Positions 1 to 64,000 of a stretch of DNA of 64,000 bases are shown piece after piece (positions within the stretch are counted from its first letter, which is position 1; each line of letters opens with the position of its first letter). The stretch comes from Naegleria gruberi. Taxonomy: Eukaryota. The notes beneath the pieces are model-generated. The model was not told the origin of the DNA. It saw only the letters and a program-made list of their open reading frames with translations, and did no database searches. The translations under genes were made by a program, and so were the position numbers. Where the stretch lies: assembly GCA_000004985.1 (NCBI GenBank), contig GG738854.1. One strand, 5' to 3'.

Positions 1-245
1 ATATATTTTAGTGAAATTCAATATTTTCACTAAAATCATCATCACCGCCAGATTTATATGATAATTTGGAAAACTTTCAATCTAGTATTGTTCAGCATGG
101 TCGATTCCATCAGGTAAAATTACTTCCGAATATTTTCCTATTGGTTATCATGATGATAGGTTCATGTATATTTTCAACATGTACATATACCATATCTCAA
201 CATGTACTTCACCAACTTGAAAAATGTCTTTCATCACTACTATTC
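1..245. repeat. Left arm of a large inverted repeat (diverged; copy B equivalent about 12290-12813)
   Basis: Positions 30-245 are the reverse complement of 2510-2720, diverged to about 70-80% identity. The core ctcaacatgtacttcaccaacttg matches perfectly for 24 bp, and actaaaatcatcatcac matches for 17 bp. In copy B the inverted arm extends at least 500 bp (12290-12813 vs the reverse complement of 15073-15568). Confidence 0.7.
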
Positions 246-1476
246 AAATAGATAATAAACAATATATTTATTATCAGATTTTTATCATTTTGTGTTTTTG
301 CCAATTTCGGGTTATTCATGGTCACCAATCATGATCCATGCCAAAAGTACACAGCCAATCATCTTGAAACATTAATAAACTTTTATTAGTATTATTGTAG
401 GTGTACTATATAAATTATTTCGTCTTGTTTCGTTGAAATCATGAAGATTTGGATTTTTCTGTTTTTCATTAAATTTCACATCACCTACACCATATTTGTT
501 GATGTAAACTAGACTAGTTACATGTACATAATCAATGGTTGATTCTCTAATCATGTTTTAGTGTTGTTTTGTGTATTTAGGATTTTGAAATCTTGCGAAT
601 TATCCTGAGGTTATTCTTCATATAAATATGATTCCTCACTTCATGATATGAGGAGGGATTGATATCATGATTATTTGGAAGTGTTGTACAAATTTTGGAC
701 ACTATCTTAATTGAAATCAGGTAGAAAGAGTCCAATCTTTAACACCATATAAAATATGACTTGTGGCGATGGTTTTGACCTTGTTGTTCATACCTCCAAC
801 ATTGGAAAAGTAGAATGATAAACACCTTTTCTCATCATATTCAATATTTATGGAAGTTATGACCATAAGGATAAATTTCGCATGACCCAAGCATGCAGAT
901 TTTATTCGCCTAGATAAATTTCGCCTAAATTTTAGGCGAAATAAATCGCCTAGAACATAATCTCTTAAATAACCCAAATAAATCAACTCTGAATCCTAAC
1001 CAACCCCAAGCTCTCGCAGTATATGTTAGTAACTGCTACAAAAATTCATCATGGTACAATCGTCCCACTGACTCCTTCATCAAAAACAAAAAATACACTT
1101 CTGCTTACCAAAGGCAACAGCTGTCCCAACCACTTAGCCCGAACCAAACGTCCAAACACTGAACAGAACTAGATGGTTGAACAGCTAGTCTCTTATATCA
1201 TAACGAAGTAGATGTTGAAAAAGTTGGTTATCTTTGAAATTCAATTGATCTTAATGATGTTTAAGGAAATAAGGTTAATTGTTCGATTTAAGGTGAAAGA
1301 AATGAAATAAAAAGAAAAAACAAGAATTTTATTATTTTAATATCATTGTGTAATGTTCACAATGAGTTTGATAATTTTTGAATCACTCTTGAAGGAGTGA
1401 ATCATAAATAAAAGGTGTAAGTTTATTAATGTCTCTTGTATCAATAACGACCTGAGAGACCACACTTTTTCGGCAT

Positions 1477-2310
1477 TTAAGGACTCTGTGCAACATTTGA
1501 ATGATTTGGGTTAAGATTGAGTGCCGTTGAGTGAGTGTGCCTAAAGTAGGCGGATTGGAATTTTGAGTTTTTGATAAAAGGTTGTCGGGAGGGACGGTTG
1601 TACCACATAGTGTTTTTGTAACAATTTTCTAAATAAATGGCGAATGCCTTGTAAATTTCTAGAGCTACAGCCTTAGGAAGTCTTTTGTTCTTTGACCATA
1701 AGAGCCAGTCGCTGCGAGAGCAGCTTCCGTTAAAATCAATAATAAGGCAGTTCCTCACTTTGTCTGAAGGGAGACGAATCGGATCGAGGTTAAATTTGGA
1801 GGAAATATTGTCCCAAGTAGCATACAGTTCCTGTTTTTCATGGTTGCTTTTAGAGCACGATGAGAAAACGTGTGTCCAGTCTTCGGCAGTTTGACATGAA
1901 TCACAGGTTGTATTGTTATCTAGAATAATAGCGTGGTGAAGGTTTAGGAAAAGGAGTCTTTGTTGATAGTAGGAGAGATGGAAATTTCTCCAAAAGGAAA
2001 CAGTTGAAAGGTGCCAATTAAGATTTGAATCTAACTGGCCCAACTCTGAGATGGTTTTTTTGGATCTTTTGAGTTCAAGAATATCGTTTCGTAAGTTGGT
2101 GATGGGTTTGTGTGACGATCTGTCACAAAGAACCCATCCACTCTCTGTTGGATTGAAGTATGCATTGAGTTTGTTGATATTTAAGGCTGCATTTGTCCAG
2201 AGAGAGTCTGTAGATTTGCCTCGGAGAGCTTTTTGAATCGAGGCCCTTGCAATGTTGCGGGTGATTGTGGATGAGGAGTTCACAAATCTACAGACCGATG
2301 CTGTGCATTC
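1477..2310 (-). mobile_element. Degenerate non-LTR (LINE-like) retrotransposon 3' fragment, 5'-truncated
   Basis: The minus-strand ORF 1477-2541 contains C-D-S-C-x4-E-D-W-T-H-V-F-S-S-C-x13-W. This is the Cys/His pattern of the reverse-transcriptase zinc-binding (zf-RVT-like) tail found at the C-terminus of non-LTR ORF2 proteins. No intact RT motifs are recognisable upstream. The 5' end of the ORF runs into an 83-bp tandem duplication. Confidence 0.4.
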
Positions 2311-2314
2311 AATG

Positions 2315-2480
2315 TCTAACACATCTACAGGAGACGTGACTAGAAATCTCTCTCCAAGCCAAAACACAAAATAATGAAAAACTGATATTAAATATGGTCT
2401 AACACATCTACAGGAGACGTGGCTAGAAATCTCTCTCCAAGCCAAAACACAAAATAATGAAAAACTGATATTAAATATGG
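2315..2480. repeat. 83-bp direct tandem duplication (2 units); the same structure occurs at 14883-15048
   Basis: The unit tctaacacatctacaggagacgtgactagaaatctctctccaagccaaaacacaaaataatgaaaaactgatattaaatatggt is repeated twice head-to-tail with a single substitution (gtgactag/gtggctag). Confidence 0.85.
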
Positions 2481-2504
2481 TGTTTATTAGTGATTTAAAC
2501 AATA

Positions 2505-3000
2505 GTACTAGAAGAAAAGTATCCAAGTTGGTGAAGTACATGTTGAGTTATGGTCCATGTACTTTTTTGAAAATTCACATGTACCTATCCCTATCAAAAC
2601 TTGATGAAAATCCACCGTTCAAATTTACTATGCTACTATTGACCATTTCCAACAATCCTACATTAATAGTTTTCCAATCTTTCCAATGGATTCAACAGTG
2701 ATGATGATTTTAGTAAAATGTTGAGTTTCACCAAAATAAAGATATTTCCAAGACATAGAAATCACCCATACTATTCTACTATATTAAATATATCTATGAT
2801 GACGGTTGGTGAGTGTTCCGATGATGGTTTACCAACTTGAAAAATTATAATCCAAAAATTGATTTACTATTTTATGATGAAAGTCCAATAATAAAAATTA
2901 CTACTATTACTACTATTTAGATGATGTTGAGATGATGATGTGAAAGTTTGGCAGCTTACGGATGTGAAACCACTCGAAGAATCATCAAAGTACATCACGT
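2505..3000. repeat. Right arm of the inverted repeat (copy B equivalent 15073-15568)
   Basis: See the left-arm entry. The two arms flank a 2.27-kb core that holds the LINE fragment and the 83-bp duplication. The arm sequence belongs to a roughly 0.5-0.8 kb repeat family that recurs at 3290-3990. Confidence 0.7.
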
Positions 3001-3289
3001 ACTAGATATTGAAATATTTTTTCACATATTCTTAAATGAACAAACAAACCTTGCTTCAAATGGATGAATGACATGCTATGAGAAAAACAATAAAAACATG
3101 AAAATATCAGATATCCATGATTTTCACAAATTATGCTACAAGACTTGAAATTATACATTTAATAACATAATAAACATTATGAATTGTTGTTTTATTGTTG
3201 TTTGATTTGTAATTGGGCTATGAATCAACTCTGATAGCATCAAATATCGGAACTTGGTAAATTGACAACATGACGAAAATCTGATAATA

Positions 3290-3990
3290 AATATGATGTT
3301 TATTATCTGTTTAAATAGTAGTACTAAAAGACATGATTCAAGTTGGTGAAGTACATGTTGAGTTATAGTCCATGTACTTTTTCAAAATTCACATGTACCT
3401 AACCCTATCATAACTTGACCAAAATTGATAAGAGAAAATTCTCTTACCTACTATTGACCATTCCGAACAATACTACATTGACAGTTTTCCAACTTGTCCA
3501 GTAGATCCAGCAGTGATGATGAATTTAGTGAAAATTTTGACATTTCACCAAAATTACATTACTAAAAATTAATTTCCACAAATACTATTATTATATTGAT
3601 GGGAAACAATAATGATGATGGTTGGTGAATGATCCGATGATGGAACACCAAATTGTGATTTTCCATCATGAAAAATAACTTCCAATTTCATGATGATAAT
3701 CCACCAATAAAAATTACTATTATTACTACTATATAGATCATGTTGAGATGATGATGTGAAAGTTTGGTGGTTTTATGATGTAAAACCACTCCGAAAATCA
3801 TCATGTCCTCCTTGAGTAGATTTTATTTTTAGCCAACAAATTTTTTTTTGTGAAACCAAAGAAAAATCTTTACATAATTTTTCCAAATCATGATTAAATT
3901 CCAAAAGTTACTAGTAATACTATTATTTAAATCATGATGAGATGATGTGGTGAAATTCTTGGAGTTAATAGATGTGAAACTACTCAAAGA
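3290..3990. repeat. Additional direct, diverged copies of the arm repeat family
   Basis: Positions 3290-3560 are about 80% identical to 2480-2720 (gttggtgaagtacatgttgagttat..., ttgaccatt.c.aacaat.ctacatt.a.agttttccaa). Positions 3700-3800 and 3890-3990 repeat the tactattactactat...gatgatgtgaaagtttgg...gaaaccactc motif seen at 2900-2990. The inverted copy is at 12300-12400. Confidence 0.7.
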
Positions 3991-4520
3991 ATCAACAGTC
4001 GTGATGGACTGCTTGTTGCCAATATTTTTGAAATATTTTTGTTCCAGAAATTGAATTCCATTTAATGACTTCCAACATTGAATAAAGTAATATTTTGAAA
4101 CTAATTTTCTGATTATGTTATTGGAGTTGGTTAGTAGAGAGTTTTCTTAGTGTTTTCTGTAAAACACAATACCACGGTTTATGGTTATGATACATTACAG
4201 ATGGATAATATAGTTTATTTTTCAGTAACACTCTAACGTCGACACATTGGTCCCAACTTGTATTAATGTCCTGATAAGGTCATTTCTGGAATTTTGGAAC
4301 AAATAATTTTAAAACAGATATGTAAAATAAAGATTGTTTTGAAATAAAATGCAAAAATCGGTAATCCCTGACCTGTTGAACACATCAACCATTTGGCCAC
4401 ACGCTAAGCTGAAGGCTTCTTTTTGTATGCGTTACGTCTGTATTTGGCTAGCAAATAGATTTCGCACATATGTTTGTTGGAGTGGATAATAATTTGTTTT
4501 AAAATTATTATTGTAAAAAA

Positions 4521-6580
4521 ATGAACTTCGTTATAGTTATCCTTCTTTGCGTTTTTTTTGTAGTGCCAGTAAATACACAAACCCTGCTTTACAACATTAC
4601 CACTGTTGTTGGTGGGGGTAATGTTGGTGATGGTTTAGTTGCAACAAGTGCTAAATTATATTATCCTTCTGGAATTGCCATCAGTTCAAGTGATGAAACT
4701 TATATTGCTGATACAAACAATCATAGAATTCGTAAAATCACAACATCTGGTATAATTTCAACAATTGCTGGAAATGGAACAGCAGGATATAGTGGTGATG
4801 GTTCATCTGCAAAAAGTGCTCAATTATATTATCCTTCTGGAGTTGCCATCAGTTCAAGTGATGAAATTTATATTGTTGATAGAAGCAATAATAGAATTCG
4901 TAAAATCACAACATCTGGTATAATTTCAACAATTGCTGGAAATGGAACAGCAGGATATAGTGGTGATGGTCATCTGCAACAAGTGCTCAATTATATTTTC
5001 CTTCTGGAATTGCCATCAGTTCAAGTGATGAAATTTATATTGCTGATACAAACAATAATAGAATTCGTAAAATCACAACATCTGGTATAATTTCAACTAT
5101 TGCTGGAACTGGAGGGTATATGTTGGTGATGGTTTAGTTGCAACAAGTGCTAAATTATATTATCCTTCTGGAATTGCCATCAGTTCAAGTGATGAAACTT
5201 ATATTGCTGATACAAACAATCATAGAATTCGTAAAATCACAACATCTGGTATAATTTCAACAATTGCTGGAAATGGAACAGCAGGATATAGTGGTGATGG
5301 TTCATCTGCAAAAAGTGCTCAATTATATTATCCTTCTGGAGTTGCCATCAGTTCAAGTGATGAAATTTATATTGTTGATAGAAGCAATAATAGAATTCGT
5401 AAAATCACAACATCTGGTATAATTTCAACAATTGCTGGAAATGGAACAGCAGGATATAGTGGTGATGGTTCATCTGCAACAAGTGCTCAATTAAATTCTC
5501 CTTCTGGAATTGCCATCAGTTCAAGTGATGAAATTTATATTGCTGATATGTTCAATAATAGAATTCGTAAAATCACAACATCTGGTATTATTTCAACAAT
5601 TGCTGGAACTGGAACATCAGGATATAGTGGTGATGGTTCATCTGCAACAAGTATTCAATTATATTTTCCTTATGGAGTTGCAGTAAGTCTAAGTGATGAA
5701 ATTTATATTGCTGATATGTTCAATAATAGAATTCGTAAAATCACAACATCTGGTATCATTTCTACAATTGCTGGTGGTATAGGCGATGGACTATCAGCAA
5801 CTACAGCTTACATTAATGCCATTACGTTCGAATTTTCCTCAAGTGGTGAAATTTATATTGCTGATACAAACAATCATAGAATTCGTAAAATCACAACATC
5901 TGGTATAATTTCAACAATTGCCGGAACTGGAACATCAGGATATAGTGGTGATGGTTCATCTGCAACAAGTGCTCAATTAAATTCTCCTTATGGAATTGCT
6001 ATCAGTTCAAGTGGTGAAATTTATATTGCTGATACAAACAATAATAGAATTCGTAAAATCACAACATCTGGTATAATTTCAACAATTGCTGGAACTGGAA
6101 CACAAGGATATAGTGGTGATGGTTCATCTGCAACAAGTGCTCAATTATATAATCCTTATGGAGTTGCCATCAGTTCAAGAGGTGAAATTTATGTTGCTGA
6201 TTACAATAATAACAGAATTCGTAAAATCACAACATCTGGCATTATTTCAACAATTGCTGGAACTGGAACATCCGGCTATAGTGGTGATGGTTCATCTGCA
6301 ATAAGTGCTCAATTATATAATCCTTATGGAGTTGCCATCAGTTCAAGTGATGAAATTTATATTACTGATACAAACAATAACAGAATCAGAAAACTTAGTC
6401 CTTGGTGCACTGGAAATGCCATTCTTTTAGATGGATCTTGTGAGTATCCATGTTTTGGAACTACAAACAAAATTCCAGCTGTTGTATGCTCTGGAAAAGG
6501 TTCATGTATTGGCTATAATCAATGCAATTGCACAGCTGATTACTTTGGTTACAAATGTGATGAATTTTATTGCTATGAGT
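4521..6580 (+). CDS. 5' part of an NHL-repeat/EGF receptor-kinase paralog, frame-disrupted and ending in an N-gap
   Basis: It starts with a signal peptide, [21 protein letters not shown]. It then carries at least 11 tandem NHL-type repeats of about 56 aa (168 bp), of the form [53 protein letters not shown]. It ends in the first EGF-like repeat, CEYPCFG...CDEFYCYE, at the gap. The reading frame breaks at about 4975, where ggtgatggtcatctg replaces ggtgatggttcatctg (a 1-bp deletion). It breaks again at about 5110, where a roughly 0.5-kb internal tandem duplication (5117-5500 copying 4610-4990) joins. The last 460 bp are nearly identical to 18720-19190. Confidence 0.55.
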
Positions 6581-6648
6581 NNNNNNNNNNNNNNNNNNNN
6601 NNNNNNNNNNNNNNNNNNNNNNNNNNNNNNNNNNNNNNNNNNNNNNNN

Positions 6649-7128
6649 AACCCAAACCCAAACCCAAACCCAAACCCAAACCTTAACCCAAACCCAAACC
6701 CAAACCCAAACCCAAACCCAAACCCAAACCCAAACCCAAACCCAAACCCAAACCCAAACCCAAACCCAAACCCAAACCCAAACCCAAACCCAAACCCAAA
6801 CCCAAACCCAAACCCAAACCCAAACCCAAACCCAAACCCAAACCCAAACCCAAACCCAAACCCAAACCCAAACCCAAACCCAAACCCAAACCCAAACCCT
6901 AAACCCAAACCCAAACCCAAACCCAAACCCAAACCCAAACCCAAACCCAAACCCAAACCCAAACCCAAACCCAAACCCAAACCCAAACCCAAACCCAAAC
7001 CCAAACCCAAACCCAAACCCAAACCCAAACCCAAACCCAAACCCAAACCCAAACCCAAACCCAAACCCAAACCCAAACCCAAACCCAAACCCAAACCCAA
7101 ACCCAAACCCAAACACAAACCCACACAC
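6649..7128. repeat. Telomeric repeat tract (CCCAAA)n, i.e. (TTTGGG)n on the G-strand
   Basis: About 78 perfect 6-bp units of aaccca/cccaaa, with a few variants (ccttaaccc, ccctaaaccc) and the distal end cccaaacacaaacccacacac. It is preceded by the 68-N gap (6581-6648). Confidence 0.9.
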
Positions 7129-10100
7129 TATTGATACCATTGTGTTCACAATTGAAAATCTAGTCGATTGATATTAGTTTCATCAATTGGTAATATTAAT
7201 ATGGTCAATTAGGGTATCTCAAAGTCAATTTTGAAAAACTAAGAGTAGCTATATAAAATGTCTAATAAATCATAATTATATATCAAAACTGATATCAAAA
7301 TGCTTCAAATTACATATATAACATGATAGAATTGAAATAAATATCATATCTCATATTAAATATTGAGATAGTCAATTAAGGTACCTCAATATGGAAGTAC
7401 CCTAAGGATAATGAGATTCATTACCAAATTGATACAATATGTTATTAACATCATATAATGATGTTCCTATCAATTTCATATCATTTGGACATCATTCAAC
7501 ATTCATGTCATTCAACCATGTCAGCAACTACTCATGGCAATATGAAAAGTCAATATCAAGAGTTGCAACAAGATAGAGTATCATACCACTACTCTTATAA
7601 TTGATATTGATAACGTTTCTGAGTGATAGAAATCAATATCTATATAATTGGAATATCTGCCAAGCTACTGTCCTAATTGATCAAAGGTATCATTCTTACA
7701 TGTCAATAATGGTAAGAATCAATACCAATTCAATATTATCATGTTATAATCATCATATACTCTCNNNNNNNNNNNNNNNNNNNNNNNNNNNNNNNNNNNN
7801 NNNNNNNNNNNNNNNNNNNNNNNNNNNNNNNNNNNNNNNNNNNNNNNNNNNNNNNNNNNNNNNNNNNNNNNNNNNNNNNNNNNNNNNNNNNNNNNNNNNN
7901 NNNNNNNNNNNNNNNNNNNNNNNNNNNNNNNNNNNNNNNNNNNNNNNNNNNNNNNNNNNNNNNNNNNNNNNNNNNNNNNNNNNNNNNNNNNNNNNNNNNN
8001 NNNNNNNNNNNNNNNNNNNNNNNNNNNNNNNNNNNNNNNNNNNNNNNNNNNNNNNNNNNNNNNNNNNNNNNNNNNNNNNNNNNNNNNNNNNNNNNNNNNN
8101 NNNNNNNNNNNNNNNNNNNNNNNNNNNNNNNNNNNNNNNNNNNNNNNNNNNNNNNNNNNNNNNNNNNNNNNNNNNNNNNNNNNNNNNNNNNNNNNNNNNN
8201 NNNNNNNNNNNNNNNNNNNNNNNNNNNNNNNNNNNNNNNNNNNNNNNNNNNNNNNNNNNNNNNNNNNNNNNNNNNNNNNNNNNNNNNNNNNNNNNNNNNN
8301 NNNNNNNNNNNNNNNNNNNNNNNNNNNNNNNNNNNNNNNNNNNNNNNNNNNNNNNNNNNNNNNNNNNNNNNNNNNNNNNNNNNNNNNNNNNNNNNNNNNN
8401 NNNNNNNNNNNNNNNNNNNNNNNNNNNNNNNNNNNNNNNNNNNNNNNNNNNNNNNNNNNNNNNNNNNNNNNNNNNNNNNNNNNNNNNNNNNNNNNNNNNN
8501 NNNNNNNNNNNNNNNNNNNNNNNNNNNNNNNNNNNNNNNNNNNNNNNNNNNNNNNNNNNNNNNNNNNNNNNNNNNNNNNNNNNNNNNNNNNNNNNNNNNN
8601 NNNNNNNNNNNNNNNNNNNNNNNNNNNNNNNNNNNNNNNNNNNNNNNNNNNNNNNNNNNNNNNNNNNNNNNNNNNNNNNNNNNNNNNNNNNNNNNNNNNN
8701 NNNNNNNNNNNNNNNNNNNNNNNNNNNNNNNNNNNNNNNNNNNNNNNNNNNNNNNNNNNNNNNNNNNNNNNNNNNNNNNNNNNNNNNNNNNNNNNNNNNN
8801 NNNNNNNNNNNNNNNNNNNNNNNNNNNNNNNNNNNNNNNNNNNNNNNNNNNNNNNNNNNNNNNNNNNNNNNNNNNNNNNNNNNNNNNNNNNNNNNNNNNN
8901 NNNNNNNNNNNNNNNNNNNNNNNNNNNNNNNNNNNNNNNNNNNNNNNNNNNNNNNNNNNNNNNNNNNNNNNNNNNNNNNNNNNNNNNNNNNNNNNNNNNN
9001 NNNNNNNNNNNNNNNNNNNNNNNNNNNNNNNNNNNNNNNNNNNNNNNNNNNNNNNNNNNNNNNNNNNNNNNNNNNNNNNNNNNNNNNNNNNNNNNNNNNN
9101 NNNNNNNNNNNNNNNNNNNNNNNNNNNNNNNNNNNNNNNNNNNNNNNNNNNNNNNNNNNNNNNNNNNNNNNNNNNNNNNNNNNNNNNNNNNNNNNNNNNN
9201 NNNNNNNNNNNNNNNNNNNNNNNNNNNNNNNNNNNNNNNNNNNNNNNNNNNNNNNNNNNNNNNNNNNNNNNNNNNNNNNNNNNNNNNNNNNNNNNNNNNN
9301 NNNNNNNNNNNNNNNNNNNNNNNNNNNNNNNNNNNNNNNNNNNNNNNNNNNNNNNNNNNNNNNNNNNNNNNNNNNNNNNNNNNNNNNNNNNNNNNNNNNN
9401 NNNNNNNNNNNNNNNNNNNNNNNNNNNNNNNNNNNNNNNNNNNNNNNNNNNNNNNNNNNNNNNNNNNNNNNNNNNNNNNNNNNNNNNNNNNNNNNNNNNN
9501 NNNNNNNNNNNNNNNNNNNNNNNNNNNNNNNNNNNNNNNNNNNNNNNNNNNNNNNNNNNNNNNNNNNNNNNNNNNNNNNNNNNNNNNNNNNNNNNNNNNN
9601 NNNNNNNNNNNNNNNNNNNNNNNNNNNNNNNNNNNNNNNNNNNNNNNNNNNNNNNNNNNNNNNNNNNNNNNNNNNNNNNNNNNNNNNNNNNNNNNNNNNN
9701 NNNNNNNNNNNNNNNNNNNNNNNNNNNNNNNNNNNNNNNNNNNNNNNNNNNNNNNNNNNNNNNNNNNNNNNNNNNNNNNNNNNNNNNNNNNNNNNNNNNN
9801 NNNNNNNNNNNNNNNNNNNNNNNNNNNNNNNNNNNNNNNNNNNNNNNNNNNNNNNNNNNNNNNNNNNNNNNNNNNNNNNNNNNNNNNNNNNNNNNNNNNN
9901 NNNNNNNNNNNNNNNNNNNNNNNNNNNNNNNNNNNNNNNNNNNNNNNNNNNNNNNNNNNNNNNNNNNNNNNNNNNNNNNNNNNNNNNNNNNNNNNNNNNN
10001 NNNNNNNNNNNNNNNNNNNNNNNNNNNNNNNNNNNNNNNNNNNNNNNNNNNNNNNNNNNNNNNNNNNNNNNNNNNNNNNNNNNNNNNNNNNNNNNNNNNN

Positions 10101-11217
10101 NNNNNNNNNNNNNNNNNNNNNNNNNNNNNNNNNNNNNNNNNNNNNNNNNNNNNNNNNNNNNNNNNNNNNNNNNNNNNNNNNNNNNNNNNNNNNNNNNNNN
10201 NNNNNNNNNNNNNNNNNNNNNNNNNNNNNNNNNNNNNNNNNNNNNNNNNNNNNNNNNNNNNNNNNNNNNNNNNNNNNNNNNNNNNNNNNNNNNNNNNNNN
10301 NNNNNNNNNNNNNNNNNNNNNNNNNNNNNNNNNNNNNNNNNNNNNNNNNNNNNNNNNNNNNNNNNNNNNNNNNNNNNNNNNNNNNNNNNNNNNNNNNNNN
10401 NNNNNNNNNNNNNNNNNNNNNNNNNNNNNNNNNNNNNNNNNNNNNNNNNNNNNNNNNNNNNNNNNNNNNNNNNNNNNNNNNNNNNNNNNNNNNNNNNNNN
10501 NNNNNNNNNNNNNNNNNNNNNNNNNNNNNNNNNNNNNNNNNNNNNNNNNNNNNNNNNNNNNNNNNNNNNNNNNNNNNNNNNNNNNNNNNNNNNNNNNNNN
10601 NNNNNNNNNNNNNNNNNNNNNNNNNNNNNNNNNNNNNNNNNNNNNNNNNNNNNNNNNNNNNNNNNNNNNNNNNNNNNNNNNNNNNNNNNNNNNNNNNNNN
10701 NNNNNNNNNNNNNNNNNNNNNNNNNNNNNNNNNNNNNNNNNNNNNNNNNNNNNNNNNNNNNNNNNNNNNNNNNNNNNNNNNNNNNNNNNNNNNNNNNNNN
10801 NNNNNNNNNNNNNNNNNNNNNNNNNNNNNNNNNNNNNNNNNNNNNNNNNNNNNNNNNNNNNNNNNNNNNNNNNNNNNNNNNNNNNNNNNNNNNNNNNNNN
10901 NNNNNNNNNNNNNNNNNNNNNNNNNNNNNNNNNNNNNNNNNNNNNNNNNNNNNNNNNNNNNNNNNNNNNNNNNNNNNNNNNNNNNNNNNNNNNNNNNNNN
11001 NNNNNNNNNNNNNNNNNNNNNNNNNNNNNNNNNNNNNNNNNNNNNNNNNNNNNNNNNNNNNNNNNNNNNNNNNNNNNNNNNNNNNNNNNNNNNNNNNNNN
11101 NNNNNNNNNNNNNNNNNNNNNNNNNNNNNNNNNNNNNNNNNNNNNNNNNNNNNNNNNNNNNNNNNNNNNNNNNNNNNNNNNNNNNNNNNNNNNNNNNNNN
11201 NNNNNNNNNNNNNNNNN

Positions 11218-12010
11218 ATGGTCTTTGATTAAATTTAAAAATAGACTGCCGTTAATTACTGGAATATTAATATTCAAAGCTTGTTGATCAAGCTATTGAT
11301 TGAAATCAAACCGATTATTGAATATTGATCATTGAATTGGTGAATAATCACTCTTGATAATGCTAGATATTTCATATTGCATGCAAATCAACCTGATTCA
11401 ATCTACAAAGGTTGGTAGTTGCACCACTTCGTGGCGAAACTACCATTCCACGATGAATCAACAAAGAATCACTTCCATTCAACTCAATTTGACCGTTATA
11501 ATCAATAAATCAATGAAATGTTCCTTTATTAGCAATACCTGTTCAATCTAATGAGTATATTCACGTCCCAAACATTTGACTTCTCAAAGTCCATAATACA
11601 AAAGTTAGTTCTGACCTGACCTTTATAAATCTATCAATATAAGAAATGAAACCATCAAATTTACATCATTAATAGATTATAAGAAATATAATCAATGATA
11701 TAAATCTTCATTAAGTAATCTCTTAAATAACCCAAATAAATCAACTCTGAATCCTAACCAAACCCCCCAGTTTCCAGATCACAAAAGTCAAGATACTATA
11801 TATGGTCTTTGATTAAATTTAAAAATAGACTGCCGTTAATTACTGGAATATTAATTCAAAGCTTGTTGATCAAGGTATTGATTCAAATCAAACCGATTAT
11901 TGAATATTGATCATTGAATTGGTGAATAATCACTATCTTGATAATGTTACTTATTCATATTGCATGCAAATCAACCTGATTCAATCTACAAAGGTTGGTA
12001 GTTGCGAAAC
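11218..12010. repeat. Tandem repeat of about 585 bp (1.35 copies; second copy carries internal deletions)
   Basis: atggtctttgattaaatttaaaaatagactgccgttaattactggaatattaat...ggtgaataatcact...gcatgcaaatcaacctgattcaatctacaaaggttggtagttgc... begins both at 11218 and at 11803. Copy 1 contains the hairpin tggtagttgcaccacttcgtggcgaaactacca. The motif atctcttaaataacccaaataaatcaactctgaatcctaacca at 11720-11762 also occurs at 956-1000 and 13524-13568. Confidence 0.8.
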
Positions 12011-12568
12011 TACCCATCCACGATCAATCAACATTAGATTCACTGACCGGACCTTTAAATATCTATCAATATAAGAAATGAAACCATCAAATTTACATCA
12101 TTTATAGATGATAAGAATTATAATCAATGATATCAATCTTCACTAAGTAATCTGTTATAGGCGAAAAAAAACTGCCTGACAAACCATGCAAAAAAAACTG
12201 TTCGCATAATTAAGCTATGCGAAAAATATCTTTGGACATACCGATCCTTAGTTATAATCAATCAACAAGAACTTGGAAAAATAGTTCAAAAATATTGACA
12301 ACAAGTAAGTCCATCACGACTCTGTTGATTCTTGGAGTAGTTTCACATCTATTAATTTTAAGAATTTCACCACATCATCTCATCATCATTTAAATAGTAG
12401 TATTAATAGTAATTTTTGGAATTTAATTGTTCATCATGATTTGGAAATAATTTTATTATTTGGAAAAATTCAAGTTGGTACATCATCATCGGAACAACTA
12501 CCAACCATCATCATTGTTATTTACCATCATTATAATAGTAATATTTGTGGAAATAAATCTGATAATAA

Positions 12569-15500
12569 TAATATTTTAGTGAAATTCAATATTTTCACTA
12601 AAATCATCATCACCGCCAGATTTATATGATAATTTGGAAAACTTTCAATCTAGTATTGTTCAGCATGGTCGATTCCATCAGGTAAAATTACTTCCGAATA
12701 TTTTCCTATTGGTTATCATGATGATAGGTTCATGTATATTTTCAACATGTACATATACCATATCTCAACATGTACTTCACCAACTTGAAAAATGTCTTTC
12801 ATCACTACTATTCAAATAGATAATAAACAATATATTTATTATCAGATTTTTATCATTTTGTGTTTTTGCCAATTTCGGGTTATTCATGGTCACCAATCAT
12901 GATCCATGCCAAAAGTACACAGCCAATCATCTTGAAACATTAATAAACTTTTATTAGTATTATTGTAGGTGTACTATATAAATTATTTCGTCTTGTTTCG
13001 TTGAAATCATGAAGATTTGGATTTTTCTGTTTTTCATTAAATTTCACATCACCTACACCATATTTGTTGATGTAAACTAGACTAGTTACATGTACATAAT
13101 CAATGGTTGATTCTCTAATCATGTTTTAGTGTTGTTTTGTGTATTTAGGATTTTGAAATCTTGCGAATTATCCTGAGGTTATTCTTCATATAAATATGAT
13201 TCCTCACTTCATGATATGAGGAGGGATTGATATCATGATTATTTGGAAGTGTTGTACAAATTTTGGACACTATCTTAATTGAAATCAGGTAGAAAGAGTC
13301 CAATCTTTAACACCATATAAAATATGACTTGTGGCGATGGTTTTGACCTTGTTGTTCATACCTCCAACATTGGAAAAGTAGAATGATAAACACCTTTTCT
13401 CATCATATTCAATATTTATGGAAGTTATGACCATAAGGATAAATTTCGCATGACCCAAGCATGCAGATTTTATTCGCCTAGATAAATTTCGCCTAAATTT
13501 TAGGCGAAATAAATCGCCTAGAACATAATCTCTTAAATAACCCAAATAAATCAACTCTGAATCCTAACCAACCCCAAGCTCTCGCAGTATATGTTAGTAA
13601 CTGCTACAAAAATTCATCATGGTACAATCGTCCCACTGACTCCTTCATCAAAAACAAAAAATACACTTCTGCTTACCAAAGGCAACAGCTGTCCCAACCA
13701 CTTAGCCCGAACCAAACGTCCAAACACTGAACAGAACTAGATGGTTGAACAGCTAGTCTCTTATATCATAACGAAGTAGATGTTGAAAAAGTTGGTTATC
13801 TTTGAAATTCAATTGATCTTAATGATGTTTAAGGAAATAAGGTTAATTGTTCGATTTAAGGTGAAAGAAATGAAATAAAAAGAAAAAACAAGAATTTTAT
13901 TATTTTAATATCATTGTGTAATGTTCACAATGAGTTTGATAATTTTTGAATCACTCTTGAAGGAGTGAATCATAAATAAAAGGTGTAAGTTTATTAATGT
14001 CTCTTGTATCAATAACGACCTGAGAGACCACACTTTTTCGGCATTTAAGGACTCTGTGCAACATTTGAATGATTTGGGTTAAGATTGAGTGCCGTTGAGT
14101 GAGTGTGCCTAAAGTAGGCGGATTGGAATTTTGAGTTTTTGATAAAAGGTTGTCGGGAGGGACGGTTGTACCACATAGTGTTTTTGTAACAATTTTCTAA
14201 ATAAATGGCGAATGCCTTGTAAATTTCTAGAGCTACAGCCTTAGGAAGTCTTTTGTTCTTTGACCATAAGAGCCAGTCGCTGCGAGAGCAGCTTCCGTTA
14301 AAATCAATAATAAGGCAGTTCCTCACTTTGTCTGAAGGGAGACGAATCGGATCGAGGTTAAATTTGGAGGAAATATTGTCCCAAGTAGCATACAGTTCCT
14401 GTTTTTCATGGTTGCTTTTAGAGCACGATGAGAAAACGTGTGTCCAGTCTTCGGCAGTTTGACATGAATCACAGGTTGTATTGTTATCTAGAATAATAGC
14501 GTGGTGAAGGTTTAGGAAAAGGAGTCTTTGTTGATAGTAGGAGAGATGGAAATTTCTCCAAAAGGAAACAGTTGAAAGGTGCCAATTAAGATTTGAATCT
14601 AACTGGCCCAACTCTGAGATGGTTTTTTTGGATCTTTTGAGTTCAAGAATATCGTTTCGTAAGTTGGTGATGGGTTTGTGTGACGATCTGTCACAAAGAA
14701 CCCATCCACTCTCTGTTGGATTGAAGTATGCATTGAGTTTGTTGATATTTAAGGCTGCATTTGTCCAGAGAGAGTCTGTAGATTTGCCTCGGAGAGCTTT
14801 TTGAATCGAGGCCCTTGCAATGTTGCGGGTGATTGTGGATGAGGAGTTCACAAATCTACAGACCGATGCTGTGCATTCAATGTCTAACACATCTACAGGA
14901 GACGTGACTAGAAATCTCTCTCCAAGCCAAAACACAAAATAATGAAAAACTGATATTAAATATGGTCTAACACATCTACAGGAGACGTGGCTAGAAATCT
15001 CTCTCCAAGCCAAAACACAAAATAATGAAAAACTGATATTAAATATGGTGTTTATTAGTGATTTAAACAATAGTACTAGAAGAAAAGTATCCAAGTTGGT
15101 GAAGTACATGTTGAGTTATGGTCCATGTACTTTTTTGAAAATTCACATGTACCTATCCCTATCAAAACTTGATGAAAATCCACCGTTCAAATTTACTATG
15201 CTACTATTGACCATTTCCAACAATCCTACATTAATAGTTTTCCAATCTTTCCAATGGATTCAACAGTGATGATGATTTTAGTAAAATGTTGAGTTTCACC
15301 AAAATAAAGATATTTCCAAGACATAGAAATCACCCATACTATTCTACTATATTAAATATATCTATGATGACGGTTGGTGAGTGTTCCGATGATGGTTTAC
15401 CAACTTGAAAAATTATAATCCAAAAATTGATTTACTATTTTATGATGAAAGTCCAATAATAAAAATTACTACTATTACTACTATTTAGATGATGTTGAGA

Positions 15501-15624
15501 TGATGATGTGAAAGTTTGGCAGCTTACGGATGTGAAACCACTCGAAGAATCATCAAAGTACATCACGTACTAGATGTTGAAATATTTTTTCACATATTCT
15601 TAACTGAACAAACAAACCTTGCTT
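12569..15624. repeat. Segmental duplication copy B (same block as 1-3056)
   Basis: Same ORF set as 1-3056 shifted by 12568 (66/12634, 1477/14045, 2477/15045). The sequence runs upstream into the left inverted arm at 12290-12568. Confidence 0.85.
14045..14878 (-). mobile_element. Second copy of the LINE-like 3' fragment, inside duplication copy B
   Basis: Identical 354-aa minus-strand ORF (14045-15109) with the same zf-RVT-like motif. Confidence 0.4.
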
Positions 15625-15991
15625 CAAAAAATCAACCAAACTCTCGTAATACCTTGCTTGGTTTTCGTTCCAACAATTCAAGCCAAACAACACAAGAGAA
15701 TCTATTTAATATAATTGGAAAATTCAATTGTATAAATGTATCATTCAATTTATCGGTGTTACTAAGGTTGTGCATTTTCCATTTTGGTTTACCGTCATCA
15801 GTATTAAGCGGATGCTCTTCTCCCGTCTTTAGTAAGAAACTGAGTGTTCTCCGTCTCATCCGTCCCCCGTTTCACCGTCACTTAGTACCATCTCTACAGG
15901 ATTTCTTGTAGCTCCTTTTTCAACAGAAAAAAAGAATTATTTAATAAGTTGTGCTCATTGTTGTAAGAATCATTCCTCATCTGAAACAATA

Positions 15992-16206
15992 ATGACATTG
16001 AAAAAAGTATATGGAAGCTTTAATCAAACTAAGGATATCGAAAAAACACAACAGTATTGTTTTGAATGTCAAATTGAAGCAGTGGGAGATTATGAAAAGA
16101 TATCTGAAAGCGGGATTGCAGAAGACTGGGCCATCCTCTCATTTGAAAACTATATGGAGTATGGTTCTCCAAACTATTTAATACCATCCCCATCTCAGGT
16201 ATAAAG
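15992..16206 (+). other. Possible 5' gene fragment running into the N-gap (unresolved)
   Basis: The ORF MTLKKVYGSFNQTKDIEKTQQYCFECQIEAV...SPNYLIPSPSQV is open to the gap at 16207. It has no identifiable domain and lies in the unique sequence distal to duplication copy B. Confidence 0.2.
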
Positions 16207-17601
16207 NNNNNNNNNNNNNNNNNNNNNNNNNNNNNNNNNNNNNNNNNNNNNNNNNNNNNNNNNNNNNNNNNNNNNNNNNNNNNNNNNNNNNNNNNNNNNN
16301 NNNNNNNNNNNNNNNNNNNNNNNNNNNNNNNNNNNNNNNNNNNNNNNNNNNNNNNNNNNNNNNNNNNNNNNNNNNNNNNNNNNNNNNNNNNNNNNNNNNN
16401 NNNNNNNNNNNNNNNNNNNNNNNNNNNNNNNNNNNNNNNNNNNNNNNNNNNNNNNNNNNNNNNNNNNNNNNNNNNNNNNNNNNNNNNNNNNNNNNNNNNN
16501 NNNNNNNNNNNNNNNNNNNNNNNNNNNNNNNNNNNNNNNNNNNNNNNNNNNNNNNNNNNNNNNNNNNNNNNNNNNNNNNNNNNNNNNNNNNNNNNNNNNN
16601 NNNNNNNNNNNNNNNNNNNNNNNNNNNNNNNNNNNNNNNNNNNNNNNNNNNNNNNNNNNNNNNNNNNNNNNNNNNNNNNNNNNNNNNNNNNNNNNNNNNN
16701 NNNNNNNNNNNNNNNNNNNNNNNNNNNNNNNNNNNNNNNNNNNNNNNNNNNNNNNNNNNNNNNNNNNNNNNNNNNNNNNNNNNNNNNNNNNNNNNNNNNN
16801 NNNNNNNNNNNNNNNNNNNNNNNNNNNNNNNNNNNNNNNNNNNNNNNNNNNNNNNNNNNNNNNNNNNNNNNNNNNNNNNNNNNNNNNNNNNNNNNNNNNN
16901 NNNNNNNNNNNNNNNNNNNNNNNNNNNNNNNNNNNNNNNNNNNNNNNNNNNNNNNNNNNNNNNNNNNNNNNNNNNNNNNNNNNNNNNNNNNNNNNNNNNN
17001 NNNNNNNNNNNNNNNNNNNNNNNNNNNNNNNNNNNNNNNNNNNNNNNNNNNNNNNNNNNNNNNNNNNNNNNNNNNNNNNNNNNNNNNNNNNNNNNNNNNN
17101 NNNNNNNNNNNNNNNNNNNNNNNNNNNNNNNNNNNNNNNNNNNNNNNNNNNNNNNNNNNNNNNNNNNNNNNNNNNNNNNNNNNNNNNNNNNNNNNNNNNN
17201 NNNNNNNNNNNNNNNNNNNNNNNNNNNNNNNNNNNNNNNNNNNNNNNNNNNNNNNNNNNNNNNNNNNNNNNNNNNNNNNNNNNNNNNNNNNNNNNNNNNN
17301 NNNNNNNNNNNNNNNNNNNNNNNNNNNNNNNNNNNNNNNNNNNNNNNNNNNNNNNNNNNNNNNNNNNNNNNNNNNNNNNNNNNNNNNNNNNNNNNNNNNN
17401 NNNNNNNNNNNNNNNNNNNNNNNNNNNNNNNNNNNNNNNNNNNNNNNNNNNNNNNNNNNNNNNNNNNNNNNNNNNNNNNNNNNNNNNNNNNNNNNNNNNN
17501 NNNNNNNNNNNNNNNNNNNNNNNNNNNNNNNNNNNNNNNNNNNNNNNNNNNNNNNNNNNNNNNNNNNNNNNNNNNNNNNNNNNNNNNNNNNNNNNNNNNN
17601 N

Positions 17602-18074
17602 AACCCAAACCCAAACCCAAACCCAAGGGCAAACCCAAACCCAAACCCAAACCCAAAGCCAAACCCAAACCCAAACCCAAACCCAAACCCAAACCCAAAC
17701 CCAAACCCAAACCCAAACCCAAACCCAAACCCAAACCCAAACCCAAACCCAAACCCAAACCCAAACCCAAACCCAAACCCAAACCCAAACCCAAACCCAA
17801 ACCCAAACCCAAACCCAAACCCAAACCCAAACCCAACCCAAACCCAAACCCAAACCCAAACCCAAACCCAAACCCAAACCCAAACCCAAACCCAAACCCA
17901 AACCCAAACCCAAACCCAACCCAAACCCAAACCCAAACCCAAACCCAAACCCAAACCCAAACCCAAACCCAAACCCAAACCCAAACCCAAACCCAAACCC
18001 AAACCCAAACCCAAACCCAAACCCAAACCCAAACCCAAACCCAAACCCAACCCACCCAAACCCAACCCAAACCC
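17602..18074. repeat. Telomeric repeat tract (CCCAAA)n joined directly to coding sequence
   Basis: About 78 units of CCCAAA with sparse variants (cccaagggc, cccaaagcc, cccaaccca). It is preceded by the N-gap 16207-17601 and is followed immediately at 18075 by in-frame NHL-repeat coding sequence (t caa tta tat aat cct tat gga gtt gcc...). Confidence 0.9.
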
Positions 18075-21000
18075 TCAATTATATAATCCTTATGGAGTTG
18101 CCATCAGTTCAAGTGATGAAATTTATATTGCTGATACAAACAATCATAGAATTCGTAAAATCACAACATCTGGTATTATTTCAACAATTGCTGGAACTGG
18201 AACAGCAGGATATAATGGTGATGGTTCATCTGCAACAAGTGCTAAATTATATTTTCCTTATGGAGTTGCCATCAGTTCAAGTGATGAAATTTATATTGCT
18301 GATATGGATATGTTCAATAATAGAATTCGTAAAATCACAACATCTGGTATTATTTCAACAATTGCTGGCGGTATAGGCGATGGACTATCAGCAACTACAG
18401 CTTACATTAATGCCATTACGTTCGAATTTTCCTCAAGTGGTGAAATTTATATTGCTGATACAAACAATCATAGAATTCGTAAAATCACAACATCTGGTAT
18501 CATTTTAACAATTGCTGGAACTGGAACACAAGGATATAGTGGTGATGGTTCATCTGCAACAAGTGCTCAATTAAATTCTCCTTATGGAGTTGCCATCAGT
18601 TCAAGAGGTGAAATTTATATTGCTGATACAAACAATAACAGAATTCGTAAAATCACAACATCTGGCATTATTTCAACAATTGCTGGAACTGGAACATCAC
18701 GGCTATAGTGGTGATGGTTCATCTGCAACAAGTGCTCAATTATATAATCCTTATGGAGTTGCCATCAGTTCAAGTGATGAAATTTATGTTGCTGATTACA
18801 ATAATAACAGAATTCGTAAAATCACAACATCTGGCATTATTTCAACAATTGCTGGAACTGGAACATCCGGCTATAGTGGTGATGGTTCATCTGCAATAAG
18901 TGCTCAATTATATAATCCTTATGGAGTTGCCATCAGTTCAAGTGATGAAATTTATATTACTGATACAAACAATAACAGAATCAGAAAACTTAGTCCTTGG
19001 TGCACTGGAAATGCCATTCTTTTAGATGGATCTTGTGAGTATCCATGTTTTGGAACTACAAACAAAATTCCAGCTGTTGTATGCTCTGGAAAAGGTTCAT
19101 GTATTGGCTATAATCAATGCAATTGCACAGCTGATTACTTTGGTTACAAATGTGATGAATTTTATTGCTATGAGTTGTTGAGAAATCACTCTGGTGTTTG
19201 TTCATCCCAAGGTATTTGTACTTCTCCCAATGAGTGCTCTTGTTCATCCGGTTATTATGGGGAAAATTGCCAATACTTTTATTGCCACTCTATTCCGTTC
19301 AACTCTTCTACAGTATGTTCGTCAGTAGGAACTTGTATTGGATTGAATAATTGCTCGTGTAATCCAGGATATTCAGGGTCGTATTGCCAAGACTTTACTT
19401 GTTATGGTGTTAGTTCTAAAAACACTACCGTATGTTCTTCTCATGGCACGTGTACATCTCTAAATAATTGCTCTTGCGTTACTGGTTATTATGGAAATAA
19501 TTGCGAGAATTTTGAATGTTTCGATATTCTTTTCACTAATTCTACAGTTTGTTCTAGCAGAGGAAAATGTTTCTCTCCTAACAATTGTACATGTGATTCT
19601 GGATATTATGGATCTAATTGTGAAATGTATGATTGTTATGGATTGTCCAAAAACAGTTCTAATGTATGTTCAGGGCATGGAAGTTGTACTTCATTCAATA
19701 ATTGTACATGTAGAGATGGTTACTTTGATTCTAAATGTGAGTCATTTAATTGTGCCGGAGAGAAATTCACTGGTCAAAGTCTTTGTCAAAATAATGGAAC
19801 TTGTTCTGGCCCTGGAAATTGTGTTTGTCCATATAAGTTTGGAGGAGCAAGATGTGAATATTTTAAATGTTTTTCAGTGACAGCCAACGAACCAAAAGTA
19901 TGCGGAGGACATGGTACATGTCTCAACTATAACAATTGTTCTTGCTCAGAAAAGTGGTTTGGAGAAGATTGTTCAGTTACTAATTGTTTTAATATAACAT
20001 CAAATTCTAGTTCTGTATGTGGTGCTAGAGGAAATTGTAGTGATTATGACAGGTGTACTTGTAATAATGGTTATATTGGTAGAGAATGTGAACATATTGT
20101 TTGTTATGACAGGATTGAAAGTGATAGAATGGTTTGCTCTGGAAATGGTAAATGTATATCACCAAATAATTGTACATGTGAAAGTGGTTTTGTTGGAAAT
20201 GAATGTCAATATCATGAAATTTATTTGAACACATCATCTGCAATGATATTTTCTTTCCATGATAGTCTAATGAAAATGTTGCCAAATGGCAGTGAAATAT
20301 TTTCATGTAATGATATTTTTGAAGAATCTGAACTAATGAAATTTGGCGAAAATTCTATTTTATGTCAATGGAGAAAGAAATCAATGCAAATTTATCTTGG
20401 TTTTGATTACACAATTCAACATTACTCGGTTATTCAAACCAAATTTAATTTTTCAATGATTGTGAACAGTTTAACCAATAATGATGTTTCTTCTTCCAGT
20501 TGTACATTTGGATACTCATTAACAGAAGCATCACCAATGTTAGATTTAGTAATACGTTTGAATTGTGATGATACTTTACATGGATTCACGAAAATGACAA
20601 GTAGATGGATATGTAGTCAATGTAGTGGCGTTATTTCATCATTGTTAAACAAATATTCCAATAGAACATTTATTCATATTCCAATTTCATATACAAACAG
20701 TTTAAACCCTATTCAAGGATATAAGATTATTAATTTACAAGCTCTTTATTCATCTGGAGTGACTAGTGAAAAATCAATAAGTAAGGAAGTGAAGATACAA
20801 ACCTATACAAAATCATTACCCCCTAGTTATTACTGGTTAAGTGATAATTTTGACGGAAAGGCATATTCCTGTATTGGTCATAATTGTATTTTAGAAACTT
20901 CATTGAATAGTTTAAATTCTTCAATTTCATATTCATTTTCTGGCTTTTTCAGTTTATTGAATACTGATTTATATTCCAAACAAATGGTTAGAATGATTAA

Positions 21001-24000
21001 TGAATATTCAGGAGGAGTTTTAGACAGTGAATTTAATTCTAATATGCAAGTTTTTGGAGTTCAATTGAAAACATATGTTTTCTTACCTTTTACTATTGAC
21101 TCTTTTAAATATTCTACATTTAAAAATTTGGATTTCGTAATGACAGGTGTTAATAGAACCTATTCTATCAACTCTGATGAAACAATACGTATTGAGCTAA
21201 TGATTGATGATCCTTATATTTCCAAATATACTTTAAGTGATTATATGGAGTTTTCTTGGCAATGTTTCAAAGTTTCACCTTTCAACAAATCTCAACATTT
21301 AAGTGATAACTTGTGCTCTTCTACTAAATCTTATCTTGAACAAATAGATATTAAGCAAATAATGTCTTCAAAAGAAGGTTCTTATTATATTACTGCTTTA
21401 ATATCCTCCAATAAGTATTTTATAACAACAGTTTATCATTATGAAGGTTATATTGAGTTCTTAGATATTTCAAAGCTCTCTCCAAAAATAACTACAGATT
21501 ATATACCAGCAATTACACCTTCCCATAAGAATATTTATATGAGAAATGTAGTGAAATCTTCAACAATGGTTTCATTTATATGGAAACTCAAACAAGGATA
21601 TTTAAATAATATTGATAATAATATTGAAGAATTTCTTCAAGATAATACAATTTACAGAACTATAATGGAAAATGATATTGAAATAATTTTAAAAATTGAT
21701 AACAAACATTTAATTGAAGGAGAGGTATACGAATTTGAATTGTCAACTACCAATTCAAACGGAATTACCACTATATCCATTTCAACTAGAATTGATTATA
21801 GTCCAAGATTATCCTGTGATGTAGAAAATTTGAAACATGATGTTAATTTTACAAGTTTTGAAACTTTGATAGGTATTAACTGCTTGAAATTACCATATGA
21901 AAGTATTTCAAGTTTTGTAATGGAATTTCATTCAAACAACGAAAGATTAGGTGTAATATCCAATACACCAAAGAAATCTTTGATAACAAAGCTACCGTAC
22001 CCATATTCTAAAGATGGTAGAATTGCTCTTGTCGTAAAACTTCAAAACTTATATGGTTCTATTGGAATTTTTAGAAAAAATATTAAGATTGAATTACCTA
22101 GTTATTTGTTAAATGACAATTCTATCCTATCAAGATTTAATTATATTTCAGATCAATTCCAAATTCTTAAAAATTCTAAACCACTCAAGATGGAAATTTC
22201 CAGTGAAATGAATAGTTTACTCACCCTCTTAATTCAAAATGAAACTCTTTCAACATTATCAGACAGCATTTTGAAAGAATTTAATCCAATGAAAATAAGT
22301 TCATTTAATTCAATGCTTGGTGATATGTTGAAAATAACAAAGAGTTTATGGGATATTACTTACAAAGTTGATGAAAGAGTTATTCAATTAACTTTACCAA
22401 TAATTTACAAGATTTCTAACATTTTAAAAACAACAATTAGTGATACTTCATCATTATCAACATTTAGTATTGAATTAGAAGCTTTTTTGGAATTAATTTA
22501 TTCAGGAATGAAGAAAGCACTTAATTATTATCCAACTTTCATTTATAATGATTTACTTGATAATTATCATTTAGAAGAAATTAAATCATTGCAAAATATT
22601 CTTGCAAATATCCATCAAAATAATTTAGATGAACAATATAAGATCCATAAATTTGCTTTAGAATATTTCAAGTTAACAGGGAATAATGGCGACAATTCAA
22701 GTTTTGTCGAAGATTTAGAATATTCATCTTTATTGAATGAGAAATCAATTTCACTCACAGTTTCCAACTTTAAAGTTGATATCAAATTGCCTAGTGACTT
22801 TTCTAGTCAAATTTCTCTAACTTCCAAATCTAAACTATTCTATTCTATTAGATCATTTAATTCTCCAACTAGACAGGAAACAACACTCCTGCAAAACAAA
22901 CCAATTGTAGATCTATCTCTGTTAGATACATCATACAATACAATCACAGTGAAAAATATTAATCCACCAATAATATTCAAATTTCAAGGCTTAATTACAA
23001 ACAACAAAACTGGTATTAACACTACTTGTGTTTTTTATGATACTACCTTAAAGATATGGTCAACTAGTGGACTTGAGACCTTAACAACAATTAACAAAAG
23101 AACAGATGACTATATTTACTTTGATATGGAATGTAGATCTAATCATTTATCAGTGTTTTCCATCCAAGAAATTAATTATAACTCTCCAATTGTGCAAACA
23201 TCTGGTTTATCATCTACAAGATCCGTTTCTAGTAATGATTCTATATTAATTATCATCTTATCTACAGTGTTGCCTATTACTTTTTTGATATTTGCTTTCA
23301 GTATTATTCTAATTGTCTTTATTATACTTTTATTTAGAAGCAAGCAAAAGAAAGCAAATGAACTTGCGAAAACTAATGCTAATAATATTGAACTTGAAGG
23401 TTTTTCGAGTACTGATTTCCCGACAGAAGGAAGTATGTTTATCCAACCTCTCATGAGCATTTCTTCAAATGGAACTACTAGCGAAGCTTTCAATCCTCTC
23501 TCTAGATATTCCAACTTGATAAGAATTGGTCAAGGAGCTTTCGGATCAGTCTTTAAGGCCTTTGATAGTAAAACAAATTCGGTGAAAGCTATCAAAGTCA
23601 TTAAATATTCTTCCATGGAAGAATTGAATAATTTTATGAAAGAAGGAACTCAATTAATGAATGTCAATCATCCCTATATTTTACGGGTGAATGAATTCTT
23701 TGTTAGTAAGGACCAATTACTTTGTATTGATATGGACTTTTATGAGCTGGGAGATTTAGTTAAGTTAACAAATATTGATTTTGATTGTTCTGAAAAATTG
23801 ATCAAACAAATAATTTATCAAATGTGTCAAGCTCTTGATTATATTCACTGTACTATGAAAATAATTCATAGAGATATCAAACCATCCAATGTTTTTGTGA
23901 AAAGCTTGGAAAAAGATAATATCCACATAATTGTGGCAGATTTTGGGTTAGCTAAATCTAATATTGGATCGACAAATAATTCCTATGCTGGTACTCCTAT

Positions 24001-24348
24001 ATTTATGGTAAGTTTTTTGTACATTTAACATTTTATTCATTTGAAAAGTCCCCTGAGCTTGGTTTGGGTGGAAAGTACTATTACAACACTGATATTTATA
24101 GTTTAGGAGTTACAATCTATCAAATCATGACAAAAGATACCTTTACATCCATAAGTCAATTATACCTAGGTAAAGACCAAACAGATGTAACCAAATTATT
24201 GTATAAAAAGTTACAAGAAAGTGGTCAATATTCTTCAAAACTTGTAGAATTGGTAGTATTAATGTTAACCAAAGATAACTTGATTAGACCACAAGCTCAA
24301 GATATTTTGGAGGATTATTATTTTGATGATTTGAAAAAGAAACAATAA
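18075..24348 (+). CDS. Receptor-type Ser/Thr protein kinase: NHL repeats + about 13 tenascin-type EGF repeats + transmembrane segment + kinase. N-terminally truncated by the telomere; 2 exons
   Basis: Exon 1 is 18076-24007 and exon 2 is 24049-24348. The intron at 24008-24048 starts gtaagt, ends aaaag, and is 41 bp. Splicing joins GTPIFM to [21 protein letters not shown], which is the APE region of the kinase. Kinase motifs present are [21 protein letters not shown] and DFGLAK. The EGF repeats follow CxGxSxxxxVCSxxGxCxxxNxCxCxxGYxGxxCExF. The transmembrane segment is [32 protein letters not shown] 1-bp insertion at about 18697 (acatcacggctatag vs acatccggctatag in the other copies) shifts the frame between NHL repeats. 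This may be a sequencing error or a true disruption. Confidence 0.8.
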
Positions 24349-24455
24349 ACATTTCCGTAATACCCTGATTTGAGGTGGACATTATAGATAGCTAACTTGG
24401 CTAAAAATCAGATAAAGAATGAGCAACTTAAGAACAAATCAAAACAGCACAAACC

Positions 24456-27026
24456 TTAATTTTTAATCAAAGAAAAGAAACGGGCATTTGGGGTTTGTTG
24501 AATTGCTTTCGTTACGATTTCTTGATCTTGCTTAAATGAATTCGCAGCAAAGCCAAGAGCCAATCCATTTTGTTGAACAGCTTCCATTACAACTCGCCTA
24601 TCTTTAGTTAATGATTTATCAGTGTACTCTAGTGCCAATCCATTTTGGCTCACTGCCATTATTGCTATAGCACTATCTTTCCGTAATGACCTATCTGCAT
24701 ATTCCAAAGCTAAACCATTTTGTTGAACTGCTGTTGTAACAATTTCTCTATCTTTCTTCATTTTTTCATTGGCATATTTGAGAGCCAAACCATTTTGTTG
24801 AACTGCCTTCATTACAATTTCCTTTTCGTTCTTAATTGACTTATGCATACATTCGAGTAATAAACCGTCCCGTTGAACAGTTTCAGAGGCAAATTCTCTA
24901 TCCTTTCTCAATGATTCACTCACAAAATTAATTGCCAATCTATTTTGTTGAATGGCTCTCATTACAATTTCTTTGTCTCGTCTCAGCATTTCATCTGCAT
25001 ACTTTAATGCTAAACCATTTTGTTGAATTGATTCCAATACAATTTCTCTATCTTTTCTTAATTCCTTGTCTGCAGATTCTAATGTTAGCCCATTTTGTTT
25101 AACTGCTTTCAGTACAATCTCTCTTTTTTTGACAAATGAACCATCAACAATCTGTAAAACATGTTCATTTTGTGCAACAGCATTCAACACGATTTCCTTA
25201 TCTTTTCTCAATGATTCATCTGCATATTTGATTGCAAATCTATTTTGTTTAACAGCTTCTGTGACAATTTCTATATCTTTAGTAAGTGATTTGTCTACGT
25301 ATTCTAGAGCTAACCCGTTTTGTTTCACTGATTTCAATACAATTTCTCTATCTTTCCTGAAAGAGATATCAATAGAATCAAGTAGTAATCCTTTGTGTTG
25401 TACTGCTGCCAAAACAAATTCTCTATCTTTCCTAAATGATTCATCTGCGTACGTGAATACTATTCCATCATGTTGAATTGCACTCATTACAAATTCCCTA
25501 TCTTTTCTCAATGATTCGTTGGCATATTGAAGTGCCTCTCTATTGTTTTTGAATGCAGTTAAAACTATTTCCCTGTCATTTAAGAAAGTGGTATATTTCA
25601 ATAACAACCCATTTCGTCCAACAATATCATTAATAAACTCTCTATCTCTCATTAATGATTCATCGAAGTAATTAAAGGCAGTTTCATTTCTTTCCAGTAC
25701 ATGAATGGCAAATGATTTATCTGTTCTCACTGATTCATCAATTGTTAGTAAATTTCTAACATCTTTGACCACTATTTCAACCAAGAAATTTCGGTCTTGT
25801 TTCAATGACTTGTGTGCACTCTGCAAAATATTATTTTGTAAAATGAAATCTCTATTCTTATGAGGGAGTGTTGTTAAATCTTTCATAAGGTATTCCAAAC
25901 TAGAGAAAGCTGACAACTCCTTTTCATTTTTCCAAATCAAAGACTTATTATTGAAATATATTATTCCATTAAAGCCAATATTATAAAATCCAATTGCTCT
26001 TTGTTGAATATCACTTGAAATTAATTGTTCTATCATTTCAAGAATATCTGTTGTAAACTGATCACTATCGTGATTATTGAATAAAGCTCTGAAAGTTTTA
26101 CCTAATGAAAACAAGTCAGTGTTAAATGTTGGTTTGAAATTGGCTTTGAAAATTCGTTTGCCTTTTTCATTGACTTCTAATACCTCTGGAGGAGCATAGC
26201 TTGTTGTTCCACCTCGCATTTGGGAGGCAACAGTGTCATTCAATAAGGTGAGTCCAAAATCTCCAATGGCAACCTCGACTTCATTCGAATTCAAATCAAG
26301 TTTCTTCACAAGAATATTTGCAGGCTTGATATCTGAATGAACCATACCTCTTTGTTTCATAAATAGTAATACTTCACAACATTGGAACATCATTTTGAAA
26401 ATTGCAATTGATGGAAGTTTGATTTTCTTCTTGATTAAATCTTGTAAACTTCCCATTTCAATAAATTCCATTTCAATACAACATGTCTGTCTAATCAAGA
26501 TTGAATTGTAAACCTTCACAACATTTGGATGATCCAATTTGGCTCCACTGACTGCTTCATTTGGTCCCATTGTTGAAATGATTGGTATCACTTTGATGGC
26601 TTTTACATTTTGACCATTAGAATTCCTTTTAATCACTTTTAAAACAGTTCCAAATCCCCCAGCTCCTATTTTCTCAGCATGCCATGTTTTTACTCCATCA
26701 TCAACTTGTTCATTATTCGATCCAATAATTTCTGGCAATCCATTCAGAAATTTGTTGAAATATCCCAGTACAGAATTGGTTATTCCCTGGCTGAATTTAG
26801 CATTATCATGATCATCATCAAAATCTTCGAGTAATTTAAGAAAGTATCGGAGATGAGGTTTAGTGTCGTGTTCGAATTTAATATCCGAAATTATGGATTT
26901 GTTTTGATCATGTGGATTAATGTTAGGTGAAGTATTTGCCTTTGCTTGTTTTATTGTTGGTTCGCATTCTTCTCCACCACCATTGAGGGATGTGGTGTGA
27001 TCATCTTGCTCATACTTTCTTTTCAT
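24456..27026 (-). CDS. Protein kinase with a long C-terminal array of DUF4116-like repeats of about 36 aa
   Basis: Single 856-aa ORF. N-terminal kinase motifs are GAGGFGTVLKV, VKAIKVI, HSDIKPANILV, DFGL and SYAPPE. It is followed by about 15 repeats of the form (K/R)DREIVLxAVxQNGLALEYAxxSLxKD. It converges tail-to-tail with the preceding gene, with 107 bp between the stops. Confidence 0.8.
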   Translation of the reverse strand: MKRKYEQDDHTTSLNGGGEECEPTIKQAKANTSPNINPHDQNKSIISDIKFEHDTKPHLRYFLKLLEDFDDDHDNAKFSQGITNSVLGYFNKFLNGLPEIIGSNNEQVDDGVKTWHAEKIGAGGFGTVLKVIKRNSNGQNVKAIKVIPIISTMGPNEAVSGAKLDHPNVVKVYNSILIRQTCCIEMEFIEMGSLQDLIKKKIKLPSIAIFKMMFQCCEVLLFMKQRGMVHSDIKPANILVKKLDLNSNEVEVAIGDFGLTLLNDTVASQMRGGTTSYAPPEVLEVNEKGKRIFKANFKPTFNTDLFSLGKTFRALFNNHDSDQFTTDILEMIEQLISSDIQQRAIGFYNIGFNGIIYFNNKSLIWKNEKELSAFSSLEYLMKDLTTLPHKNRDFILQNNILQSAHKSLKQDRNFLVEIVVKDVRNLLTIDESVRTDKSFAIHVLERNETAFNYFDESLMRDREFINDIVGRNGLLLKYTTFLNDREIVLTAFKNNREALQYANESLRKDREFVMSAIQHDGIVFTYADESFRKDREFVLAAVQHKGLLLDSIDISFRKDREIVLKSVKQNGLALEYVDKSLTKDIEIVTEAVKQNRFAIKYADESLRKDKEIVLNAVAQNEHVLQIVDGSFVKKREIVLKAVKQNGLTLESADKELRKDREIVLESIQQNGLALKYADEMLRRDKEIVMRAIQQNRLAINFVSESLRKDREFASETVQRDGLLLECMHKSIKNEKEIVMKAVQQNGLALKYANEKMKKDREIVTTAVQQNGLALEYADRSLRKDSAIAIMAVSQNGLALEYTDKSLTKDRRVVMEAVQQNGLALGFAANSFKQDQEIVTKAIQQTPNARFFSLIKN

Positions 27027-27380
27027 TTTTTTTTAAAATTTTAATTCAAATATATCACTTGTCCTATTACACAACAAGTCATACTAATTTTTTGTACATC
27101 GTAAAAAAACTTGACCACTTTGAGAAATAGCCCAAGTGTCATCGAGTGCAATACAGTTTACAGAATTATGTGAGAAATAAAAGTTCGGTTCATGAAATAA
27201 TGATTAACAAATTGGTGTTGTAACGTTCAAAAAAAATTCAATGTTAAACAATCTAAATTTATGTCCCGTAAAATTACTTCCAACCTCCCTGGTAATGCGA
27301 ATAGTAGATAAGCTAAATGCATATTTGCAATGTTAACATCAGTGAGATGAAATAATTAACAAACTATAGTTTCTCATTAT

Positions 27381-28574
27381 TTACAAATTATACACTTCAT
27401 AATCTTCAACCTGGAAATTTTTTGTGCCTGCCAGGTATGCATTTGCTGTTGTGGAACTAACTGACATTGTTGCATCACAATAGGAAGCACAAAGATTTGA
27501 AGTACTAAGAGAGTTAGAGTTGCAATTATTTGAAATAAATAAGTCATGTCCTCCTCCAAATGTTGGTCCCAGACCTGATACTTGATATGTTGCATATTCA
27601 CCATTTGTTTTCCCACTCTTATAGAAATCTGAATATTGTTGAGGTAATTTGGCAAATCTTTCCACTCCAGTAGAAGAAACTAAACTAAATAGAAATGCTG
27701 ACTTGTCTGATACATAGCCAGAATTTTGAACATTCCATGAAACACTGGTATAACCTCCAAATATTGCTCCCGACTGTGCCTTGACAATTACAACAGTTGC
27801 ACCCTTATTATCACATTTCGAGTGGAATTTATCTCCTGCAAAGCCATCTCTGGATGCCTTGAAAAGCAATTTGGTAAAAGAGTTTGGCATGTTCAATATT
27901 TCATTGGAAAATCTTGTCATTTGAGCAGAGGTTAATATTGCTGTTTGGTTTACGCAATTTGTTCCAGTCCATCCACTTTTACAAGTAGAACAAGTTGTAC
28001 CATTCCAATTTCCAGAGCATACTGAACAGTTTCCAGGTGATGTACAGTTCAAACATTTGGAATCACACACTGGAATTGAACATGAAGGTCCAGTCCAATT
28101 ACCTGAACAAGAAACACATTTTCCTGGTGATGAGCAATTCAAACATTTTGAATCACAGATAGGAATGTTACAATCAGGTCCATCATAATTACTACAAGCA
28201 CTATTAACAATTACAATTTCTTGATTGATAAGATTAAGAGCTTGAGTAATTTTCTTCAATTGAGCACTTCTTATCGTTAAGATTGATTCCGTATTGTTAG
28301 AATTACTTAAAACTGCAATGGCAACTTGTAATTTTAAAGCTGTGGATTGTAATCTAGCAGCTTGCTCATTCAAGTCACCCAACCATTCTCTCAACGTTCC
28401 ATTACCACCACTACTTGATGAAGACCCTACAACAAAGGTAACATGCACACAAGTAAATATCAGCAGCAGCGAACAAACTACCAGCAAACATGCACTAAGG
28501 ATTGCTTGCTTATTTGGCACAATTGGTCGTCTTGGCATTATTTTGTTTGTTGTGTGTGTGATATTATTTAGCAT
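27381..28574 (-). CDS. Type II membrane protein with coiled coil, two Cys-rich EGF-like repeats and a C-terminal TLDc domain
   Basis: 397-aa ORF. The N-terminal signal-anchor is ILSACLLVVCSLLLIFTCVHVTFVV. The EGF-like repeats are NIPICDSKCLNCSSPGKCVSCSGNWTGPSC and SIPVCDSKCLNCTSPGNCSVCSGNWNGTTC. The C-terminal 170 aa match the TLDc consensus: LLFKASRDGF..FHSKCDNKGATVVIVKAQSGAIFGGYTSVSW...SAFLFSL...GPTFGGGHDLFI. Confidence 0.7.
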   Translation of the reverse strand: MLNNITHTTNKIMPRRPIVPNKQAILSACLLVVCSLLLIFTCVHVTFVVGSSSSSGGNGTLREWLGDLNEQAARLQSTALKLQVAIAVLSNSNNTESILTIRSAQLKKITQALNLINQEIVIVNSACSNYDGPDCNIPICDSKCLNCSSPGKCVSCSGNWTGPSCSIPVCDSKCLNCTSPGNCSVCSGNWNGTTCSTCKSGWTGTNCVNQTAILTSAQMTRFSNEILNMPNSFTKLLFKASRDGFAGDKFHSKCDNKGATVVIVKAQSGAIFGGYTSVSWNVQNSGYVSDKSAFLFSLVSSTGVERFAKLPQQYSDFYKSGKTNGEYATYQVSGLGPTFGGGHDLFISNNCNSNSLSTSNLCASYCDATMSVSSTTANAYLAGTKNFQVEDYEVYNL

Positions 28575-29690
28575 GTGTACGATATTTCACACTGAGAGGA
28601 GAGATAGGAGAGAGATAACGGTAAATGGCGCAACATTATCTTTACAGTGAGTTACGGTTGTAGTACTTTCTTTTTTAAATCTAAGGGAGAATAAGAGTCT
28701 TCTCTTCCAACAATCCCACACAAAATATACGAGACAAGTATGCGGAGTTGTTTTGCTCACGTCTGGATGAATTTTTGGGAGAAGCTCGGGAAAGGAATAG
28801 TTTTTGCCAGCTGTGGAATTTCATCGGCTTAATTCTCAATGCAATGACTAATATTATCTGATATTGGTTAGAGTGGTACCATCAGCACCAAGACTTGAAA
28901 TAAGTGCTGCATTCAACCAAGACTTTCAACATTGAAATGGGTTCAAACTAATGGAAGGAAAAATTCGAATTATTATGAAAATATCTTCAAGACATTTGAT
29001 GAAAATATTAAAAATATTTTGATGATGAACTGTTCTGTTGAAGCTTACTAAAGCCTGAACGGAAGCAAAATCAAACGAGTTCTAAATATCTTCTTGTATG
29101 CCAAAATACTAAAGACTTTTGACAGCACTAGTAAAAAAGTTAATAATAATGTCACCAGTAATTTACCATGTCCAATATCATAATTATCAACAGCTTTTCA
29201 TCATCAACATCCAACAACATAATCATTACATTTTGTTTATGAAAAATGTCAACAGCCAACTGTCAGTGATGACACAACCAATGAATGCCAACATAATTTT
29301 ACCCAGGGGTCCTTATATCATCAATCAGGATAATCAACTCATCCAACAATAGAAAATTATCTCTTTTTCTCTTTGTGTGAAATTCACAAAAGTGCGCCAA
29401 AACTATTTACAAAGCATTTCAATACTTGTTACAACAATATTTAATATGTCATAATGCAAATTGGTTGAAAAGCTTGAACAATTGGCTTGAAGCTTCCAAA
29501 TTTTTCAACTAATTAATTTTCATGCATTTCCAATTATGGCAATAGACCACTTCATAGATTCCAAAATAATCGATGATTGACTAAATATTGGTCTCTGATG
29601 AAAATCTGTTTGCACTCGAAGGGCCCAAGCTTTTTTATTTTCACAAACAAAAACAATTTCACACATTGATTACGTTTTGACATTTGGCAC

Positions 29691-30806
29691 ATGATGTTTG
29701 GTAACAATGACAGTGTCGAATCTTCTTTAGTATCATCATCACTTGGAATATCATCTAATTATGTTGTTAGTAACAGTAGTAATAATTCAACGTCCGAGGT
29801 TCTGTCATCTGCCAACAATCATGAAACATTTCTAAAGCTTGATATTGAATCACTCTTGACAGATCTTCACCAACAAGATAAACAACAGCAAATACATCAA
29901 AAACAACTTGAAATTGTTGCATCCTCTTCACACAATTCCAAAAATGGTAGCATGAACCAATTATCACCACAAGAACAATTTGTTGAAAATAGTTTGCTTG
30001 CATGTGGAGGCAGTATTGGCAGTAGAAGAAATGATGAACCATTCGAATACATTAATGATGACAGTAAAATCTCAGAGGATTCGGATAGTAAGATGCAACA
30101 TCAAAAAATTGGCGGATTGGAAAATTTTCATGAGAGCAAGAGGAAGGAAGTTGGATTGGATTGTTTTTCACCTACTGTAAGGATTGTTTCTAATAGTTTG
30201 AGTAGTGCAACTGTTTGTCAGCCTCCAATAATACGAAACGTTTCGAATACTTCACAACAACAGCAGCAAAAAATGTTTACCATTGTGCAGTACGACCCAC
30301 AACAACAGTCGAACAATTCAATTTCCTCTCCATTAACATATCACCACATTTCGCCCAGCAGCAGCAACCAGTTTCCCATTCTTTCGAATACAGTTTCTAC
30401 AGAAAGAAAATCAAAGAAATCTAAAGACAATTTTGGAAAGTCAAAACGAGAAAGAACAACCCTGCCTCCCTCGCTAGAATCTCAGCTCTTCCAAACAAAT
30501 AGCAACCCATCAACTTCAACCTTTCAATGGTCAGAAAATGAATTTCAAGAATTCACCTCAGGGCAACATGAAACTCAAAAGCGACAAAGAAAAGAAAGGG
30601 TTTATAAATTCTATGATTCAGGCCCGACTTCATTCAATTCCAATAGTGAGGATCCTCAATCGGCAACAAGTTTAATTTCAAATAATTCAATATTCGATTC
30701 AAATTCACCGAATTCTCCACCAATGAAAAAGAAGAAAAGGAAAAAGAAACAGTCCTCTACTGCTGCTGCATCTTCTTCCACGACTCAAAATCCTACCATT
30801 GAATAA
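29691..30806 (+). CDS. Ser/Asn/Gln-rich low-complexity protein with a basic C-terminal KKKKRKKK (NLS-like) tail; unknown function
   Basis: 371-aa ORF with an ATG start at 29691. Codon usage matches its neighbours. No recognisable domain. Confidence 0.5.
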   Translation: MMFGNNDSVESSLVSSSLGISSNYVVSNSSNNSTSEVLSSANNHETFLKLDIESLLTDLHQQDKQQQIHQKQLEIVASSSHNSKNGSMNQLSPQEQFVENSLLACGGSIGSRRNDEPFEYINDDSKISEDSDSKMQHQKIGGLENFHESKRKEVGLDCFSPTVRIVSNSLSSATVCQPPIIRNVSNTSQQQQQKMFTIVQYDPQQQSNNSISSPLTYHHISPSSSNQFPILSNTVSTERKSKKSKDNFGKSKRERTTLPPSLESQLFQTNSNPSTSTFQWSENEFQEFTSGQHETQKRQRKERVYKFYDSGPTSFNSNSEDPQSATSLISNNSIFDSNSPNSPPMKKKKRKKKQSSTAAASSSTTQNPTIE

Positions 30807-30904
30807 TATAATACGAAATGCAATTAATTTCAAATTAAGGAAATAAATTTGAAAATGAAAAATATTAAAAAATTAAATCAGGTTAGCAATTAGTTAGCAA
30901 TAAT

Positions 30905-32648
30905 TTATTGCTTGAAAATCTTATAATCAAAGCAAGGGAAATGGAAATAATCCTCCTTTACACCCAATTCATAATTACACATCAACTCTATTAATCCATC
31001 AAGAACGATACAAGATCCAGATATGCCTTCAAACAATGAGAATGGATGGTCAGGCACAGAAACTAGTTTGGATTGATTTTCACATCCGTATTGAGCAAAT
31101 CTGATGGCCCTCATTAAACATTCATCATCTCCTGTAGTTTGGTACATTAAGATGAAAGGATAGAGGTTTCCAAATATACCATGGCACAACCCTAGACCTT
31201 TCTTCAAGAGACCAAATTTCCACATACAAGCCCCAGCTTTCTTTGCAGAGTCCAAATACTTTTCATCCTTTGTAATTTTGTACATGTCCAAAAGAATTGG
31301 CATTACTCCCGTCACACCATGACAGAATTGAAGAAGTCTCGATGATTTGCTTCCAACACTAGAAGGGAAATTGCCATCACTGAATTGTTCTGAAACTAAC
31401 CAATCCACAGTTTCTTTAATCTTTTTGAAACTACTTTCATCATTCTTGATATCTGTAAGATCCAATAAGAGTTTGGCAATGCCACAAAAACCATGAACAG
31501 CTCCTAGATATTCCTTTTCATGCCATTCCCACATGTACTTGTTTCCCTTATCTCCATCCTGTTTGATAATATCAACAACCTTATCAAATTGCATAACTTC
31601 CAAATAATTGTCTGGTAAAACCTTAGAATCCTTAAAGTATCTCTGCAAAAATAGGACAGTGTACAAATATCCTATACGGCCATAAAGCCACTCATTGGAA
31701 ATTGGTTTGTTTGCCCTCCTATTGATAAAGCAAAGCTTTGGAAAATGAATAGCAATATTATGGAGTGTAATTTTGGCCTTTTCAGTCTTTCCTAGAATAT
31801 CATAGGCAATTGATAATAGAGAAAACAATCCCATCATACCACCAACACCACTTATATCACCATTATCGAGTGAGAGTGATTGCTTTTCCATGATGAGCTC
31901 AATTAAATGTACACATTTTTCAATTTTCTCTGAGAGATACTCCATCGATGCAATTGGAATGAATGATAAATCTTCTGCATTCGGAAGTGCTGTATCCACA
32001 AAGTTAGAATCAGACATGGTAGATGAGCATTGTGAATCTCTTCTTCTACTCATGGCATCCTCAGAAGGAAGTGGCGAATCAGTGCTCTTTGGACTCGATT
32101 TTACAAAAAAGTAAATTAACATGTACAAGACACCTCCAATGCCATCATAGATTGTGAAATCATCAATGGTTAGTTTTTTACAAGTTCCAAATACTTGAAT
32201 ATCCTTCTTGACGAGTGTGAGAGGTTCCTCAATTTGTGTTTTGATAATAATTTCAATCCATGATCGTAAACTTGATCGGAAAGTTCCCTTCAGAGAGGCT
32301 ATTATTTGTAACATGACAACCTTGGTAGATACATTTTGTTCTTTTGCTTCCTTTTTCAATGAATAGTTGATGCAATGGATTTAAATCACATCTCTCCAAT
32401 AAATTCTGACAATCTGCCAAGTTAGTATAACCACCATGATTTGTATGTGGTGAAGATGATGAAGTATGACTTGTTGTTGATGAAGTGAAGGATCCCATCT
32501 TTTGCAAGTGAGGATGCGGAGGAAGATTATTTAATAATCCACCACTACTCTGTGAATGATGTGAAGTAGATGAAGATTGAAGAGGTGGTGGAGAATGAGA
32601 GCGTTGCTGTTTCATTGTGTTGTTAATTTTTTTTTTTAAATTATTCAT
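30905..32648 (-). CDS. LanC-like (LANCL) protein; probable upstream His/Ser-rich exon
   Basis: ORF 30905-32359 shows repeated LanC GxxG / CHG motifs: DGIGGVLYML, VHGFCGIAKLL, QFCHGVTGVMPILL, LCHGIFGNLY. The upstream minus-strand ORF 32253-32648 is S/T/H-rich and reads MNNLKKK...SHSPPPLQSSSTSHH. It overlaps in another frame, which suggests a short intron near 32360-32400. The exact junction is not resolved. Confidence 0.65.
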
Positions 32649-33554
32649 TGGAATTTTAATTTGTTAATAATAATGTGATGATTAAGAGGAGATTTTGTTC
32701 AGATTTAATTAAAGGCATGATTAATACTTAATGGGGCCTTTTAATTTTTTTGCTTTTGAGACAAGTTCATGGATGAGTTTTAGTTCATTTCTATTTACTT
32801 TTAAGGCTGGTTGTTGTTATTGATTATTACGTAATATTAATTAAATATAATATCTTTCATGGATTACAATATTAATTAATTATTAATTATTATTAAATTT
32901 AAATAATAATATTAAATTTTTTAAATTCGGAGGAACATGAATGTTAGGAGTCTGTCCAAGAGTTTCATTACCATCCATCATTCCAAACTAGTACCATATC
33001 GATCGTATCCAGTAAAAAACAAGTTAGCAACAATCTCCCACCTATTTCGAACCAGTCATAACAAATTATTCTAAGATAAAAAAACAAGTTGTTATTGTTC
33101 CGATTGCATTGCATCATTTCATCGTAATCAGATAATACAAATCTTCATAACGATTCGTTTTTTTAAAGCAAAAAATTTTTTCTTCATCTTTTGGCTTGCT
33201 TGAAACTCTAATCGCCTCTCGATCAATTTCCTCTCAGCAGCAACACTACTTTTTGAAGAGACATCGAGTGAAGGAGGATTTCATCACACACACGAGAGGA
33301 AAATATTGTGGATTTTTCTTCTTTGTAAATATAGATTTGTAAATTACTATCACCATCATCAAATTAATTTATTTATTTGTATTAATTATTGTTAATCATT
33401 TGATATTTAATACAATAGCAACACCAACAAAAAACAATACAATCGATTAGAATATCGGATTAGTTAGATAAATATATTTTAAAACTATTTAATTTATTAC
33501 ATCAATCATCATACTACGAGGAATTATTTAATATTTAAAAATACAATCATAATA

Positions 33555-36500
33555 ATGGAGCCATCACTATCAGAAAACACAACTACAAGTGACATTTCTG
33601 ATGTTTCCACTACAAATCATGACAATAACAACAATAATTCAACAATAACAACATCTTTATCAGAAAGCCAAGTTGATACTAGCACTACTAGTACTACATT
33701 GAATACTTCTTCCGAGGATCCATCATCAAGTAATGATCAAAATATTAATCCATCGAAAAGTACTACCACAACATCAGACGAAACCACATCATCTACTACC
33801 ACTGCTTCCACTACTACAGATGGCTCAGATGGATCAACCAATAATGTAGAGGATCCTACTTCTTCCATATCTTCAGATTCCCAGAAACAACTCATAAGAA
33901 GTGCAAGTATCAATAGACCAAGAAAGGCCCTTCCTCGACCAAGTCATCATGCTCCTTCTCACAGTTCTATTGATTTTAGTTTTGAAAGTTCGACCATTCA
34001 ACAGGCTTTGGAGAAGAATTCACCTTTTGTTATTGATTCTCATGCATCACCAAATACAAATGTTCAAATAACAGCCACCTCTGATAGTCCTACTGCAACC
34101 ACCACAACATTAACATCATCAGCATCAGGTAATCATTTAACCTCCTCCAATATGACGACCACCACTCAACAACGAAGAATGAGCCACAAGAGATCATCCT
34201 CCGATGTATCTGGACTCTTTGGTAATTCTGCTCTTGTCTCCAACTCTACTACAGCATCAGCTACTGTTTCACCAGTAACTCCCGAAAAACACGACTCTTC
34301 AGCTCCAAGAAAAAAGTTTACACTCTTTGGATTTTCATTTGGTGGTAAGAGTTCGTCCAATCTTCACTCGATGGCTCCAACCATACCTTCCAATAGTACA
34401 ACACCAACATTAGCAAGCTCTCCGATTACATCTTCGTCGACCAATAATTTACCAATAACACCAGTCGCTGAGAGAGGACTCTCCTCATTGACTTCAACAA
34501 CAACAAATACAACAATTGATCAATGTGTAACTCCAACATCATCTTCACTATCATCTGAGGATTCATCAGAAATTATGAGAAAAAAGAGAGCCTCTGATGA
34601 TGTTTCACACGAAGTGTTGAAATATTTAAGTGATAAACCACCAAATCGTGTAACTACTACAAATTCAAGTAGTGATGAGGAAACAATGAAAAAGAGACAA
34701 GCCATGCACATGTCCCAACCTATTGGAACCTTAGGAATACCAGAGGATTCAAATGTTGCTGGAGAAAGAGGTTCTAGGCGAGAAATTGATTTGATAAATT
34801 TCCTTGGTGAAATGAATTTAAATCAATCTCATGGAGCATTTGATGATAACAATTCAACAGGAAGAAGCGTACTCGATGATATTAGAGTAGCAACAACACC
34901 CGAATCTAGAGAACAAACAACATATGGATTTAAATCCTTTTTGGACAAGGTAAAAAACAAGGCAATTTTTGCAAGAGGAGTTGGAAGTCCAGCAGAGGAA
35001 GCAACAACACCAAGCTCTCTCTCTACAACAGATGCAAGAACAGAGGATGATGCCAAATCTGACACTACAACCACTACTTCCAAGACACCTAAGAAATTAT
35101 CGGAGAAGGAATTGAGAAAAATCAAATTAATGCAAAGAGAAGCAAATCAAAAAGAAATGATGGATGGAATTTTGGATAAAATCAGCAAGAATGGAGAATC
35201 ATTTGCCCATCTAACATTCTTTGATGAAAATGATCAAGAATGGCAATACATTGGATACATTCAAAAGTATGATTCATCCATGACTGATGATGAATTGTAC
35301 ATGATGTATGCCTTGCTCGGAGTTGGAGGTGCAGAAGAAGGAACTACACCAAAAGCTAAGGAAAAGGACGTCAAGGATTTCACAGGTGGAATTTTTGGAG
35401 ATGCCTGTGTTTGTCCAGTTCTCTCAAGACTATGTGGTAGAGGTGAATTGAAATATCCAAATGGTGCTGTCTATGAAGGTGATATTATTAGAGGAAAGAG
35501 ACACGGTTTTGGTAAAATGATTTTCCCATACAAGAATACCTTACCACCTCCAACTGGTAAAAAGGCCAACAATACTGAGCAAGCACCACCAACAGCCATT
35601 GCTATTGGTCAATGGATTTTGAATAACCCTAGTGAAGCCATTCCTTTCAAGGTCACCTACTCTAATGAGCTTGAATATTGGGGAACTTTCAGAGCTAAAA
35701 GCAAGTTTAATTCTGCCTATGTAATTTCGGTTGGAGATTTGGAAAAACACAAGGAAGGTGAATTGTATCACGTTCAGGAAAATAAGAAATACTTTGGTGG
35801 ATTTTCTGAAGATCTGAAAGATGGTTTTGGAGTGGAAGTAATGGGTAATGGTGAAAGATATTATGGTGGCTGGAAGAATGGTTTATATCATCATATGGGA
35901 ACTTATCAATATATTGATGGTTCATATTTCCAAGGAGAATTCAAGAGAGGTACTAGAAAAGGAAAAGGTAAACTTTACCTTGCCACAGGTGACGTTATTG
36001 AAGGAACTTGGAGTGGAGACAAGATTGAAAGTGCTGTTTTCAAGAAGGGAAATTGTAAAAATGTAGAACTTACCCATCTTTTCCAATTGAGAACGCAAGT
36101 GAATGATGCAATCAAACTTTTCCAAAATGTTGGTCATATGGATGATAGCAATTATCTCCAATTTTTGAGAATGACCAAGAAGGAATGCATTGAAAGACCA
36201 GAATTGGAATTAAAGTGGAAATACTACTCTCTCATGAGTAAGGAAACTTGGAGAAAGGAAAAGACAAATCTTTTAGAATACTACTCCAAGAATGGAGACA
36301 AGTGTAATTTATTGGATAAGGTCGTTTTCAAGAATGAAGTCATCAAATTGTTGGGCGAGACTATCAAGACAGAATATATCTCACCACAAGCAAGCTTTGT
36401 CAAGGGATTTATTGAATTCTTCGATGGCCTCTATCATGGAAGCTACTATGCCGGTAATAATAGAAATCAATCATCTGGTGCACGTAAAGTTGCCAGAAAA

Positions 36501-38024
36501 GACGGTGTTCTCCTCTACAATGCCATTGATGACTTGAAGAGTTTTATCATCTTTTTGTGTGATCAAGTGGTTTGGGAATTTTTCGGTAATGAAATTATTT
36601 CAGCCAAGTTAGGAAGTATGGGTGGATCAGATAACAACTTGGACCAACAAGATGGACAATACGATGACTATGATGATGAAATCATTTTTGGAACTTCTGT
36701 ACCTGCCACTACTGATATTACTAAGAGTCATTTCATAACCGTTCAACAAGCTTACAACTTTTGTAAGACCATTATTGCCGATCACTTGCACAAGAAACTC
36801 TACTCTACAACATTTGAATTGTACGAATATCATTTCAGAGATCAAGATTTAATGATCAATCAAAAGATTAATTCCATCTTGACCACATGTAGCTTGCAAA
36901 ACTTTGGTGTTCACTCTGATTTTATTCCAAAAGATACTTCAGTTAAACCTTATAATGAATGTATTCAATTGATGAAGGAAATTAAATTTTCCAACTCTGT
37001 CGAATCCAAGATTCGTGTCTTATCCAAATTGAGAACACTTGTTATGCAATCCATGAGAAAAGTCAAAGTTGAAAGCAAACAGTTAAAGAAACGTTTATCT
37101 GGCGAATTTGATTATGAAAATGTGGAAAGTGATGACTGGCAACCAGGTGCAGATGATGTAACTTCTCTCTACACTTACTCTTTCATCAAGACCAATATTG
37201 GAAATTATACAGCTTTATTTAATTATGTGAATGATTGGAAATCACCACATACTAGCTTAAAGCCAGTCTCCCATGTTATTTCATTCTTTGAAGGATTCCT
37301 TGCCTACATTATGGACTTGGATCCAAATCTTACTGTAAAACAAAGCGAGTTGGGTGAAAGTATGGGAGATGCTTCAGAGGATAGTTATGTATACATTTCA
37401 AAATATGGTCTGACTAAGCAATTAGAACGAGCTATTGAATTGGCGATCTTTAGAAATCAAAGTAAGAAGGAAAAGATTGAACGTCAAATGCAAAAACCAA
37501 ACTTGGAGCCAGAAGAAATGAAGGACCTTACACATCAACAAAAAGAATTGCAATTGATCAGCTTTTCATGGGTTTCACCTCTCCTTTTATTCGTTTCCTT
37601 ACAGGTCGGTCACATTCAGCTTCAAGTAAACAAGAAAGCTGAGACTACACAATCAGAAACATCTAAAGCTCTATCTATTGAGGTTGTAGAAACAACTCAT
37701 CAAAATATGATTGTTCCAATGGTTGACGGAAGTGGAAATATGCTCAATTTAGCCCAAGCTCTCATGAAGTATCATCCCTTGGTCCAGAGCGTTCTCGATT
37801 CTGCCAAACTTGGATTTAATATTGCTTTGAAATCGGATAAGAAGGAAGGAGTGCAATCTACAACAACAACTGATGAGAAAGCCCAACATCATCAAGATAG
37901 AATTGTTATAGAGTTTGATAAGGAACCATTCCCAAGTTATGTCTATAGTGAGCTTTCTCTTGAAATTGCCAAATTCATCAAATTTGAACTAGAAAATTCT
38001 GACAGTCTTCAATACAAGATTTAA
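33555..38024 (+). CDS. MORN-repeat + VPS9-domain protein (ALS2 C-terminal-like, putative Rab5-family GEF) with a long S/T-rich N-terminus
   Basis: 1489-aa single ORF. MORN repeats are YEGDIIRGKRHGFGKMIF, YFGGFSEDLKDGFGVEV, YYGGWKNGLYHHMGTYQY, YFQGEFKRGTRKGKGKLY and GDVIEGTWSGDK. The VPS9 core signature is GADDVTSLYTYSFIKTNIGNYTALFNYV (cf. GADDFLPVLIYVxIKANP). Confidence 0.75.
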   Translation: MEPSLSENTTTSDISDVSTTNHDNNNNNSTITTSLSESQVDTSTTSTTLNTSSEDPSSSNDQNINPSKSTTTTSDETTSSTTTASTTTDGSDGSTNNVEDPTSSISSDSQKQLIRSASINRPRKALPRPSHHAPSHSSIDFSFESSTIQQALEKNSPFVIDSHASPNTNVQITATSDSPTATTTTLTSSASGNHLTSSNMTTTTQQRRMSHKRSSSDVSGLFGNSALVSNSTTASATVSPVTPEKHDSSAPRKKFTLFGFSFGGKSSSNLHSMAPTIPSNSTTPTLASSPITSSSTNNLPITPVAERGLSSLTSTTTNTTIDQCVTPTSSSLSSEDSSEIMRKKRASDDVSHEVLKYLSDKPPNRVTTTNSSSDEETMKKRQAMHMSQPIGTLGIPEDSNVAGERGSRREIDLINFLGEMNLNQSHGAFDDNNSTGRSVLDDIRVATTPESREQTTYGFKSFLDKVKNKAIFARGVGSPAEEATTPSSLSTTDARTEDDAKSDTTTTTSKTPKKLSEKELRKIKLMQREANQKEMMDGILDKISKNGESFAHLTFFDENDQEWQYIGYIQKYDSSMTDDELYMMYALLGVGGAEEGTTPKAKEKDVKDFTGGIFGDACVCPVLSRLCGRGELKYPNGAVYEGDIIRGKRHGFGKMIFPYKNTLPPPTGKKANNTEQAPPTAIAIGQWILNNPSEAIPFKVTYSNELEYWGTFRAKSKFNSAYVISVGDLEKHKEGELYHVQENKKYFGGFSEDLKDGFGVEVMGNGERYYGGWKNGLYHHMGTYQYIDGSYFQGEFKRGTRKGKGKLYLATGDVIEGTWSGDKIESAVFKKGNCKNVELTHLFQLRTQVNDAIKLFQNVGHMDDSNYLQFLRMTKKECIERPELELKWKYYSLMSKETWRKEKTNLLEYYSKNGDKCNLLDKVVFKNEVIKLLGETIKTEYISPQASFVKGFIEFFDGLYHGSYYAGNNRNQSSGARKVARKDGVLLYNAIDDLKSFIIFLCDQVVWEFFGNEIISAKLGSMGGSDNNLDQQDGQYDDYDDEIIFGTSVPATTDITKSHFITVQQAYNFCKTIIADHLHKKLYSTTFELYEYHFRDQDLMINQKINSILTTCSLQNFGVHSDFIPKDTSVKPYNECIQLMKEIKFSNSVESKIRVLSKLRTLVMQSMRKVKVESKQLKKRLSGEFDYENVESDDWQPGADDVTSLYTYSFIKTNIGNYTALFNYVNDWKSPHTSLKPVSHVISFFEGFLAYIMDLDPNLTVKQSELGESMGDASEDSYVYISKYGLTKQLERAIELAIFRNQSKKEKIERQMQKPNLEPEEMKDLTHQQKELQLISFSWVSPLLLFVSLQVGHIQLQVNKKAETTQSETSKALSIEVVETTHQNMIVPMVDGSGNMLNLAQALMKYHPLVQSVLDSAKLGFNIALKSDKKEGVQSTTTTDEKAQHHQDRIVIEFDKEPFPSYVYSELSLEIAKFIKFELENSDSLQYKI

Positions 38025-38056
38025 ACTTTTTCACATAATTATTTTGTAATATTTAT

Positions 38057-40540
38057 TTAAATATCGAGAGGAAGAGCCCTCACATCTCCAACATTTGTAA
38101 ATGCAGCATACGAGCAATCAAACGAAGAATAATAACTCGATAAGATTATAGGTATCGAATTCTCCTCCATCTTTGAAATATTCAAACATGGTTGCAAGAT
38201 TGAAATCAATCTCTCCGTTGTTATATCCTCTGGATGCCTCACTAAATAATTTTGGAAAACTCCCAATACGTGATCAATCTCCTTTTTGATTTCAGATTGT
38301 GAAATTCCATTCCAGAAATCAGCAGAAAAGACATCAAATGCCTTGTAATACTCTGCAAATGCATTGTTCTTCTTTGAATTTTCCAATTCATAAAGCCATT
38401 CATCATTGTCGGTATTCTTTTCACCAAAAACTTCATAAATTGTTTCAATACTTGAATTATTCATTTCCTTCTTAATCTTGTCAATTGGTTTCAAAATGAA
38501 TTTTCTGGCAATATCTGCTTGTAAACTTTCACAACAAGATGTATCAATTAGCACATTTACATTGAATGAATCTGCCAATATGCACAATTTTTCAGAGTCA
38601 ACCACACATGCACCAACAATCGTATAGTACCTTGAAGTTTTAGTTCCCAAGTTTCCAACCCTAGCTTTCGAACAACTGACACCAATTCTAGGGTAGAAAT
38701 CAGGTCCAACCTGATTGATAGCCTTTGCAAGTTTGAAAGCCAGCTCAACACTCTTTTCAATCAGCTTATCTTGCTCTCCTGGAGAATTAGCCGAAAGTGC
38801 CAATTGTAAAGCAAACTTTGGAAGAACTTGCAAATTAGCTTTGTATACTTTTGTAATCGGTCCAATAGCATTCATAATCTTTTTAAAACCATTCTCAATA
38901 TCACTTGGCTGTTCCATTGAGAAGAAACCCTTCAATTGACAAGTGATTACAACAGTTTGCTTGACAGATAATCCCATTTGGAATAGTGAGCCACCTCCCT
39001 TCTTGGAAGAATGAATTCTCGATTCCAAATCTGCGTGGCTAACTCCATCATTAGTTGTGCCCATGGAATGTTTCGATTCAGCAAAGGATTCATTCTTCTT
39101 GATATTGACAGATCCAAATTCCATCTCAATTGTTTGTGAGTTGATTAATTGTTCAAAAACGTGTTCTGGGATGAAAGATTTAATTTCCTTCAGCCATTGA
39201 ACAGTTGTTTTCAAATTTCCAAAAATGGAATTAATTTCCTTGAAAACTGAATTACCAATATTGACAGTGTCAAGATCAAGGACCTTAATAAGCTCAAATT
39301 GACGTTCTAAAGCTTTCATTGGTTTGGAAACTATAAATCCAATGATAAAACTGACAATGACACCAATAATCATGACAGTGACAGCCACACCAACACTAAT
39401 GCCAGTTGTCATTGTCAAGGATGCAATCACTTCTTCTTGATAAACAACGAAATAGACATTCCATTTCAAATTATCAATCTTGTAAGTGTAATGAGATATG
39501 ATATAACCTATTCCATTAACTGTTTCAGTAATTCTTTTTGGTAATTCATTCAAATCACCATATTTTACACTAATTTCTTTCATTAATTGCCCAGCATCTC
39601 TTTCTGTCAAATTATAAATATGTAAATTAGTATTTCCGTCAGGTGTCAAAGTATTAATTGACCCACCAACTAGAATTCCATTTTGCTGAGAAACCAAACA
39701 AAACCCTTTACCAATCAACACAATCTTACTCAAGAAATCAACAATATTCTGCAGTGAAATGTTTACTCTTGTCACTCCTGTCACCACTTTCTTACCTGTC
39801 TTGTACTGAACTGGATCATACAACTTTGAGGAGTGATAAATGGCCATACTTGATCCATAAGGTTTATAAGCATTGCCATAAACACCTTCAATGCCCAATT
39901 GAGTAGATAATATTATGGTCGAATTGTAATAATCTTGATCTAGGGTATAAAACGGAGTTAAATCCACAGTTGAGTTATATTTGGTTACAACTCCAGTTGT
40001 TACATTTATGGTATCACGCAAAGTTCCGATAAATCCAGGAGGTTGATAGGAATAAACTGGATAGGTTTTGTTTCCAGAACCTGCAGTAGAATAGGTGTAT
40101 TTAGTAGAAGGAGGACCAGCAAAGAAATATCCGCAACTAGAAGTTTTGAATTCTGCAAATTTGGGAAACAGATAAGTTCTAAAATTGGAAGTAGTAGCAA
40201 TTCCATTGTTGTAATCATAGGCAATGGATTTGGAGAGTTTTCCAAGGGGATCCATAAAGGTATTGAGATAGGAAGTGATTTTTTCTCCATTGACATCTAT
40301 CAAGTCATTTGACAGACCCTCAATCACTTGCTTTGTTACAGTGAATGAAGCAATCCAGATACAAAAGCAACTCATGATAAGAAGTATGGATACTACAGAA
40401 ATGATAAATAGATTAATTGGAATTCTTCCACCACACACTCGATAGAAAGTTGAAACATTTTCTTCAGGATTTTTTGAAGTGTCGTTTGACATTACTTCTT
40501 CCATGTCATCGTGGGTTACAGGGACAATTACTTGGACCAT
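38057..40540 (-). CDS. Two-TM receptor with an extracellular Cache-like sensor domain and a C-terminal class III nucleotidyl-cyclase homology domain that looks catalytically degenerate
   Basis: 827-aa ORF. TM1 is LFIISVVSILLIMSCFCIWIASF. A roughly 300-aa extracellular region is Cache-like: MAIYHSSKLYDPVQ...VTGVTRVNISLQ...GFCLVSQQNGILVG. TM2 is ISVGVAVTVMIIGVIVSFIIGFIV. The cyclase-like domain is KQTVVITCQLKGF ... RIGVSCSKARVGNLGTKTSRYYTIVGACVVDSEKL (cf. RIGIHTGxVVAGVIGxKxPRYDVWGDTVNxASRME). The metal-binding Asp residues and the GDTVN motif are replaced. The stop lies 32 bp from the stop of the preceding convergent gene. Confidence 0.55.
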   Translation of the reverse strand: MVQVIVPVTHDDMEEVMSNDTSKNPEENVSTFYRVCGGRIPINLFIISVVSILLIMSCFCIWIASFTVTKQVIEGLSNDLIDVNGEKITSYLNTFMDPLGKLSKSIAYDYNNGIATTSNFRTYLFPKFAEFKTSSCGYFFAGPPSTKYTYSTAGSGNKTYPVYSYQPPGFIGTLRDTINVTTGVVTKYNSTVDLTPFYTLDQDYYNSTIILSTQLGIEGVYGNAYKPYGSSMAIYHSSKLYDPVQYKTGKKVVTGVTRVNISLQNIVDFLSKIVLIGKGFCLVSQQNGILVGGSINTLTPDGNTNLHIYNLTERDAGQLMKEISVKYGDLNELPKRITETVNGIGYIISHYTYKIDNLKWNVYFVVYQEEVIASLTMTTGISVGVAVTVMIIGVIVSFIIGFIVSKPMKALERQFELIKVLDLDTVNIGNSVFKEINSIFGNLKTTVQWLKEIKSFIPEHVFEQLINSQTIEMEFGSVNIKKNESFAESKHSMGTTNDGVSHADLESRIHSSKKGGGSLFQMGLSVKQTVVITCQLKGFFSMEQPSDIENGFKKIMNAIGPITKVYKANLQVLPKFALQLALSANSPGEQDKLIEKSVELAFKLAKAINQVGPDFYPRIGVSCSKARVGNLGTKTSRYYTIVGACVVDSEKLCILADSFNVNVLIDTSCCESLQADIARKFILKPIDKIKKEMNNSSIETIYEVFGEKNTDNDEWLYELENSKKNNAFAEYYKAFDVFSADFWNGISQSEIKKEIDHVLGVFQNYLVRHPEDITTERLISILQPCLNISKMEENSIPIILSSYYSSFDCSYAAFTNVGDVRALPLDI

Positions 40541-41801
40541 TTTTTTTAAGTTGTTTTGATTCTGGTAATGTCAGTTGCCGTCGAATATAGTTGTAAGAAT
40601 TAGAGATGAATTTTGACACCTAGTGACATTATTCGATAACTTTGACTGAACCAATTGAATAAGAGATTGTTTTCTTTCAAAGCCCATTTTTTCTTAAAAT
40701 ACTCTCTAATATGAAAAAATCTCCTCCTTTCAAACAACTTGTAAATAATGATTTTTGTTCAGTTGACCATAATAGTAGAACTTAATCCACTTTTTAGGAC
40801 AAAAAATTAATTTCATTAGAGATTAACCCATTGAATCTCCAAGTCTCAGCGCTGAGACTCAAATTTTACGTCCAGCAGTTTTACATTTCTAGATTTTTGT
40901 TGAAATTGGTGAGGTTTTCAAACTTAATCTCTGATTAATTGAACACCCTAAGGAAATTGTAATTTCAAAATAGGTTTGGCTAGATTCTGGAGGAATGGTT
41001 TCCAATGATGTATCATAATTGAAAGGAATCTCTTTTACATTCATTTTGGAACCATTATCTGATAAATATTGTGAATGAGATTCATAGGAGTAATTGTTCA
41101 AACATCAATTAAACACCAACATCAATCTGTAGCAGTGATTGGAATTTACTAATATTAACACGAAAAGGAATAAGGAATAATATTCCAATACATTTTCTAT
41201 ATCATCTATTGATCAATTTGTAGCAGATTCTGCTGCGTATCTTTCATAGAAGGCTTGATGATAACAACCATCATCATACAACAAGACCTTATTGGTTGAG
41301 GCAACATTTTGTTGCGTTTCGGAATTTCTTGTTTGTTGCCTCACAGATGTAAGCAAACAAGCAAGCAATCAAAAGAGAATCCTCAATCGTGTATGCTTGA
41401 TGGAAGCTTGCCAAATTTCCATGAATATTCAATTCAGGTTACGATTTTGTTTGACCTCGTCTACCAAGATCGCCAGCTACTGGCCTTATCAAAAAAAAAA
41501 CGCTCAGAATGTACCTCAACGCCTGAGTACACAATACACCAGCGCAAAACCACCCAACATACACTTCACGACGTCAAACGAAAAAGGCACAATCGAAAAT
41601 ACATTTTAGTGGCTTGGCGCCAATTGCAGCAATATTTGTGTGCACAACAACGTTCCAAACAGAGAGATTGCCTGCTGTGTGGTTGTTCGATTACAAGAGC
41701 TTTTTCAAACTCTAGAAAAAACTTCACTTTCGCCTCTCAACAATACAATGATAACAATTTGGTGATAAAGAACTTGACCGAAAAGAAACCACAACAACAA
41801 T

Positions 41802-44024
41802 ATGAACAATAAGAAAAATGATAGAAACTCTAAACAAAAGCATGCTGCTGCTGGAAAGAAAAAACCATCATCTACTTCATCTAGTAGTACATTAGCCATT
41901 AATGATGATAGTGTTAACAACAATACATTTCAGACAGCAACATCGACATGCCATAACCATCACAAGGAAACAAATATGAGCAATGCGGGTGTTAATAGTG
42001 ATGATCATACCGAAGGACATCGCATAAAAGTTGAAAGTAGAATAATAGACTCTCCTACCAATACTTTTACGAATAGCGTTCCATCAGCACATCAACAATA
42101 TGACCTGAATAATGATACTAGAAGAGAATATTCTTCATCATCATCGTCATTGGTATCATCAAGTATTCAATCAAGAGGTTTGGAAGGAATATTCTCTCAA
42201 AAGAATGTGGACACAATGATGAATAATATTATTCAGCAAATATTGTCAACATTATCTGTGCAACAAGAACGCATGAATAACATTGAGCAAAAGCAGGACC
42301 ACGGTTTTGCATCCGGCAATACATCATCCATGTTGGTGCCGAATGCATCCACAGACCAACACCAAAAAATACAAGCATGTACCTCCCATGTAAACCATCA
42401 ACAACCTGAAACTCCATCATCCAATGCAAACCAGCAACAACTAGTTATGGATAGAGGTTCCACATCTTCATTCAATAATGGTAGTGGAGATGTTGGCCTG
42501 CAAGGTTCTTCTTCATTCCCATCTTCATCTCATTCCTTATCCAATAATACCACCAATTCTTCTTCTTCCACCAGTACATCTAGCTCGTCATTTAATGATT
42601 CTAAAAAGTTCATGCTCTCCCCTGGTACTAATTCCTCCACCCTAGAATTTATCAATGCTCATAACAATCCTATGTTAGCATCATCTGCAAATCAACAACT
42701 TCATTCACACAATGATCAGCTATCAGATGCTGGTATAAGTCAATTATTCGAGGAATGCAACCATTCAACATTCAACATTGAGCCGCATTCATCCTTGTCA
42801 CTTACAAAATCCACATCTGAATTCAACTTGGAAGATTATCGAGATTTATTCAGTGATGTCAGATCTGTAAGAGAGTTTGGAGATGATACCACCAGTCAAC
42901 AAGAACCAAACACCACCATGGTGGCCCCACAACTACAATCAAACAACAGCAATAGGCAGCAATCAGGTACAGTACTAGATAATTTAAATGAGCCAATGCT
43001 CTGGGGCATGCTTCGCCAATTGCTCAATAATGATACAAACCCTCAAAATGCTCATCAGTATGCATTCAACAATGTATCTGATACCACTTTGACCGCTAAT
43101 TCATCTAATGCTCCTTCTCCATACTATCAAATGGTCTCTACCACATCGAATATACCACCTCCATCAACCAATAATTTTCAACAGAATACCAATAATTTTC
43201 AGTCTCAACCTTATTCCAATGTTAACAATAATAATATGGCTCAATCTTCCCATAATAACAATAATGGAAATAATGGTAATAATATGAGGCAATTAATTTC
43301 TAATCTATATTCCAACTTGAATACAGGTCGACAATCACAACCTGTACTCAAATTGTCAACAATACCAAATTACCAATCAGAGGAAATAGCAGACGAGGAA
43401 GAAGATACAGAAGATTTCCAATTATCTAACCATCCAGCTGATCCACCAACCCTTGATTCAACCAAGCAAATTTTGGGAAGTATTAGAAAGACTCTGTCAC
43501 ATAAGACCAATAACACACCAAATCAATTTCAACACAAATACGGACAACAGGGAGTTCAACAAAAACCCAGTGATGGATTTATCAAATGGCTCTCTGGGCA
43601 ATCGAATCAACAGAATAAGGAGCAAGAAACTGAACTGGTGGAAGAAGCCACTCATCATCAACCAAATTCCAACATGTCTCAATTTAAATTTTATAATGAA
43701 ATGATCTCTGAAAGGAATAACATCCATCCTGCCTCCTCTTCTAGCGATAATACTCCTTCTCATAGTAATAACAGCAATAATCCAATGAAACCTCTCAAAA
43801 TTTTTCAACATGATCCACACAAACAAAAGAGGAAGAAGGATTTACAAAATGGAGAACACATTATCAATTTCCAATCCCCTCAATCCTCTTCAGATAGTAT
43901 AACAACCACAACCACCTCAACAGAATCCACCCCTTGTCCTGAAAAGAATGTAAAAAGAAAACGTAAAGACGACAAGAAGAATGAAACCTCCACAACGAAG
44001 AGTACAAAGAAAAGAAAAGACTGA
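41802..44024 (+). CDS. Low-complexity S/N/Q-rich protein with a Lys/Arg-rich C-terminus (likely nuclear); unknown function
   Basis: 740-aa ORF with an ATG start at 41802. It contains long Ser/Asn/Gln tracts and the C-terminal motif KRKRKDDKKNETSTTKSTKKRKD. Confidence 0.5.
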   Translation: MNNKKNDRNSKQKHAAAGKKKPSSTSSSSTLAINDDSVNNNTFQTATSTCHNHHKETNMSNAGVNSDDHTEGHRIKVESRIIDSPTNTFTNSVPSAHQQYDLNNDTRREYSSSSSSLVSSSIQSRGLEGIFSQKNVDTMMNNIIQQILSTLSVQQERMNNIEQKQDHGFASGNTSSMLVPNASTDQHQKIQACTSHVNHQQPETPSSNANQQQLVMDRGSTSSFNNGSGDVGLQGSSSFPSSSHSLSNNTTNSSSSTSTSSSSFNDSKKFMLSPGTNSSTLEFINAHNNPMLASSANQQLHSHNDQLSDAGISQLFEECNHSTFNIEPHSSLSLTKSTSEFNLEDYRDLFSDVRSVREFGDDTTSQQEPNTTMVAPQLQSNNSNRQQSGTVLDNLNEPMLWGMLRQLLNNDTNPQNAHQYAFNNVSDTTLTANSSNAPSPYYQMVSTTSNIPPPSTNNFQQNTNNFQSQPYSNVNNNNMAQSSHNNNNGNNGNNMRQLISNLYSNLNTGRQSQPVLKLSTIPNYQSEEIADEEEDTEDFQLSNHPADPPTLDSTKQILGSIRKTLSHKTNNTPNQFQHKYGQQGVQQKPSDGFIKWLSGQSNQQNKEQETELVEEATHHQPNSNMSQFKFYNEMISERNNIHPASSSSDNTPSHSNNSNNPMKPLKIFQHDPHKQKRKKDLQNGEHIINFQSPQSSSDSITTTTTSTESTPCPEKNVKRKRKDDKKNETSTTKSTKKRKD

Positions 44025-44091
44025 TTTTCACTAGTTTGGCAATGAACTATATGAAATTAAACACTGATTATTTGGAAATGAAATTTATATC

Positions 44092-45165
44092 TTAATAGTT
44101 GGAATAGTTAAATGTGCCTTCAATGGACTTAATCTCTGCCATATAATCTTTTCTTGCCTCAACATCAGCAATCATCCAATCCATAATGAAACGAAGGAAT
44201 AGTTTGCCATCGCATCGTATATATACAATGTTTGAAGAGCTGGATTCTCTTCTGAGTGAAGGTGAGGATGGGAACCTTTCAAATTTTTTCTTTGTGAAAG
44301 ATGAGCTTGAGGATGGAGAGTAAGGATTCGAATAAGAAGAACTTAAACTTCCATATAAAGAAGTGGATGATTTTCTGTGAGATCTAGAAGCAACCATCAA
44401 CGGGGTTGGGGAGGACTCACTATTTGACAATTTTGAAAATTCTCTCAACATGAGCAATAATGAATCAGGAGAAAGTGCCAAAAGCTCTGAAATATTTTCC
44501 TTCAAAATATTGGAAAAGTTTCTTGCCATCTCCAAAATTACACTTTTCATAATTGAATGCAACAAGTTAGTATCCACAACTCCTCTATCTACACCACTGT
44601 ACACATCATTGATAAAACTTCCATCGTAAACTTTGATCAATTGTCCAAAAAGTTTAAAACAATTCTGAGGTGAAATGTTCATTTGAATTTCATGCTTCAA
44701 ATGTGAAGCTAATGAACCTTGAATCATGTATTTTTGTGAGAAAATTAGGAGGGAGAGACCTTCTTCATCGAGTGAGTATTCTAAACTACCAGTGTAAAAG
44801 CTTTTTACAATTTTGTAAAGTGCTGTTTCTTCGAATAAATCATCAAGGATCAGTTGACCACATAAATTCTCTGAAAAATTGTTGGAGGAGAAGAGTGTTT
44901 GGAAGAATTCAGAATTTATGGATAGAATGCCTTTGTAAACTGAAAGAGTTTGTTGTAATTTTGTAAGAACAATTTGAAAATCTGAAAATTGTGAATTGTC
45001 GAATAATTTTGCAGTGAAATTCGAAACATCCTGAACGTAAACTTTCTTATCTTCATAGGAACGGTTAGTTGAGGATTGAAGGAAGGCTGGAACAGTAGAA
45101 ACTGATGAACGAGACATTTTTTTCTTATTGAAAATTGTTTCGTTTAAGAATTTTTCTTTTATCAT
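44092..45165 (-). CDS. BTB/POZ-domain protein
   Basis: 357-aa ORF. Residues about 55-150 read FSDFQIVL..LSVYKGILSINSEFFQTLFSSNNFSE.LCGQLILDDLFEETALYKIVKSFYTGSLEYS, which matches the BTB consensus (DV.L.V.....AHK.VLAA.S.YF..MF). Confidence 0.5.
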   Translation of the reverse strand: MIKEKFLNETIFNKKKMSRSSVSTVPAFLQSSTNRSYEDKKVYVQDVSNFTAKLFDNSQFSDFQIVLTKLQQTLSVYKGILSINSEFFQTLFSSNNFSENLCGQLILDDLFEETALYKIVKSFYTGSLEYSLDEEGLSLLIFSQKYMIQGSLASHLKHEIQMNISPQNCFKLFGQLIKVYDGSFINDVYSGVDRGVVDTNLLHSIMKSVILEMARNFSNILKENISELLALSPDSLLLMLREFSKLSNSESSPTPLMVASRSHRKSSTSLYGSLSSSYSNPYSPSSSSSFTKKKFERFPSSPSLRRESSSSNIVYIRCDGKLFLRFIMDWMIADVEARKDYMAEIKSIEGTFNYSNY

Positions 45166-45970
45166 TCAACCAAATTTCATGCAGTTACCTTTTTTGGAGT
45201 GAATATTTTGATCATGCTTACCAATTTGCAAAAAAAGATCAATCTGATAATCTATTAATAATGCACACAATTGATTGTTGATCGTTGAATCTCTGTAAAT
45301 GACATTCGTTGATTGCTGACAGAGTTTGATTGAAACAATGCAAACTTATTAACACCAAACAGTAGATAACCACACCACCTTCCAGAATGCATTCTCTTCT
45401 AATTTACTTTTCTTTCAAACTTACTTTCAATTTATAAAATTAAGCAATGTTAAATTTCCTTAATATATAATTTTTAATATTCTTGCATTTTCGTACCTAG
45501 TTAACTTATTGATTCACTAATTCTTTCATAGGACTAATAAATTTCCAAATTCTCAATAGCGTACGAATTGAAAAATTGTAAAAACAATTTCACCTTCCAA
45601 ATAAATACATATTCTCACCTCCAAATATGGCCATACTCAAACATTATCGAAATTCACAACAATTACTCAGCCATTCTCCAAACCGACAAGATTATTCAAA
45701 CACCTACCCATTCATCATCCATTCCTCAATTTTCCTTCATCCAATTCCTCTTGCTCATCATTTCCGAAACCTCGCCATTCATCATGCAACATCACCTCAT
45801 CACCATTTTTGAACCAATCAAAATGCAACCCTCAACAACAATATTTCCATTCTCACAATGCAACATCACTTCCCAAACAGCCCATTCTCACAATTCACAA
45901 GCAAAATGCATTTTCAGAATCTGCATTATCGTTGTTGAATCAAATACACAACAACAACGCATAGAAAAAA

Positions 45971-46902
45971 ATGTCTAGCCAACCAACCAATTCAACATGC
46001 TCTTCTGATTGTTCTGCTTCAACTGTTGCTGCAGAAAAGCCAAAACTTTCCTTTGTTGTTTATTGTGCTTCGAGTAGTAAATTGGATGAAAAGTATTTTA
46101 GTGCTGCAACACAAGTTGGTGAGACTTGTGCTCAGAATGGAATTGGAGTGAGATATGGAGGTGGTAATTGTGGTTTGAGTAAGTATTTATGATGAGAATG
46201 CAACTTTTAATTATTCTATTTAATGTTCAATATATTTAATACAATTTAATAATAATATTGAAAAATATTTAATATACGTCTGATGATGAAATAAATTATC
46301 GGAATGCATACAATAGTGGGTACTGTTGCCAAATCATGCATGGATAAGGGTGGATACGTTGTAGGTGTCATCCCAAAGTTCATGGTTGATAAACAATGGG
46401 GAATGGAAAGAAATTTCATCTCTGAATTGGTCATTACCGAAACAATGCACGAAAGAAAAGCCAAAATGATCGAAGATACCGATGCCTGTGTTGCTTTACC
46501 AGGTGGTGTTGGCACCTTTGAAGAATTACTTGAAGGTTCGTTTTGCATTTCATCAATTTCTAATTTTCTTCCAAATTCAAATCCACACTTTCTCAACTTT
46601 CTTAATTTCTCAATTTCTCAAATTTCTTAATAATTTCCCAAAACAATTCTCAATTCATGATAACAGTAATCACTTGGAAAAAGCTTGGAATTTACTGCAA
46701 ACCAATTATCATTGTCAATGTCGATGGATACTACGATCCATTAATTCAATTATTCAACAATGCAGTCAATGAAAAATTCATGAATCCTAAACATTTGGAT
46801 TTATTCTCAGTTGTTAGTAAGGGAGAAGATGTTGTCAAGGCATTCGAAACTGCAGTTCCATGGGATAAGAATAATATTGAATTCATTTCTGAACTTCTTT
46901 AA
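45971..46902 (+). CDS. LOG-family protein (cytokinin riboside 5'-monophosphate phosphoribohydrolase / 'lysine decarboxylase-like'), 3 exons
   Basis: Exons are 45971-46178, 46317-46535 and 46667-46902. The introns are 46179-46316 (gtaagt...caatag, 138 bp) and 46536-46666 (gttcgt...taacag, 131 bp). The spliced protein contains the LOG signatures YGGGNCGLMGTVAKSCMDKGGYVVGVIP and [44 protein letters not shown]. Both motifs are assembled across the introns, which confirms the exon junctions. Confidence 0.85.
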
Positions 46903-47047
46903 GTTTCAGAAAAAAACAGAAAATTTCAAAAAGTAAAAACAATAAAAAAGTTAAATGACATGATTAATAATTCAAAATGACAATGCTCGATCTGTATTTT
47001 GAATTGAAAATTTCTTTGACATTTGTCACTTTAAAAAAAATCAAAAA

Positions 47048-49085
47048 ATGATTAATAAATGGTTTGGCAGTTCGTCATCACCACCGCCACAAGTTTCTTT
47101 TGGAAAGATAAATTCACCAACCAAGTTACCAACTAATTCAAAAGTTTCGGATGAAATTGAACAAAATATTCGAAAGGCTGCAAATGCAATTTTAAAGCAA
47201 GATTGGGAAGTTTTGCAAAATATAAATCTGGAATTGATCATTAATGATAATTCGGTGCAAGGAGAAACATTATTAATGACAGCTGTCAGAAAAAAATGTT
47301 CAAGAGAAATTATTGAATTTTTGGCTCAAGTTTCGAATATTGATTTTATGGTGGTACGTAAATAATTTCACAATTTAAATAATTTAATGTTTGAATAGAA
47401 AAATGTAAGTTTTTTTATTCGAAATACAAGAAATAATTCGAAACTTTATTAGCTTGAGGGAGAAAGTCTTTTAGAAGTAGCTATTCGAAACAAACGATAC
47501 AATACTATAAATCTCTTGAGAAAGAAATACAAGGTTTCTAATGAAATTCGTCCCAAATATTTAATTCAATATTTGTATGCAAAATTGATTTACAGTGATT
47601 CGAATAATTTTGAGGACTTTAGTCTTGACAGTTCTGGAGAGATTAATTGCAATTTCCTTTCGAATTCAAAAGAAGTGGCTTGTCAATTTTTCGAATATGC
47701 AAATTCGTACAGGTCTCTATTGGAAAGTATTGTAAACAAGTCAACTGCCAATGCCATGTCAGTAAGATATATTCTTTCACACAAATCAGTGACATTTGAA
47801 TGTTGGGAGGAATATATTGTGAAAATGTTTGCTGAGATGATGGCGTACAGCTATCCTCATATAATTCAAAAACCAATTTCCTCACCAGAATTAGTCAATC
47901 CTGAAATTGACAGATCAGCAAGATGTGTCATTTCAGGAAATAGAAAAAACAAGCTAACAAAAGTCAAATTGAATGGAATCGAAGTTTTAGAGAAATTTTC
48001 TACAGAAAATGATTTACAAAATGAATTGGACGTTTTTAAGAAAATCAAATGTGACGGAGTTGTTAAATTATTACACGACTTTACTGATGAATATGGAATT
48101 ACTCATTTAATTTTGGAATTGATGGATTGTTCATTGGCTGATTGTTCAACACAATTGACTAATTTTGGAGTTGATAATTTTGGAATGTTAATTCAGGTAT
48201 TATTTATTTGTGTGAAATGTTGTGAAACAATGAAATATTTGCATCGTGATAATATTATTCATTATGATATTAAACCTGCAAATATTTTAATTAACATGAC
48301 AGAGGTTGATGGAATTAAACTTGTTAAGGATGTGAAAATTGCAGACTTTGATGTTTCATTAATTGTTGAAAATGTTGAAACTTATTCAGCAACCATTGGA
48401 GGAACATATCAATATATGGTAAGTCATAATAATGTGATTTCTTGTATTAAAAGTTGTATCAACAAAGGCACCTGAGTTATACGAAAGATTACCTTTCCAA
48501 AAAGCGCAAAATAACTCAATGGAATATGTGTTAACTGCATTTGACGTGTATAGTTTTGGAGTCACCATGTTTGAGTTATTGGCTCGTAGGCATGTTGAAA
48601 CGGATGAGAGATTAGAGTCATTTTTATCTGCTAAAGAACTATTAGAAACATTTCCTTGCTTAACACATGATCAAGCTAGAAAATTAGTCAAAATTGGAAA
48701 CAGTTGTTTAGAAGCAGATCCTAAAAAGAGACCACCATTCGAAAAATTACACAAGTACTTCCTTGAGGTAACTGCTAGTATTTTGAAGAAACCAAAATCA
48801 GAAAGAAATCAGTTATATTCTCTGAGTTTGCAGCAATCTGATAGATATAAGATTCCTCAGCCAGTTTCTAATAACCATTTCACCGAACAAATTACTAAGC
48901 CATCCATAATTGAAAGTCCTGAGAAAAAAGACAAAAAACAATTAACCAACCCTCGCAGGAACCATTCCTCTAATAAGAGAATTGAGAAAGTAAGAGATAT
49001 TGAGCATACAAAAGGCTCTCCAAATGGAGACGAGATTAGGGCAGAAAACAGTGTTGGCAATAGAGGAAACCCAACTCAAAGATAA
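47048..49085 (+). CDS. Ankyrin-repeat + Ser/Thr protein kinase, 3 exons
   Basis: Exons are 47048-47353, 47453-48418 and 48468-49085. Intron 1 is 47354-47452 (gtacgt...ttattag, 99 bp). It joins the ankyrin repeats ...GETLLMTAVRKKCSREIIEFLAQ and LEGESLLEVAIRNKRYNTINLL. Intron 2 is 48419-48467 (gtaagt...aacaaag, 49 bp). It restores the subdomain VIII motif GGTYQYM|APELYERLPFQ. The catalytic loop is LHRDNIIHYDIKPANILI and the DFG-equivalent is IADFDVS. Confidence 0.8.
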
Positions 49086-49129
49086 ATTGTAATACTAACT
49101 CTTTCCAGCATGAGATATTTATCAAAAAA

Positions 49130-50439
49130 CTAGTTTTCAGTTTGAAAACTAATTGCCTTATTAACTATCCTCCTCGTTTCTGGTTTTAATAACAGCAGAG
49201 CATCAGGATTATTCCGATAATGGTCCAATAAATTAGTTGTTTCATTGTGAGCTCTCCTCGTTCCATAAAAATGATACATTTCATCGAATGGCTTGACATC
49301 CGTATGAGGTTGCAATCCAGAATTAATTAATTCCAAGCTCGTAGCAGGTTGCTGGCAATAAACACATTTCTCTAATAATCCTTCAGTAACTAGTTGACCA
49401 GGACAATTTAAAAAATTGTCTTGTTCTTTGTAATATTCCAATTCTGCAAAAGATAATCGATTATTGTCAGTTGTCATTGAATAATCGGCAGCAGTAAGAA
49501 TGTCTTGATCTGAATCATCCATTACTGGTGTTACTACTTGTTGCATTCTCTCTATAGTCTTGCTGTAATTATAAGTTACACAATCTTCACACAAACAGCA
49601 ATGATAACATGGAACAAACTGATAAACTGGTGGAGCACTCAAACATATCACACAAGTTTCAGTTTTCAAATCAGATGGTTTCGAATAGACATTATCAGTC
49701 ATGTGAGATTGATTGCTTCCCATTTTCATTTCCTATTTTTGTTTACAATTTCAATATTTAAAAATCAAGAAGAATCAGAATCACTTACAATCTTTTCTTC
49801 AACTTGTTTCAAATCACTTTCCAATCTATTACGATGCATAACTAATTGTTGTAAATTCATATTCGAAAGAGTATCTACAGCACTTTTAACAGTTGCCAAA
49901 GGTCCATGATTTTCCAAAACTCTTCTCAATTCTCCTCCTCCATTCAACCTCTCAGCAATCAAGTGGTCCAATCCATAATTCACCATATCATGAATTAATC
50001 TATTCAATGAAAACAATGCATATCCATAATAACATATATACAATACTTTTGATAAAAAAGAATCAAATCCAATTCCCAATCTCCATATGTGATATAAAAC
50101 AACAAATGAATCAGGAAAGCCACAAACATAAATCAACACATAATCAGCACTATTAATCGTCTGATTATACAAGAATACTAAATTCGGGATTAAAATATAG
50201 AAAATTGTCTTGAAACCAATAGATGAAACTCTTCTATTCATCATTGGATCCAGTGCCATTTGATCAAATTCATCGTCATCATAGAACCACCAATTATTAT
50301 ACTTTAATATTAGAAAAATCAATCCGATTGTGATGGGACTACATAGTATGGTCAGTATTCGTATGAGTTTGTGATAGAAGGCTCTATCACGTTCGGGAAT
50401 TGGAGAAGGCACAATAAGATTGATGAGGAATTTGTGCAT
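49130..50439 (-). CDS. Multi-pass membrane protein with a C-terminal RING-type zinc finger (putative membrane-anchored E3 ubiquitin ligase), 2 exons
   Basis: Exon A is 50439-49789 (217 codons; 4-5 hydrophobic helices, then a coiled coil ...LKQVEEKI). The minus-strand intron gtaagtgattctg...caaaaatag is 56 bp (plus-strand 49733-49788). Exon B is 49732-49130. It contains the RING pattern CVICLSAPPVYQFVPCYHCCLCEDC and a second Cys pair (FLNCPGQ...CVYCQQ). Both junction phases are 0, and exon lengths are multiples of 3. Confidence 0.7.
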
Positions 50440-50542
50440 TTTTTTTTAATTATTATTAATTTTTAAATTGATTGTTGGCGGGAAAAGAAACATGCGCAAA
50501 TTTGGGAACTATTTACAAATAAACTTTTACTTTACAATAATT

Positions 50543-51596
50543 TTAAAAGATGTGATCGTAAAATCTTTCAGTGAAAATACAATCCATATTTGTGGCCTCT
50601 GTAACCATAACAATAGTATTGTGTCTCAAAGAGTGTTTCAAATCCATGTAAGCCCTTTTCAATACTTTGGTGACATTGGCATTAGGAGTGAAAATGTGCA
50701 AGATTTGCTTTTGCCAAACATCTTCATTTTGAACGCACTTGTTGGCTGTTGTTACTCCTTCCAATTTCTTCTTCAACAAGACTGTGGCATCTTCCATAGA
50801 GAAGTGATCAAATACTTGACCATTCTTGTTTGGTTTGATATATTTGAAAGCTCTGGTGACAGAGACTCCATATTTCTTTCCATTGATAACAACCAAAAAG
50901 TCTGTCTTTTTACAATGCTCATTGACATAGTCAATTTCCATTTCAGTTTTGGTCAATTGAGCATTAAACATTCTTGTTACAATTTCACAAGACAAGGTTT
51001 CAGAAAATATACTACAACCACCAGCATTCTCTTCTTGAAAGACACGTCTAGATCCTTCACACATTCCTTGAGAAATCATTTTAAACATTTCCTGATTATT
51101 CTTGACATCAGAATTCAAATGTTTGGCCTTCTTTTGATTGGTTGGATAAGCTCTGTGCGTAATAAATGCAGGTTGATGAATATTATCAAATGCTCTTTCA
51201 GCCTTGTGATGGAAATCATAATAATTAGTTTCAATAATAAAATCATCACGAATCTTGTAAGTATTCGCTATAGAACGTTTCTTTCGTTGCTGCTGTTCTT
51301 TAGTCCTGCAAAAGATACGAAAGTCGTAATTTACTGGAGCCACAACTGGAAAGATACAGCCCATATTGGCCACAAAGAAGATGATGTTGAGTTGGAGTAG
51401 TCATGTTGAATTGATTGTGGTTGATAAATTCTTCCTTCTTGATCATCATCTTGTTGTTGTGATGTTGTTGTTGTTGTTCGTACTTTTCTTCTTGCTGGAA
51501 CATTTCAAACCGATCATGGAAAGCAACTTGATGATTCATCATTTGTTGTTGTTGGTTAGGGTAATGGCGATTATTATTATTGTTATTGATCATCAT
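50543..51596 (-). CDS. Hypothetical protein: N/Q-rich first exon spliced to a conserved-looking C-terminal domain of unknown function
   Basis: Exon 1 is 51596-51358 (MMINNNNNNRHYPNQQQQ...HHLLCGQYGL). The minus-strand intron gtatctttccag...tatcttttgcag is 52 bp (plus-strand 51306-51357). Exon 2 is 51305-50543 (TKEQQQRKKRSIANTYKIRDDF...FLVVINGKKYGVSVTRAF...). The phases are consistent (239 nt + 1 + 762 nt). I cannot assign a domain family from sequence alone. Confidence 0.45.
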
Positions 51597-52930
51597 CTTT
51601 GTGTGGTATAGTGGTGGTGGTTATTAAAGTATACTTTGATTTGTTATTATTATAATGGTTTATAGAGTGGATTACGAGAGAAATTGTGTGTTGTTTGGTC
51701 AAAGAAGCTACTACTTGTTCTATTTTGCTAAAATTATAAATATCTCTAGAGAGAAATTAATGAATGTTTTTTTGTGTTGTCTATTGCGAATTTGCATTAG
51801 AGGAAGAACTTGGTACCAACATCAACATTATTTTTAGATTGTAAAGTATGCTTGCGCGCCATTTATTGTTGTTATATTTTTGAAATAATAATAAATAACG
51901 ATATTTGTTTAAAAAATAGAAGGACCTGTTGATGGATCTTCATCAAATATTTTCACAAAATCAAAAACATGAATCATGACTAATGAACATATGAATTCAT
52001 CCATTCCAGTATTAAATTGAGTATTAATTCATCAACATCTAGATTATGAATTTTCCAAAAACAAACGAACATCATCAACCACACTTCGGAAGTAAATTAG
52101 CGTCATCTCTGATAACAAAAGTATTTTACCACATTATCTCTTATTTCCGTAGTGCATGATTAAACAGTAGTCGATAATTAATTGAGATTCCAAACACATT
52201 AATTGATATCATGACATCCTTCTTTGCAAAATCATCACACTCCAACTCTACATCAATTGACTTTATGAAACACAATCATCCCAAATCGTAAACATGTCCA
52301 TCCTTTTATGTTCAGGCAAGCATTGATAATTTCCTTCCGAGGCCATCATTCACTCAATTTATTTTAATCCCATTTGATGAATACTTATTGCACAACAGGC
52401 TGACTCTTTTATTGGATTGAGTAATATTCAACTACCGATAATGATGTTATCGAAATACAAAACCCACATCAGTTGAATAAGGACGCAATTTAGAATGCCT
52501 TTCTGACCACCATCAACGCACACAAAGTGTCAGTTAAGCGCTTCTCTCCACTAAAATTGTTTGATGGCTCATGACAAATTGCCTCAAACGCAAGGAAACT
52601 ACAATTTTAAAAAAAAGCATTCTTTTAGCCTCATTGGTTTGTTACTCGTTTTTTTGAAGAATGCCAGCTATTGTTATGAGTGGCACTACTGCCACAAGTA
52701 AAGTGATGGGATTTCACGGTTCTTTATTGGTTTGTATTTTAATGATTTCACTCTTTTTGGTTGACAAATATCATCATACAATGCCATGCTAATGTTTTAT
52801 TGGAATATCTTGTTGGAAATAATAGAAAGGTGGAACCATTACTCAAACAATTGTAAGTTTGTTTACTCTTTCGAATAGAAATTTTTACTTTCCAATAATT
52901 CATTGATAGATCGGTGCTGTAATTTCAAGC

Positions 52931-55900
52931 ATGGTTATTGTTTCTGTTGTAGCTACTGTTATTATGATTTCAACTTCTGTAGGTTACAATCCACCAGAGC
53001 CAAAACCAGATTCATTACAGGCCTATAAGAATACTGCCTATACCATCTATCCTCTTTTGAATGATGTTGATCCAAAAGGAAACAATCTCACCCTCGTCAA
53101 CATTACCCAACCATTGTACGGAACAGCCAAATTACTCGCAGGTAATAAGGTTCAATATACCAGTCCAAAATATTACGCAGGAAATGAAACATTTTATTAT
53201 ACAGTTTATAATGGATATGGATATGCAGAGAGTTATGTTAAAATTGAAGTTTTGAATAGAGTTCCAGAAATTGTAACCATCTATAAGGATATTTCAAAGA
53301 ATAGTCAAAACAATATCATTGATGTTTTCAATTATGTTACTGAGAGTGGAGCTCAAATTAGTGATGTAGATGGTGATATTTTAACAATTGTTAGTATTAC
53401 AACACCAAATGTTGTAGGAGCTGTTGCTACCATTGTTGACTCTCAATTCATTTATTATACTCCACCAACAGGTTATAATAGTGCTGACTTTTTCAATTTT
53501 ACCATTACTGATGGAAATTCAACTGTTAGTGACACTATTTATATCAATGTTTTGAATGATGCTCCAACCAGTAATCCAGATGATTATGTCATTCCAAAGA
53601 ATAAGGTTGCCTCACTCAATTTATTGGCAAACGATTATGATGTCAATTCTGACAATATTACCATTGTTACAGCCAAGTCAGGACTTGGTTCTAAGGGTGT
53701 TGTTGTCTTTTCAGATGATGGTCTCTCTGCTGAATATTATCCATCTGCTGATACTAAGGTCTATAGTGATGCTTTCGAATATACAATCACTGATGGAGAT
53801 AAGGAGTCGGCTACATATGTTTTTGTCAGAGTCAAGAATTCCCCTCCAACCATGGAAAGCAAAACCATTACCATTCCAAAGAACTCTGAGAATAATACCA
53901 TTTCTTTAGAATATGCAGAGAGTGATATTCTCGATACTGTAACAATTACTGTTTCTAAAAAGCCAACTAGGGGAACTTTCACACTTTCACAATTGTCCAC
54001 CTCCAATAACGTTAATTATTTGAATCAACAATGGATGGTTGTAACTCAAAATACTTACACTCTTATTTATACTCCTGAAAAGAGTGTTTCCTACACTGAT
54101 AGCATTACATTCAAGATTGATGATGGCTATGACTTCACATATGCCACCTTTACTCTTAATATTGTCAATTTGCCACCTGTCACTATTAATGATACCATTG
54201 TTTGTCAAAAGAATCAACAAGTCACACTAGATGTTGTTGCCAATGATTATGACTTGAATGGAGATGTCCTCAAGTTATCTTCTTCAGCTGCAGATTGGAC
54301 CAATAGCCGTGGAGGTGCTACAGTCTCAAGAGTTGATGATGTTCAATTGAAATATGTTGCCAAGAGTGGTTTCTTGGGTGAAGATGTTGCCTCATATGTT
54401 GTAACTGATTCTGACAGCACTGCTGCATTGACTTCTACTGGTTATGTTATTGTCACAGTTGTCAATACTCCTCCTGTTGCTGTTGATGATACTATCACCG
54501 TTCCAAAAGGAGTTCTTTCCTCTTTGGATGTATTAATTAATGACAGTGATCCAAACGGAGATGCCATTGATTTCAATGCTACCAGCTTTACATCTACAAG
54601 TGGTGTTGTTTCCAGTGTCAATGTTACTAGTCCAAGAAATTTGTTGAATTATCAAGCTTTTGATGTTGTCTATCAAGATAAGATTACTTATACCATTAAG
54701 GATATTGATGGGGCTACTGCATCTGCCACTATCACCTTAAATGTTGTCAATACTGCTCCCGTTGCTAATGATGATACTATTAGTGTCAAGTGGAATACAA
54801 GCATTGTTATTCCTGTATTGGCCAATGATTATGATCAAAATCCTGCTGATAGAAGCGTTCTCACTGTCAAGACAATTAATGCTGTTTCTTTGAGTGGAGG
54901 TGTTGCTACTTCTTTCAATGGTGGTAAGAGCATCTTGTTCACTCCAACACCTGGTTTTGTTGGAAGCTTTGTTTTTACTTATACTATTACCGATTCTGAT
55001 TTAGAAAGTAATGCTGCAACTGTTACTGTCACTGTTTTTAATAGTGCTCCTGTTCCAGTCAATGATCAAGCTACTACTCACTGGCGTGATACATCAGTTA
55101 CTGTTGATGTGCTCAGTAATGATTCTGATCCAGAGGGTGATAATCTTTATATTCTCAGTGCTACTCAACCAAGTAAGGGTACTGTTTCAATTGTAACTCT
55201 CGATAATGGAAAGGATGGTATCAAATATTCCATCTCATCTTCTCAACAATTTGTCGGTGAGGAAACCATTACCTATACCGTCACTGATTATTCCATGACT
55301 GCAGTAGCTACTCTTAAAGTAACAGTTACAAATCAAGCACCAGTCGCCTTGGGAGATTATGTCAAATTGCATTGGAGTACCTCATCTATTACCATTCCAG
55401 TTTTGGCCAATGATACCGATGCCAACAATGATCCAATTACTATTGGCACAGTTACACCTCCTAATGGATTTGCTGGTACTATTACCAAGATTGATTCAAA
55501 TACCAAACTTCAATTCGTTCCAACTGCTCAATCAAAGGGTGTTCAAGTTGTAACCTATGTTGCTTCTGATGGACAAACCACAAGTGCAGGTGCAAGCTTG
55601 ACAATTGAAGTTACCAATGCTGATGCTCCTTCGGCAAGCACAATTTCTAAAACTGTTCACTGGTCCACTCAAACTACTGGTACTACCATTACATTATTCT
55701 CATCAGCTCGTGATGGAGATGGTGATTTGAATCAAATTGATTTGGCTAGCTCACCAACTGTTGCTCCATCTCACGGTACAGTTACATTGTCTAATGGGGA
55801 TTCCAATACTCTTCCAAACGTTTTGTACAAGCAAAGTACTAACTATCTTGGTTCTGATACTTTCAAGGTACAAGTTACTGATGGTGCAGATAATGCCATT

Positions 55901-58900
55901 TACACTGTCAATATGAACATTTACAACAACAAACCAACTCTCACTGCTGCCTCAACAACAGGTCATTGGTCCAAATTTGCTTCTGGTTATTCAGTTGATG
56001 CCATCTTGTTAACTTCAGCTCAAGATGCCGACTCTCAAGATACTCTTTCACTATCTTCAATTTCTCCAATGGATTTCATTACCATTAATGGAAATCAAAT
56101 CACATTCTTACCTACTGGCTCATTTGCTGGAACAAAGGTCTACACTGTTAATATTACAGATGGTATTGAAATTAGTTCTACATCTTGGACTGTCACTGTT
56201 CAAAACAACGATCCTTCTGCTGTTACAACTACTACAACAATTCACTGGTCTAAGGGATTTGAATTGATTGATGTATTATCTACCATTACAGACGCTGATT
56301 CTGATAGCATTGATTTCTCCCTTGTCAGTACTGCTGCTACAGCAAAAGGTACACCATCCATTCAAGTTTCTGGTTCCAAGAAATTAGTATTGTGGACTCT
56401 TCCATCAGTATCTGTTTCAATGTTAGGAAGTTCATCCTTCTCCATTCAATACACTGACGGATGGAAGACTAAAGAAGCCACCTACACTGTCTCAGTAACA
56501 AATTCTGCTCCAGTTGCCACAGATAAATCAACAACACTCCATTGGTCCAAATATTCAACTGGTGTTTTGATTGATGTCTTGTCAGGTGCTACTGATACCA
56601 ATTCAGAAGATAGTATTTCTTTGACCAGTTCACCATTTTCCTCTCCATCTCATGGAACAGTTTCAGTTAGTGCTGGTAAGGCACTCTATACACCAACACA
56701 AGGATATGTTGGTTCTGATTCATTCACATACTCTGTAACTGATGGTTTGGAAACTTCAACCAAAACTGTCAGTTTGACAATTACCAATCAAAAACCAGTT
56801 GCCAATTCTGACTCTGTCACTATTCACTGGAATACATCTTTTGTTGACATTAATGTATTAGGAAATGATGTAGATTCTGATGCCGAGGATACACCAATTA
56901 TCAAGACCGGCTCAGTTACTACACCAACTCAAGGAACTGCCTCAATTGTTGATGCCACTTTGGGTGTAATTAGATACACCCCATCCCAATCAGTGACAAC
57001 AGGAGCAAAGACCTTCACTTATAAAGTAACAGATGGAGCTGAAATTTCCACTAGTGCAGCAACCGTCACAGTTACTGTTACCAATGCTAATTCACCAAGT
57101 GCTTCTTCCTTGTCAAACACAATGCATTGGAGATCTGCTTTGGTAGGCACCAGCTACTCCTTATTCAATTCTGCTACTGATCCTGATGGTGATGCTCTCA
57201 AAATTAATATCCTTACTAATCCTTCTGGAACTTATTCTATTAACTCTGATGGAACTTCTGTCTTTTTCCAAACGGCTAGTGCAAGTAAGGGAGTTCAAAC
57301 ATGTACCTATACTATTTCAGATGGTTTGTCCACCTCCTCTTCTGCTACCATTACAACAACAGTCACAAACAGTATCCCAACAGCTCAAGATATCTCACTA
57401 AAATATCACTGGAGTATGATTGGAACTGGTTTAACTATTGATGCCATTTCTAAGGCAACTGATAGCGATGCTGCAGATATTGCCAACTTGAAATTGAATT
57501 CAGTTAGTCCCTCTCAAACCTATGGTAACGTTGTTTCAATGAGCCAAGATAAGACTAAGATTATCTATCAACCAACCAATTTACAAGTTGGTAATGATAC
57601 CTTCACATATTCAGTAACTGATGGATTGGACATTTCTACATCGTATACCGTTACAGTAGAAATTACCAGTACTCAAGCAGATCCATCTGATCAAATTTAT
57701 AGTGTTCATTGGAGAGCAGTACCTATTGATTTTAATGTCTTACAAAATGTTTCTAGCAGTGGAAGTGATCAACCAATTTTGGATGGAATTGATACTCCTG
57801 CATCACATGGTACAGTTGCAATTTCACAAGATCAAAAGTATGTGACCTACTCTATGGGAAGTGTCTACGTTGGAACTGACAAATTCGTTCTTAATTATCA
57901 CGTTGGTCTTAGTAATAACAAAATTACTGTAACTGTCAATATTTACAACACACAACCAACTGGTACCTCAAAGACTGTATCTACTCACTGGAGAACTCCA
58001 ATTAATATCAATTTACTTACAGGAGCCAATGATGCTGACTCTCTTGATATTCCAAATCTCTCTGTTCAACTCTCCTCAACACCTTCAAAGGGTGGCTTAT
58101 CCACAGTTTCTTCAGGTAGTGTCACTTACACACCAGAAACAAGTACAAGTGCCTTTATTGGTACCACGTCTTTCAATTTCAAAATTAATGACGGAAATTT
58201 ATTATCATCAAATGTACCTGTATCTGTCACTGTTACAAACACTGCTCCAAAGTCATCTTCAAAGAGTGTCAATGTCTTGTGGAGCGATTTTGTTTCTGGT
58301 AAGGAACTTTCTGTTCTCACATTATCTCCTGCTGATAGTGACGATAATAGTGATCCAATTAGAGTCAAATCATTCGGATCTACAAGTAAGGGAACTGTTG
58401 TAGCTAAAGGTGCATCAGGTTCTGATGCTAATATTGCCATTATTAAGGGTGTTACTGGAGAAAAATATATTGGTGCTGTCTCCTTCACCTATGTTGTGAC
58501 AGATGATGCAGCAAATGGTGATGTTACCACTACTGTCAGTGTCAATGTTTATAACAACAAACCAGTTGCAGTCTCTGATAGTGTCACAACACACTGGAAT
58601 GTCAATTATATTGATATTGATGTGTTGGCAAATGATTCTGATCCAGACTCTAATAGTTTGAGCATTGCCAGTGTTTATGGTTCATCTGCTACTACTGCTC
58701 CAATCATTACTGGTGGTAAGATTAGATATTATCCAAAGACCTCAACTGTTGGTACTGTTGATGTTTTCAAGTATGAACTCAGTGATGGAGCTCAATCAAG
58801 TGAAGGAACTGTCTCTGTCAACGTTACAAACACTAAACCAACAACTAGTTCATTCTCTCAAACCTCTGTATGGTCTGCTGTTAAGAATGGTGTATACTTC

Positions 58901-61900
58901 TCTGTGGTTGCTTCATCATCAGATGCTAATGGAGATTCCTTGTCATTAGCTTCCTATACTTCAATTACCCAAGCTCAAGGAGCATTGTCCACTGTTGGAA
59001 GTGGTTCTTCTGCTCAAATTTCATACGTCCCAACAAGTGGTTTCACTGGAGCAATCAAGCAAATTGTATTCACCATTTCAGATGGAAAGGAGACAAATAC
59101 TGGAACAATTGACGTCACTGTAACAAATAACTTGCCAACAGCCAACACTGGTGCATTTACCTATCACTGGAGACAAGCTTTATTAGCCAATAATATTGTC
59201 TTGACCTCTAGATTTAGTGACAATGATGGTGATTCTGTAACAGTTTCACAAGTCACTTCTGGTGGAAGAGCTGGTGTTACCCTTGTTGCAACCAACACTG
59301 TTAAATATCAATTAGCTTCTGCATGGAAGGGTTCCGATAGCTTTACTGTGCAATTCACTGATGGATGGGGAAGCTCAAGTGCAACTTTCCCAGTTACTGT
59401 AACAAACTCTGTTCCAGTTGCTTATGATATTGCTGTTAATGTTAATCACCTTTCTTCTTCCTCGGTCAGTATTCCAATATTGTCAAGAAGTGATGGTCTT
59501 AAACCAACAGATGCTGATTCTGCAGATTCAGGCGCTCTCACCATCTCTTCATTTACTCAGCCAAGTATTGGTACTGTTACATTATCATCGGGAACTTTTA
59601 CCTTCCAAAACGTTCAAGGCAATTTGGTAAACCAAACCTTTACTTACACAGTTTCTGATGGCTTTGAGACAGTAACTAAAACTATTACCGTAAATATTCT
59701 TGATCAATCTCCAACAGCTAATAGTGTTAGCAAGACCTATCACTGGAAGACTATTCAAAGTGGACTTGACTTGAACTTTATCACAGAATCTTCTGCTACT
59801 GATCCAGATGGAGATACATTGTCAATTTCTGCATTTACTCAACCACAAACAGGTACAGGTACTGTTGCTAGAAAAGCTGGCTCGACAACCAATCTCATAT
59901 ACACTCCACCAGCAGGAACAGCCCCACTTACTGCTACCTTTAAATTCACTGTCAGTGATGGTAGTATTTCAGTTGAAAACACGGCAACAATTTCCTTGAC
60001 AAATACTGCTCCAGTTGCTGTTTCTGATTCGGTTTCCAAGTTGTGGAATAATAAGGTCTTTACCATTAATCCACTTGCTAATGATTCTGATGGTAACGGA
60101 GACACAATTACAATCTCTAGTGTTGATTCAACTTCTTTGATTCGTGGTGCTACTTTAACTATCTCTTCTGATAAGCTCTCTATCACTTACACCTATACTG
60201 GAAGTGGTGCCACTGGCACAGATAGCTTTAAGTATACTATTACTGATGGAGCATCTACCTCAACTGCAACAGTGACCATCACATTTACCAATCAAGAACC
60301 TGTTGTTTCATCTGTTACTCAAAGTGTCAAGTGGAATTCAGCACTAACTGTTAATTCTTTATTGTCTAGTTGTTCAGATGCTGATGGAGATACCTTGTCA
60401 TTTGTTTCTATTTCTTCAGGTCAATATGGTTCTGTTGTCACCAATGATGCATCAGTTGGAAAGATTACCTATACACCAGCTGCATCTATTTCCTATACCA
60501 GTAAACCAAATTCTGGCAGATGGGAAGCTGTTGATGTATTGACATTCAAATGTACAGATGGTTTGGCTGAGAAGTCTGGCACTCTCTCTATCACTATTTG
60601 GAATACTCCACCAACAGGAAGTAACAAGAATGGAACCTTTACCAGAACTTACAGCTCTCCAACTCTATCAATTCCAGAGAGTACTTTCAAGACTGGTGCT
60701 AGTGATGCTGATTCCGATACCATTTCTTTGAGCGCTGTCCAAATGTATTCCTCATCAGATTCTTCATGCTCAGTGGTTTTGCAATCTGACAAGTCAGTTA
60801 AATTCACTTATGGTCAATCCTTTGTTGGAACTCAACAATTCTATTTTACTTTGAGTGATGGTCAATTGACTAATACATACACTTACACAATTACTATTTC
60901 CAACACTTTAACTTGTATGGATTACACTCTCACAACCACAAAGAATAGTGCAGCAACTCAATTCGAAGATTCCATCAAGAGTCAATGGGCAACAAACTTT
61001 GGTAGTGAATCAATTACACTCTCAATAGTATCTACAACCAATTTGAATTCTGTTGGTACCATTACAACTGTCAGCAGTAAGCTCACCTATACCCCCACTG
61101 CCAGAAGATCATGCACAGGAACTAATTGTTATGCTGTTTATAGAGTTTCTAACACTGCTTCCCAAACTGCTGATTGTAATATTTATGTAGTACAACCAAA
61201 TAATGCACCAACTGCAACTAATTGGGACTATGAATTCTCTATTAGAAGAGATGGTAACGATGCTCGTACTTTTGATTATTTGACAGACTCTGCTGCTACC
61301 GATTCTGATACCTCTGACAGTCTCAGCATTTCAATTTCTAGTACTGGAACATGTAGCTCTGCTGGTACTTTGTCAATCGTTAGTAATAAGATTAGCTTTG
61401 TAAGATCCTCATCATACGCTGATCAAAGATGTACATTTACATTGACAGTTAGCGATAATGATCTTTCAAATCCACGTACAACTTCTGTAATCATTGGTAT
61501 CAAGCCAATTAGCTCTCCACCAATTGCAGTCAGTGATTCCTTCACAGCTGTTTACAATAACAAGATTGATATCCTTGCATCTGACCTATTAACTAATGAC
61601 TACGATCCTCTTGGGGGTACTTTTGTATTTGCTGGTATTGATTGCCCGGATTCTACATATTGTAAAAATGCTGGAATACCAACCATTTTGAATCCAAGTG
61701 ATAGTGCAAATAATAGAATTATCAGAGTTTTACCAAAGACTGGAAGTTGTGAAGCCGAAAAAGTCAGATACAAGATTACTTCTGTCCAAGACAGTACCAC
61801 TGCCTATGCTGATATTAATATCAAGTATAGTAATTGTGTTTGTAGTCAAATATTCGATTTGATTTTCATTTTGGATGGTAGTGGTTCTATATCAGCAACC

Positions 61901-63403
61901 AATTGGAAGAATATGGTTTACTTTGTAACAAACATTACCAGTGGATTTGATGTTAGCTCAACCGGTACAAATATTGGTATTGTACAATACGGTACTGATT
62001 CTACTCTTCACTTATCTGTCAACGCTGGTACCTCAAAGACAACAGTCAATAACATGGTTTCAAGTATTACTCAAAAGAAGAGTAGTACAGCCACCATTTT
62101 GGGTATTAACACTGCTGTTAATAACATGATTAATTATGGTAGATCTTCTGTGGCTAACAAGCTGTTCATTCATATTACTGATGGTGAGTCAAATGTTCCA
62201 TCCAACTGTTACTCAATGTACTCTCTTTTGGGAGTAACTGATACCGTCTCAAACAGGTTCCCTGGAAAATCGTGTTTAGATTGTGACTGGACTAATTCTA
62301 GTTCTAAGGCTCAACCATGTGCTGAAGCAACAATTAGATCAGCTGAAATCAATTCTTGGAAGGGTTATCGTCAATTAACTATTGGTATAGGTGATGGTGT
62401 AACATCTTCATTCGGTATGAGTCAAATTCAAAAGATGAATTACGATCCTTTAAAGTTCTTCGTAGTTGACTGGAGTGATTTGACCAGTATTTATCAATCA
62501 ATTATCGATGAAGCTTGTAATACTGTAACTACCTCATCTTCTTACACTAAGAGACCAATTTCAGATTTTGATTATACCATTTCATTCACATCAAGAGTTG
62601 TAACTTCAAGAACTGCTTTTGATTCCACTTTTGAAATCACAACCTTTACCTACACATTGAAAGCTCCATCAAGCAGTGCAAGTGGTGCTATTACTCGTTT
62701 CACATTGGCCAACAATATCAATTCTACATATTATAATACCTACAATCCGTCATTCCCTGTTTATGTTGGTACTGATGTTGTTTCCTCACTCTCTGGTTTC
62801 ACTTGGGAATCCTTGCCAAATGGAAAAATTGTTTCTCTCGGGTCAACCAAGACCTTCTCTGTCTCTGTCTATGGAAATGTTCCAGCTGCAAGTATCTCTT
62901 ATGCAATTACTGGCTCATCTTCATATGCAGTTTCAACAATTACAGGACCCGCCACATCTGCCACCTATTCGTTCATTCCACCAACTTCTGAATCAACAAC
63001 ATTGAGAGCTACATACTGTTCTTCCACAAGATGTATGATTCGTGCAGTATTCACTTCTCCAATGCAATATGCTGATGTTGCTAAGGTCTGTAAATTGTGG
63101 AACTCTAAGGCCATTCCTGTAACCATCAAGACAGCCACAGAAAAAACAGAAGTTGCCAATATTTCAGGTGGATACACATTCTTCATTGGCTTGAATAAGG
63201 ACAGTGGATCTTGGAGATGGGTTGATGATAAGTCAGTTGCTTCCTACACTGATTGGAAATCTGGTGAGCCAAACAATAACAGTCCAACCAGTTACAGTGA
63301 TTATTATGTTTGGGCTCAATCAACAACTGCCAACTCTCCTTGGTGGAATGATGTTCCAATGGTTTACACAGTAACAGCTGTTGTTTGTCAATACAAGTTG
63401 TAA
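52931..63403 (+). CDS. Giant secreted adhesin-like protein (3490 aa): signal peptide, about 28 tandem bacterial-type cadherin-like/VCBS repeats of about 100 aa, VWA domain, C-terminal C-type lectin domain
   Basis: Uninterrupted 10.47-kb ORF with an ATG start at 52931. The N-terminus MVIVSVVATVIMISTSVG is hydrophobic. The repeats carry the signature (V/I)xNxAPxAxxDxxxxxxxxxxxxIxVLxNDxDxxGDxLxI, for example VVNTPPVAVDDTITVPKGVLSSLDVLINDSDPNGDAIDF, VVNTAPVANDDTISVKW..VLANDYD, VFNSAPVPVNDQATTHW..VLSNDSDPEGDNLYI and VTNQAPVALGDYV..VLANDTDANNDPITI. The VWA domain has a MIDAS motif: DLIFILDGSGSISATNWKNM...IGIVQYG...HITDGESN. The C-terminal CTLD reads CKLWNSKAIP...FFIGLNKDSGSWRWVDDKSVASYTDWKSGEPNN...WAQSTTANSPWWNDVPM..VCQYKL, with the EPN and WND Ca/carbohydrate-site motifs. 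Confidence 0.85.
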   Translation: MVIVSVVATVIMISTSVGYNPPEPKPDSLQAYKNTAYTIYPLLNDVDPKGNNLTLVNITQPLYGTAKLLAGNKVQYTSPKYYAGNETFYYTVYNGYGYAESYVKIEVLNRVPEIVTIYKDISKNSQNNIIDVFNYVTESGAQISDVDGDILTIVSITTPNVVGAVATIVDSQFIYYTPPTGYNSADFFNFTITDGNSTVSDTIYINVLNDAPTSNPDDYVIPKNKVASLNLLANDYDVNSDNITIVTAKSGLGSKGVVVFSDDGLSAEYYPSADTKVYSDAFEYTITDGDKESATYVFVRVKNSPPTMESKTITIPKNSENNTISLEYAESDILDTVTITVSKKPTRGTFTLSQLSTSNNVNYLNQQWMVVTQNTYTLIYTPEKSVSYTDSITFKIDDGYDFTYATFTLNIVNLPPVTINDTIVCQKNQQVTLDVVANDYDLNGDVLKLSSSAADWTNSRGGATVSRVDDVQLKYVAKSGFLGEDVASYVVTDSDSTAALTSTGYVIVTVVNTPPVAVDDTITVPKGVLSSLDVLINDSDPNGDAIDFNATSFTSTSGVVSSVNVTSPRNLLNYQAFDVVYQDKITYTIKDIDGATASATITLNVVNTAPVANDDTISVKWNTSIVIPVLANDYDQNPADRSVLTVKTINAVSLSGGVATSFNGGKSILFTPTPGFVGSFVFTYTITDSDLESNAATVTVTVFNSAPVPVNDQATTHWRDTSVTVDVLSNDSDPEGDNLYILSATQPSKGTVSIVTLDNGKDGIKYSISSSQQFVGEETITYTVTDYSMTAVATLKVTVTNQAPVALGDYVKLHWSTSSITIPVLANDTDANNDPITIGTVTPPNGFAGTITKIDSNTKLQFVPTAQSKGVQVVTYVASDGQTTSAGASLTIEVTNADAPSASTISKTVHWSTQTTGTTITLFSSARDGDGDLNQIDLASSPTVAPSHGTVTLSNGDSNTLPNVLYKQSTNYLGSDTFKVQVTDGADNAIYTVNMNIYNNKPTLTAASTTGHWSKFASGYSVDAILLTSAQDADSQDTLSLSSISPMDFITINGNQITFLPTGSFAGTKVYTVNITDGIEISSTSWTVTVQNNDPSAVTTTTTIHWSKGFELIDVLSTITDADSDSIDFSLVSTAATAKGTPSIQVSGSKKLVLWTLPSVSVSMLGSSSFSIQYTDGWKTKEATYTVSVTNSAPVATDKSTTLHWSKYSTGVLIDVLSGATDTNSEDSISLTSSPFSSPSHGTVSVSAGKALYTPTQGYVGSDSFTYSVTDGLETSTKTVSLTITNQKPVANSDSVTIHWNTSFVDINVLGNDVDSDAEDTPIIKTGSVTTPTQGTASIVDATLGVIRYTPSQSVTTGAKTFTYKVTDGAEISTSAATVTVTVTNANSPSASSLSNTMHWRSALVGTSYSLFNSATDPDGDALKINILTNPSGTYSINSDGTSVFFQTASASKGVQTCTYTISDGLSTSSSATITTTVTNSIPTAQDISLKYHWSMIGTGLTIDAISKATDSDAADIANLKLNSVSPSQTYGNVVSMSQDKTKIIYQPTNLQVGNDTFTYSVTDGLDISTSYTVTVEITSTQADPSDQIYSVHWRAVPIDFNVLQNVSSSGSDQPILDGIDTPASHGTVAISQDQKYVTYSMGSVYVGTDKFVLNYHVGLSNNKITVTVNIYNTQPTGTSKTVSTHWRTPININLLTGANDADSLDIPNLSVQLSSTPSKGGLSTVSSGSVTYTPETSTSAFIGTTSFNFKINDGNLLSSNVPVSVTVTNTAPKSSSKSVNVLWSDFVSGKELSVLTLSPADSDDNSDPIRVKSFGSTSKGTVVAKGASGSDANIAIIKGVTGEKYIGAVSFTYVVTDDAANGDVTTTVSVNVYNNKPVAVSDSVTTHWNVNYIDIDVLANDSDPDSNSLSIASVYGSSATTAPIITGGKIRYYPKTSTVGTVDVFKYELSDGAQSSEGTVSVNVTNTKPTTSSFSQTSVWSAVKNGVYFSVVASSSDANGDSLSLASYTSITQAQGALSTVGSGSSAQISYVPTSGFTGAIKQIVFTISDGKETNTGTIDVTVTNNLPTANTGAFTYHWRQALLANNIVLTSRFSDNDGDSVTVSQVTSGGRAGVTLVATNTVKYQLASAWKGSDSFTVQFTDGWGSSSATFPVTVTNSVPVAYDIAVNVNHLSSSSVSIPILSRSDGLKPTDADSADSGALTISSFTQPSIGTVTLSSGTFTFQNVQGNLVNQTFTYTVSDGFETVTKTITVNILDQSPTANSVSKTYHWKTIQSGLDLNFITESSATDPDGDTLSISAFTQPQTGTGTVARKAGSTTNLIYTPPAGTAPLTATFKFTVSDGSISVENTATISLTNTAPVAVSDSVSKLWNNKVFTINPLANDSDGNGDTITISSVDSTSLIRGATLTISSDKLSITYTYTGSGATGTDSFKYTITDGASTSTATVTITFTNQEPVVSSVTQSVKWNSALTVNSLLSSCSDADGDTLSFVSISSGQYGSVVTNDASVGKITYTPAASISYTSKPNSGRWEAVDVLTFKCTDGLAEKSGTLSITIWNTPPTGSNKNGTFTRTYSSPTLSIPESTFKTGASDADSDTISLSAVQMYSSSDSSCSVVLQSDKSVKFTYGQSFVGTQQFYFTLSDGQLTNTYTYTITISNTLTCMDYTLTTTKNSAATQFEDSIKSQWATNFGSESITLSIVSTTNLNSVGTITTVSSKLTYTPTARRSCTGTNCYAVYRVSNTASQTADCNIYVVQPNNAPTATNWDYEFSIRRDGNDARTFDYLTDSAATDSDTSDSLSISISSTGTCSSAGTLSIVSNKISFVRSSSYADQRCTFTLTVSDNDLSNPRTTSVIIGIKPISSPPIAVSDSFTAVYNNKIDILASDLLTNDYDPLGGTFVFAGIDCPDSTYCKNAGIPTILNPSDSANNRIIRVLPKTGSCEAEKVRYKITSVQDSTTAYADINIKYSNCVCSQIFDLIFILDGSGSISATNWKNMVYFVTNITSGFDVSSTGTNIGIVQYGTDSTLHLSVNAGTSKTTVNNMVSSITQKKSSTATILGINTAVNNMINYGRSSVANKLFIHITDGESNVPSNCYSMYSLLGVTDTVSNRFPGKSCLDCDWTNSSSKAQPCAEATIRSAEINSWKGYRQLTIGIGDGVTSSFGMSQIQKMNYDPLKFFVVDWSDLTSIYQSIIDEACNTVTTSSSYTKRPISDFDYTISFTSRVVTSRTAFDSTFEITTFTYTLKAPSSSASGAITRFTLANNINSTYYNTYNPSFPVYVGTDVVSSLSGFTWESLPNGKIVSLGSTKTFSVSVYGNVPAASISYAITGSSSYAVSTITGPATSATYSFIPPTSESTTLRATYCSSTRCMIRAVFTSPMQYADVAKVCKLWNSKAIPVTIKTATEKTEVANISGGYTFFIGLNKDSGSWRWVDDKSVASYTDWKSGEPNNNSPTSYSDYYVWAQSTTANSPWWNDVPMVYTVTAVVCQYKL

Positions 63404-63677
63404 ATAAATCTAATTTGTAACCTTTAACATCATGGCTTACAATAATCTTAACAATATCAACTTGATTTTAAACATAATAAAACCAAAGATCCAAAAATTG
63501 ATAATAATAACGATGATCATCTGATATCCAATAATATTCTATTTATCATCAATGCAACAATTATTCAAGCTTACAGCAATGTTGGAATAATGTTTTAAAA
63601 ATAGATTTAAAAAAATACAACCAAAGGAGAAGTGAACAAAAACATCAAAACAACACTCCAGCAATAATATTAAAAAA

Positions 63678-64000
63678 ATGACTTCTTCCGACAATAAGAA
63701 TAACTCTGCTTCATCATCGAAGGATGGCAGTAATAGTACCACTCCTGGTAAGAAGGCTATTGCTCTTGCTGCTCCAGAATTGTCAGAGGAAGATCAAAGA
63801 TTAAAGGACGATCTTGAAGAAATGGTCAATAATATTTGTAATTCACCACAACAACAACGTACTGCCTTGGAATCTCTCAAGGAAGAATTAAAGAAATCAC
63901 TCACAACAGCTGTTACTACAATCCCAAAGCCTCTTAAATTCTTAAGAATACATTACGAACCACTCAAGGAAGCTTACGAAAAGAATACTGCTAGAGATAA
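63678..64000 (+). CDS. RPN1: 26S proteasome regulatory subunit Rpn1/PSMD2, 5' end only (continues beyond the window)
   Basis: [10 protein letters not shown]...[21 protein letters not shown]...[41 protein letters not shown] matches the conserved PSMD2 N-terminus ([20 protein letters not shown] ... [22 protein letters not shown]). Confidence 0.8.

What the first reader, a model, noticed from the sequence alone, without database searches (positions are those of the whole stretch)
18075..24348. Unusual receptor architecture: NHL beta-propeller + tenascin-type EGF array + transmembrane segment + Ser/Thr kinase
NHL plus EGF ectodomains are known from teneurin-like proteins, but there they are not coupled to an intracellular kinase. 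The kinase here is of the non-receptor-tyrosine, HRDIKPSN / DFGLAK type. About 1,000 aa lie between the EGF array and the TM segment, and they have no obvious domain. This looks like a lineage-specific receptor Ser/Thr kinase family. A second NHL copy lies at 4521, and two further kinases sit within 30 kb. Together these suggest a local expansion.
Basis: partly seen in the sequence, partly recalled or inferred. Interest (0 to 1): 0.6.

Follow-up and report, generated by a model that had tools for sequence, protein, structure and literature searches.

The report
Naegleria GAIN-domain receptor kinase, 5'-truncated copy
This is an unannotated Naegleria gruberi gene for a cell-surface receptor that joins adhesion-type outer domains and a self-cleaving GAIN module (so far described only in adhesion GPCRs and polycystin-1-type proteins) to an intracellular Ser/Thr kinase, although in this assembly the copy has lost its start to a telomere repeat.

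Summary
On the + strand at 18076-24348 there are six NHL repeats, about ten teneurin-type EGF repeats, one transmembrane helix and a complete, catalytically intact Ser/Thr kinase. One 5.4-kb ORF plus a 41-nt intron joins them all, so the kinase is not a separate gene.

The window is Naegleria gruberi NEG-M. The gene is absent from the protein databases.

The ~1,000 aa with "no obvious domain" resolve into two parts:
- About 625 aa of Ig-like beta-sandwiches. The model confidence here is low.

Full-length paralogues and a homologue show the same architecture with signal peptides: D2VPM5, D2VMZ5 and D2VGC0 in N. gruberi, and FDP41_013523 in N. fowleri. All are uncharacterised. It is a Naegleria-restricted family that no paper in the library describes.

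Two caveats apply to this copy. It begins mid-repeat directly after (CCCAAA)n telomere repeats next to an assembly gap, and it carries a 1-nt frameshift at 18700. It is either a telomere-truncated allele or an assembly artefact.

The "local expansion" is not supported. The NHL copy at 4521 is the 5' end of the same or an allelic gene, and the two neighbouring kinases are only 28-32% identical.

The parts
17602..18075 (.). (CCCAAA)n array of about 79 units, the C-rich strand of the candidate N. gruberi telomere repeat TTTGGG. It follows the N gap at 16207-17601 and runs straight into the NHL coding sequence.
   Evidence: Sequence read; arrays listed; TTTGGG proposed as the N. gruberi telomere repeat in PMC3622300.
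18076..18964 (+). NHL repeat array: six 168-bp units starting mid-repeat, with no ATG or signal peptide. It is in frame 1 up to 18699 and in frame 2 after that.
   Evidence: Pfam NHL 7e-43 and TEN_NHL 8e-38; repeat cores; translations.
18700..18700 (+). Extra base (tcaCggc, against tccggc in the next repeat). It shifts the frame and gives a TAG at 18706-18708.
   Evidence: In the in-register alignment with the 4521-6580 contig, the one-base excess of this copy is placed at 18697, and 18700 and 18703 are substitutions.
18965..20212 (+). Cys-rich linker plus about ten teneurin/tenascin-type EGF repeats.
   Evidence: Pfam EGF_2 1e-37, EGF_TEN 3e-30, EGF_Teneurin 5e-22; C.C...G..C pattern count.
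20213..22087 (+). A 625-aa beta-rich spacer, probably a string of Ig-like/FN3-like beta-sandwich domains.
22088..23176 (+). GAIN domain: helical subdomain A, then beta-sandwich subdomain B.
23024..23167 (+). GPS motif (C..W..G....C...HL|S.F). The putative cleavage triplet His-Leu|Ser is at 23144-23152, in the turn before the last beta-strand.
   Evidence: Pfam PF01825 GPS scores 25.3 bits (cut-off 22.5) on the 78-aa segment and 19.9 bits in the 388-aa context. hhalign to a canonical four-Cys GPS protein gives 95%, E 3e-8. H, L and F are invariant in the five family members. Strand layout.
23240..23335 (+). Single transmembrane helix, followed by the basic stop-transfer sequence RSKQKK.
   Evidence: It is the only Kyte-Doolittle window above 2.0 in the protein. 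It aligns with the TM helices of the paralogues.
23513..24007 (+). Protein kinase domain, subdomains I-VIII (first-exon part).
   Evidence: Pfam Pkinase 9e-49. The closest solved structures are the STE20-group kinases STK24/STK25/MST4, with NEK1 close behind, E about 1e-27 to 1e-23.
24008..24048 (+). 41-nt intron (GTAAGT...AAAAG) inside kinase subdomain VIII.
   Evidence: The JGI models of D2VPM5 and D2VMZ5 read through at the same position.
24049..24348 (+). Second exon: kinase subdomains VIII-XI and the TAA stop codon.
4521..6580 (+). Separate contig with the 5' end of the same or an allelic gene: ATG, signal peptide [20 protein letters not shown], at least 11 NHL units (with two frame changes and an internal duplication of about 500 bp) and the first EGF. 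It runs into a gap.
   Evidence: 5486-6580 is 95.9% identical to 18074-19175, and all 45 differences lie before 18778.

Best explanation
The locus encodes a member of a Naegleria-restricted family of type I adhesion-type receptor Ser/Thr kinases.

The full family layout is: signal peptide, NHL beta-propeller(s), an array of teneurin-type EGF repeats, a string of Ig-like beta-sandwiches, a GAIN domain with a GPS motif (HL|S/T) about 30 residues before the membrane, one TM helix, and a STE20/NEK-like kinase.

Inferred mechanism. The NHL/EGF head binds an extracellular partner such as prey, substrate or another cell. The GAIN domain cleaves itself at HL|S during maturation. That leaves a non-covalently attached N-terminal fragment and a stalk-TM-kinase fragment. 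Ligand binding or mechanical pull on the head then changes the state of the juxtamembrane region (loss of the N-terminal fragment, or a change in oligomerisation) and so switches the cytoplasmic kinase.

What is shown: domain composition and order, the fold of the GAIN domain, conservation of the HL(S/T) triplet, intact kinase catalytic motifs, and recurrence of the architecture in paralogues. What is inferred: cleavage, the ligand, and coupling to the kinase.

This particular copy is incomplete as assembled. It starts mid-NHL-repeat against a telomere-type repeat and has a 1-nt frameshift. Its true 5' end is probably represented by the contig at 4521-6580.
For: Organism: four neighbouring ORFs match N. 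gruberi NEG-M proteins exactly.

Domains: NHL, EGF and kinase from Pfam.

One gene: a continuous ORF from EGF to kinase subdomain VIII, plus a 41-nt intron.

Family: an exhaustive HMMER search with the middle region found four colinear proteins:
- D2VPM5, 2,807 aa, 71% identity
- D2VMZ5, 2,271 aa, 40%
- D2VGC0, about 2,166 aa, 39%
- N. fowleri FDP41_013523, 29%
All four have hydrophobic N-termini that read as signal peptides, plus NHL, EGF, the same ~1,000-aa region, a TM helix and Pkinase.

GAIN domain:
- GPS is the top Pfam family for all five members when the isolated 78-aa segments are scanned, and for four of five in the 388-aa context.
- The AF2 model scores pLDDT 82.6.
- hhalign links it to Naegleria proteins with canonical GPS/GAIN-B.
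- His and Leu of HL(S/T) and the Phe at P3' are invariant, P1' is Ser or Thr in all five, and the triplet sits in the turn before the last strand.

Kinase: 89% identical to D2VPM5, against 69-74% for the ectodomain parts. That is the pattern expected under purifying selection. All receptor-type Naegleria kinases form one NJ clade.
Against: - This copy has no start codon or signal peptide, abuts (CCCAAA)n, and has a frameshift at 18700. As assembled it cannot make the receptor.
- It is absent from the N. gruberi proteome and from every other assembly searched.
- No transcript evidence was available.
- The Pfam GPS score is borderline and depends on context: 25.3 bits on the 78-aa segment, 19.9 bits in the 388-aa context, and not listed in the full-length scan.
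- Only two of the four canonical GPS cysteines and one of the two tryptophans are kept.
- Foldseek against the PDB did not find GAIN domains, and a sequence profile found no PDB relative.
- The AF2 alignment had only five sequences.
- Autoproteolysis, the ligand and any link between GAIN state and kinase activity are untested. Some animal GAIN domains with good motifs are not cleaved.
Confidence: 0.75

Rival explanations
1. This copy is a dead allele. One chromosome end broke inside the NHL array and was healed by de novo telomere addition. That removed the promoter, start codon and signal peptide, and the remnant has begun to decay (the frameshift at 18700). The architecture is real, but only in the paralogues and in the intact allele represented by 4521-6580.
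For: - The array is in the orientation expected for a left chromosome end (C-rich strand reading inward). It is at least 474 bp long, degenerates near the junction, and joins the NHL sequence within a contig with no N between them.
- TTTGGG is the proposed N. gruberi telomere repeat.
- The 700 bp next to the junction differ by about 6% from the other copy, while the next 398 bp are identical. That fits two haplotypes collapsed downstream.
- The frameshift lies in the divergent, telomere-proximal part, and the other copy is in frame there.
Against: - The array is internal to the scaffold, next to a gap, and a second identical-type array (6649-7123) sits 11 kb away in the same orientation. Together these point to scaffolding problems.
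- Contig-end sequence in a Sanger assembly can be single-read quality, so both the junction and the frameshift could be errors or a chimeric clone.
- The remaining 5.6 kb of coding sequence has no stop codon, so any inactivation is very recent.
Confidence: 0.45
2. The truncation and frameshift are assembly artefacts. The real gene is intact and equals the 4521-6580 contig joined to 19176-24348. The telomere-repeat contig end is a chimeric or misplaced read pile.
For: - The end of contig 1 (6183-6580) is identical to 18778-19175.
- Contig 1 supplies an N-terminus homologous to that of D2VPM5 ([13 protein letters not shown]...[10 protein letters not shown] against MKVVLLAILLCIV...TQSLLLYNITT).
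- 168-bp tandem NHL units that are 84-92% identical to one another are hard to assemble.
- Contig 1 itself shows frame changes and an internal duplication typical of repeat mis-assembly.
- Three gaps and two stray telomere arrays occur within 18 kb.
Against: The NHL part of contig 4 is not a mis-registered copy of contig 1. The best, in-register alignment still has 45 differences, so two real sequence versions exist. The telomere-NHL junction is inside a contig.
Confidence: 0.35
3. The pre-TM region is only a GAIN-like beta-sandwich that is not cleaved. The protein works as an ordinary ligand-dimerised receptor kinase, and the GAIN-like module is a rigid stalk.
For: - The cysteine and tryptophan pattern is reduced: two Cys and one Trp instead of four and two.
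- Pfam GPS scores are borderline.
- From established knowledge, several animal adhesion GPCRs have GAIN domains that are not cleaved.
- Short family members (N. fowleri FDP41_002843; P0015) lack the GAIN region altogether yet carry the same kinase, so the kinase can work without it.
Against: His and Leu of the HL(S/T) triplet and the Phe at P3' are invariant, and P1' is always Ser or Thr, across paralogues whose GAIN region is only 27-39% identical to this copy. The triplet sits in the canonical turn before the last strand. The distance to the membrane is the canonical one.
Confidence: 0.3
4. The kinase belongs to a separate downstream gene, and the receptor architecture is an illusion created by adjacent genes.
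For: Several N. gruberi database entries are kinase-only models of this subfamily (P0009, P0010, P0013, P0014).
Against: - A single 1,814-codon ORF runs from the NHL/EGF region through the TM helix to kinase subdomain VIII.
- The same fusion is found in four other genes of two species, one of them (N. fowleri) in a single ORF without the intron.
- The kinase-only entries start in the juxtamembrane region, so they look like truncated gene models.
Confidence: 0.02

Closest known systems
Adhesion GPCRs (ADGR family, e.g. BAI3/ADGRB3, latrophilin/ADGRL, GPR126/ADGRG6)
   Different: The membrane part is one TM helix rather than seven, and the output is a cytoplasmic Ser/Thr kinase, not G-protein coupling. 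There is therefore no 7TM pocket for a tethered agonist to bind. GAIN subdomain A is longer here (about 190 aa of helices). The GPS motif keeps only two Cys and one Trp.
Polycystin-1 / PKD1-like and sea-urchin REJ proteins
   Same: Beta-sandwich repeats are followed by a GAIN/GPS domain directly before the membrane. This is the other membrane-protein family named in the GAIN literature read here (PMC3321182).
   Different: There are no 11 TM segments, PLAT domain or channel-partner region. No Pfam REJ or significant PKD hit was found in the beta-rich region. The output here is a kinase.
Teneurins
   Same: Pfam's teneurin-derived NHL and EGF models give strong hits: TEN_NHL 8e-38, EGF_TEN 3e-30.
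   Different: Teneurins are type II proteins whose domain order is EGF before NHL, with a YD-repeat shell and toxin-like C-terminus, and they have no kinase (established knowledge). Here the order is NHL before EGF, the orientation is type I, no YD-repeat or toxin-like family appears among the Pfam hits, and a kinase is present. The similarity is at the level of repeat type only.
Single-pass receptor Ser/Thr kinases of plants (RLK/Pelle) and other protists; animal receptor tyrosine kinases
   Same: They share the general logic: an extracellular sensor, one TM helix and a cytoplasmic eukaryotic protein kinase.
   Different: The kinase is not closest to the Pelle/IRAK, TKL or TK groups. Its nearest solved structures are STE20-group (STK24/25, MST4) and NEK1. 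Its nearest non-Naegleria sequences are bacterial and plant NEK6-like kinases at 40% identity or less. None of these families was found described with a GAIN domain.
Naegleria paralogues and homologue D2VPM5 (NAEGRDRAFT_70916), D2VMZ5, D2VGC0 and N. fowleri FDP41_013523
   Same: They have the same architecture, colinear along the whole length. D2VPM5 is 71% identical in the middle region and 89% in the kinase. D2VPM5 and D2VMZ5 share the same intron position.
   Different: These have signal peptides and complete NHL arrays, whereas the window copy does not. All are listed only as 'predicted' or 'uncharacterized' protein. D2VGC0 has a degenerate kinase (HGN in place of HRD).

Membership tests
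GAIN-domain proteins | GPS motif recognised by the curated Pfam model PF01825 | tested here: inconclusive
   25.3 bits (cut-off 22.5) on the isolated 78-aa segment. Only 19.9 bits in the 388-aa context, and not listed in the full-length scan. GPS is the top family in all five members on the isolated segments, and in four of five in the 388-aa context.
GAIN-domain proteins | GAIN fold: helical subdomain A plus beta-sandwich subdomain B that incorporates the GPS strands | tested here: met
GAIN-domain proteins | His-Leu|Ser/Thr cleavage triplet in the turn before the last beta-strand | tested here: met
   HLS in the window copy and three paralogues, HLT in N. fowleri. H, L and F(+3) are invariant. 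The triplet lies between strands 356-364 and 369-374 of the model.
GAIN-domain proteins | Domain immediately precedes the first TM helix | tested here: met
   HLS is at model aa 1690-1692 and the TM helix starts at about 1722. This is the rule stated in PMC3321182.
GAIN-domain proteins | Autoproteolysis actually occurs | not testable with these tools
   This needs expression of a tagged construct with H->A and S->A controls.
Adhesion GPCRs | Seven-transmembrane (class B2) domain after the GAIN domain | tested here: not met
   There is only one hydrophobic segment in the protein, followed by a kinase.
Polycystin-1-like proteins | REJ module, 11 TM segments and a PLAT domain | tested here: not met
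   No REJ or PLAT family appeared in the Pfam scans, and the only PKD-type hits were non-significant (E 0.15-0.17, one member each). There is a single TM helix.
Teneurins | Type II topology, EGF-then-NHL order, YD-repeat shell | tested here: not met
   The order is NHL then EGF. The paralogues have N-terminal signal peptides. No YD-repeat (RHS/YD) family is among the Pfam hits.
Eukaryotic protein kinases (active) | Gly-loop, VAIK Lys, alphaC Glu, HRD Asp, DFG, APE/SPE | tested here: met
   Pkinase 9e-49 across profile positions 3-263. The motifs [20 protein letters not shown] and SPE are read directly in the translation.
Naegleria NHL-EGF-GAIN-TM-kinase family (D2VPM5 type) | Colinear homology over the Ig-like/GAIN region and the kinase | tested here: met
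   E = 0 with 71% identity to D2VPM5 over 1,041 aa; alignment; kinase 89% identical.
Naegleria NHL-EGF-GAIN-TM-kinase family (D2VPM5 type) | Start codon and signal peptide (a complete type I precursor) | tested here: not met
   The coding sequence begins mid-repeat at 18076, after (CCCAAA)n. A matching signal peptide exists only on the separate contig at 4521.

The most novel reading that the evidence does not exclude
GAIN domains are not confined to adhesion GPCRs and polycystin-1-type proteins. In Naegleria (Discoba) they form the juxtamembrane module of single-pass receptor kinases. Here autoproteolysis and force- or ligand-driven release of the N-terminal fragment would gate a Ser/Thr kinase without any 7TM pocket for a tethered agonist. 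That would make this a third class of GAIN receptor and an independent test of what GAIN cleavage does.
Probability: 0.35. Interest if true: 0.8.

Novelty: new variant of a known kind. Interest (0 to 1): 0.6.

Why it matters
The GAIN literature read here treats the domain as the hallmark of adhesion GPCRs and polycystin-1-like proteins (PMC3321182, PMC13197933). It explains cleavage mainly through a tethered agonist that docks into the 7TM or 11TM bundle.

A GAIN domain placed in front of one TM helix and a kinase has three implications:
- The module can serve a different output.
- It extends GAIN domains to Heterolobosea (Discoba), beyond the animal, choanoflagellate, Dictyostelium and Tetrahymena examples listed in PMC3321182.
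- It offers a simple system for asking what GAIN cleavage or shedding does when no tethered-agonist pocket exists.

For Naegleria biology, the family is a candidate set of surface sensors for prey, substrate or cell contact, including in the pathogen N. fowleri.

On the practical side, gene models in this family are broken. D2VPM5 and D2VMZ5 stop in an intron, several entries are kinase-only fragments, and the window copy is unannotated.

Tried and rejected
1. The word-indexed homologue search with the middle region and with the GAIN alignment returned nothing, although the exhaustive HMMER search then found D2VPM5 at 71% identity.

3. A sequence profile of the GAIN region against PDB sequences found nothing.

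5. The afdb50 fold library was unavailable.

6. Genomic context of the N. gruberi paralogues (P0009, P0010, P0058) could not be fetched. As a result, dN/dS and the upstream regions of the kinase-only models were not examined.

7. I tested whether contigs 1 and 3-4 are colinear haplotypes. They share a 3,058-bp element at 99.9% identity, but the flanks (3061+ against 15629+) are unrelated. The shared piece is a repeated, probably mobile, element and not proof of allelism.

8. Teneurin homology, adhesion-GPCR membership and a separate kinase gene were each considered and rejected (see the membership tests and rival explanations).

9. Literature searches for Naegleria with GAIN or GPS, for GAIN with receptor kinase, and for the locus tags found no description. 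The cross-kingdom transmembrane-kinase survey PMC10463195 does not mention Naegleria, NHL, EGF or GPS.

Full report
**What is in the sequence**

The window is AT-rich eukaryotic DNA (GC about 0.33). Four neighbouring ORFs are exact matches to Naegleria gruberi NEG-M proteins: D2V6A2, D2V6A4, D2V6A7 and D2V6A8, on a 665-kb scaffold.

The gene lies on the + strand. A 1,814-codon ORF (18584-24028) is continued upstream in another frame back to 18076. Downstream it continues after a 41-nt GT..AG intron (24008-24048) into 24049-24348, which restores the kinase subdomain VIII sequence GTPIFM|SPELGLGG.

Removing one extra base at 18700 gives a 2,076-aa conceptual product. Pfam finds the following on it:
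- NHL (7e-43) and TEN_NHL
- EGF_2 (1e-37) and EGF_TEN
- Pkinase (9e-49)

There are six NHL units and about ten EGF repeats. There is one hydrophobic helix (aa 1721-1753) followed by RSKQKK, and all catalytic kinase motifs are present. The kinase cannot be a separate gene, because EGF, the TM helix and two-thirds of the kinase share one ORF.

**State of this copy**

The NHL array begins in the middle of a repeat ([12 protein letters not shown]...) directly after 474 bp of (CCCAAA)n, which itself follows a 1,395-N gap. TTTGGG is the candidate telomere repeat of N. gruberi (PMC3622300), and the array has the orientation of a left chromosome end. There is no start codon or signal peptide.

An extra base at 18700 breaks the frame. 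The next repeat in the array reads tccggc where this one reads tcacggc. In the in-register alignment the other copy is one base shorter across this site, so it stays in frame.

A second array of the same kind sits at 6649-7123, after another gap.

The 'second NHL copy' at 4521-6580 is a separate contig. It starts with ATG and a signal peptide ([20 protein letters not shown]), has at least 11 NHL units and the first EGF, and then runs into a gap. Its last 1,095 bp are 95.9% identical to 18074-19175. All 45 differences lie before 18778, and the final 398 bp are identical. So two versions of the gene's 5' region exist and merge into one assembled sequence downstream.

Either one homologue was truncated and healed by telomere addition, or the region is mis-assembled. 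I cannot decide between these without reads. Contig 1 has its own frame changes and an internal duplication.

The 3,058-bp stretch shared at 99.9% identity between 3-3060 and 12571-15628 is a repeated element with unrelated flanks.

**The ~1,000 aa 'without a domain'**

The word-indexed search found nothing. An exhaustive HMMER search found four long proteins that are colinear over the whole region:

| Protein | Organism | Length | Identity |
|---|---|---|---|
| D2VPM5 | N. gruberi | 2,807 aa | 71% |
| D2VMZ5 | N. gruberi | 2,271 aa | 40% |
| D2VGC0 | N. gruberi | ~2,166 aa | 39% |
| FDP41_013523 | N. fowleri | 2,142-2,266 aa | 29% |

Each has a hydrophobic N-terminus that reads as a signal peptide, plus NHL, EGF, the same middle region, a TM helix and Pkinase.

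Weaker hits were Naegleria NHL or EGF proteins. They align with the pre-TM part, and four of them carry a Pfam GPS hit. One, from N. lovaniensis, is named 'GAIN-B domain-containing protein' by UniProt.

Evidence that the pre-TM part is a GAIN domain:
- The window's own pre-TM segment hits Pfam GPS at 25.3 bits (cut-off 22.5) when scanned alone. It scores 19.9 bits in a 388-aa context and is not listed in the full-length scan. The sequence evidence alone is therefore borderline.
- hhalign of the five-member alignment gives 95% probability to a canonical four-Cys GPS protein and 97.8% (E 7e-13, 161 columns) to the N. lovaniensis GAIN-B protein.
- An AF2 model of the last 388 aa before the membrane scores pLDDT 82.6 and pTM 0.80. 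It shows a helical subdomain followed by a beta-sandwich, with the invariant His-Leu|Ser in the turn before the last strand.
- Foldseek missed this.

**The kinase**

The nearest solved structures are the STE20-group kinases STK25, STK24 and MST4, with NEK1 close behind (E 1e-27 to 1e-23). The nearest sequences outside Naegleria are 40% identical or less.

In a rough NJ tree, all Naegleria receptor-type kinases form one clade. This includes the long GAIN-containing type and a short NHL-EGF-TM-kinase type (N. fowleri FDP41_002843; P0015). The neighbouring kinase at 24456-27026 (kinase plus ten DUF4116 repeats) falls outside the clade. That kinase is 28% identical to this one, and the kinase at 47516-48475 is 32% identical over 90 aa. 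There is no local expansion of this family in the window.

**How it probably works**

Shown:
- A type I layout with an adhesive head (NHL propeller and EGF array), a spacer, a juxtamembrane GAIN domain with a conserved HL(S/T) triplet, one TM helix and a catalytically competent kinase.
- The kinase is more conserved (89% to D2VPM5) than the ectodomain (69-74%).

Inferred:
- The GAIN domain self-cleaves.
- The N-terminal fragment stays attached non-covalently.
- Ligand binding or mechanical load on the head alters or removes it.
- This changes the oligomeric or conformational state of the stalk-TM-kinase fragment and switches the kinase.

[quoted passage not shown] This remains open, because the GPS motif keeps only two Cys and one Trp, and the short family members manage without a GAIN domain.

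**Comparison and novelty**

The protein works like an adhesion GPCR or polycystin-type ectodomain, but it is not a member of either family: it has one TM helix and a kinase output. It shares only repeat types with teneurins, with the opposite domain order and topology.

The GAIN papers read here name adhesion GPCRs and PKD1-like proteins as the carriers of the domain. Searches for Naegleria with GAIN or GPS, for GAIN with receptor kinase, and for the locus tags found nothing. A cross-kingdom survey of transmembrane kinases does not mention Naegleria, NHL, EGF or GPS.

The paralogues are already in public databases, but only as uncharacterised predicted proteins, two of them truncated at the intron. 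I therefore rate this a new variant of a known kind.

**Verdict**

The particular copy in the window is incomplete as assembled. Interest is 0.6.

Noticed in passing
window 6649-7123 and 17602-18075: Two (CCCAAA)n arrays of about 475 bp lie inside the scaffold in the same orientation, each directly after an N gap. The unit is the C-strand of the candidate N. gruberi telomere repeat TTTGGG. Either chromosome-end contigs were scaffolded internally, or these are interstitial telomere-type arrays.
   Followed up: partly
window 3-3060 and 12571-15628: A 3,058-bp repeat at 99.9% identity with unrelated flanks. It carries a 354-aa ORF (1477-2541 and 14045-15109, minus strand) with no Pfam hit, plus internal inverted and direct repeats of about 500 bp. 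It is probably a mobile element.
   Followed up: partly
window 4521-5600: The NHL array on contig 1 changes frame twice (near 4990 and 5140). It repeats a block of about 110 aa with identical protein sequence ([16 protein letters not shown] ... AGYSGDG). This is either a recent tandem duplication or a mis-assembly of the 168-bp repeats.
   Followed up: partly
Database proteins P0058 (D2VPM5), P0059 (D2VMZ5), P0009, P0010, P0013, P0014: The JGI gene models of the paralogues look wrong. D2VPM5 and D2VMZ5 read into the conserved intron after GTP(I/L)FM and lack kinase subdomains VIII-XI. Four N. gruberi entries are kinase-only fragments that start in the juxtamembrane region.
   Followed up: partly
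Database protein P0060/P0071 (D2VGC0): This paralogue has HGN in place of HRD and a degenerate Gly-loop, so it is a predicted pseudokinase with the same ectodomain.
   Followed up: no
window 24456-27026 (minus strand): D2V6A2 is a Ser/Thr kinase followed by ten DUF4116 repeats (Pfam 7.7e-135). It is convergent with the receptor gene, and its stop codon lies about 110 bp from that gene's stop.
   Followed up: partly
window 52931-63403 (plus strand): A 3,490-aa ORF with about 20 Big_9/cadherin-like repeats and a VWA domain. It is another very large putative surface adhesion protein.
   Followed up: no
window 27381-28574 (minus strand): A 397-aa ORF with a hydrophobic N-terminal segment, Cys-rich EGF-like repeats (seen by eye) and a TLDc domain (Pfam 1.3e-27).
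   Followed up: no
L001 7358-11818 (ENA contig ERZ2098899 NODE_78; its product clusters at 90% identity with N. fowleri FDP41_002843): A short family member with NHL, two EGF repeats, a TM helix and the kinase, but no GAIN region. The GAIN/Ig-like block has therefore been gained or lost within the family. In the NJ tree this kinase sits next to the long N. fowleri member.
   Followed up: partly

What the first reader, a model, noticed from the sequence alone, without database searches (positions are those of the whole stretch)
27381..28574. Type II membrane protein combining EGF-like repeats with a TLDc domain
The TLDc domain (as in the OXR1/NCOA7/TLDC family, linked to oxidative-stress resistance) appears here at the extracellular C-terminus of a signal-anchor protein. 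It sits behind a coiled coil and two Cys-rich EGF-like modules. This topology is not the usual cytosolic context for TLDc. It may represent a secreted or ectodomain TLDc lineage.
Basis: partly seen in the sequence, partly recalled or inferred. Interest (0 to 1): 0.5.

Follow-up and report, generated by a model that had tools for sequence, protein, structure and literature searches.

The report
Naegleria secreted/surface protein with TLDc head
This Naegleria gruberi gene encodes a protein that is exported or anchored at the cell surface and carries, outside the cytosol, a TLDc domain, a fold so far studied only as a cytosolic regulator of the proton pump V-ATPase. It belongs to a small gene family in which the same stalk carries different lectin-type heads.

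Summary
The minus-strand ORF 27381..28574 (397 aa) is the annotated N. gruberi 'predicted protein' NAEGRDRAFT_64363. It has four parts:
- one N-terminal hydrophobic segment;
- two heptad-patterned helices;
- a 16-Cys region made of two 71%-identical EGF-like repeats plus a half repeat;
- a full-length C-terminal TLDc domain (Pfam 97 bits; AF2 model matches only solved TLDc structures).

An extracytoplasmic TLDc is well supported. There is only one hydrophobic segment, its N-flank is positively charged, and a disulfide-rich module follows it. Seven N. gruberi paralogues share the stalk. Three more of them carry TLDc, two carry a fibrinogen-C domain and one a LamG/ConA-like domain.

Two corrections are needed. 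'Type II anchor' is unproven, because the paralogues have short, cleavable-looking signal peptides. And this is not a single ectodomain lineage. The Naegleria TLDc domains cluster with each other, while cnidarian and environmental EGF+TLDc or TSP1+TLDc proteins fall in at least three other places in the tree.

My best reading is a TLDc head acting as a binding module on an oligomerising stalk, independent of V-ATPase. This is a new variant of a known kind: it is present in databases, but I found no description in the literature. Interest is moderate.

The parts
27381..28574 (-). Complete intronless ORF, 397 aa plus stop. The annotated CDS (NAEGRDRAFT_64363, 385 aa) starts at Met13, i.e. 27381..28538.
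28506..28574 (-). N-terminal polar, positively charged n-region (residues 1-23; net +4, or +3 counted from Met13). Predicted cytosolic if the segment is not cleaved.
28428..28505 (-). The only hydrophobic segment (residues 24-49, AILSACLLVVCSLLLIFTCVHVTFVV). It is either a signal anchor or a long signal peptide with a possible cleavage site at VVG|SSS.
28395..28427 (-). Ser/Gly-rich linker (residues 50-60), low pLDDT.
28197..28394 (-). Helical stalk (residues 61-126). It consists of two heptad-patterned helices joined by an N-rich loop. This family-specific module is found only in N. gruberi proteins and a few environmental fragments.
27954..28196 (-). Cys-rich region (residues 127-207, 16 Cys). 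It contains a conserved C..DGPDC knot, two 31-residue EGF-like CXXC repeats (71% identical) and a C-x2-C-x8-C half repeat.
27387..27947 (-). TLDc domain (residues 210-396), IFI44-like / BTB-TLDc subfamily. It runs to within one residue of the C-terminus, and there is no C-terminal hydrophobic tail or GPI-type signal.

Best explanation
NAEGRDRAFT_64363 is a secretory-pathway protein of Naegleria gruberi. Its N-terminal signal or anchor segment places the whole remainder outside the cytosol: helical stalk, disulfide-bonded EGF-like spacer and C-terminal TLDc domain. That much is shown by sequence anatomy and by comparison with paralogues.

It belongs to a small, apparently N. gruberi-restricted family built on one common stalk (signal, two amphipathic helices, C..DGPDC knot, EGF-like repeats). 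The C-terminal globular head on that stalk has been exchanged between TLDc, fibrinogen-related and LamG/ConA-like domains (shown).

From here on the account is inferred. The helices oligomerise the protein. The EGF-like repeats act as a rigid spacer. The TLDc head occupies the position of the ligand-binding (lectin-type) module, so it binds an extracellular or lumenal ligand multivalently. Candidates are prey or particle surfaces, substratum, or cyst or other cell-surface material of a bacterivorous amoeba. This is analogous to ficolin-, angiopoietin- or tenascin-type proteins.

The V1 sector of V-ATPase is cytosolic. The only experimentally established TLDc activity, binding V1, therefore cannot be the mechanism here.
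For: Topology:
- There is a single hydrophobic segment at residues 24-49, and the N-flank is net +3/+4 against 0 for the C-flank.
- A 16-Cys EGF-like region follows it.
- There is no second hydrophobic segment.

TLDc identity: Pfam 97.3 bits; weak sequence matches to the solved TLDc of mEAK-7 with the single sequence (best E=4.5e-05) and stronger profile matches to NCOA7, mEAK-7, OXR2 and Skywalker (down to E=1.5e-10); the fold matches only TLDc structures.

Family and head swapping:
- An exhaustive phmmer search with the 86-aa stalk against 1.84 billion representatives found just 7 proteins. All are N. gruberi.
- Their heads are TLDc (query, P0002, P0004, P0023), Fibrinogen_C (P0066 at 27.1 bits and P0122 at 27.5 bits, cut-off 22) and Laminin_G_3 (P0123, 81.7 bits).
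- The exchange point lies directly after the last EGF Cys.
- Paralogues have classic short signal peptides.

Stalk helices: pLDDT 84-93, with heptad a/d hydrophobic occupancy of 1.0 and 0.78.

Other lineages: exported TLDc architectures occur independently elsewhere. Montipora P0114 has a signal peptide, EGF repeats and TLDc. Nematostella P0085 has TM, TSP1 x3 and TLDc x2. Stylophora P0048 and environmental P0049, P0053 and P0095 also combine EGF with TLDc.

V-ATPase partners of TLDc domains are in V1 (PDB 7u8o, 7une, 7uzg, 7fde, 9nn1; PMC8608904).
Against: - No experimental localisation, expression or ligand data exist. Literature searches found nothing on this protein or on exported TLDc domains.
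- Oligomerisation was not tested.
- N-glycosylation sequons are not enriched over composition (9 observed against 7.7 +/- 2.4 in shuffles).
- Cys content of the TLDc domain does not differ between exported and BTB-linked (cytosolic) relatives. The domain therefore shows no obvious adaptation to an oxidising environment.
- The closest TLDc relative, P0008 (51% identity), has no signal sequence in its annotated model.
- TLDc has no known ligand-binding activity other than V-ATPase. The 'recognition head' role rests only on positional analogy with the fibrinogen and LamG paralogues.
- EGF assignment is marginal by Pfam, and that region has low pLDDT (49-68).
Confidence: 0.5

Rival explanations
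1. The ectodomain is as described, but the protein is a soluble secreted one. The N-terminal segment is a cleaved signal peptide (cleavage near VVG|SSS), not a type II anchor. Any attachment to the cell would then be indirect, through the stalk or the head.
For: All six stalk or TLDc paralogues with an N-terminal hydrophobic segment have 13-21-residue h-regions, short n-regions and (-3,-1) sites: VSA|S, IYA|A, VLC|A, VSA|V. The query has a compatible site immediately after its h-region, followed by a poly-Ser linker aligned with the paralogues' post-cleavage Ser/Thr tracts. There is no C-terminal anchor.
Against: The query's uninterrupted hydrophobic run is 20-26 residues, with an 11-23-residue n-region carrying 3-4 positive charges. 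That resembles a signal anchor more than a typical signal peptide. No dedicated predictor (SignalP, DeepTMHMM) was available.
Confidence: 0.45
2. The protein resides in the lumen of an endomembrane compartment (phagosome, lysosome, contractile-vacuole system or cyst-wall vesicles). It acts there rather than at the cell surface, for example on ingested bacteria.
For: The same topology evidence applies. Nothing in the sequence distinguishes the surface from a lumenal destination. Naegleria is phagotrophic (general knowledge).
Against: No sorting motif was identified, the cytosolic n-region is short, and there are no data.
Confidence: 0.25
3. The TLDc head is an enzyme or a redox or metal-binding module rather than a passive binding domain. 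It would use the polar residues that are nearly invariant in this subfamily whether the protein is cytosolic or exported.
For: D243, H251, C254, D255, H343, D344 and E393 are conserved in 66-83 of 86 aligned relatives across BTB-linked, EGF-linked and signal-peptide-linked proteins. In the profile alignment NCOA7 shows no H or C opposite H251 and C254, so these appear to be subfamily-specific. The 'c' in TLDc reflects an original, unproven prediction of catalysis (general knowledge).
Against: No catalytic activity has ever been shown for any TLDc domain (reviews PMC5614904 and PMC8608904 describe only stress-protection and V-ATPase-binding roles). Part of the conserved set is probably structural: the residues equivalent to G273, G340-342, L381 and E393 are buried in the OXR2 structure.
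Confidence: 0.15
4. The TLDc domain is cytosolic after all (N-out/C-in orientation) and regulates V-ATPase like OXR1, NCOA7 and mEAK7. Alternatively, the ORF is an artefactual fusion or a pseudogene.
For: The TLDc fold and five of the six pan-family conserved residues implicated in NCOA7-V-ATPase binding are retained: G244, G273, G340-342, L381 and E393. S817 corresponds to A246.
Against: - The positive charge lies on the N-terminal side of the hydrophobic segment.
- A 16-Cys EGF-like region sits between the membrane segment and TLDc.
- The same stalk carries fibrinogen-C and LamG domains in paralogues. These are classically extracellular domains (general knowledge).
- The ORF is continuous, and the same architecture recurs in four paralogues at 32-52% identity.
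- GC content matches the surroundings.
Confidence: 0.04

Closest known systems
TLDc domain proteins OXR1 / NCOA7 / TLDC2 / TBC1D24 (Skywalker) / mEAK-7 (TLDC1) / yeast Oxr1p, Rtc5p
   Same: The fold is the same (Foldseek probability 1.00, target TM-score 0.62-0.83) and so is the Pfam family. The pan-family Gly, Leu and Glu residues are retained.
   Different: Those proteins are cytosolic and bind the V1 sector of V-ATPase (PDB entries; PMC8608904). They combine TLDc with LysM, GRAM, TBC or EF-hand-like modules. The query shares only 16-20% identity with them and carries the subfamily signature FHxKCD / GGGHD. It sits behind a signal or anchor sequence and EGF-like repeats, where V1 is out of reach.
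IFI44-like / BTB(KCTD)-TLDc and BACK-TLDc proteins of protists and invertebrates
   Same: These are the closest TLDc sequences (35-47% identity over the domain) and share the same near-invariant residues. N. lovaniensis BTB-TLDc P0041 is the nearest neighbour outside the N. gruberi cluster.
   Different: They have cytosolic architectures (BTB_2, BTB/BACK, RING). They have no signal sequence, no EGF and no stalk.
Cnidarian and environmental EGF+TLDc and TSP1+TLDc proteins (Stylophora LOC111345977, Montipora P0114, Nematostella LOC5500053, P0049/P0053/P0095)
   Same: A TLDc domain is placed C-terminal to classic extracellular modules. P0114 has a signal peptide, and P0085 has a type II-like TM segment.
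   Different: They have no helical stalk, use different EGF types and often carry tandem TLDc domains. Their TLDc domains do not group with the Naegleria ones in the tree, which points to independent origins. They are uncharacterised database entries.
Ficolins / tachylectin-5 / angiopoietins / tenascins (oligomerising N-terminal region + spacer + C-terminal fibrinogen-related head)
   Same: The overall design is the same: secretion signal, oligomerising helical or heptad region, an optional EGF-like spacer (tenascin) and a C-terminal globular head. The paralogues P0066 and P0122 really do carry a Fibrinogen_C head on the query's stalk.
   Different: There is no sequence homology of the stalk to these families and no collagen region. 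The query's head is TLDc, which is not known as a lectin. Oligomerisation and ligand binding are untested. This is an analogy of design, not membership.

Membership tests
TLDc domain family (Pfam PF07534 / SMART TLDc) | Match to the family HMM above the curated gathering score, covering the whole domain | tested here: met
   97.3 bits against a cut-off of 24.5, E=1.3e-27, model positions 4-168 of 170
TLDc domain family (Pfam PF07534 / SMART TLDc) | TLDc three-dimensional fold | tested here: met
   AF2 pLDDT is mostly >90 over residues 210-397. The top 16 Foldseek PDB hits are all TLDc domains, E down to 4.9e-09, TMt up to 0.83.
TLDc domain family (Pfam PF07534 / SMART TLDc) | Pan-family conserved residues (mouse NCOA7 G815, S817, G845, G896, L926, E938) | tested here: met
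   G244, G273, G340-342, L381 and E393 are retained; the S817 equivalent is A246. The mapping goes through the profile-to-NCOA7 alignment, using the residue list of PMC8608904. It was read by eye from the alignment.
V-ATPase-regulating TLDc proteins (OXR1/NCOA7/TLDC2/mEAK7 functional class) | Cytosolic location giving access to the V1 sector | tested here: not met
   N-terminal signal or anchor with a positive N-flank, a 16-Cys EGF-like region, and paralogues with fibrinogen and LamG heads. This is sequence inference, not experiment.
V-ATPase-regulating TLDc proteins (OXR1/NCOA7/TLDC2/mEAK7 functional class) | Physical binding to V-ATPase subunits | not testable with these tools
   Needs pull-down or cryo-EM.
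OXR1/NCOA7 orthologous group | LysM/GRAM + TLDc architecture and close TLDc sequence similarity | tested here: not met
   No LysM or GRAM hit. Identity to NCOA7 and OXR2 structures is 16-17%. The closest relatives are BTB-TLDc / IFI44-like proteins.
IFI44-like / BTB-TLDc subfamily of TLDc domains | Subfamily signature: near-invariant D-G...F-H-x-x-C-D ... F-G-G ... W ... G-P-x-F-G-G-G-H-D ... E-V | tested here: met
   All are present in the query: D243, G244, F250, H251, C254, D255, F272-G274, W280, G336, P337, F339-G342, H343, D344, E393 and V394.
EGF-like domains | Six-Cys module recognised by an EGF-type HMM | tested here: inconclusive
   On the isolated segment, EGF_Teneurin scores 24.8 bits against a cut-off of 24.3. 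EGF_TEN scores 22.2 against a cut-off of 65, and EGF_2 is not significant. On the whole protein only the sub-threshold EGF_TEN hit appears. Cys spacing is C-x3-C-x2-C-x5-C-x2-C-x8-C, i.e. CXXC instead of the canonical C-x-C. pLDDT is low there.
Type II (signal-anchor) membrane proteins | Single N-terminal hydrophobic segment with N-in orientation (positive-inside) | tested here: met
   One segment at residues 24-49; N-flank +3/+4, C-flank 0.
Type II (signal-anchor) membrane proteins | The segment is not cleaved by signal peptidase | tested here: inconclusive
   An h-region of 20-26 residues favours an anchor. A VVG|SSS site and cleavable-looking signal peptides in all paralogues favour cleavage. 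No SignalP-type tool was available.
N. gruberi 'stalk + swappable head' family (defined here) | Shared module R-x-W/Y-L...L...E...Q-L-x-K...E-I...C-x3-x-G-x-D-C after a signal sequence | tested here: met
   phmmer E values run from 1.8e-46 to 3.3e-05 for 7 N. gruberi proteins. There are 11 invariant columns in the 8-sequence alignment.

The most novel reading that the evidence does not exclude
The TLDc fold is, in its most widespread (IFI44-like) subfamily, a general ligand-recognition or effector module. It works equally well inside and outside the cell. In Naegleria it serves as the head of an oligomeric, ficolin- or tenascin-like surface or secreted receptor family, and its heads (TLDc, fibrinogen-related, LamG) are interchangeable cassettes for recognising prey or the environment. 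V-ATPase binding would then be a derived speciality of the OXR1/NCOA7 branch rather than the ancestral function of the domain.
Probability: 0.3. Interest if true: 0.6.

Novelty: new variant of a known kind. Interest (0 to 1): 0.4.

Why it matters
Every TLDc protein studied so far (OXR1, NCOA7, TLDC2, TBC1D24, mEAK-7, yeast Oxr1p and Rtc5p) is cytosolic, and structural work explains them as V-ATPase V1 binders. A well-folded TLDc domain that retains all subfamily-invariant residues yet is exported behind EGF-like repeats cannot work that way.

The same stalk carries fibrinogen-related and LamG heads in sister genes. That gives a concrete, testable hint that TLDc can act as an extracellular binding module. 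It also offers a small natural 'head-swap' family in a tractable amoeba for testing the idea.

The significance is limited in three ways. This is a domain-architecture inference on an uncharacterised, apparently species-restricted gene family. Similar exported TLDc architectures already sit unremarked in cnidarian genome annotations. No function can yet be assigned.

Tried and rejected
- **N-glycosylation sequons as evidence of topology:** 9 observed against 7.7 +/- 2.4 in composition shuffles, so uninformative.
- **Extra or even Cys counts in exported versus cytosolic TLDc domains:** no difference.
- **TLDc paralogues within the window:** none. There was only weak Cys-rich similarity to the EGF receptor-kinase ORF at about 19.1-20.1 kb.
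- **Word-indexed homology searches with the stalk+EGF segment and with a stalk profile:** these returned only fragments (P0022, P0121, P0131) and did not even recover the known paralogues, so I do not read their low counts as absence. The exhaustive phmmer search is the one I rely on.
- **The look-up of encoding contigs for P0001 and P0002:** not on record, so the genomic context of the paralogues could not be examined.
- **Foldseek against afdb50:** library unavailable.
- **Sub-significant Foldseek hits of the model to fibrinogen-like domains:** E 0.1-1, rmsd about 10 Å. I treat them as noise.
- **Literature searches:** TLDc with secreted/EGF, signal peptide, extracellular, Naegleria and coral, plus the accession numbers. 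These found nothing on exported TLDc domains. One search was mis-specified and uninformative.
- **C-in topology and gene-fusion artefact:** both rejected; see the rival explanations.
Full report
**What is there.** The window is AT-rich eukaryotic DNA (GC about 0.30-0.39 away from the assembly gaps; the gaps themselves are listed). The finding's coordinates coincide exactly with an uninterrupted minus-strand ORF, 27381..28574, 397 aa. Its product is 100% identical to a Naegleria gruberi 'predicted protein' of 385 aa: XP_002680281.1, NAEGRDRAFT_64363, UniProt D2V6A3, on a 665-kb scaffold. The annotated start is Met13 of the ORF. So the organism is N. gruberi and the gene is already in public databases, without a functional name.

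**Checking each element of the observation.**
- *TLDc.* Pfam PF07534 matches residues 210-396 over essentially the whole model (positions 4-168 of 170), at 97.3 bits against a gathering score of 24.5. Sequence searches of the PDB hit the TLDc domains of mEAK-7 and, with a family profile, NCOA7, OXR2 and Skywalker. An AlphaFold2 model built from an 86-sequence alignment has pLDDT mostly above 90 in this region. Its 16 significant Foldseek matches in the PDB are all TLDc domains, with target TM-scores up to 0.83.
- *Signal or anchor.* Residues 24-49 are the only hydrophobic segment in the protein. The N-flank is net +3/+4 and the C-flank is neutral.
- *Coiled coil.* The model gives two long helices, 61-90 and 96-129, at pLDDT 84-93. 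Hydrophobic residues occupy 100% and 78% of a/d heptad positions, against about a third of other positions.
- *EGF-like.* Residues 127-207 hold 16 Cys. They are arranged as a C-x7-C knot, two 31-residue repeats that are 22/31 identical (spacing C-x3-C-x2-C-x5-C-x2-C-x8-C), and a C-x2-C-x8-C half repeat ending in the EGF-typical CxxGWxGxxC. Pfam support is marginal but consistent. EGF_Teneurin scores 24.8 bits against a cut-off of 24.3 on the isolated segment, and all other weak hits are EGF types. 'EGF-like CXXC repeats' is a fair description; strict membership is inconclusive.

**Topology.** Several facts place the TLDc domain outside the cytosol:
- the single N-terminal hydrophobic segment has the positive charge on its N-side;
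- a disulfide-rich module follows it;
- there is no further membrane segment and no C-terminal anchor signal.

The paralogues make this much stronger (see the next section).

Whether the protein stays anchored (type II) or is released is open. The query's h-region (20-26 residues) and long charged n-region look like an anchor. But a (-3,-1)-compatible site, VVG|SSS, follows directly. All paralogues also have 13-18-residue h-regions with typical cleavage sites. I could not run a dedicated predictor. Sequon frequency and Cys content of the TLDc domain gave no additional information.

**The family.** An exhaustive phmmer search with the 86-residue stalk (residues 55-140) against 1.84 billion cluster representatives found only seven proteins, all from N. 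gruberi. A few short environmental fragments turned up in other searches. The seven share a signal sequence, the motif R-x-W/Y-L..L..E....L, a second helix Q-L-x-K...E-I, and the knot C-x-x-x-G-x-D-C, with 11 invariant columns. Most then carry EGF-like repeats; P0023 has a poly-Thr linker instead.

The C-terminal heads differ:
- TLDc in the query, P0002 (its annotated C-terminus looks mis-modelled), P0004 and P0023;
- Fibrinogen_C in P0066 and P0122 (27.1 and 27.5 bits, cut-off 22);
- Laminin_G_3 / ConA-like in P0123 (81.7 bits).

The switch point lies immediately after the last EGF cysteine. Fibrinogen-related and LamG/ConA-like domains are classic extracellular ligand or carbohydrate-binding heads (established knowledge). 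Their presence on the same stalk confirms the extracytoplasmic topology. It also suggests what position the TLDc domain occupies functionally. P0052 is a further N. gruberi signal-peptide+TLDc protein without the stalk. P0008, the closest TLDc relative (51% identity), has no signal sequence in its annotated model.

**Which TLDc.** The domain is not of the OXR1/NCOA7 type, with only 16-20% identity to solved structures. Its nearest relatives are the very numerous BTB(KCTD)-, BTB/BACK- and RING-linked TLDc proteins of protists, fungi and invertebrates, some of which NCBI names 'IFI44-like'. Across 86 aligned relatives D243, G244, F250, H251, C254, D255, G273/274, W280, G336, P337, F339-G342, H343, D344, E393 and V394 are nearly invariant, and the query has all of them.

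Six residues are conserved across all TLDc proteins and are needed for NCOA7-V-ATPase binding: G815, S817, G845, G896, L926 and E938 (PMC8608904). The query keeps five of them (G244, G273, G340-342, L381, E393). According to that paper four of these five equivalents (G273, G340-342, L381, E393) are buried structural positions, while the G244 equivalent is surface-exposed. The H/C/D/HD set is subfamily-specific and could mark a functional site. I could not test its geometry.

**Is it one ectodomain lineage?** No. Exported architectures also occur elsewhere:
- Montipora: signal peptide, EGF repeats, TLDc;
- Stylophora: EGF_3 with two TLDc domains;
- Nematostella: N-terminal TM segment, three TSP1 repeats, two TLDc domains;
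- several environmental EGF+TLDc proteins.

In a quick neighbour-joining tree of the domain, without support values, the N. gruberi domains form one cluster beside a Naegleria BTB-TLDc. The other EGF-linked domains fall in three separate places among BTB-linked ones. The simplest reading is repeated recruitment of this domain into secreted proteins by shuffling.

**Mechanism.** Shown: this is an exported or surface TLDc protein on a stalk shared with fibrinogen and LamG paralogues.

Inferred:
- the amphipathic helices oligomerise;
- the EGF-like repeats act as a spacer;
- the TLDc head binds an extracellular or lumenal ligand multivalently, by analogy of design with ficolins, angiopoietins and tenascins.

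Because V1 of the V-ATPase is cytosolic, the only established TLDc mechanism is topologically excluded. Rivals are a soluble rather than anchored form (about even odds), a lumenal endomembrane site of action, and an enzymatic or redox role for the conserved polar set. A cytosolic TLDc or an artefactual gene model is essentially excluded.

**Novelty and literature.** Full-text searches combined TLDc with secreted/EGF, signal peptide, extracellular/domain architecture, Naegleria, coral and IFI44/invertebrate, and also searched for the accession numbers. They found no description of exported TLDc domains or of this protein. Reviews treat the family as cytosolic stress- and V-ATPase-related (PMC5614904, PMC8608904). 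The sequences and their Pfam annotations are public, however.

I rate it a new variant of a known kind. The TLDc domain is ordinary in itself. What is new is its extracytoplasmic setting and its place in a head-swapping family that has not been described before. Interest is moderate (0.4). It would mildly surprise a TLDc specialist and it suggests clear experiments. It remains an architecture-level inference on an uncharacterised, apparently species-restricted family.

Noticed in passing
window 24456..27026 (-): The immediate downstream neighbour is an 856-aa protein with a protein kinase domain followed by 10 DUF4116 repeats (438.8 bits in total). This is an unusual kinase + DUF4116 architecture.
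   Followed up: no
window 18584..24028 (+): A 1814-aa ORF with NHL repeats, a long array of teneurin/EGF_2-type EGF repeats and a C-terminal protein kinase domain. It looks like a receptor kinase with a teneurin-like ectodomain. It gives the only weak in-window similarity to the query's Cys-rich region.
   Followed up: partly
window 52931..63403 (+): A giant 3490-aa ORF made of Big_9 (19 stretches) and cadherin-like (Cadherin_4/5/3) repeats plus a VWA domain. These are 'bacterial-type' Ig/cadherin repeats in a eukaryotic genome, presumably a surface adhesin.
   Followed up: no
window 6581-6648, 7765-11217, 16207-17601: Runs of N (assembly gaps, 4916 N in total). The long 'ORFs' that the ORF listing reports across them (e.g. 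7601..11287, 16029..18065) are artefacts.
   Followed up: yes
P0008 (NAEGRDRAFT_66518, not in window): This is the closest TLDc relative of the query (51% identity). It has no N-terminal hydrophobic segment in its annotated model, and a Lys/Glu-rich coiled coil replaces the EGF repeats. Yet its N-terminus still aligns with the start of the stalk. Either it is a cytosolic derivative of the exported family, or a 5' exon was missed.
   Followed up: partly
P0002 (NAEGRDRAFT_66521, not in window): This is the closest full paralogue (52% identity). Its TLDc match stops at model position 101 of 170 and the annotated C-terminus is hydrophobic nonsense. That suggests a frameshift, a missed intron or a pseudogene in the public model.
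   Followed up: no
query residues 243-344 (window ~27543..27848, -) and alignment A2: The IFI44-like TLDc subfamily has a near-invariant polar set (D243, H251, C254, D255, H343, D344, E393) that is conserved regardless of cytosolic or exported context. In the profile alignment NCOA7 shows no H or C opposite H251 and C254. It may be a functional site, and I have seen no comment on it.
   Followed up: partly
window 29691..30806 (+): The upstream neighbour is a 371-aa Ser/Asn/Gln-rich low-complexity ORF with a basic C-terminal tail and no Pfam match.
   Followed up: no

What the first reader, a model, noticed from the sequence alone, without database searches (positions are those of the whole stretch)
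38057..40540. Cache-type receptor with a cyclase homology domain lacking the catalytic metal-binding residues
The C-terminal domain aligns to class III adenylyl/guanylyl cyclases (RIG..S...VG.LGTK.SRY....GA.V..SEKL). However it has Q/K where the two metal-binding Asp belong, and GACVV where GDTVN belongs. It is coupled to an extracellular Cache-like ligand-binding domain between two TM helices. It could be a pseudo-cyclase acting as a regulatory or dimerisation partner, or a diverged enzyme. The ligand-sensor / cyclase-like coupling is worth experimental attention.
Basis: partly seen in the sequence, partly recalled or inferred. Interest (0 to 1): 0.6.

Follow-up and report, generated by a model that had tools for sequence, protein, structure and literature searches.

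The report
Naegleria Cache receptor with dead cyclase domain
This intact Naegleria gruberi gene encodes a membrane receptor descended from bacterial Cache-HAMP adenylyl cyclases whose cyclase domain keeps its fold but has lost the catalytic residues, and many paralogues in Naegleria and its relatives show the same loss, so some of the amoeba's many "cyclases" are probably non-catalytic receptors.

Summary
ORF 38057..40540 (-) encodes an 827-aa protein identical to an NCBI "predicted protein" of Naegleria gruberi.

Layout: TM1, a dCache-like ectodomain with six N-glycosylation sequons, TM2, a HAMP-like segment, a ~50-aa low-complexity linker, a class III cyclase homology domain (CHD), and a four-helix tail.

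- **Fold:** a confident model (pLDDT 89.6) matches only class III cyclases among its top 50 PDB hits (CyaB E 5e-11). The family profile hits CyaB at 1e-11.
- **Catalytic positions:** four independent alignments agree.
- **Family-wide loss:** none of 127 related CHDs has Asp at the first metal site. Relatives occur in N. gruberi (at least 8 paralogues), N. lovaniensis, N. fowleri, Willaertia magna and metagenomes.
- **Descent:** the family aligns end to end with intact bacterial dCache_1-HAMP-cyclases (hhalign E 2.5e-39). It adds a variable disordered insert before the CHD and a DEW(L/M)YEL motif.

Best reading: a catalytically dead receptor pseudo-cyclase that signals by protein contacts. No CHD partner gene lies in the window. 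Activity is untested. I rate it a new variant of a known kind, of moderate interest.

The parts
38057..40540 (-). Whole gene: single-exon ORF of 827 codons plus stop (stop codon 38057-38059). It encodes the receptor pseudo-cyclase.
   Evidence: 100% identity to an NCBI N. gruberi predicted protein; chance probability about 3e-27
40343..40417 (-). TM helix 1 (about residues 42-66). It follows a 41-residue N-terminal cytoplasmic stretch.
   Evidence: Hydropathy peak of 2.75. It aligns to TM1 of the bacterial relatives.
39413..40342 (-). Extracellular dCache_1-like sensor domain (about residues 67-376) with six N-x-S/T sequons.
   Evidence: Pfam dCache_1 E 0.0012, sub-threshold. 11 of 46 relatives match dCache_1, best E 4.9e-10. 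It is collinear by hhalign with bacterial dCache_1 proteins. Identity to the N. lovaniensis orthologue is 59%.
39332..39412 (-). TM helix 2 (about residues 377-403).
   Evidence: Hydropathy peak of 2.89; alignment.
39143..39331 (-). HAMP-like segment ending in the conserved KSFIPEHVFEQL helix (residues 404-466). It is the best-conserved part among paralogues.
   Evidence: It aligns to the Pfam-verified HAMP of P0133 and P0134. Identity to paralogues that are about 31% identical overall is 56-63%. Pfam HAMP itself is not detected in the query.
38984..39142 (-). Low-complexity, predicted-disordered linker (residues 467-519). It is an insertion relative to the bacterial cyclases.
   Evidence: pLDDT of 24-32 in the full-length model. 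It is unaligned in hhalign. The spacing from the YxP motif to the CHD is a median of 57 in the family against 9 in canonical relatives. Identity between homologues is 20-25%.
38405..38983 (-). Degenerate class III cyclase homology domain (residues 520-712). Q535 is at metal Asp-A, V572 at the substrate Lys, F576 at metal Asp-B, T640 at the substrate Asp/Thr, V647 at the transition-state Asn and K651 at the transition-state Arg. G629-N630-x-G632 and R637 are retained.
38138..38404 (-). C-terminal four-helix tail (residues 713-801). It starts with the family hallmark D715-E-W-L-Y-E-L-E722.
   Evidence: The model shows helices at 715-738, 748-768, 773-786 and 790-801 with high pLDDT. E, W and Y are invariant in A4. 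The motif is found in 80 of 140 non-canonical relatives and in 0 of 11 canonical ones. The rest of the tail aligns to the tail of the bacterial relatives.

Best explanation
The gene encodes a type-II-like, two-pass plasma-membrane receptor of Naegleria gruberi. It descends, domain for domain, from bacterial dCache_1-HAMP-class III adenylyl cyclases. Its cyclase homology domain is catalytically dead, so it is a pseudo-cyclase.

It belongs to a family expanded in Naegleria and Willaertia. Every sampled member has lost the first metal-binding Asp and the substrate Lys. Most have also lost the transition-state Asn and Arg.

**Proposed working**
1. An extracellular small-molecule ligand binds the double-Cache ectodomain (inferred).
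2. The signal crosses the membrane through TM2 into the strongly conserved HAMP-like bundle (inferred).
3. Nothing is cyclised. Instead the signal changes the association, orientation or accessibility of the CHD-fold dimer and its helical tail with the DEWLYELE motif.
4. That module is tethered by a flexible Ser/Lys/Asn-rich linker and acts as a docking or dimerisation platform for cytosolic partners (inferred).

**Shown:** the domain architecture, the fold, the end-to-end homology to bacterial cyclases, the absence of the catalytic residues, the family-wide nature of the loss, the linker insertion and the conserved tail motif.

**Inferred:** the lack of activity, the membrane orientation, ligand binding and the non-catalytic output.

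**Confidence:** about 0.85 that the CHD is catalytically dead, and about 0.4 for the specific scaffold or docking output. The single figure given is a compromise between the two.
For: **Fold**
- The model of residues 505-827 has pLDDT 89.6.
- All top 50 Foldseek PDB matches are class III cyclases: CyaB E 5e-11 with TM-score 0.77 on the target length, then Cya2, CyaC, sGC and mammalian AC.

**Sequence homology**
- Family profiles hit solved cyclases at E 4e-9 and 1e-11.
- The hhalign comparison with 11 bacterial dCache_1-HAMP-cyclases gives probability 100%, E 2.5e-39 and 646 aligned columns, from TM1 to the tail.
- Those bacterial proteins carry Pfam dCache_1, HAMP and Guanylate_cyc above threshold and have the canonical FFSDIxxFT / KYIGDA / GDxVNxASRLE motifs.

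**Catalytic positions in the query**
- They are Q535, V572, F576, V647 and K651.

**Family-wide pattern over 127 degenerate CHDs**
- Asp-A position: D 0 of 127 (K 26, R 23, T 13, N 10, Q 7, E 7).
- Substrate Lys position: not among the eight commonest residues (I, V, S, gap, T, L, H, G).
- Transition-state Asn position: N 14.
- Transition-state Arg position: R 8, K 20.

**The gene is under selection, not decaying**
- The 827-codon ORF is intact.
- Orthologues are 46-49% identical, with the ectodomain at 59% and the HAMP-like segment at 56-63%.
- At least 8 N. gruberi paralogues exist, plus many in N. lovaniensis, N. fowleri and Willaertia.

**The CHD-plus-tail unit looks like a reusable output module**
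- The same module is fused to EGF-rich ectodomains and to N-terminal ankyrin repeats in other members.
- The DEW(L/M)YEL motif occurs in 80 of 140 relatives and in 0 of 11 canonical cyclases.

**Rigid coupling is broken**
- The spacing from HAMP to CHD is fixed at 9-12 residues in canonical relatives. In the family it is 0-112 residues with a median of 57.
Against: - No enzyme assay exists. Class III cyclases with unusual residues can retain some activity (for example M. tuberculosis Rv0386 with Gln/Asn at the substrate positions; my own knowledge).
- Many paralogues, though not this protein, keep an Asp or Glu at the second metal site (53 of 127).
- The family keeps the GNxG hairpin and a basic residue (R/K637) one position from the canonical phosphate-binding Arg. 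Nucleotide binding is therefore not excluded.
- The non-catalytic output is purely inferential. No partner is known, and gene neighbourhood is uninformative in a eukaryote.
- The dCache and HAMP assignments for the query itself are below Pfam thresholds. The full-length model is of low confidence (pLDDT 51.7).
- Only a monomer was modelled, so dimerisation is assumed from the family.
Confidence: 0.6

Rival explanations
1. It is a regulatory heterodimer partner. The dead CHD pairs with a catalytically intact CHD protein; Naegleria is reported to have at least 81 cyclases. It would then tune or silence that partner in response to the Cache ligand, in the way degenerate sites work in mammalian C1/C2 cyclases or sGC alpha/beta.
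For: - The dimerisation arm (the beta4-beta5 hairpin with G629-N-x-G632) is among the most conserved parts of the domain.
- Class III cyclases are obligate dimers (established knowledge).
- A pangenome paper counts at least 81 cyclases in Naegleria (PMC9928731).
Against: - In a head-to-tail CHD dimer, each site needs the metal Asp pair from one chain and Lys, Asp/Thr, Asn and Arg from the other. This protein lacks both sets: Q535 and F576, and V572, V647 and K651. Both sites of any heterodimer would be defective, so it could only inhibit.
- No CHD gene is adjacent.
- The disordered linker argues against precise allosteric coupling.
- No partner has been identified.
Confidence: 0.2
2. It is a nucleotide-binding, non-turnover sensor. 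The degenerate pocket still binds ATP, GTP or a cyclic nucleotide as an allosteric ligand, so the protein integrates an extracellular cue with intracellular nucleotide status.
For: - A basic residue (R 77, K 42 of 127) is conserved one position from the canonical phosphate-binding Arg.
- Thr or Ser is common at the substrate Asp/Thr position (T 32, S 33).
- D or E is retained at the second metal site in 53 of 127 relatives.
Against: - This particular protein has F576 at the second metal site and V572 at the base-recognising Lys.
- The pocket residues are not conserved as a set across the family.
- No binding data exist.
Confidence: 0.12
3. It is a diverged but still active cyclase, or another nucleotidyl-transferase, that uses a non-canonical constellation of catalytic residues.
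For: - The fold is fully preserved.
- Automatic annotation calls the N. lovaniensis relatives 'Guanylate cyclase domain-containing protein'.
- Some atypical CHDs are active (my own knowledge).
Against: - Two-metal catalysis in class III cyclases needs both Asp residues. The first is absent in 127 of 127 relatives and is most often replaced by Lys or Arg.
- In this protein the second is Phe.
- No alternative acidic pair is conserved. The transition-state Asn and Arg are also lost.
Confidence: 0.06
4. It is a decaying gene copy or an annotation artefact with no function.
For: - N. gruberi annotates it only as 'predicted protein'.
- The CHD evolves faster (29-39% identity) than the sensor and HAMP parts.
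Against: - The 827-codon ORF is intact in a 34% G+C genome (chance about 3e-27).
- Orthologues and paralogues are conserved across Naegleria species and Willaertia, with invariant motifs.
- The model of the CHD and tail is confident.
Confidence: 0.02

Closest known systems
Bacterial dCache_1-HAMP-class III adenylyl cyclases, for example the Pseudomonadota MAG protein MES2252549.1 (P0166, a member of the P0144 cluster). M. tuberculosis Rv2435c has a dCache_1 sensor on a cyclase according to PMC4822843.
   Same: The architecture is collinear from TM1 through the dCache ectodomain, TM2, HAMP, CHD and C-terminal helical tail. The hhalign comparison gives probability 100%, E 2.5e-39 and 646 aligned columns. 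The GNxG hairpin, the RPxD strand and the tail F..A...W pattern are shared.
   Different: - The bacterial proteins have the full catalytic set: FFSDI, KYIGD and GDxVNxASRLE.
- They have a fixed 9-12-residue spacing from HAMP to CHD.
- The Naegleria protein has Q535, V572, F576, V647 and K651, a ~50-aa disordered insert and the DEWLYELE motif.
- It is eukaryotic, with N-glycosylation sequons in the ectodomain.
N. gruberi dCache_1 + Guanylate_cyc proteins already on record (D2VLR9_NAEGR and D2V3A4_NAEGR). Upadhyay et al. 2016 describe one as a 'bacterial-type adenylate cyclase' acquired by horizontal transfer.
   Same: Same organism and the same Cache-plus-cyclase-domain architecture. In D2V3A4 the dCache is at residues 68-372, against 67-376 here (PMC4822843).
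   Different: - That paper reports a single such protein in its text, and its supplement lists two. It does not address the catalytic residues.
- This protein is below the Pfam thresholds for both domains, so it was not counted.
- I could not retrieve those two sequences to check their catalytic residues.
Degenerate halves of pseudo-heterodimeric class III cyclases: mammalian AC C1/C2, sGC alpha/beta and the sAC C2 domain.
   Same: These are CHD-fold domains that have lost part of the catalytic set yet are retained for dimerisation or regulation. The sAC C2 domain is one of the best PDB sequence hits (E 4e-9).
   Different: Each of those halves keeps the complementary half of one active site. 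This protein lacks both halves, so it cannot complete an active site with any partner.
Receptor-type cyclases of protists: trypanosome ESAG4/GRESAG4 adenylyl cyclases and Dictyostelium ACG.
   Same: They share the idea of an extracellular ligand-binding domain coupled through the membrane to a cytosolic CHD in a free-living or parasitic protist (my own knowledge; ACG and the trypanosome cyclases are mentioned in PMC9928731).
   Different: Those are catalytically active and use other ectodomains (periplasmic-binding-protein-like or CHASE-like; my own knowledge). They did not appear among the sequence hits here.
Pseudo-enzyme modules in receptors, for example the kinase-homology domain of natriuretic peptide receptor guanylyl cyclases.
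   Same: This is a conceptual analogy only. A catalytic fold is retained as a regulatory or scaffolding module after the catalytic residues are lost (my own knowledge).
   Different: The fold and position are different. There the cyclase domain is the active output; here the cyclase fold itself is the dead module.

Membership tests
Class III nucleotidyl cyclase (catalytically competent CHD, Pfam PF00211) | CHD fold (beta-alpha-beta-beta-alpha-beta core with the beta4-beta5 dimerisation arm) | tested here: met
   The model has pLDDT 89.6. The top 50 Foldseek PDB hits are all class III cyclases; the best is E 5e-11 with TM-score 0.77 on the target length.
Class III nucleotidyl cyclase (catalytically competent CHD, Pfam PF00211) | Scores above the Pfam Guanylate_cyc gathering threshold (21.9 bits) | tested here: not met
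   The query gives no hit at E<=1. Close homologues score 18.0 and 16.4 bits. 18 of 46 relatives match at E<=0.01. Homology is established only by profiles.
Class III nucleotidyl cyclase (catalytically competent CHD, Pfam PF00211) | Two metal-binding Asp residues (end of beta1; beta2-beta3 turn) | tested here: not met
   Q535 and F576. Across the family, site A is D in 0 of 127 CHDs.
Class III nucleotidyl cyclase (catalytically competent CHD, Pfam PF00211) | Transition-state Asn and Arg on helix alpha4 (GDxVN..SR) | tested here: not met
   V647 and K651, with GD replaced by G643-A644.
Class III nucleotidyl cyclase (catalytically competent CHD, Pfam PF00211) | Base-specifying pair (Lys + Asp/Thr for ATP; Glu + Cys for GTP) | tested here: not met
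   V572 is at the Lys/Glu position. T640 is at the Asp/Thr position, so Thr is retained.
Class III nucleotidyl cyclase (catalytically competent CHD, Pfam PF00211) | Phosphate-binding Arg in the beta4-beta5 hairpin | tested here: inconclusive
   The canonical Arg aligns to S636. The family-conserved R637 (R 77, K 42 of 127) is one residue later, in a loop.
Class III nucleotidyl cyclase (catalytically competent CHD, Pfam PF00211) | Formation of cAMP or cGMP; dimeric active site | not testable with these tools
   This needs an enzyme assay and a multimer structure. Only a monomer was modelled.
dCache_1 extracellular sensor domain (Pfam PF02743) | Scores above the Pfam gathering threshold (45 bits) | tested here: not met
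   18.9 bits, E 0.0012, residues 234-360.
dCache_1 extracellular sensor domain (Pfam PF02743) | Homology to bona fide dCache_1 domains | tested here: met
   - 11 of 46 relatives match dCache_1, best E 4.9e-10.
- The ectodomain aligns collinearly by hhalign with bacterial proteins scoring 50-76 bits on dCache_1.
- PDB hits to chemoreceptor dCache domains are only marginal: 6mni E 0.031.
dCache_1 extracellular sensor domain (Pfam PF02743) | Located between two TM helices, outside the cell | tested here: met
   TM helices at about 42-66 and 377-403, with six N-x-S/T sequons between them. The orientation itself is inferred.
dCache_1 extracellular sensor domain (Pfam PF02743) | Double PDC fold with a ligand pocket in the membrane-distal module | tested here: inconclusive
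   - The full-length model has low confidence in this region (pLDDT 30-70).
- The bacterial DPRxRPWY motif aligns to LDQDYY in the query, so the Arg and Trp are replaced. The ligand is unknown.
HAMP domain (Pfam PF00672) | Pfam match, or alignment to a verified HAMP directly after TM2 | tested here: inconclusive
   There is no Pfam HAMP hit in the query or in 46 relatives. However, residues 404-455 align to the Pfam-detected HAMP of P0133 (368-418) and P0134 (383-434). The model shows helix, connector, helix.
Bacterial-type dCache-HAMP-CHD receptor cyclase (architecture class) | Collinear TM-dCache-TM-HAMP-CHD-tail architecture | tested here: met
   hhalign gives probability 100%, E 2.5e-39 and 646 aligned columns.
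Bacterial-type dCache-HAMP-CHD receptor cyclase (architecture class) | Short, fixed-length helical connection between HAMP and CHD | tested here: not met
   The spacing is 9-12 residues in 11 canonical relatives. It is 57 in the query, and 0-112 with a median of 57 in 112 family members. The insert is low-complexity with low pLDDT.
Bacterial-type dCache-HAMP-CHD receptor cyclase (architecture class) | Intact catalytic residues | tested here: not met
   See the rows above.

The most novel reading that the evidence does not exclude
The pseudo-CHD plus the DEWLYELE tail is a new, non-catalytic receptor output module. Naegleria and its relatives evolved it from a horizontally acquired bacterial cyclase, then multiplied it and recombined it with different input domains (dCache, EGF-rich, ankyrin). 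These amoebae would then have a family of chemoreceptors that signal without making cyclic nucleotides. A substantial share of the celebrated 80-100+ 'cyclases' of Naegleria would be pseudo-enzymes.
Probability: 0.4. Interest if true: 0.6.

Novelty: new variant of a known kind. Interest (0 to 1): 0.45.

Why it matters
- **Cyclase counts.** Genome papers stress that Naegleria has an unusually large cyclase repertoire: at least 81 in the pangenome study, PMC9928731. That repertoire is read as evidence of rich cAMP/cGMP-based environmental sensing. If a whole expanded sub-family of Cache-coupled 'cyclases' cannot make cyclic nucleotides, the counts overstate second-messenger capacity.
- **A different signalling route.** The finding points to ligand-regulated pseudo-enzyme scaffolds in a deep-branching eukaryote whose genus includes the pathogen N. 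fowleri.
- **Evolution of pseudo-enzymes.** It is a clean case: horizontal acquisition of a bacterial sensor enzyme, early loss of catalysis, insertion of a disordered tether, gain of a new conserved motif, then gene-family expansion and domain shuffling.
- **Limits.** Degenerate cyclase domains are known in principle, nothing here is biochemically tested, and the output mechanism is speculative. The interest is therefore moderate.

Tried and rejected
- **Single-sequence searches** found no cyclase. Pfam at E<=1 and a phmmer search of PDB sequences were both negative, so the homology had to be shown with profiles and structure.
The exhaustive representative search gave the family instead.
- **The afdb50 fold library** was unavailable.
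- **Genomic distance to a paralogue.** The look-up of encoding contigs had no record for the query or for P0007. The distance to this paralogue on the same 665-kb scaffold could not be determined.
- **Partner CHD in the window.**
  - Pfam on most ORFs of at least 200 aa found no cyclase domain.
  - A tblastn of 151 family and canonical proteins found no cyclase-domain match outside this gene.
  - I did not scan ORFs that overlap assembly gaps or larger ORFs.
- **Pseudogene or chance ORF:** rejected.
- **'K at the second metal site':** rejected in favour of F576.
- **Literature searches** for a description of Naegleria pseudo-cyclases found none in the held library.


Full report
**1. What is at the coordinates**

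The interval 38057..40540 is exactly one minus-strand ORF of 827 codons, ATG to stop. Its product is 100% identical over its full length to an NCBI "predicted protein [Naegleria gruberi]". The window is therefore eukaryotic, about 34% G+C with three assembly gaps, and the gene model has a single exon. At this base composition an 827-codon open frame has a chance probability of about 3e-27.

The closest relatives are an N. lovaniensis protein (46% identity, 98% coverage) and two metagenomic proteins (49% and 40%).

**2. Domain layout**

| Residues | Feature | Evidence |
|---|---|---|
| ~42-66 | TM helix 1 | Hydropathy |
| 67-376 | dCache-like ectodomain, six N-x-S/T sequons | |
| ~377-403 | TM helix 2 | Hydropathy |
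| 404-466 | HAMP-like segment | |
| 467-519 | Low-complexity linker | |
| 520-712 | Degenerate cyclase homology domain (CHD) | |
| 713-801 | Four-helix tail | |

- **Ectodomain.** Pfam gives only a sub-threshold dCache_1 match for the query (E 0.0012, 18.9 bits against a cutoff of 45; residues 234-360).
  - 11 of 46 relatives match dCache_1, best E 4.9e-10.
  - The protein is collinear with bacterial proteins that score 50-76 bits on dCache_1.
- **HAMP-like segment.** After TM2, residues 404-455 align to the Pfam-detected HAMP domains of the bacterial relatives P0133 and P0134. The following KSFIPEHVFEQL aligns to their "KYVPxELVxxLI". Pfam HAMP itself does not fire on the query or its relatives, so I call this HAMP-like.

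**3. Is the C-terminal domain a cyclase homology domain?**

Yes, but the single sequence does not show it. Pfam Guanylate_cyc gives nothing at E<=1, and phmmer against PDB sequences gives nothing. The evidence comes from profiles and structure.

- A 6-sequence profile hits Cya2 (2w01) at 3.4e-5 and soluble AC.
- A 34-sequence profile hits the sAC C2 domain at 4e-9.
- A 30-sequence profile of the domain hits CyaB (3r5g) at 1e-11 over almost the whole domain.
- An AlphaFold model of residues 505-827, built with a 46-sequence alignment, is confident (pLDDT 89.6, pTM 0.87).
- Foldseek with that model against the PDB returns only class III cyclases in the top 50. These include CyaB (E 5e-11, TM-score 0.77 on the target length), Cya2, CyaC, photoactivated ACs, sGC and mammalian AC.

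**4. Catalytic positions**

Four alignments agree: to Cya2, to 11 canonical bacterial relatives inside one HMM alignment, to CyaB, and profile-profile to the bacterial group. The model's secondary structure also fits: beta1 ends at Q535, the beta2-beta3 turn is P574-K575-F576, and alpha4 spans 644-658.

| Canonical role | Residue in this protein |
|---|---|
| Metal Asp-A (FFSD) | Q535 |
| Substrate Lys (KYIGD) | V572 |
| Metal Asp-B (IGD) | F576 |
| Phosphate Arg | S636, with the conserved R637 one residue later |
| Substrate Asp/Thr | T640 |
| Asp of GD | A644 |
| Transition-state Asn | V647 |
| Transition-state Arg | K651 |

The "K" at the second metal site is off by one; it is F576.

**5. 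This is a family, not a one-off**

An exhaustive HMMER search of 1.84 billion representatives finds 651 proteins at E<=1e-3, 142 at E<=1e-10 and 59 at E<=1e-30.

*Where the family occurs (30 representatives looked up)*
- N. gruberi: at least 8 paralogues below 50% mutual identity, all annotated "predicted protein". One, P0007, lies on the same 665-kb scaffold.
- N. lovaniensis: at least 10, auto-named "Guanylate cyclase domain-containing protein".
- N. fowleri, Willaertia magna, one euglenid (Peranema) and unnamed metagenomic contigs.

*Residues at the catalytic positions in 127 non-canonical CHDs*

| Position | Residue counts |
|---|---|
| Asp-A | D 0; K 26, R 23, T 13, N 10, Q 7, E 7 |
| Substrate Lys | Lys not among the eight commonest residues (I, V, S, gap, T, L, H, G) |
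| Asp-B | D 36, E 17 |
| Transition-state Asn | N 14 |
| Transition-state Arg | R 8, K 20 |

- The 11 canonical bacterial sequences in the same alignment carry the standard motifs: Asp-A in all 11, Arg in all 11, Asn in 10.
- No alternative catalytic constellation is conserved.
- What is conserved is structural: the G629-N-x-G632 hairpin, R/K637, G643 and the RPxD strand.
- The family also has a hallmark at the start of the tail, D-E-W-(L/M)-Y-E-L. It is invariant in E, W and Y in alignment A4. It is present in 80 of 140 non-canonical hits and in 0 of 11 canonical ones.

**6. Origin**

hhalign of the Naegleria group against 11 bacterial dCache_1-HAMP-Guanylate_cyc proteins gives probability 100%, E 2.5e-39 and 646 aligned columns. 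The alignment runs from TM1 to the C-terminal helical tail. The whole protein, tail included, derives from that bacterial architecture.

This fits Upadhyay et al. 2016, who describe a Cache-containing "bacterial-type adenylate cyclase" in Naegleria and attribute eukaryotic Cache domains to horizontal transfer (PMC4822843). Their supplement lists D2VLR9_NAEGR and D2V3A4_NAEGR, not this protein. They do not discuss catalytic residues.

**7. A second departure: the linker**

The only long unaligned stretch in the hhalign comparison is residues 467-520.

- In the 11 canonical relatives, the distance from the (Y/F)xP motif at the end of HAMP to the start of the CHD is 9-12 residues. In 112 family members it ranges from 0 to 112 with a median of 57; the query has 57.
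- The insert is low-complexity and has pLDDT 24-32.
- It is the least conserved part, at 20-25% identity.
- By contrast, the HAMP-like segment is the best-conserved part even between distant paralogues (56-63%). The ectodomain is 59% identical to the orthologue, and the CHD only 29-39%.

**8. Mechanism**

*Shown:* architecture, fold, descent, loss of the catalytic residues across the family, the tether insertion and the tail motif.

*Inferred:*
- The CHD does not cyclise nucleotides. Two-metal catalysis needs both Asp residues, and here both are missing, together with the Lys, Asn and Arg.
- The gene is under purifying selection and belongs to an expanded family.
- The pseudo-CHD plus tail also occurs behind other input modules: an EGF-rich ectodomain in N. 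gruberi P0060, and N-terminal ankyrin repeats in several metagenomic members.
- I therefore read the pseudo-CHD plus tail as a non-catalytic output module. It would be a ligand-regulated dimer or scaffold that docks cytosolic partners.

*Rivals:*
- **Heterodimer with an intact cyclase.** This protein lacks both halves of an active site, so such a dimer could only be inhibitory.
- **Nucleotide binding without turnover.**
- **Residual non-canonical activity.**
- **Decay.**

**9. Partner gene**

- No other cyclase domain was found in the window. Pfam on most ORFs of at least 200 aa found none. I did not scan ORFs that overlap assembly gaps or larger ORFs. A tblastn of 151 family and canonical proteins matched no cyclase domain outside this gene.
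- The neighbours are a MORN-VPS9 protein, a low-complexity protein, a BTB protein, a LanC-like protein, a TLDc protein and two kinases. This is uninformative in a eukaryote.
- The genome as a whole is reported to hold at least 81 cyclases (PMC9928731).

**10. Novelty and verdict**

- The domain combination in Naegleria is on record. Automated annotation already flags the relatives as cyclase-domain proteins.
- I found no description of the family-wide catalytic loss, the tether insert or the DEWLYELE tail in the searchable literature.
- This is a new variant of a known kind: a receptor-type class III cyclase turned pseudo-enzyme.
- Interest is moderate. It would rise if biochemistry confirmed a non-catalytic signalling role, or if a census showed that a large share of Naegleria "cyclases" are dead.

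Noticed in passing
window 52931..63403 (+): A single 3490-aa ORF has about 20 bacterial Ig (Big_9) repeats, 16-17 bacterial cadherin-like repeats and a VWA domain. It looks like a giant bacterial-type adhesin inside a Naegleria scaffold. G+C there is 0.37-0.39, against 0.31-0.34 in the preceding 46-54 kb. It could be another horizontally acquired gene.
   Followed up: no
window 1477..2541 (-) and 14045..15109 (-): Two 354-aa ORFs 12.5 kb apart are 100% identical at the protein level and have no Pfam match. They are probably copies of a repeated or mobile element, and they flank assembly gaps.
   Followed up: partly
window 6581-6648, 7765-11217, 16207-17601: These are runs of N, that is, assembly gaps. 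The long ORFs listed across them (for example 7601..11287 and 16029..18065) are artefacts of the N runs.
   Followed up: no
window 18584..24028 (+) and 5548..7134 (+): ORF 18584..24028 is a receptor-kinase-like protein with NHL repeats, teneurin-type EGF repeats and a C-terminal protein kinase domain that is cut at the ORF end, so an intron is likely. ORF 5548..7134, upstream, is a second NHL-repeat ORF. The EGF region of 18584..24028 is 32% identical to the ectodomain of N. gruberi P0060, which carries the same pseudo-cyclase module. This suggests ectodomain shuffling between receptor families.
   Followed up: partly
window 24456..27026 (-): A protein kinase is fused to 10 copies of DUF4116. 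This is an unusual repeat-kinase architecture and was not examined further.
   Followed up: no
proteins P0039, P0070, P0074, P0075, P0085 (metagenomic contigs, not in the window): These are distant family members with long N-terminal ankyrin-repeat regions in front of the dCache/pseudo-CHD part. JGI names the two that were looked up (P0039, P0074) 'ankyrin repeat protein/class 3 adenylate cyclase'. Their organisms are unknown.
   Followed up: partly
query residues ~199-206 (window ~39925-39948, minus strand): The DPRxRPWY motif conserved in the dCache_1 domains of the bacterial relatives aligns to LDQDYY in the Naegleria protein. From my own knowledge, this motif contributes ligand-contacting residues in amino-acid-sensing dCache domains, so the ligand here is probably different.
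   Followed up: partly

Follow-up and report, generated by a model that had tools for sequence, protein, structure and literature searches.

A three-exon Naegleria gruberi gene annotated as lysine decarboxylase and its probable product, a type-I LOG-family phosphoribohydrolase

The LOG (LONELY GUY) family comprises nucleotide-cleaving enzymes through which active cytokinins are released, and its members are classified into type-I (dimeric) and type-II (hexameric) LOGs (PMC5379747). Among the type-Ia LOGs, which are cytokinin riboside 5′-monophosphate phosphoribohydrolases, are AtLOG3 (2a33) and LOG8 (1ydh) of Arabidopsis, CgLOG (5its/5zbl) of Corynebacterium glutamicum and the type-I LOG of Pseudomonas aeruginosa (5zbj/5zbk). 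In amoebae, DdLog of Dictyostelium discoideum (DDB_G0281309) is the only LOG for which biochemistry is available, and it acts on iPMP, BAMP and AMP (PMC11228631). DdLog is a type-Ia LOG of 200 aa encoded in two exons, and it was reported to be most similar to the plant LOGs (47–50% identity). Related proteins are also found in Bacteroidota as TIGR00730 proteins of typically 192–195 aa (Paludibacter, Paludibacteraceae and metagenomic sequences labeled "Bacteroidota bacterium"). Here we describe a gene of this family in Naegleria gruberi, which lies in a stretch of 64,000 nucleotides of contig GG738854.1 (hereafter, the window).

The gene is an already annotated, ordinary member of a family found widely in bacteria and eukaryotes. 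Across its entire length, the spliced product shows 100% identity to "lysine decarboxylase [Naegleria gruberi]" (P0001; NCBI, UniRef, EukProt), which is encoded on a 665-kb scaffold. Since the product equals the public protein over the full length, the exact three-exon model is already public. The public name is a historical misnomer of the LOG family. On the evidence given below, the locus is very probably a nuclear, spliceosomally spliced, three-exon gene for a 220-aa type-I (dimer-type, Ia-like) LOG-family phosphoribohydrolase.

Like the type-Ia LOGs, the protein contains one PF03641 domain (about 180 residues) with both signature motifs, GGGxxGLMG and PGGxGTxxE; the catalytic Arg and Glu are shared with them, and the prenyl pocket (Met/His/Lys/Glu/Trp) is identical. 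It also lacks the N-terminal hexamerization helix and is predicted to have the same fold (target TM-score 0.89–0.94). It differs from them in that the identity is just 34–40%, that about 25 additional residues, rich in Ser/Thr and probably disordered, are present at the N-terminus, and that the gene carries two lineage-specific introns. The size is similar to that of DdLog; however, in contrast to the plant-like DdLog, the Naegleria protein shares about 40% identity with AtLOG3 and most closely resembles the Bacteroidota proteins.

The structure of the gene is given in Table 1. An earlier note on this DNA had proposed, from the letters of the sequence, the start, the stop and two GT-AG introns with the junctions 46178/46317 and 46535/46667; this proposal agrees to the base with the model that is best supported here. 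When the two introns are removed, a coding sequence of 663 nt is obtained, which is translated into 220 aa with no internal stops. Exon 1 encodes the low-complexity N-terminus (residues 1–25), the first beta-strand with CASSS (32–36), and the GGGNCGL part of the first glycine-rich motif. Exon 2 encodes the MG of this motif, MHERK (113–117), the complete PGGVGTFEE (131–139), and LLE. In the unspliced state, the frame from the ATG loses its sense just past GGGNCGL, where GTAAGT follows. The upstream region in Table 1 is strongly depleted of G on the + strand (6.6% G, 29% C) and presumably holds the promoter and the 5′-UTR. An Rfam scan of the window gave no matches.

Table 1. Coordinates of the LOG gene and its upstream region (positions in the window; a slash marks the site of an intron within a codon)
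Feature	Position	Strand	Description
Upstream region	45560–45970	+	Between the divergent BTB-like ORF (44092–45165, minus) and the LOG ATG
LOG exon 1	45971–46178	+	ATG to the first base of the Met70 codon
LOG intron 1	46179–46316	+	138 nt, GTAAGT...TAG, phase 1 within the Met70 codon (A/TG), 19% G+C
LOG exon 2	46317–46535	+	Residues 70–143 (part)
LOG intron 2	46536–46666	+	131 nt, GTTCGT...CAG, phase 1 within the Val143 codon (G/TA), 27% G+C, 3.8% G
LOG exon 3	46667–46902	+	VITW (143–146) to the C-terminus; TAA at 46900–46902

The relationship between the introns and the signature motifs is as follows. The first motif, GGGNCGLMG (consensus GGGxxGxMG; residues 63–71), is restored only by the removal of intron 1, which interrupts it as GGGNCGL/MG. 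The second motif, PGGVGTFEE (consensus PGGxGTxxE), lies wholly within exon 2, and intron 2 is located three residues later. The claim that introns split both motifs thus stood for the first and not for the second. What intron 2 does is to part PGGVGTFEE from the conserved VITW of the same helix (LLE/VITW).

For the evaluation of the model, all of the GT-AG intron pairs in the two regions that keep the frame open were collected (120 models), and each model was scored with a profile of 113 homologues that contained no gene models from Naegleria or Willaertia. The junctions of Table 1 ranked first among the 120, with 286.2 bits, and the runner-up scored 270.7 bits. Splicing at these junctions is predicted from homology and comparative gene structure. 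As expected of U2-type spliceosomal introns, both introns have GT-AG termini, the removal of each restores the frame, and the retention of either one brings in-frame stops.

The length of intron 1 is divisible by three, which would speak for a reading in which the intron segments stay in the transcript, or in which the gene is decaying or mis-modeled, so that no full-length LOG protein is made. Nevertheless, in-frame stops are present in both segments, including intron 1 in spite of its divisible length, and the G+C content falls there to 19–27% as compared with 32–42% in the exons. In addition, all catalytic residues are intact. The N. lovaniensis orthologue is 72% identical over its three exons, and the intron sequences of the two species are not significantly alignable: the alignment scores were not clearly higher than those of shuffled sequences (z of 1.3 and 2.1). 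Conserved exons and unalignable introns are the pattern expected for exons under purifying selection. We consider the retention or decay of this locus very improbable.

The occurrence of the two introns in relatives provides further information on the gene structure. In N. lovaniensis (C9374_000820, P0002; L001:10001–10877), intron 1 is 123 nt long and is in phase 0 right after the Met codon, which places it 2 nt downstream of the N. gruberi site; intron 2 is 97 nt long and is found at the same codon and in the same phase as in N. gruberi. In a third Naegleria-like amoeba, known from metagenomic data (L011:831–1485; 66% identity, and 72% to N. lovaniensis), intron 1 is absent and GGGNGGLMGTV is contiguous, and an intron 2 of 37 nt is again found at the same codon and in the same phase. 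In Willaertia magna (ABK040_004296, P0032; 51% identity), both introns are absent, and the sole intron, of 40–43 nt, is located elsewhere (GGK/VIG). Both introns are also absent in Acrasis kona (P0052; 51% identity).

A tblastx comparison between N. gruberi and N. lovaniensis gave matches at 46037–46177, 46304–46543 and 46654–46902, the limits of which are near the exon boundaries. Within ±10 kb, the LOG gene is the only match between the two species, and the neighboring genes are not in common. Conservation in three Naegleria-like species thus lends good support to the predicted position of intron 2. The predicted position of intron 1 is supported, with a curious 2-nt offset, and its conservation is inexact. 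Both introns are probably lineage-specific additions, intron 1 being confined to N. gruberi and N. lovaniensis.

Short spliceosomal introns also occur in the flanking genes, which indicates a eukaryotic setting. The kinase gene has an intron of 49 nt (48419–48467), the removal of which restores GTYQYM/APE, and the RING-type gene on the minus strand has an intron of 56 nt (49788–49733). It is correct, as had been pointed out earlier, that the LOG introns, of roughly 130 bp, are longer than these, at least locally: the comparison covers the neighboring genes of the window. However, no significance is given to this difference, since the length of intron 2 alone varies between 37 and 131 nt among the orthologues of the Naegleria-like species.

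The assignment of the protein to the LOG ("lysine decarboxylase-like") family, which the earlier note had made from motifs, was borne out by profile searches. PF03641 matched with E = 1.6e-39 and 135.5 bits (cut-off 27) over profile positions 1–130 of 131, and TIGR00730 matched with E = 4.6e-55 and 186.1 bits (cut-off 96.35) over positions 3–176 of 178. The best matches among the solved structures were type-Ia LOGs, namely AtLOG3 (2a33; 1e-40), AtLOG8 (4e-36) and CgLOG (3.8e-33); YvdD of B. subtilis was matched as well (1.6e-38), and in the alignments with AtLOG3 and YvdD no gap was found at either splice junction.

The residue roles were taken from structural work on CgLOG, AtLOG3 and MmLOG (PMC4979012), for which the numbering offset relative to CgLOG is a constant +17. 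By homology to Arg99 and Glu122 of CgLOG, the catalytic pair would be Arg116 (in MHERK) and Glu139 (in PGGVGTFEE). The phosphate-binding residues are present (Gly133, Val134, Gly135, Thr136, and a Ser in 34–36), as are the adenine-binding residues (Met113, Lys117 and Glu138). Within an alignment of 37 sequences (A1), Arg116, Lys117, Gly132, Gly135, Thr136 and Glu139 are invariant. The prenyl pocket consists of Met113, His114, Lys117, Glu142 and Trp146, and all five of these residues are identical in the AtLOG3 alignment and to CgLOG; the equivalents of Glu142 and Trp146 in the N6-prenyl pocket come from the partner subunit (PMC4979012).

The AlphaFold model of the protein (pLDDT 92, pTM 0.86) has a Rossmann-type alpha/beta fold, in which residues 1–25 form a low-confidence coil with no helix. 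In a Foldseek search against the PDB, the AMP-bound P. aeruginosa LOG (5zbk) was matched with E = 5e-20, a target TM-score of 0.93 and an rmsd of 1.6 Å; CgLOG, AtLOG3 and AtLOG8 were also among the best structural matches. These data bear directly on the public name, according to which the protein would be a genuine lysine decarboxylase. This reading has in its favor the name inherited in the database and the Pfam title "Possible lysine decarboxylase", and nothing else. In contrast, phosphoribohydrolase activity was shown for CgLOG, Cg1261 and Tt1465, none of which decarboxylated lysine (PMC4979012, PMC5379747). When scanned against Pfam, the spliced protein matched PF03641 and PF18306 only, with no domain of the PLP-dependent decarboxylase type, and the predicted nucleotide-binding fold superposes on the AMP-bound LOG. 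A lysine decarboxylase at this locus is hardly conceivable.

Within the family, the predicted protein shows the features of a type-I LOG: there is no extra N-terminal alpha-1 helix in the model, the sequence is closer to those of type-I LOGs, and Trp146 is present. Each of the top 21 Foldseek matches was a dimer-type structure of the LOG family, either a type-I LOG or YvdD of B. subtilis, and the type-II LOGs and PpnN scored far below the type-I LOGs. The sequence matches in the PDB were likewise 1e-40 to 2e-26 for type-I LOGs versus 5e-11 to 9e-9 for type-II LOGs (1wek, 5wq3). With such low type-II similarity, and with Trp146 rather than Met or Leu, a type-II assignment was rejected. A PpnN-type nucleosidase was also rejected. 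The corresponding model, NF038390, reached 14.7 bits, far short of its cut-off of 450, PpnN was matched by Foldseek in the core only (target TM-score about 0.35), and the protein is a single domain of 220 aa versus about 450 aa with extra domains.

Given this fold and active site, the enzyme would act as a homodimeric phosphoribohydrolase. It would hydrolyze the N-glycosidic bond of N6-substituted AMP, for example isopentenyladenosine 5′-monophosphate, to yield a free cytokinin base and ribose 5-phosphate. The substrate may be supplied by the turnover of prenylated tRNA, and some activity on plain AMP is also probable, as in the Dictyostelium enzyme. The earlier note went further and stated that the gene shows the organism to have cytokinin-type nucleotide metabolism. 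This is an overstatement, since membership in the LOG family alone is no proof of it (PMC8989509, PMC11228631).

The same gene and the same fold may instead serve a housekeeping role, namely, that of a general purine/pyrimidine nucleoside 5′-monophosphate nucleosidase in catabolism or salvage, which is not a cytokinin producer. Several observations are in line with this. The enzymes that bear the PGGxGTxxE motif are not all cytokinin-specific (PMC8989509), and the Dictyostelium LOG cleaves AMP besides cytokinin nucleotides (PMC11228631). In addition, the cytokinin equivalog model of NCBIfam, NF058542 (CtkRMPhLog), was not reached (131.1 bits against a cut-off of 300), and a literature search gave no enzyme assay and no cytokinin measurement for Naegleria. 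As to NF058542, it belongs to a library that NCBI applies to bacterial and archaeal annotation, so the shortfall restricts what function can be named and leaves the assignment to the family untouched.

On the other hand, all five prenyl-pocket residues match those of AtLOG3, CpLOG and CgLOG (PMC4979012), and the PpnN model stays far below its cut-off, as described above. Circumstantial support comes from cytokinin oxidase (CKX): N. gruberi has been reported as the sole eukaryote beyond land plants with a homologue of this enzyme (PMC7049301), and the extracellular-vesicle proteome of N. fowleri includes an entry listed as "cytokinin dehydrogenase" (PMC9312180). Such an oxidase would be of little purpose without cytokinins. 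In view of these points, we consider the housekeeping role possible but rather unlikely, and a role dedicated to cytokinins seems to us slightly more probable than not. Cytokinin metabolism in Naegleria is accordingly a plausible prediction from the sequence data.

The origin of the gene was also considered. Bacterial contamination was rejected as its source: the gene has two introns and intron-containing eukaryotic neighbors, and the orthologues lie on large heterolobosean scaffolds. After N. lovaniensis, the next-best database matches have 52–56% identity; some of them are on eukaryotic contigs and many are from Bacteroidota. P0006 adjoins kinesin and EF1B genes, and P0054 adjoins a RasGEF gene. 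P0004 adjoins a GspF-like protein with low-complexity runs. P0007, a Bacteroidota sequence, is in a clearly bacterial context, with an ECF sigma factor and LysR as neighbors. When the genomes of bacterial species were considered, Bacteroidota came on top among the matches listed. The Bacteroidota proteins (about 210–225 bits) are the most similar ones outside Heterolobosea and are as close as those of Willaertia and Acrasis. Unlike the Naegleria gene, however, the Bacteroidota genes are intronless and lie in bacterial contexts, and their proteins have no N-terminal extension.

Neighbor-joining trees were constructed from 189 columns with 100 bootstraps. The method is simple and distance-based, the sequences sampled are biased to the best matches of N. 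gruberi itself with almost no other eukaryotic lineages, and the taxon labels rest on a few named proteins, the gene context and the listed bacterial-genome matches. The heterolobosean sequences and the metagenome sequences in a eukaryotic context clustered together with a bootstrap of 44% alone, plus 40% with the bacterial P0007 inside. A group composed of these sequences and the named Bacteroidota, which excludes AtLOG3 and the plant-like sequences, YvdD and the P. aeruginosa LOG, was found in 99 of the 100 bootstraps. The Kimura distances to the N. gruberi protein were 0.70–0.72 for the Bacteroidota P0007 and P0031, 0.77 for Acrasis, 0.79 for Willaertia, 1.10 for AtLOG3 and 1.20 for YvdD.

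Because of this grouping and these distances, which together make a weak test, an old transfer from a bacterium to a heterolobosean, followed by intron gain, is possible. More specifically, we tentatively suggest that the heterolobosean LOG (that of Naegleria, Willaertia, Acrasis and uncultured relatives) may not be of the plant or Amoebozoa type of eukaryotic LOG and that it might derive from an ancient Bacteroidota-like transfer with subsequent, stepwise gain of spliceosomal introns; the chance of this being so seems to us well below even. Under such a history, the gene would have been intronless at first, as in Acrasis, intron 2 would have been gained in the Naegleria stem and intron 1 later, and, after its gain, the latter would have undergone a shift of 2 nt that separates the N. 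gruberi site from that of N. lovaniensis.

The implications of these results are modest, and for this genome they matter little. With respect to function, the product name in public use is incorrect, and "LOG-family phosphoribohydrolase" is the proper one. The gene serves as a clean internal control, since both predicted splice junctions are placed to the base by homology; consequently, the GT-AG intron rules that the earlier note had applied are seen to work in this window. For the biology of Naegleria, the presence of a LOG with an intact prenyl pocket together with a cytokinin oxidase makes cytokinin production by a free-living or pathogenic amoeba a testable idea. If the transfer proposed above is true, the cytokinin toolkit of Naegleria would be a mosaic of bacterial genes, given that its cytokinin oxidase is reported to have come from chlamydiae.

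The site of the first intron of the LOG gene differs by 2 nt between N. gruberi (46179–46316) and N. lovaniensis (10205–10327 of L001, the locus carrying the LOG orthologue). In N. gruberi, this intron is in phase 1 and lies within the Met codon, while in N. lovaniensis it is in phase 0 and follows the Met codon: the 'TG' of this codon stands on the acceptor side in the former and on the donor side in the latter. The offset reflects either intron sliding or two insertions at nearly one site. The relative L011, a third Naegleria-like amoeba of metagenomic origin, is devoid of this intron.

When the region 40000–55000 of the window was compared with L001 (± 10 kb), LOG was found to be the sole common gene, which indicates that the gene order around LOG is not kept between N. 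gruberi and N. lovaniensis. A neighboring gene of LOG in the window encodes ankyrin repeats plus a kinase (see the table), and its kinase sequence GTYQYM/APE is interrupted, at the slash, by a 49-nt intron (48419–48467); this is a further predicted splice junction, fixed by homology. Low G contents were also found around LOG. The coding strand of the 411 nt 5′ of the start codon (45560–45970) contains 6.6% G and 29% C, and G accounts for 3.8% of LOG intron 2 (46536–46666). The low-G composition gives rise to a spurious 136-aa ORF at 45568–45978.

Two kinds of arrays occur elsewhere in the window. The 168-nt period of the first kind equals 56 codons, with matches of 81–93%; being a multiple of three, it would fit a repeated protein module, and the consensus translation may be similar to an NHL/beta-propeller-type repeat. 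The arrays of the second kind read (TTTGGG)n on the opposite strand and are telomere-like in appearance: such arrays might represent interstitial telomere-like repeats; alternatively, scaffolding could have united telomeric contigs. In addition, the same 3-kb stretch was found twice (3–3060 and 12571–15628; identity 99.9%), with one copy on each side of a 3.4-kb gap (7765–11217), and both copies share an 83-nt tandem duplication (2314–2481 and 14882–15049). Recent segmental duplication and an assembly/haplotype artefact are the two possible sources of this doubling.

Repeat arrays and the kinase gene neighboring LOG in the window
Feature	Position	Remark
Long tandem array, 168-nt period	4625–6386	
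AACCCA array, ~79 copies	6649–7123	directly after N run 6581–6648
AACCCA array, ~79 copies	17602–18074	directly after N run 16207–17601
Long tandem array, 168-nt period	18074–18981	starts right where the (AACCCA)n array ends
Ankyrin-plus-kinase gene	47048–49085	neighbor of LOG

The 377-aa protein at L007:3302–4435 (JBCBQB010000073.1, a metagenome-assembled Bacteroidota genome), which matches SLOG cluster4 weakly, has P0007, the bacterial LOG nearest to the heterolobosean clade, 1.6 kb upstream; it could represent another, divergent gene of the LOG superfamily in that neighborhood. The close LOG homologue P0004 is adjoined by a 475-aa protein (L006:2123–3550; Logan contig SRR25336392_35179), which has long Asn/Lys/Ser runs and matches T2SSF (GspF) weakly. 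This protein is presumably akin to the type II secretion-like system described for the mitochondria of heteroloboseans, jakobids, and malawimonads, suggesting that the source of contig L006 is an uncultured protist of the kind that possesses such a system.

Follow-up and report, generated by a model that had tools for sequence, protein, structure and literature searches.

The window analysed here, a stretch of 64,000 nucleotides from Naegleria gruberi, carries on its plus strand an open reading frame of 3,490 codons (52931..63403), which reaches 3,497 codons when seven upstream codons of the same exon are included. With about 0.07 stops per codon expected by arithmetic for DNA of 36% GC, a frame of this length does not arise by chance. 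The sequence-only reading had described an intronless gene while suggesting upstream micro-exons; the micro-exons were found, at 52661-52729 and 52826-52852, by a splice model together with homologue alignment, and the reading frame proved to be the last of three exons, preceded by two 5′ introns with homologue support. Specifically, exon 1 (52661..52729, +; in-frame GT..AG splice model) has 23 codons, MPAIVMSGTTATSKVMGFHGSLL, for the predicted N-terminal cytoplasmic tail. It is followed by intron 1 (52730..52825, +; 96 nt, GTTTGT...AATAG), by the nine-codon micro-exon 2 (52826..52852, +; KGGTITQTI), which fits the LLKGGTITQTI motif of all family members, by intron 2 (52853..52909, +; 57 nt, GTAAGT...GATAG), inside which sits the in-frame stop that bounds the long frame, and by exon 3 (52910..63403, +; stop codon 63401-63403).

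Relatives of the gene bear on this model at several points. Residue by residue, the N-terminus encoded by exon 1 lines up with those of Willaertia magna and the N. gruberi paralogues, and the N. lovaniensis DNA upstream of the orthologue holds a counterpart of exon 1, followed by a GTAAG donor. Intron 1 lies after ...SLL in both N. gruberi and N. lovaniensis and is missing from the single-exon Willaertia gene, where the region is contiguous, and intron 2 is present in neither N. lovaniensis nor Willaertia. An exact look-up returned no protein record identical to the 3,490-aa product of the open frame or to the 3,529-aa spliced product; the analysis corrects two gene models, that of the N. gruberi gene, which has no matching protein record, and that of N. 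lovaniensis, whose record lacks the true N-terminus. The locus 52661-63403 is a genuine, conserved gene; jointly with the architecture and role proposed below, we hold with moderate confidence that it has three exons and a product of 3,529 aa.

Two neighbouring reading frames match N. gruberi XP_002680156.1 and XP_002680158.1 exactly, the RPN1 gene lies 275 bp downstream, and the upstream neighbours are eukaryotic kinase, BTB and TLDc genes. Codon usage follows that of the neighbouring genes (RSCU r = 0.90; GC3 0.26), in agreement with the earlier description of it as fully host-like. Bacterial-looking repeats, together with the gaps and internal telomere-like arrays found elsewhere on the nearby scaffold, could raise the suspicion that the gene is a bacterial contaminant, an artefact of assembly or no longer functional, but we give this explanation practically no credence: the exact N. 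gruberi genes are contiguous with the locus on both sides, positions 18075-64000 are free of gaps, the codon usage is that of the host, the introns are spliceosomal, the 3,497-codon frame is open, and collinear orthologues occur in two other assemblies, with RPN1 near the orthologue in N. lovaniensis too. Contamination and a pseudogene were thereby ruled out, the former as had already been argued from the eukaryotic flanking genes and codon usage. The gene had also been placed about 35 kb from a chromosome end. A (CCCAAA)n telomere-like array detected by Tandem Repeats Finder does end at 18074, 34.9 kb upstream, but it is internal to the scaffold and comes immediately after an N gap; a literature search found no paper on the telomere repeat sequence of Naegleria.

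Membrane anchor and repeat array

In the whole protein a sole hydrophobic segment with membrane-span character was above threshold (Kyte-Doolittle 2.6 over 19 residues). This predicted single transmembrane signal-anchor (52910..52981, +; IIGAVISSMVIVSVVATVIMISTSV), whose first residue is encoded by the final codon of exon 2, follows an N-terminal tail with a net charge of +2 and is kept in all family members. Judged from these features, the product is probably a type II membrane protein with a single transmembrane anchor rather than a plainly secreted one. The protein had been called secreted, with a signal-peptide prediction proposed as a check; the hydrophobic N-terminal segment was indeed found, and we read it as a signal anchor that could be cleaved, whereas secretion, in view of the anchor and the conserved tail that precedes it, is probably wrong. 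A secreted giant glycoprotein of the matrix or the cyst wall, with the hydrophobic segment as its cleaved signal peptide, would account for the lack of a second membrane span and of a C-terminal anchor, for a content of 28% Ser+Thr with 29 N-glycosylation sequons, and for VWA and lectin domains typical of matrix proteins, and a start at the ATG at 52931 would look signal-peptide-like. We consider it unlikely, however, given the conserved tail of ~32 residues that homology shows ahead of the hydrophobic stretch, which itself, with ~24 residues, has the length of a signal anchor and is kept as such in the family's members.

The bulk of exon 3 encodes 30 tandem repeats of ~95-105 aa of the tandem-95/Big_9/Cadherin_5 type (52979..61822, +; residues 17-2964 of the open frame). 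The count, with units of ~97 aa, comes from segmentation with a custom HMM; about 28 cadherin-like/VCBS repeats had been proposed, an assignment that the profiles bear out as the bacterial tandem-95/Big_9/Cadherin_5 type and a number that the segmentation revises. Pairwise identity among the 30 units averages 26% and reaches at most 47%, and Tandem Repeats Finder reported no DNA-level tandem repeat within the gene, so its size is real, as had been concluded from the divergence of the repeats. In the profile searches suggested earlier, Pfam Big_9 (PF17963) matched in 23 stretches (6e-234, 758 bits against a cut-off of 23.6) and NCBIfam tandem-95 (NF012211) in 24 (7.8e-166, 538.8 bits against a cut-off of 90), and Pfam Cadherin_4 and Cadherin_5 matched the array as well. 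Classical cadherin repeats were rejected, with no Pfam Cadherin (PF00028) match at E<=0.01, as were CSPG/FRAS-FREM repeats, for which Cadherin_3 (PF16184) gave a summed 50.7 bits and no individually significant stretch, compared with the 758 bits of Big_9.

An AlphaFold model of the repeat (pLDDT 91.6) has the cadherin-like/Ig-like beta-sandwich fold, and its closest single-domain structural match is a cadherin-like domain from FrhA, an RTX adhesin of Vibrio cholerae, at 26% identity; by sequence, a single repeat had no solved relative (best E 0.25). Positions of the calcium motifs (xDD, ND.D.DGD and TDG) were scored against 909 bacterial repeats. The Asp residues at repeat columns 32, 36 and 82 are retained in 70-90% of this gene's repeats, whereas columns 11, 29 and 30, the first Asp/Asn positions, are retained in ~40% of them, against 97-98% of the bacterial ones. 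Because these first motif positions are so much less conserved than in bacteria, it is uncertain whether calcium would make the array rigid.

VWA, middle and lectin-like domains

The array is followed by a VWA domain (61832..62521, +), for which Pfam VWA gave 73-81.6 bits against a cut-off of 23.8, the match covering profile positions 1-119 of 174 only. The integrin alpha1 I domain also matched (3.6e-12), and DGSGS (61874-61888, +), the Thr of STATILG (within 62084-62116) and TDGES (within 62174-62194) align to its MIDAS residues, which agrees with the intact MIDAS motif described earlier; DxSxS is retained across the family. The closest solved VWA relatives are all eukaryotic (collagen VI, integrin I domains and TRAP/MIC2), and a family-specific Cys-rich insert (62195-62332, +) is common to the family members. 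Next comes a middle domain with no assigned fold (62522..63010, +; motifs PSFPVY...GFT.ESLP...GP), conserved in six family members and without a sequence match in Pfam or the PDB.

The C-terminus is a C-type lectin-like domain, or CTLD (63014..63400, +), with EPN at 63266-63274 and WND at 63344-63352. A phmmer search of the PDB with this domain returned CLEC10A (4e-7) and langerin (5e-6) over residues 25-124 of 133, and EPN lines up with CLEC10A's QPD, WND with that of Endo180. A family profile searched against the PDB found multi-CTLD receptors at 3.3e-23 and single CTLDs at 1.7e-8, with CEL-I matching profile positions 173-295 at 3.8e-8. The closest solved relatives are metazoan CTLDs, and the top match outside the family in an exhaustive search was a gene of several exons with Lectin_C + fn2, located on a chromosome of 18 Mb. 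Pfam Lectin_C (PF00059) did not match the N. gruberi protein even at E<=10; its cut-off of 22.6 bits is exceeded by the N. lovaniensis orthologue, which scores 37.1 (5.8e-9). The N-terminal Cys pair (C..S..RC) and the alpha1 Cys are invariant among the six aligned members, the C-terminal Cys (VVCQ) occurs in five and is missing in P0001, the one fragment returned by a word-indexed search with the C-terminal 540 aa, and none of the six has the inner disulfide pair on either side of the long loop.

The domain had been called a canonical Ca-dependent CTLD. The CTLD itself and both motifs stand, but among the heterolobosean homologues only this gene's copy carries EPN and WND: N. lovaniensis has NPN/WDD, and the motifs are lost in Willaertia and in both N. 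gruberi paralogues, so a canonical calcium-dependent lectin would at best be a property of this copy. Even here the predicted sugar site is weakened by that lack of conservation, by the absent inner disulfide and by the silence of Lectin_C.

A heterolobosean family and the origin of its repeats

The protein belongs to a conserved, uncharacterised heterolobosean family whose members are already in databases. N. lovaniensis has an orthologue, XP_044542534.1, collinear over its full length in a single HSP (61.7% identity), as has Willaertia magna (KAL9644294.1; 45.6%, full length, single HSP), and N. gruberi itself has two paralogues, XP_002672240.1 and XP_002676992.1, which differ from this copy by internal deletions in the repeat array. 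All four are annotated as hypothetical, and UniRef names the first "Tandem-95 repeat protein". In all of them an anchor, the tandem-95 array, a VWA domain with the Cys-rich insert, the middle domain and a CTLD follow one another. A wider family with anchor, tandem-95 repeats and VWA was found in metagenomes, in uncultured heterolobosean-like eukaryotes; one of its members shares a eukaryotic contig with an MCM8 that is nearest to heterolobosean MCM8. Pattern scans of JGI metagenome contigs, GTDB bacterial and archaeal genomes and IMG/VR viral contigs, which are sensitive to close relatives only, yielded no relatives of the C-terminal module. The earlier statement that this was not a described family thus needs dividing: it is uncharacterised and without description in the literature searched, but it is no one-off. 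It joins a cadherin-like stalk of bacterial type, a VWA domain of integrin type and a CTLD on a type II anchor.

All 30 units are one-to-one orthologous and collinear between Naegleria and Willaertia, which makes the array old, and the first eight are collinear even with the distant metagenomic members. The repeats had been taken as bacterial-type, and a search of bacteria versus eukaryotes had been proposed. With a 600-aa repeat query, the named proteins among the best 120 matches were all bacterial and came from many phyla, the top match lying in a bacterial gene context; this list is affected by the bias of a word-indexed search that did not return long proteins and missed the 61%-identical orthologue. 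The Big_9 and tandem-95 models and these named matches support the bacterial assignment, but the repeats carry an H-W signature where bacteria have D-E-D: it occurs in 67% of this gene's repeats, in 48% of other eukaryotic repeats and in 0/909 bacterial repeats. Its confinement to eukaryotic repeats argues for their single origin.

From these comparisons an ancient bacterial origin of the repeats is plausible though unproven, and a transfer, if it happened, would predate the split of Naegleria and Willaertia. A literature search found no published description of a family combining anchor, tandem-95 repeats, VWA and CTLD; the sole related report concerns another free-living amoeba, of a different supergroup, Vermamoeba vermiformis, whose highly expressed tandem-95 homologue g6416 is a candidate bacterial transfer with a bacterial tandem-95 protein as its best match (PMC7125106), and which we liken to the Naegleria gene by its published description only. 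Since an amoebozoan has such a homologue, the repeat may have been present in eukaryotes earlier, or may have been transferred several times. The repeats might be an old eukaryotic inheritance, or have been transferred to an ancestor much further back, with loss in most lineages. Such a history would agree with the age of the array and the collinearity of its first eight units, with the eukaryote-specific features common to the repeats, with the Vermamoeba homologue, with the lack of any compositional trace of transfer, and with bacterial matches among which no donor lineage stands out and whose best identities (30-49%) extend over partial units only. It is nevertheless a doubtful alternative, a little less so than secretion, given that the Pfam and NCBIfam models of the repeat are bacterial families, that the named top matches are all bacterial from many phyla, and that an unsystematic search did not reveal the repeat in well-sampled eukaryotic groups. 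We favour the bacterial source: most likely, the stalk module would have passed from bacteria into an early heterolobosean and would then have been fused with an anchor, a VWA domain and a lectin head, all of eukaryotic type, at a time when Naegleria and Willaertia had not yet separated. As such it is a concrete ancient candidate for the transfer of a structural module, not a metabolic gene, from a bacterium to a eukaryote.

Comparison with known adhesins and a proposed role

The giant repeat adhesins of bacteria and of animals have been studied in depth, those of free-living protists hardly at all. In RTX adhesins a long stalk of Ig- or cadherin-like units carries ligand-binding domains towards its distal end, and the bacterial tandem-95/Big_9 giants and RTX adhesins (FrhA, LapA and MpIBP type) belong to the same repeat family as the Naegleria protein; the design logic of a stalk with distal binding domains is also the same. 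Membership of the RTX/type I-secreted adhesins (LapA, FrhA, MpIBP, BapA) was rejected, as no HemolysinCabind/RTX match was found in Pfam/NCBIfam and the C-terminus is the CTLD. In contrast to those adhesins, the Naegleria protein has neither RTX nonapeptides nor a type I secretion signal and begins with a eukaryotic-style N-terminal span, and, unlike it, none of the best 120 bacterial matches carries VWA or Lectin_C.

The long cadherins of metazoans (cadherin-23, protocadherin-15, CELSR) are only 12-21% identical to the Naegleria protein and are type I, whereas the latter is predicted to be type II and lacks a catenin-binding tail and a C-terminal span. Closer in layout are the type II C-type lectin receptors DC-SIGN, langerin and the asialoglycoprotein receptor, which share the order of tail, signal anchor, neck and C-terminal EPN-type CTLD; their neck, however, is a coiled coil, while that of Naegleria consists of 30 cadherin-like domains plus the VWA domain, and the Naegleria CTLD differs in its missing inner disulfide and in sugar-site residues that its relatives do not conserve. 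The VWA domains of integrin alpha I, collagen VI and TRAP/MIC2 are the best solved relatives, with aligned MIDAS, and are set apart by the Cys-rich insert that follows the TDGES strand in the Naegleria family. The family shows that adhesion modules of metazoan appearance are put together independently outside animals.

We favour, on balance, an anchored type II protein with a 30-domain stalk of bacterial type, a head made of the VWA, middle and CTLD domains, and a role in adhesion or towards prey. By analogy with cadherin EC domains, 30 domains of ~4.5 nm each would hold the head up to ~100-130 nm off the plasma membrane, with calcium at the retained Asp-rich motifs perhaps stiffening the stalk. 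The head may bind ligands through a metal ion at the putative MIDAS site and, in this copy, possibly also mannose-type sugars through the predicted EPN/WND site. The likely role would be adhesion to the substrate, or the capture or recognition of bacterial prey, which makes the protein a candidate for these functions in Naegleria, to which the pathogen N. fowleri also belongs.

A more specific version, which we advance tentatively and find less probable than the general architecture, is that a captured bacterial adhesin stalk serves as a ~100-nm "fishing-rod" prey receptor whose head domains are swapped between lineages. If so, a predator would be re-using the adhesion hardware of its prey, and a receptor combining cadherin-like repeats, an integrin-type VWA domain and an EPN-type lectin would have been invented independently outside the metazoans. 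In family members of the P0250 type, from other lineages, an alternative C-terminal domain, for which no PDB match was obtained, stands in place of the CTLD.

Architecture, gene model and genomic setting

The giant gene at 52661-63403 (+) encodes an anchor, 30 cadherin-like domains and a distal head consisting of a VWA domain, an unassigned middle domain and a C-type lectin-like domain (CTLD). The domains themselves are known; combined in this way they make up a conserved but uncharacterised variant of the giant repeat-adhesin theme in Heterolobosea. The sequence-only reading had largely recognised this arrangement, but had taken the gene as intronless, its product as secreted and the protein as outside any described family, three points that call for correction.

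The frame at 52931-63403 (+) is open without interruption for 3,490 codons in a region of about 38% GC, where simple arithmetic predicts that roughly 7% of codons would be stops by chance, so it cannot be a chance frame. Tandem Repeats Finder (score of at least 100) detected no DNA tandem repeat within the gene; the repetition exists at the protein level only and the length is therefore not an assembly expansion, as had been argued from the nucleotide divergence of the repeats.

The in-frame stop bounding this frame (52907-52909) lies inside a 57-nt GTAAGT...AG interval, and enumeration of GT..AG splice models at the 5' end yielded one two-intron model, with exon 1 at 52661-52729, an intron of 96 nt, exon 2 at 52826-52852, an intron of 57 nt and exon 3 from 52910, all on the plus strand. 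The spliced product begins MPAIVMSGTTATSKVMGFHGSLL-KGGTITQTI-IGAVISSMVIV..., and this N-terminus lines up, residue by residue, with those of the Willaertia magna homologue, of both N. gruberi paralogues and of several metagenomic members. In Willaertia genomic DNA the matching N-terminus is encoded without introns, and in that of N. lovaniensis a first exon with a GTAAG donor lies upstream of the annotated, truncated start. Since homologues and the DNA of relatives both match the spliced N-terminus, we take the product to be 3,529 aa long. The N. lovaniensis annotation (XP_044542534.1) starts inside the membrane span (PYSW02000056.1, about 5400-6000), leaving unannotated both the true first exon, MPEQITLGSTTAARKVIGFNLSLL, with the GTAAG donor behind it, and the continuation KGGTITQTIVGG..., which is also upstream of the annotated start.

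A 31-residue tail of net charge +2 and one strong membrane span (Kyte-Doolittle 2.6) precede the repeats; a second, weaker hydrophobic stretch falls within repeat 2, and the hydrophobicity scan of the 3,529-aa protein revealed no C-terminal membrane anchor. The predicted topology is thus most likely type II rather than secreted, with the N-terminus inside and all else outside.

The flanking genes are ordinary eukaryotic ones: on the 5' side an NHL-EGF-kinase receptor, a DUF4116 kinase, TLDc, LanC-like, MORN/VPS9 and BTB genes, a split kinase and a RING finger gene, and on the 3' side the proteasome subunit RPN1, which starts at 63678, 275 bp downstream, and is also found near the N. lovaniensis orthologue. 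ORFs 29691-30803 and 41802-44021 match N. gruberi XP_002680156.1 and XP_002680158.1 exactly, on a 665-kb scaffold. Codon usage is host-like, as previously noted (RSCU correlation with the neighbours 0.90, their own range being 0.78-0.94; GC3 0.26). Bacterial contamination is excluded by these exact neighbours, the eukaryotic flanking genes and the codon usage. Two plus-strand ORFs adjacent to each other, 47516-48472 and 48519-49082, share one protein kinase domain between them, the first encoding its N-terminal and the second its C-terminal half; this would fit one gene interrupted by a short, roughly 46-nt intron.

The family and its head domains

An exhaustive HMMER search with the C-terminal 526 aa against 1.84 billion representatives returned four full-architecture homologues, all with Big_9 arrays and a VWA domain: N. 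lovaniensis XP_044542534.1 (3,429 aa; 61% identity over the head), W. magna KAL9644294.1 (3,559 aa; 45%) and the N. gruberi paralogues XP_002672240.1 (2,816 aa; 42%) and XP_002676992.1 (2,366 aa; 42%). Over its full length, in one HSP each, the window protein is 61.7% identical to the N. lovaniensis and 45.6% to the Willaertia protein. A wider metagenomic and EukProt set has in common the N-terminal tail/anchor motif, the repeat array and the same VWA variant, its proteins either stopping right after the VWA domain or carrying another C-terminal domain. The family is already in public databases, uncharacterised and under automatic names. One metagenomic member lies on a 53-kb eukaryotic contig beside MCM8, WD40, Ras and RRM genes; this contig probably comes from an uncultured heterolobosean, judging by its MCM8, for which the top-scoring named proteins are those of N. 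fowleri, Willaertia, N. gruberi and Acrasis. Another homologue, of 753 aa (P0001; ENA metagenome ERZ929261, 5,074-bp contig), begins without an ATG in the middle of an R29-like unit, and the 2.5 kb upstream holds two opposite-strand genes and no repeat-coding sequence; either this is a short form of the family whose 5' exon escaped recognition, or the contig is chimeric.

The VWA domain (Pfam, 81.6 bits) has as its best solved relatives collagen VI alpha3, the integrin alpha1, alphaM and alphaX I domains and apicomplexan MIC2/TRAP. Its DGSGS, Thr and TDGES align with the MIDAS residues, bearing out the intact motif first reported. The whole family shares a Cys-rich insert after the TDGES strand, partly eroded in the window copy, where four to five cysteines have been lost (62195-62332); this copy also lacks about 16 residues that N. 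lovaniensis and Willaertia have after INSWK (about 62350-62400). The middle domain, about 160 conserved residues between VWA and CTLD, matched nothing in Pfam or PDB.

For the CTLD, the last 130 residues, Pfam gave no Lectin_C match in the window protein; the N. lovaniensis orthologue passes that model (5.8e-9). Against PDB, phmmer found CLEC10A (4e-7), as well as langerin, mincle and MBP, with EPN opposite QPD and WND opposite WND, and a profile of six family members matched both multi-CTLD receptors (3.3e-23) and single CTLDs (1.7e-8). Outside the family, the closest CTLD in the exhaustive search belongs to a multi-exon gene with Lectin_C and fn2 domains, located on a chromosome of 18 Mb, a setting suggestive of an animal protein of the mannose-receptor type. 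The domain had been called a canonical calcium-dependent CTLD; the domain type and the EPN/WND motif hold, but none of the aligned family members has the inner disulfide, and EPN/WND occurs only in the window copy, being NPN/WDD in N. lovaniensis and lost in Willaertia and the paralogues. Distant members carry a different C-terminal domain, suggesting head-domain swapping within the family. Four homologues (P0230, P0243, P0252 and P0250, the last at 2-5218 of contig L003) have, instead of middle domain and CTLD, a domain of about 230 aa (YCGQIV...LFQITNCG...) without a Pfam or PDB sequence match.

The repeat stalk, its age and its origin

The repeats match Big_9 (6e-234), Cadherin_4 and Cadherin_5 in Pfam, the comparison proposed at the outset, and tandem-95 in NCBIfam (7.8e-166). 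The classical Pfam Cadherin model does not match the protein, and the CSPG/FREM model Cadherin_3 sums to 50.7 bits with no single stretch significant. A self-built HMM delimits 30 units (ORF residues 17-2964) with a mean pairwise identity of 26% and a maximum of 47%. The repeat type was correctly named; the count, previously about 28, is revised. By sequence, a single repeat has no detectable relative among solved structures. A two-unit model of R13-R14, with 29 overlapping internal repeat pairs as alignment input, was predicted with pLDDT 91.6 and pTM 0.80, and Foldseek matched it to cadherin-like domains of a fucoidanase and to protocadherin-15, cadherin-23 and titin Ig pairs.

All 30 units find their best match at the corresponding N. 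lovaniensis position (45-78% identity), as does nearly every unit in Willaertia (36-57%), R09 being the exception, and the first eight are collinear even with metagenomic members. It follows from these positional matches that the full array predates the split between Naegleria and Willaertia and that each repeat has been individually maintained.

A horizontal, bacterial origin of the repeats had been proposed. With a 600-aa repeat query, all named top hits were bacterial, from many phyla, and the best hit is a gene among bacterial housekeeping genes; the tool used did not return long proteins, however, and in another search it missed the orthologues. Compared with 120 bacterial proteins, the units reach best identities of 30-49% (33-64 bits), no better than those to distant eukaryotic members. 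Column statistics bring out a signature specific to the eukaryotic repeats: Trp at column 17, usually after His, is found in 67% of the repeats of the window protein and in 48% of those of other family members, but in 0 of 909 from bacteria, where this column is mostly Glu (D-E-D around it). The calcium-motif Asp/Asn positions are relaxed as well. The pattern would fit one ancient acquisition followed by divergence, and we consider an ancient horizontal origin of the stalk plausible, at even odds or slightly better. The theme extends beyond Heterolobosea, since the amoebozoan Vermamoeba has a tandem-95 homologue that is highly expressed and has been read as a bacterial transfer (PMC7125106).

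Possible working of the protein and telomere-like arrays

If cadherin EC domains are a fair analogue and each repeat domain spans 4.5 nm, the stalk would extend about 100-130 nm, possibly stiffened by calcium, and would present a head that could bind ligands through the MIDAS metal and, in the window copy, also mannose-type sugars through EPN/WND. In a bacterivorous amoeba, the obvious putative roles would be substrate adhesion or bacterial prey recognition. The protein resembles bacterial RTX adhesins in its stalk and distal ligand-binding domains, but lacks RTX repeats, and animal type II C-type lectin receptors in its tail, anchor, neck and C-terminal CTLD, but lacks a coiled-coil neck, and so belongs to neither group. 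Mechanistically nothing here is unprecedented; for the biology of protist adhesion and for module-level transfer, the family makes a good lead.

Elsewhere in the window, two (CCCAAA)n, that is (TTTGGG)n, arrays of about 475 bp (6649-7123 and 17602-18074) begin directly after runs of N (gaps 6581-6648, 7765-11217 and 16207-17601) and look like contigs beginning at chromosome ends that were joined inside the scaffold. Should (TTTGGG)n prove to be the telomere repeat of N. gruberi, it would be unusual; on Naegleria telomeres, a survey states that nothing is known (PMC3622300). The same 354-aa ORF, without a Pfam hit, occurs upstream of each array (1477-2541 and 14045-15109, minus strand), and the two occurrences have an 83-bp two-copy tandem repeat in common; this could reflect subtelomeric duplication or redundant scaffolding. 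NHL-repeat arrays of 168-bp period adjoin both telomere-like arrays (4625-6386 and 18074-18981), the second running into ORF 18584-24028 (1,814 aa), which has NHL, teneurin-type EGF and protein kinase domains and looks like a receptor-kinase gene.
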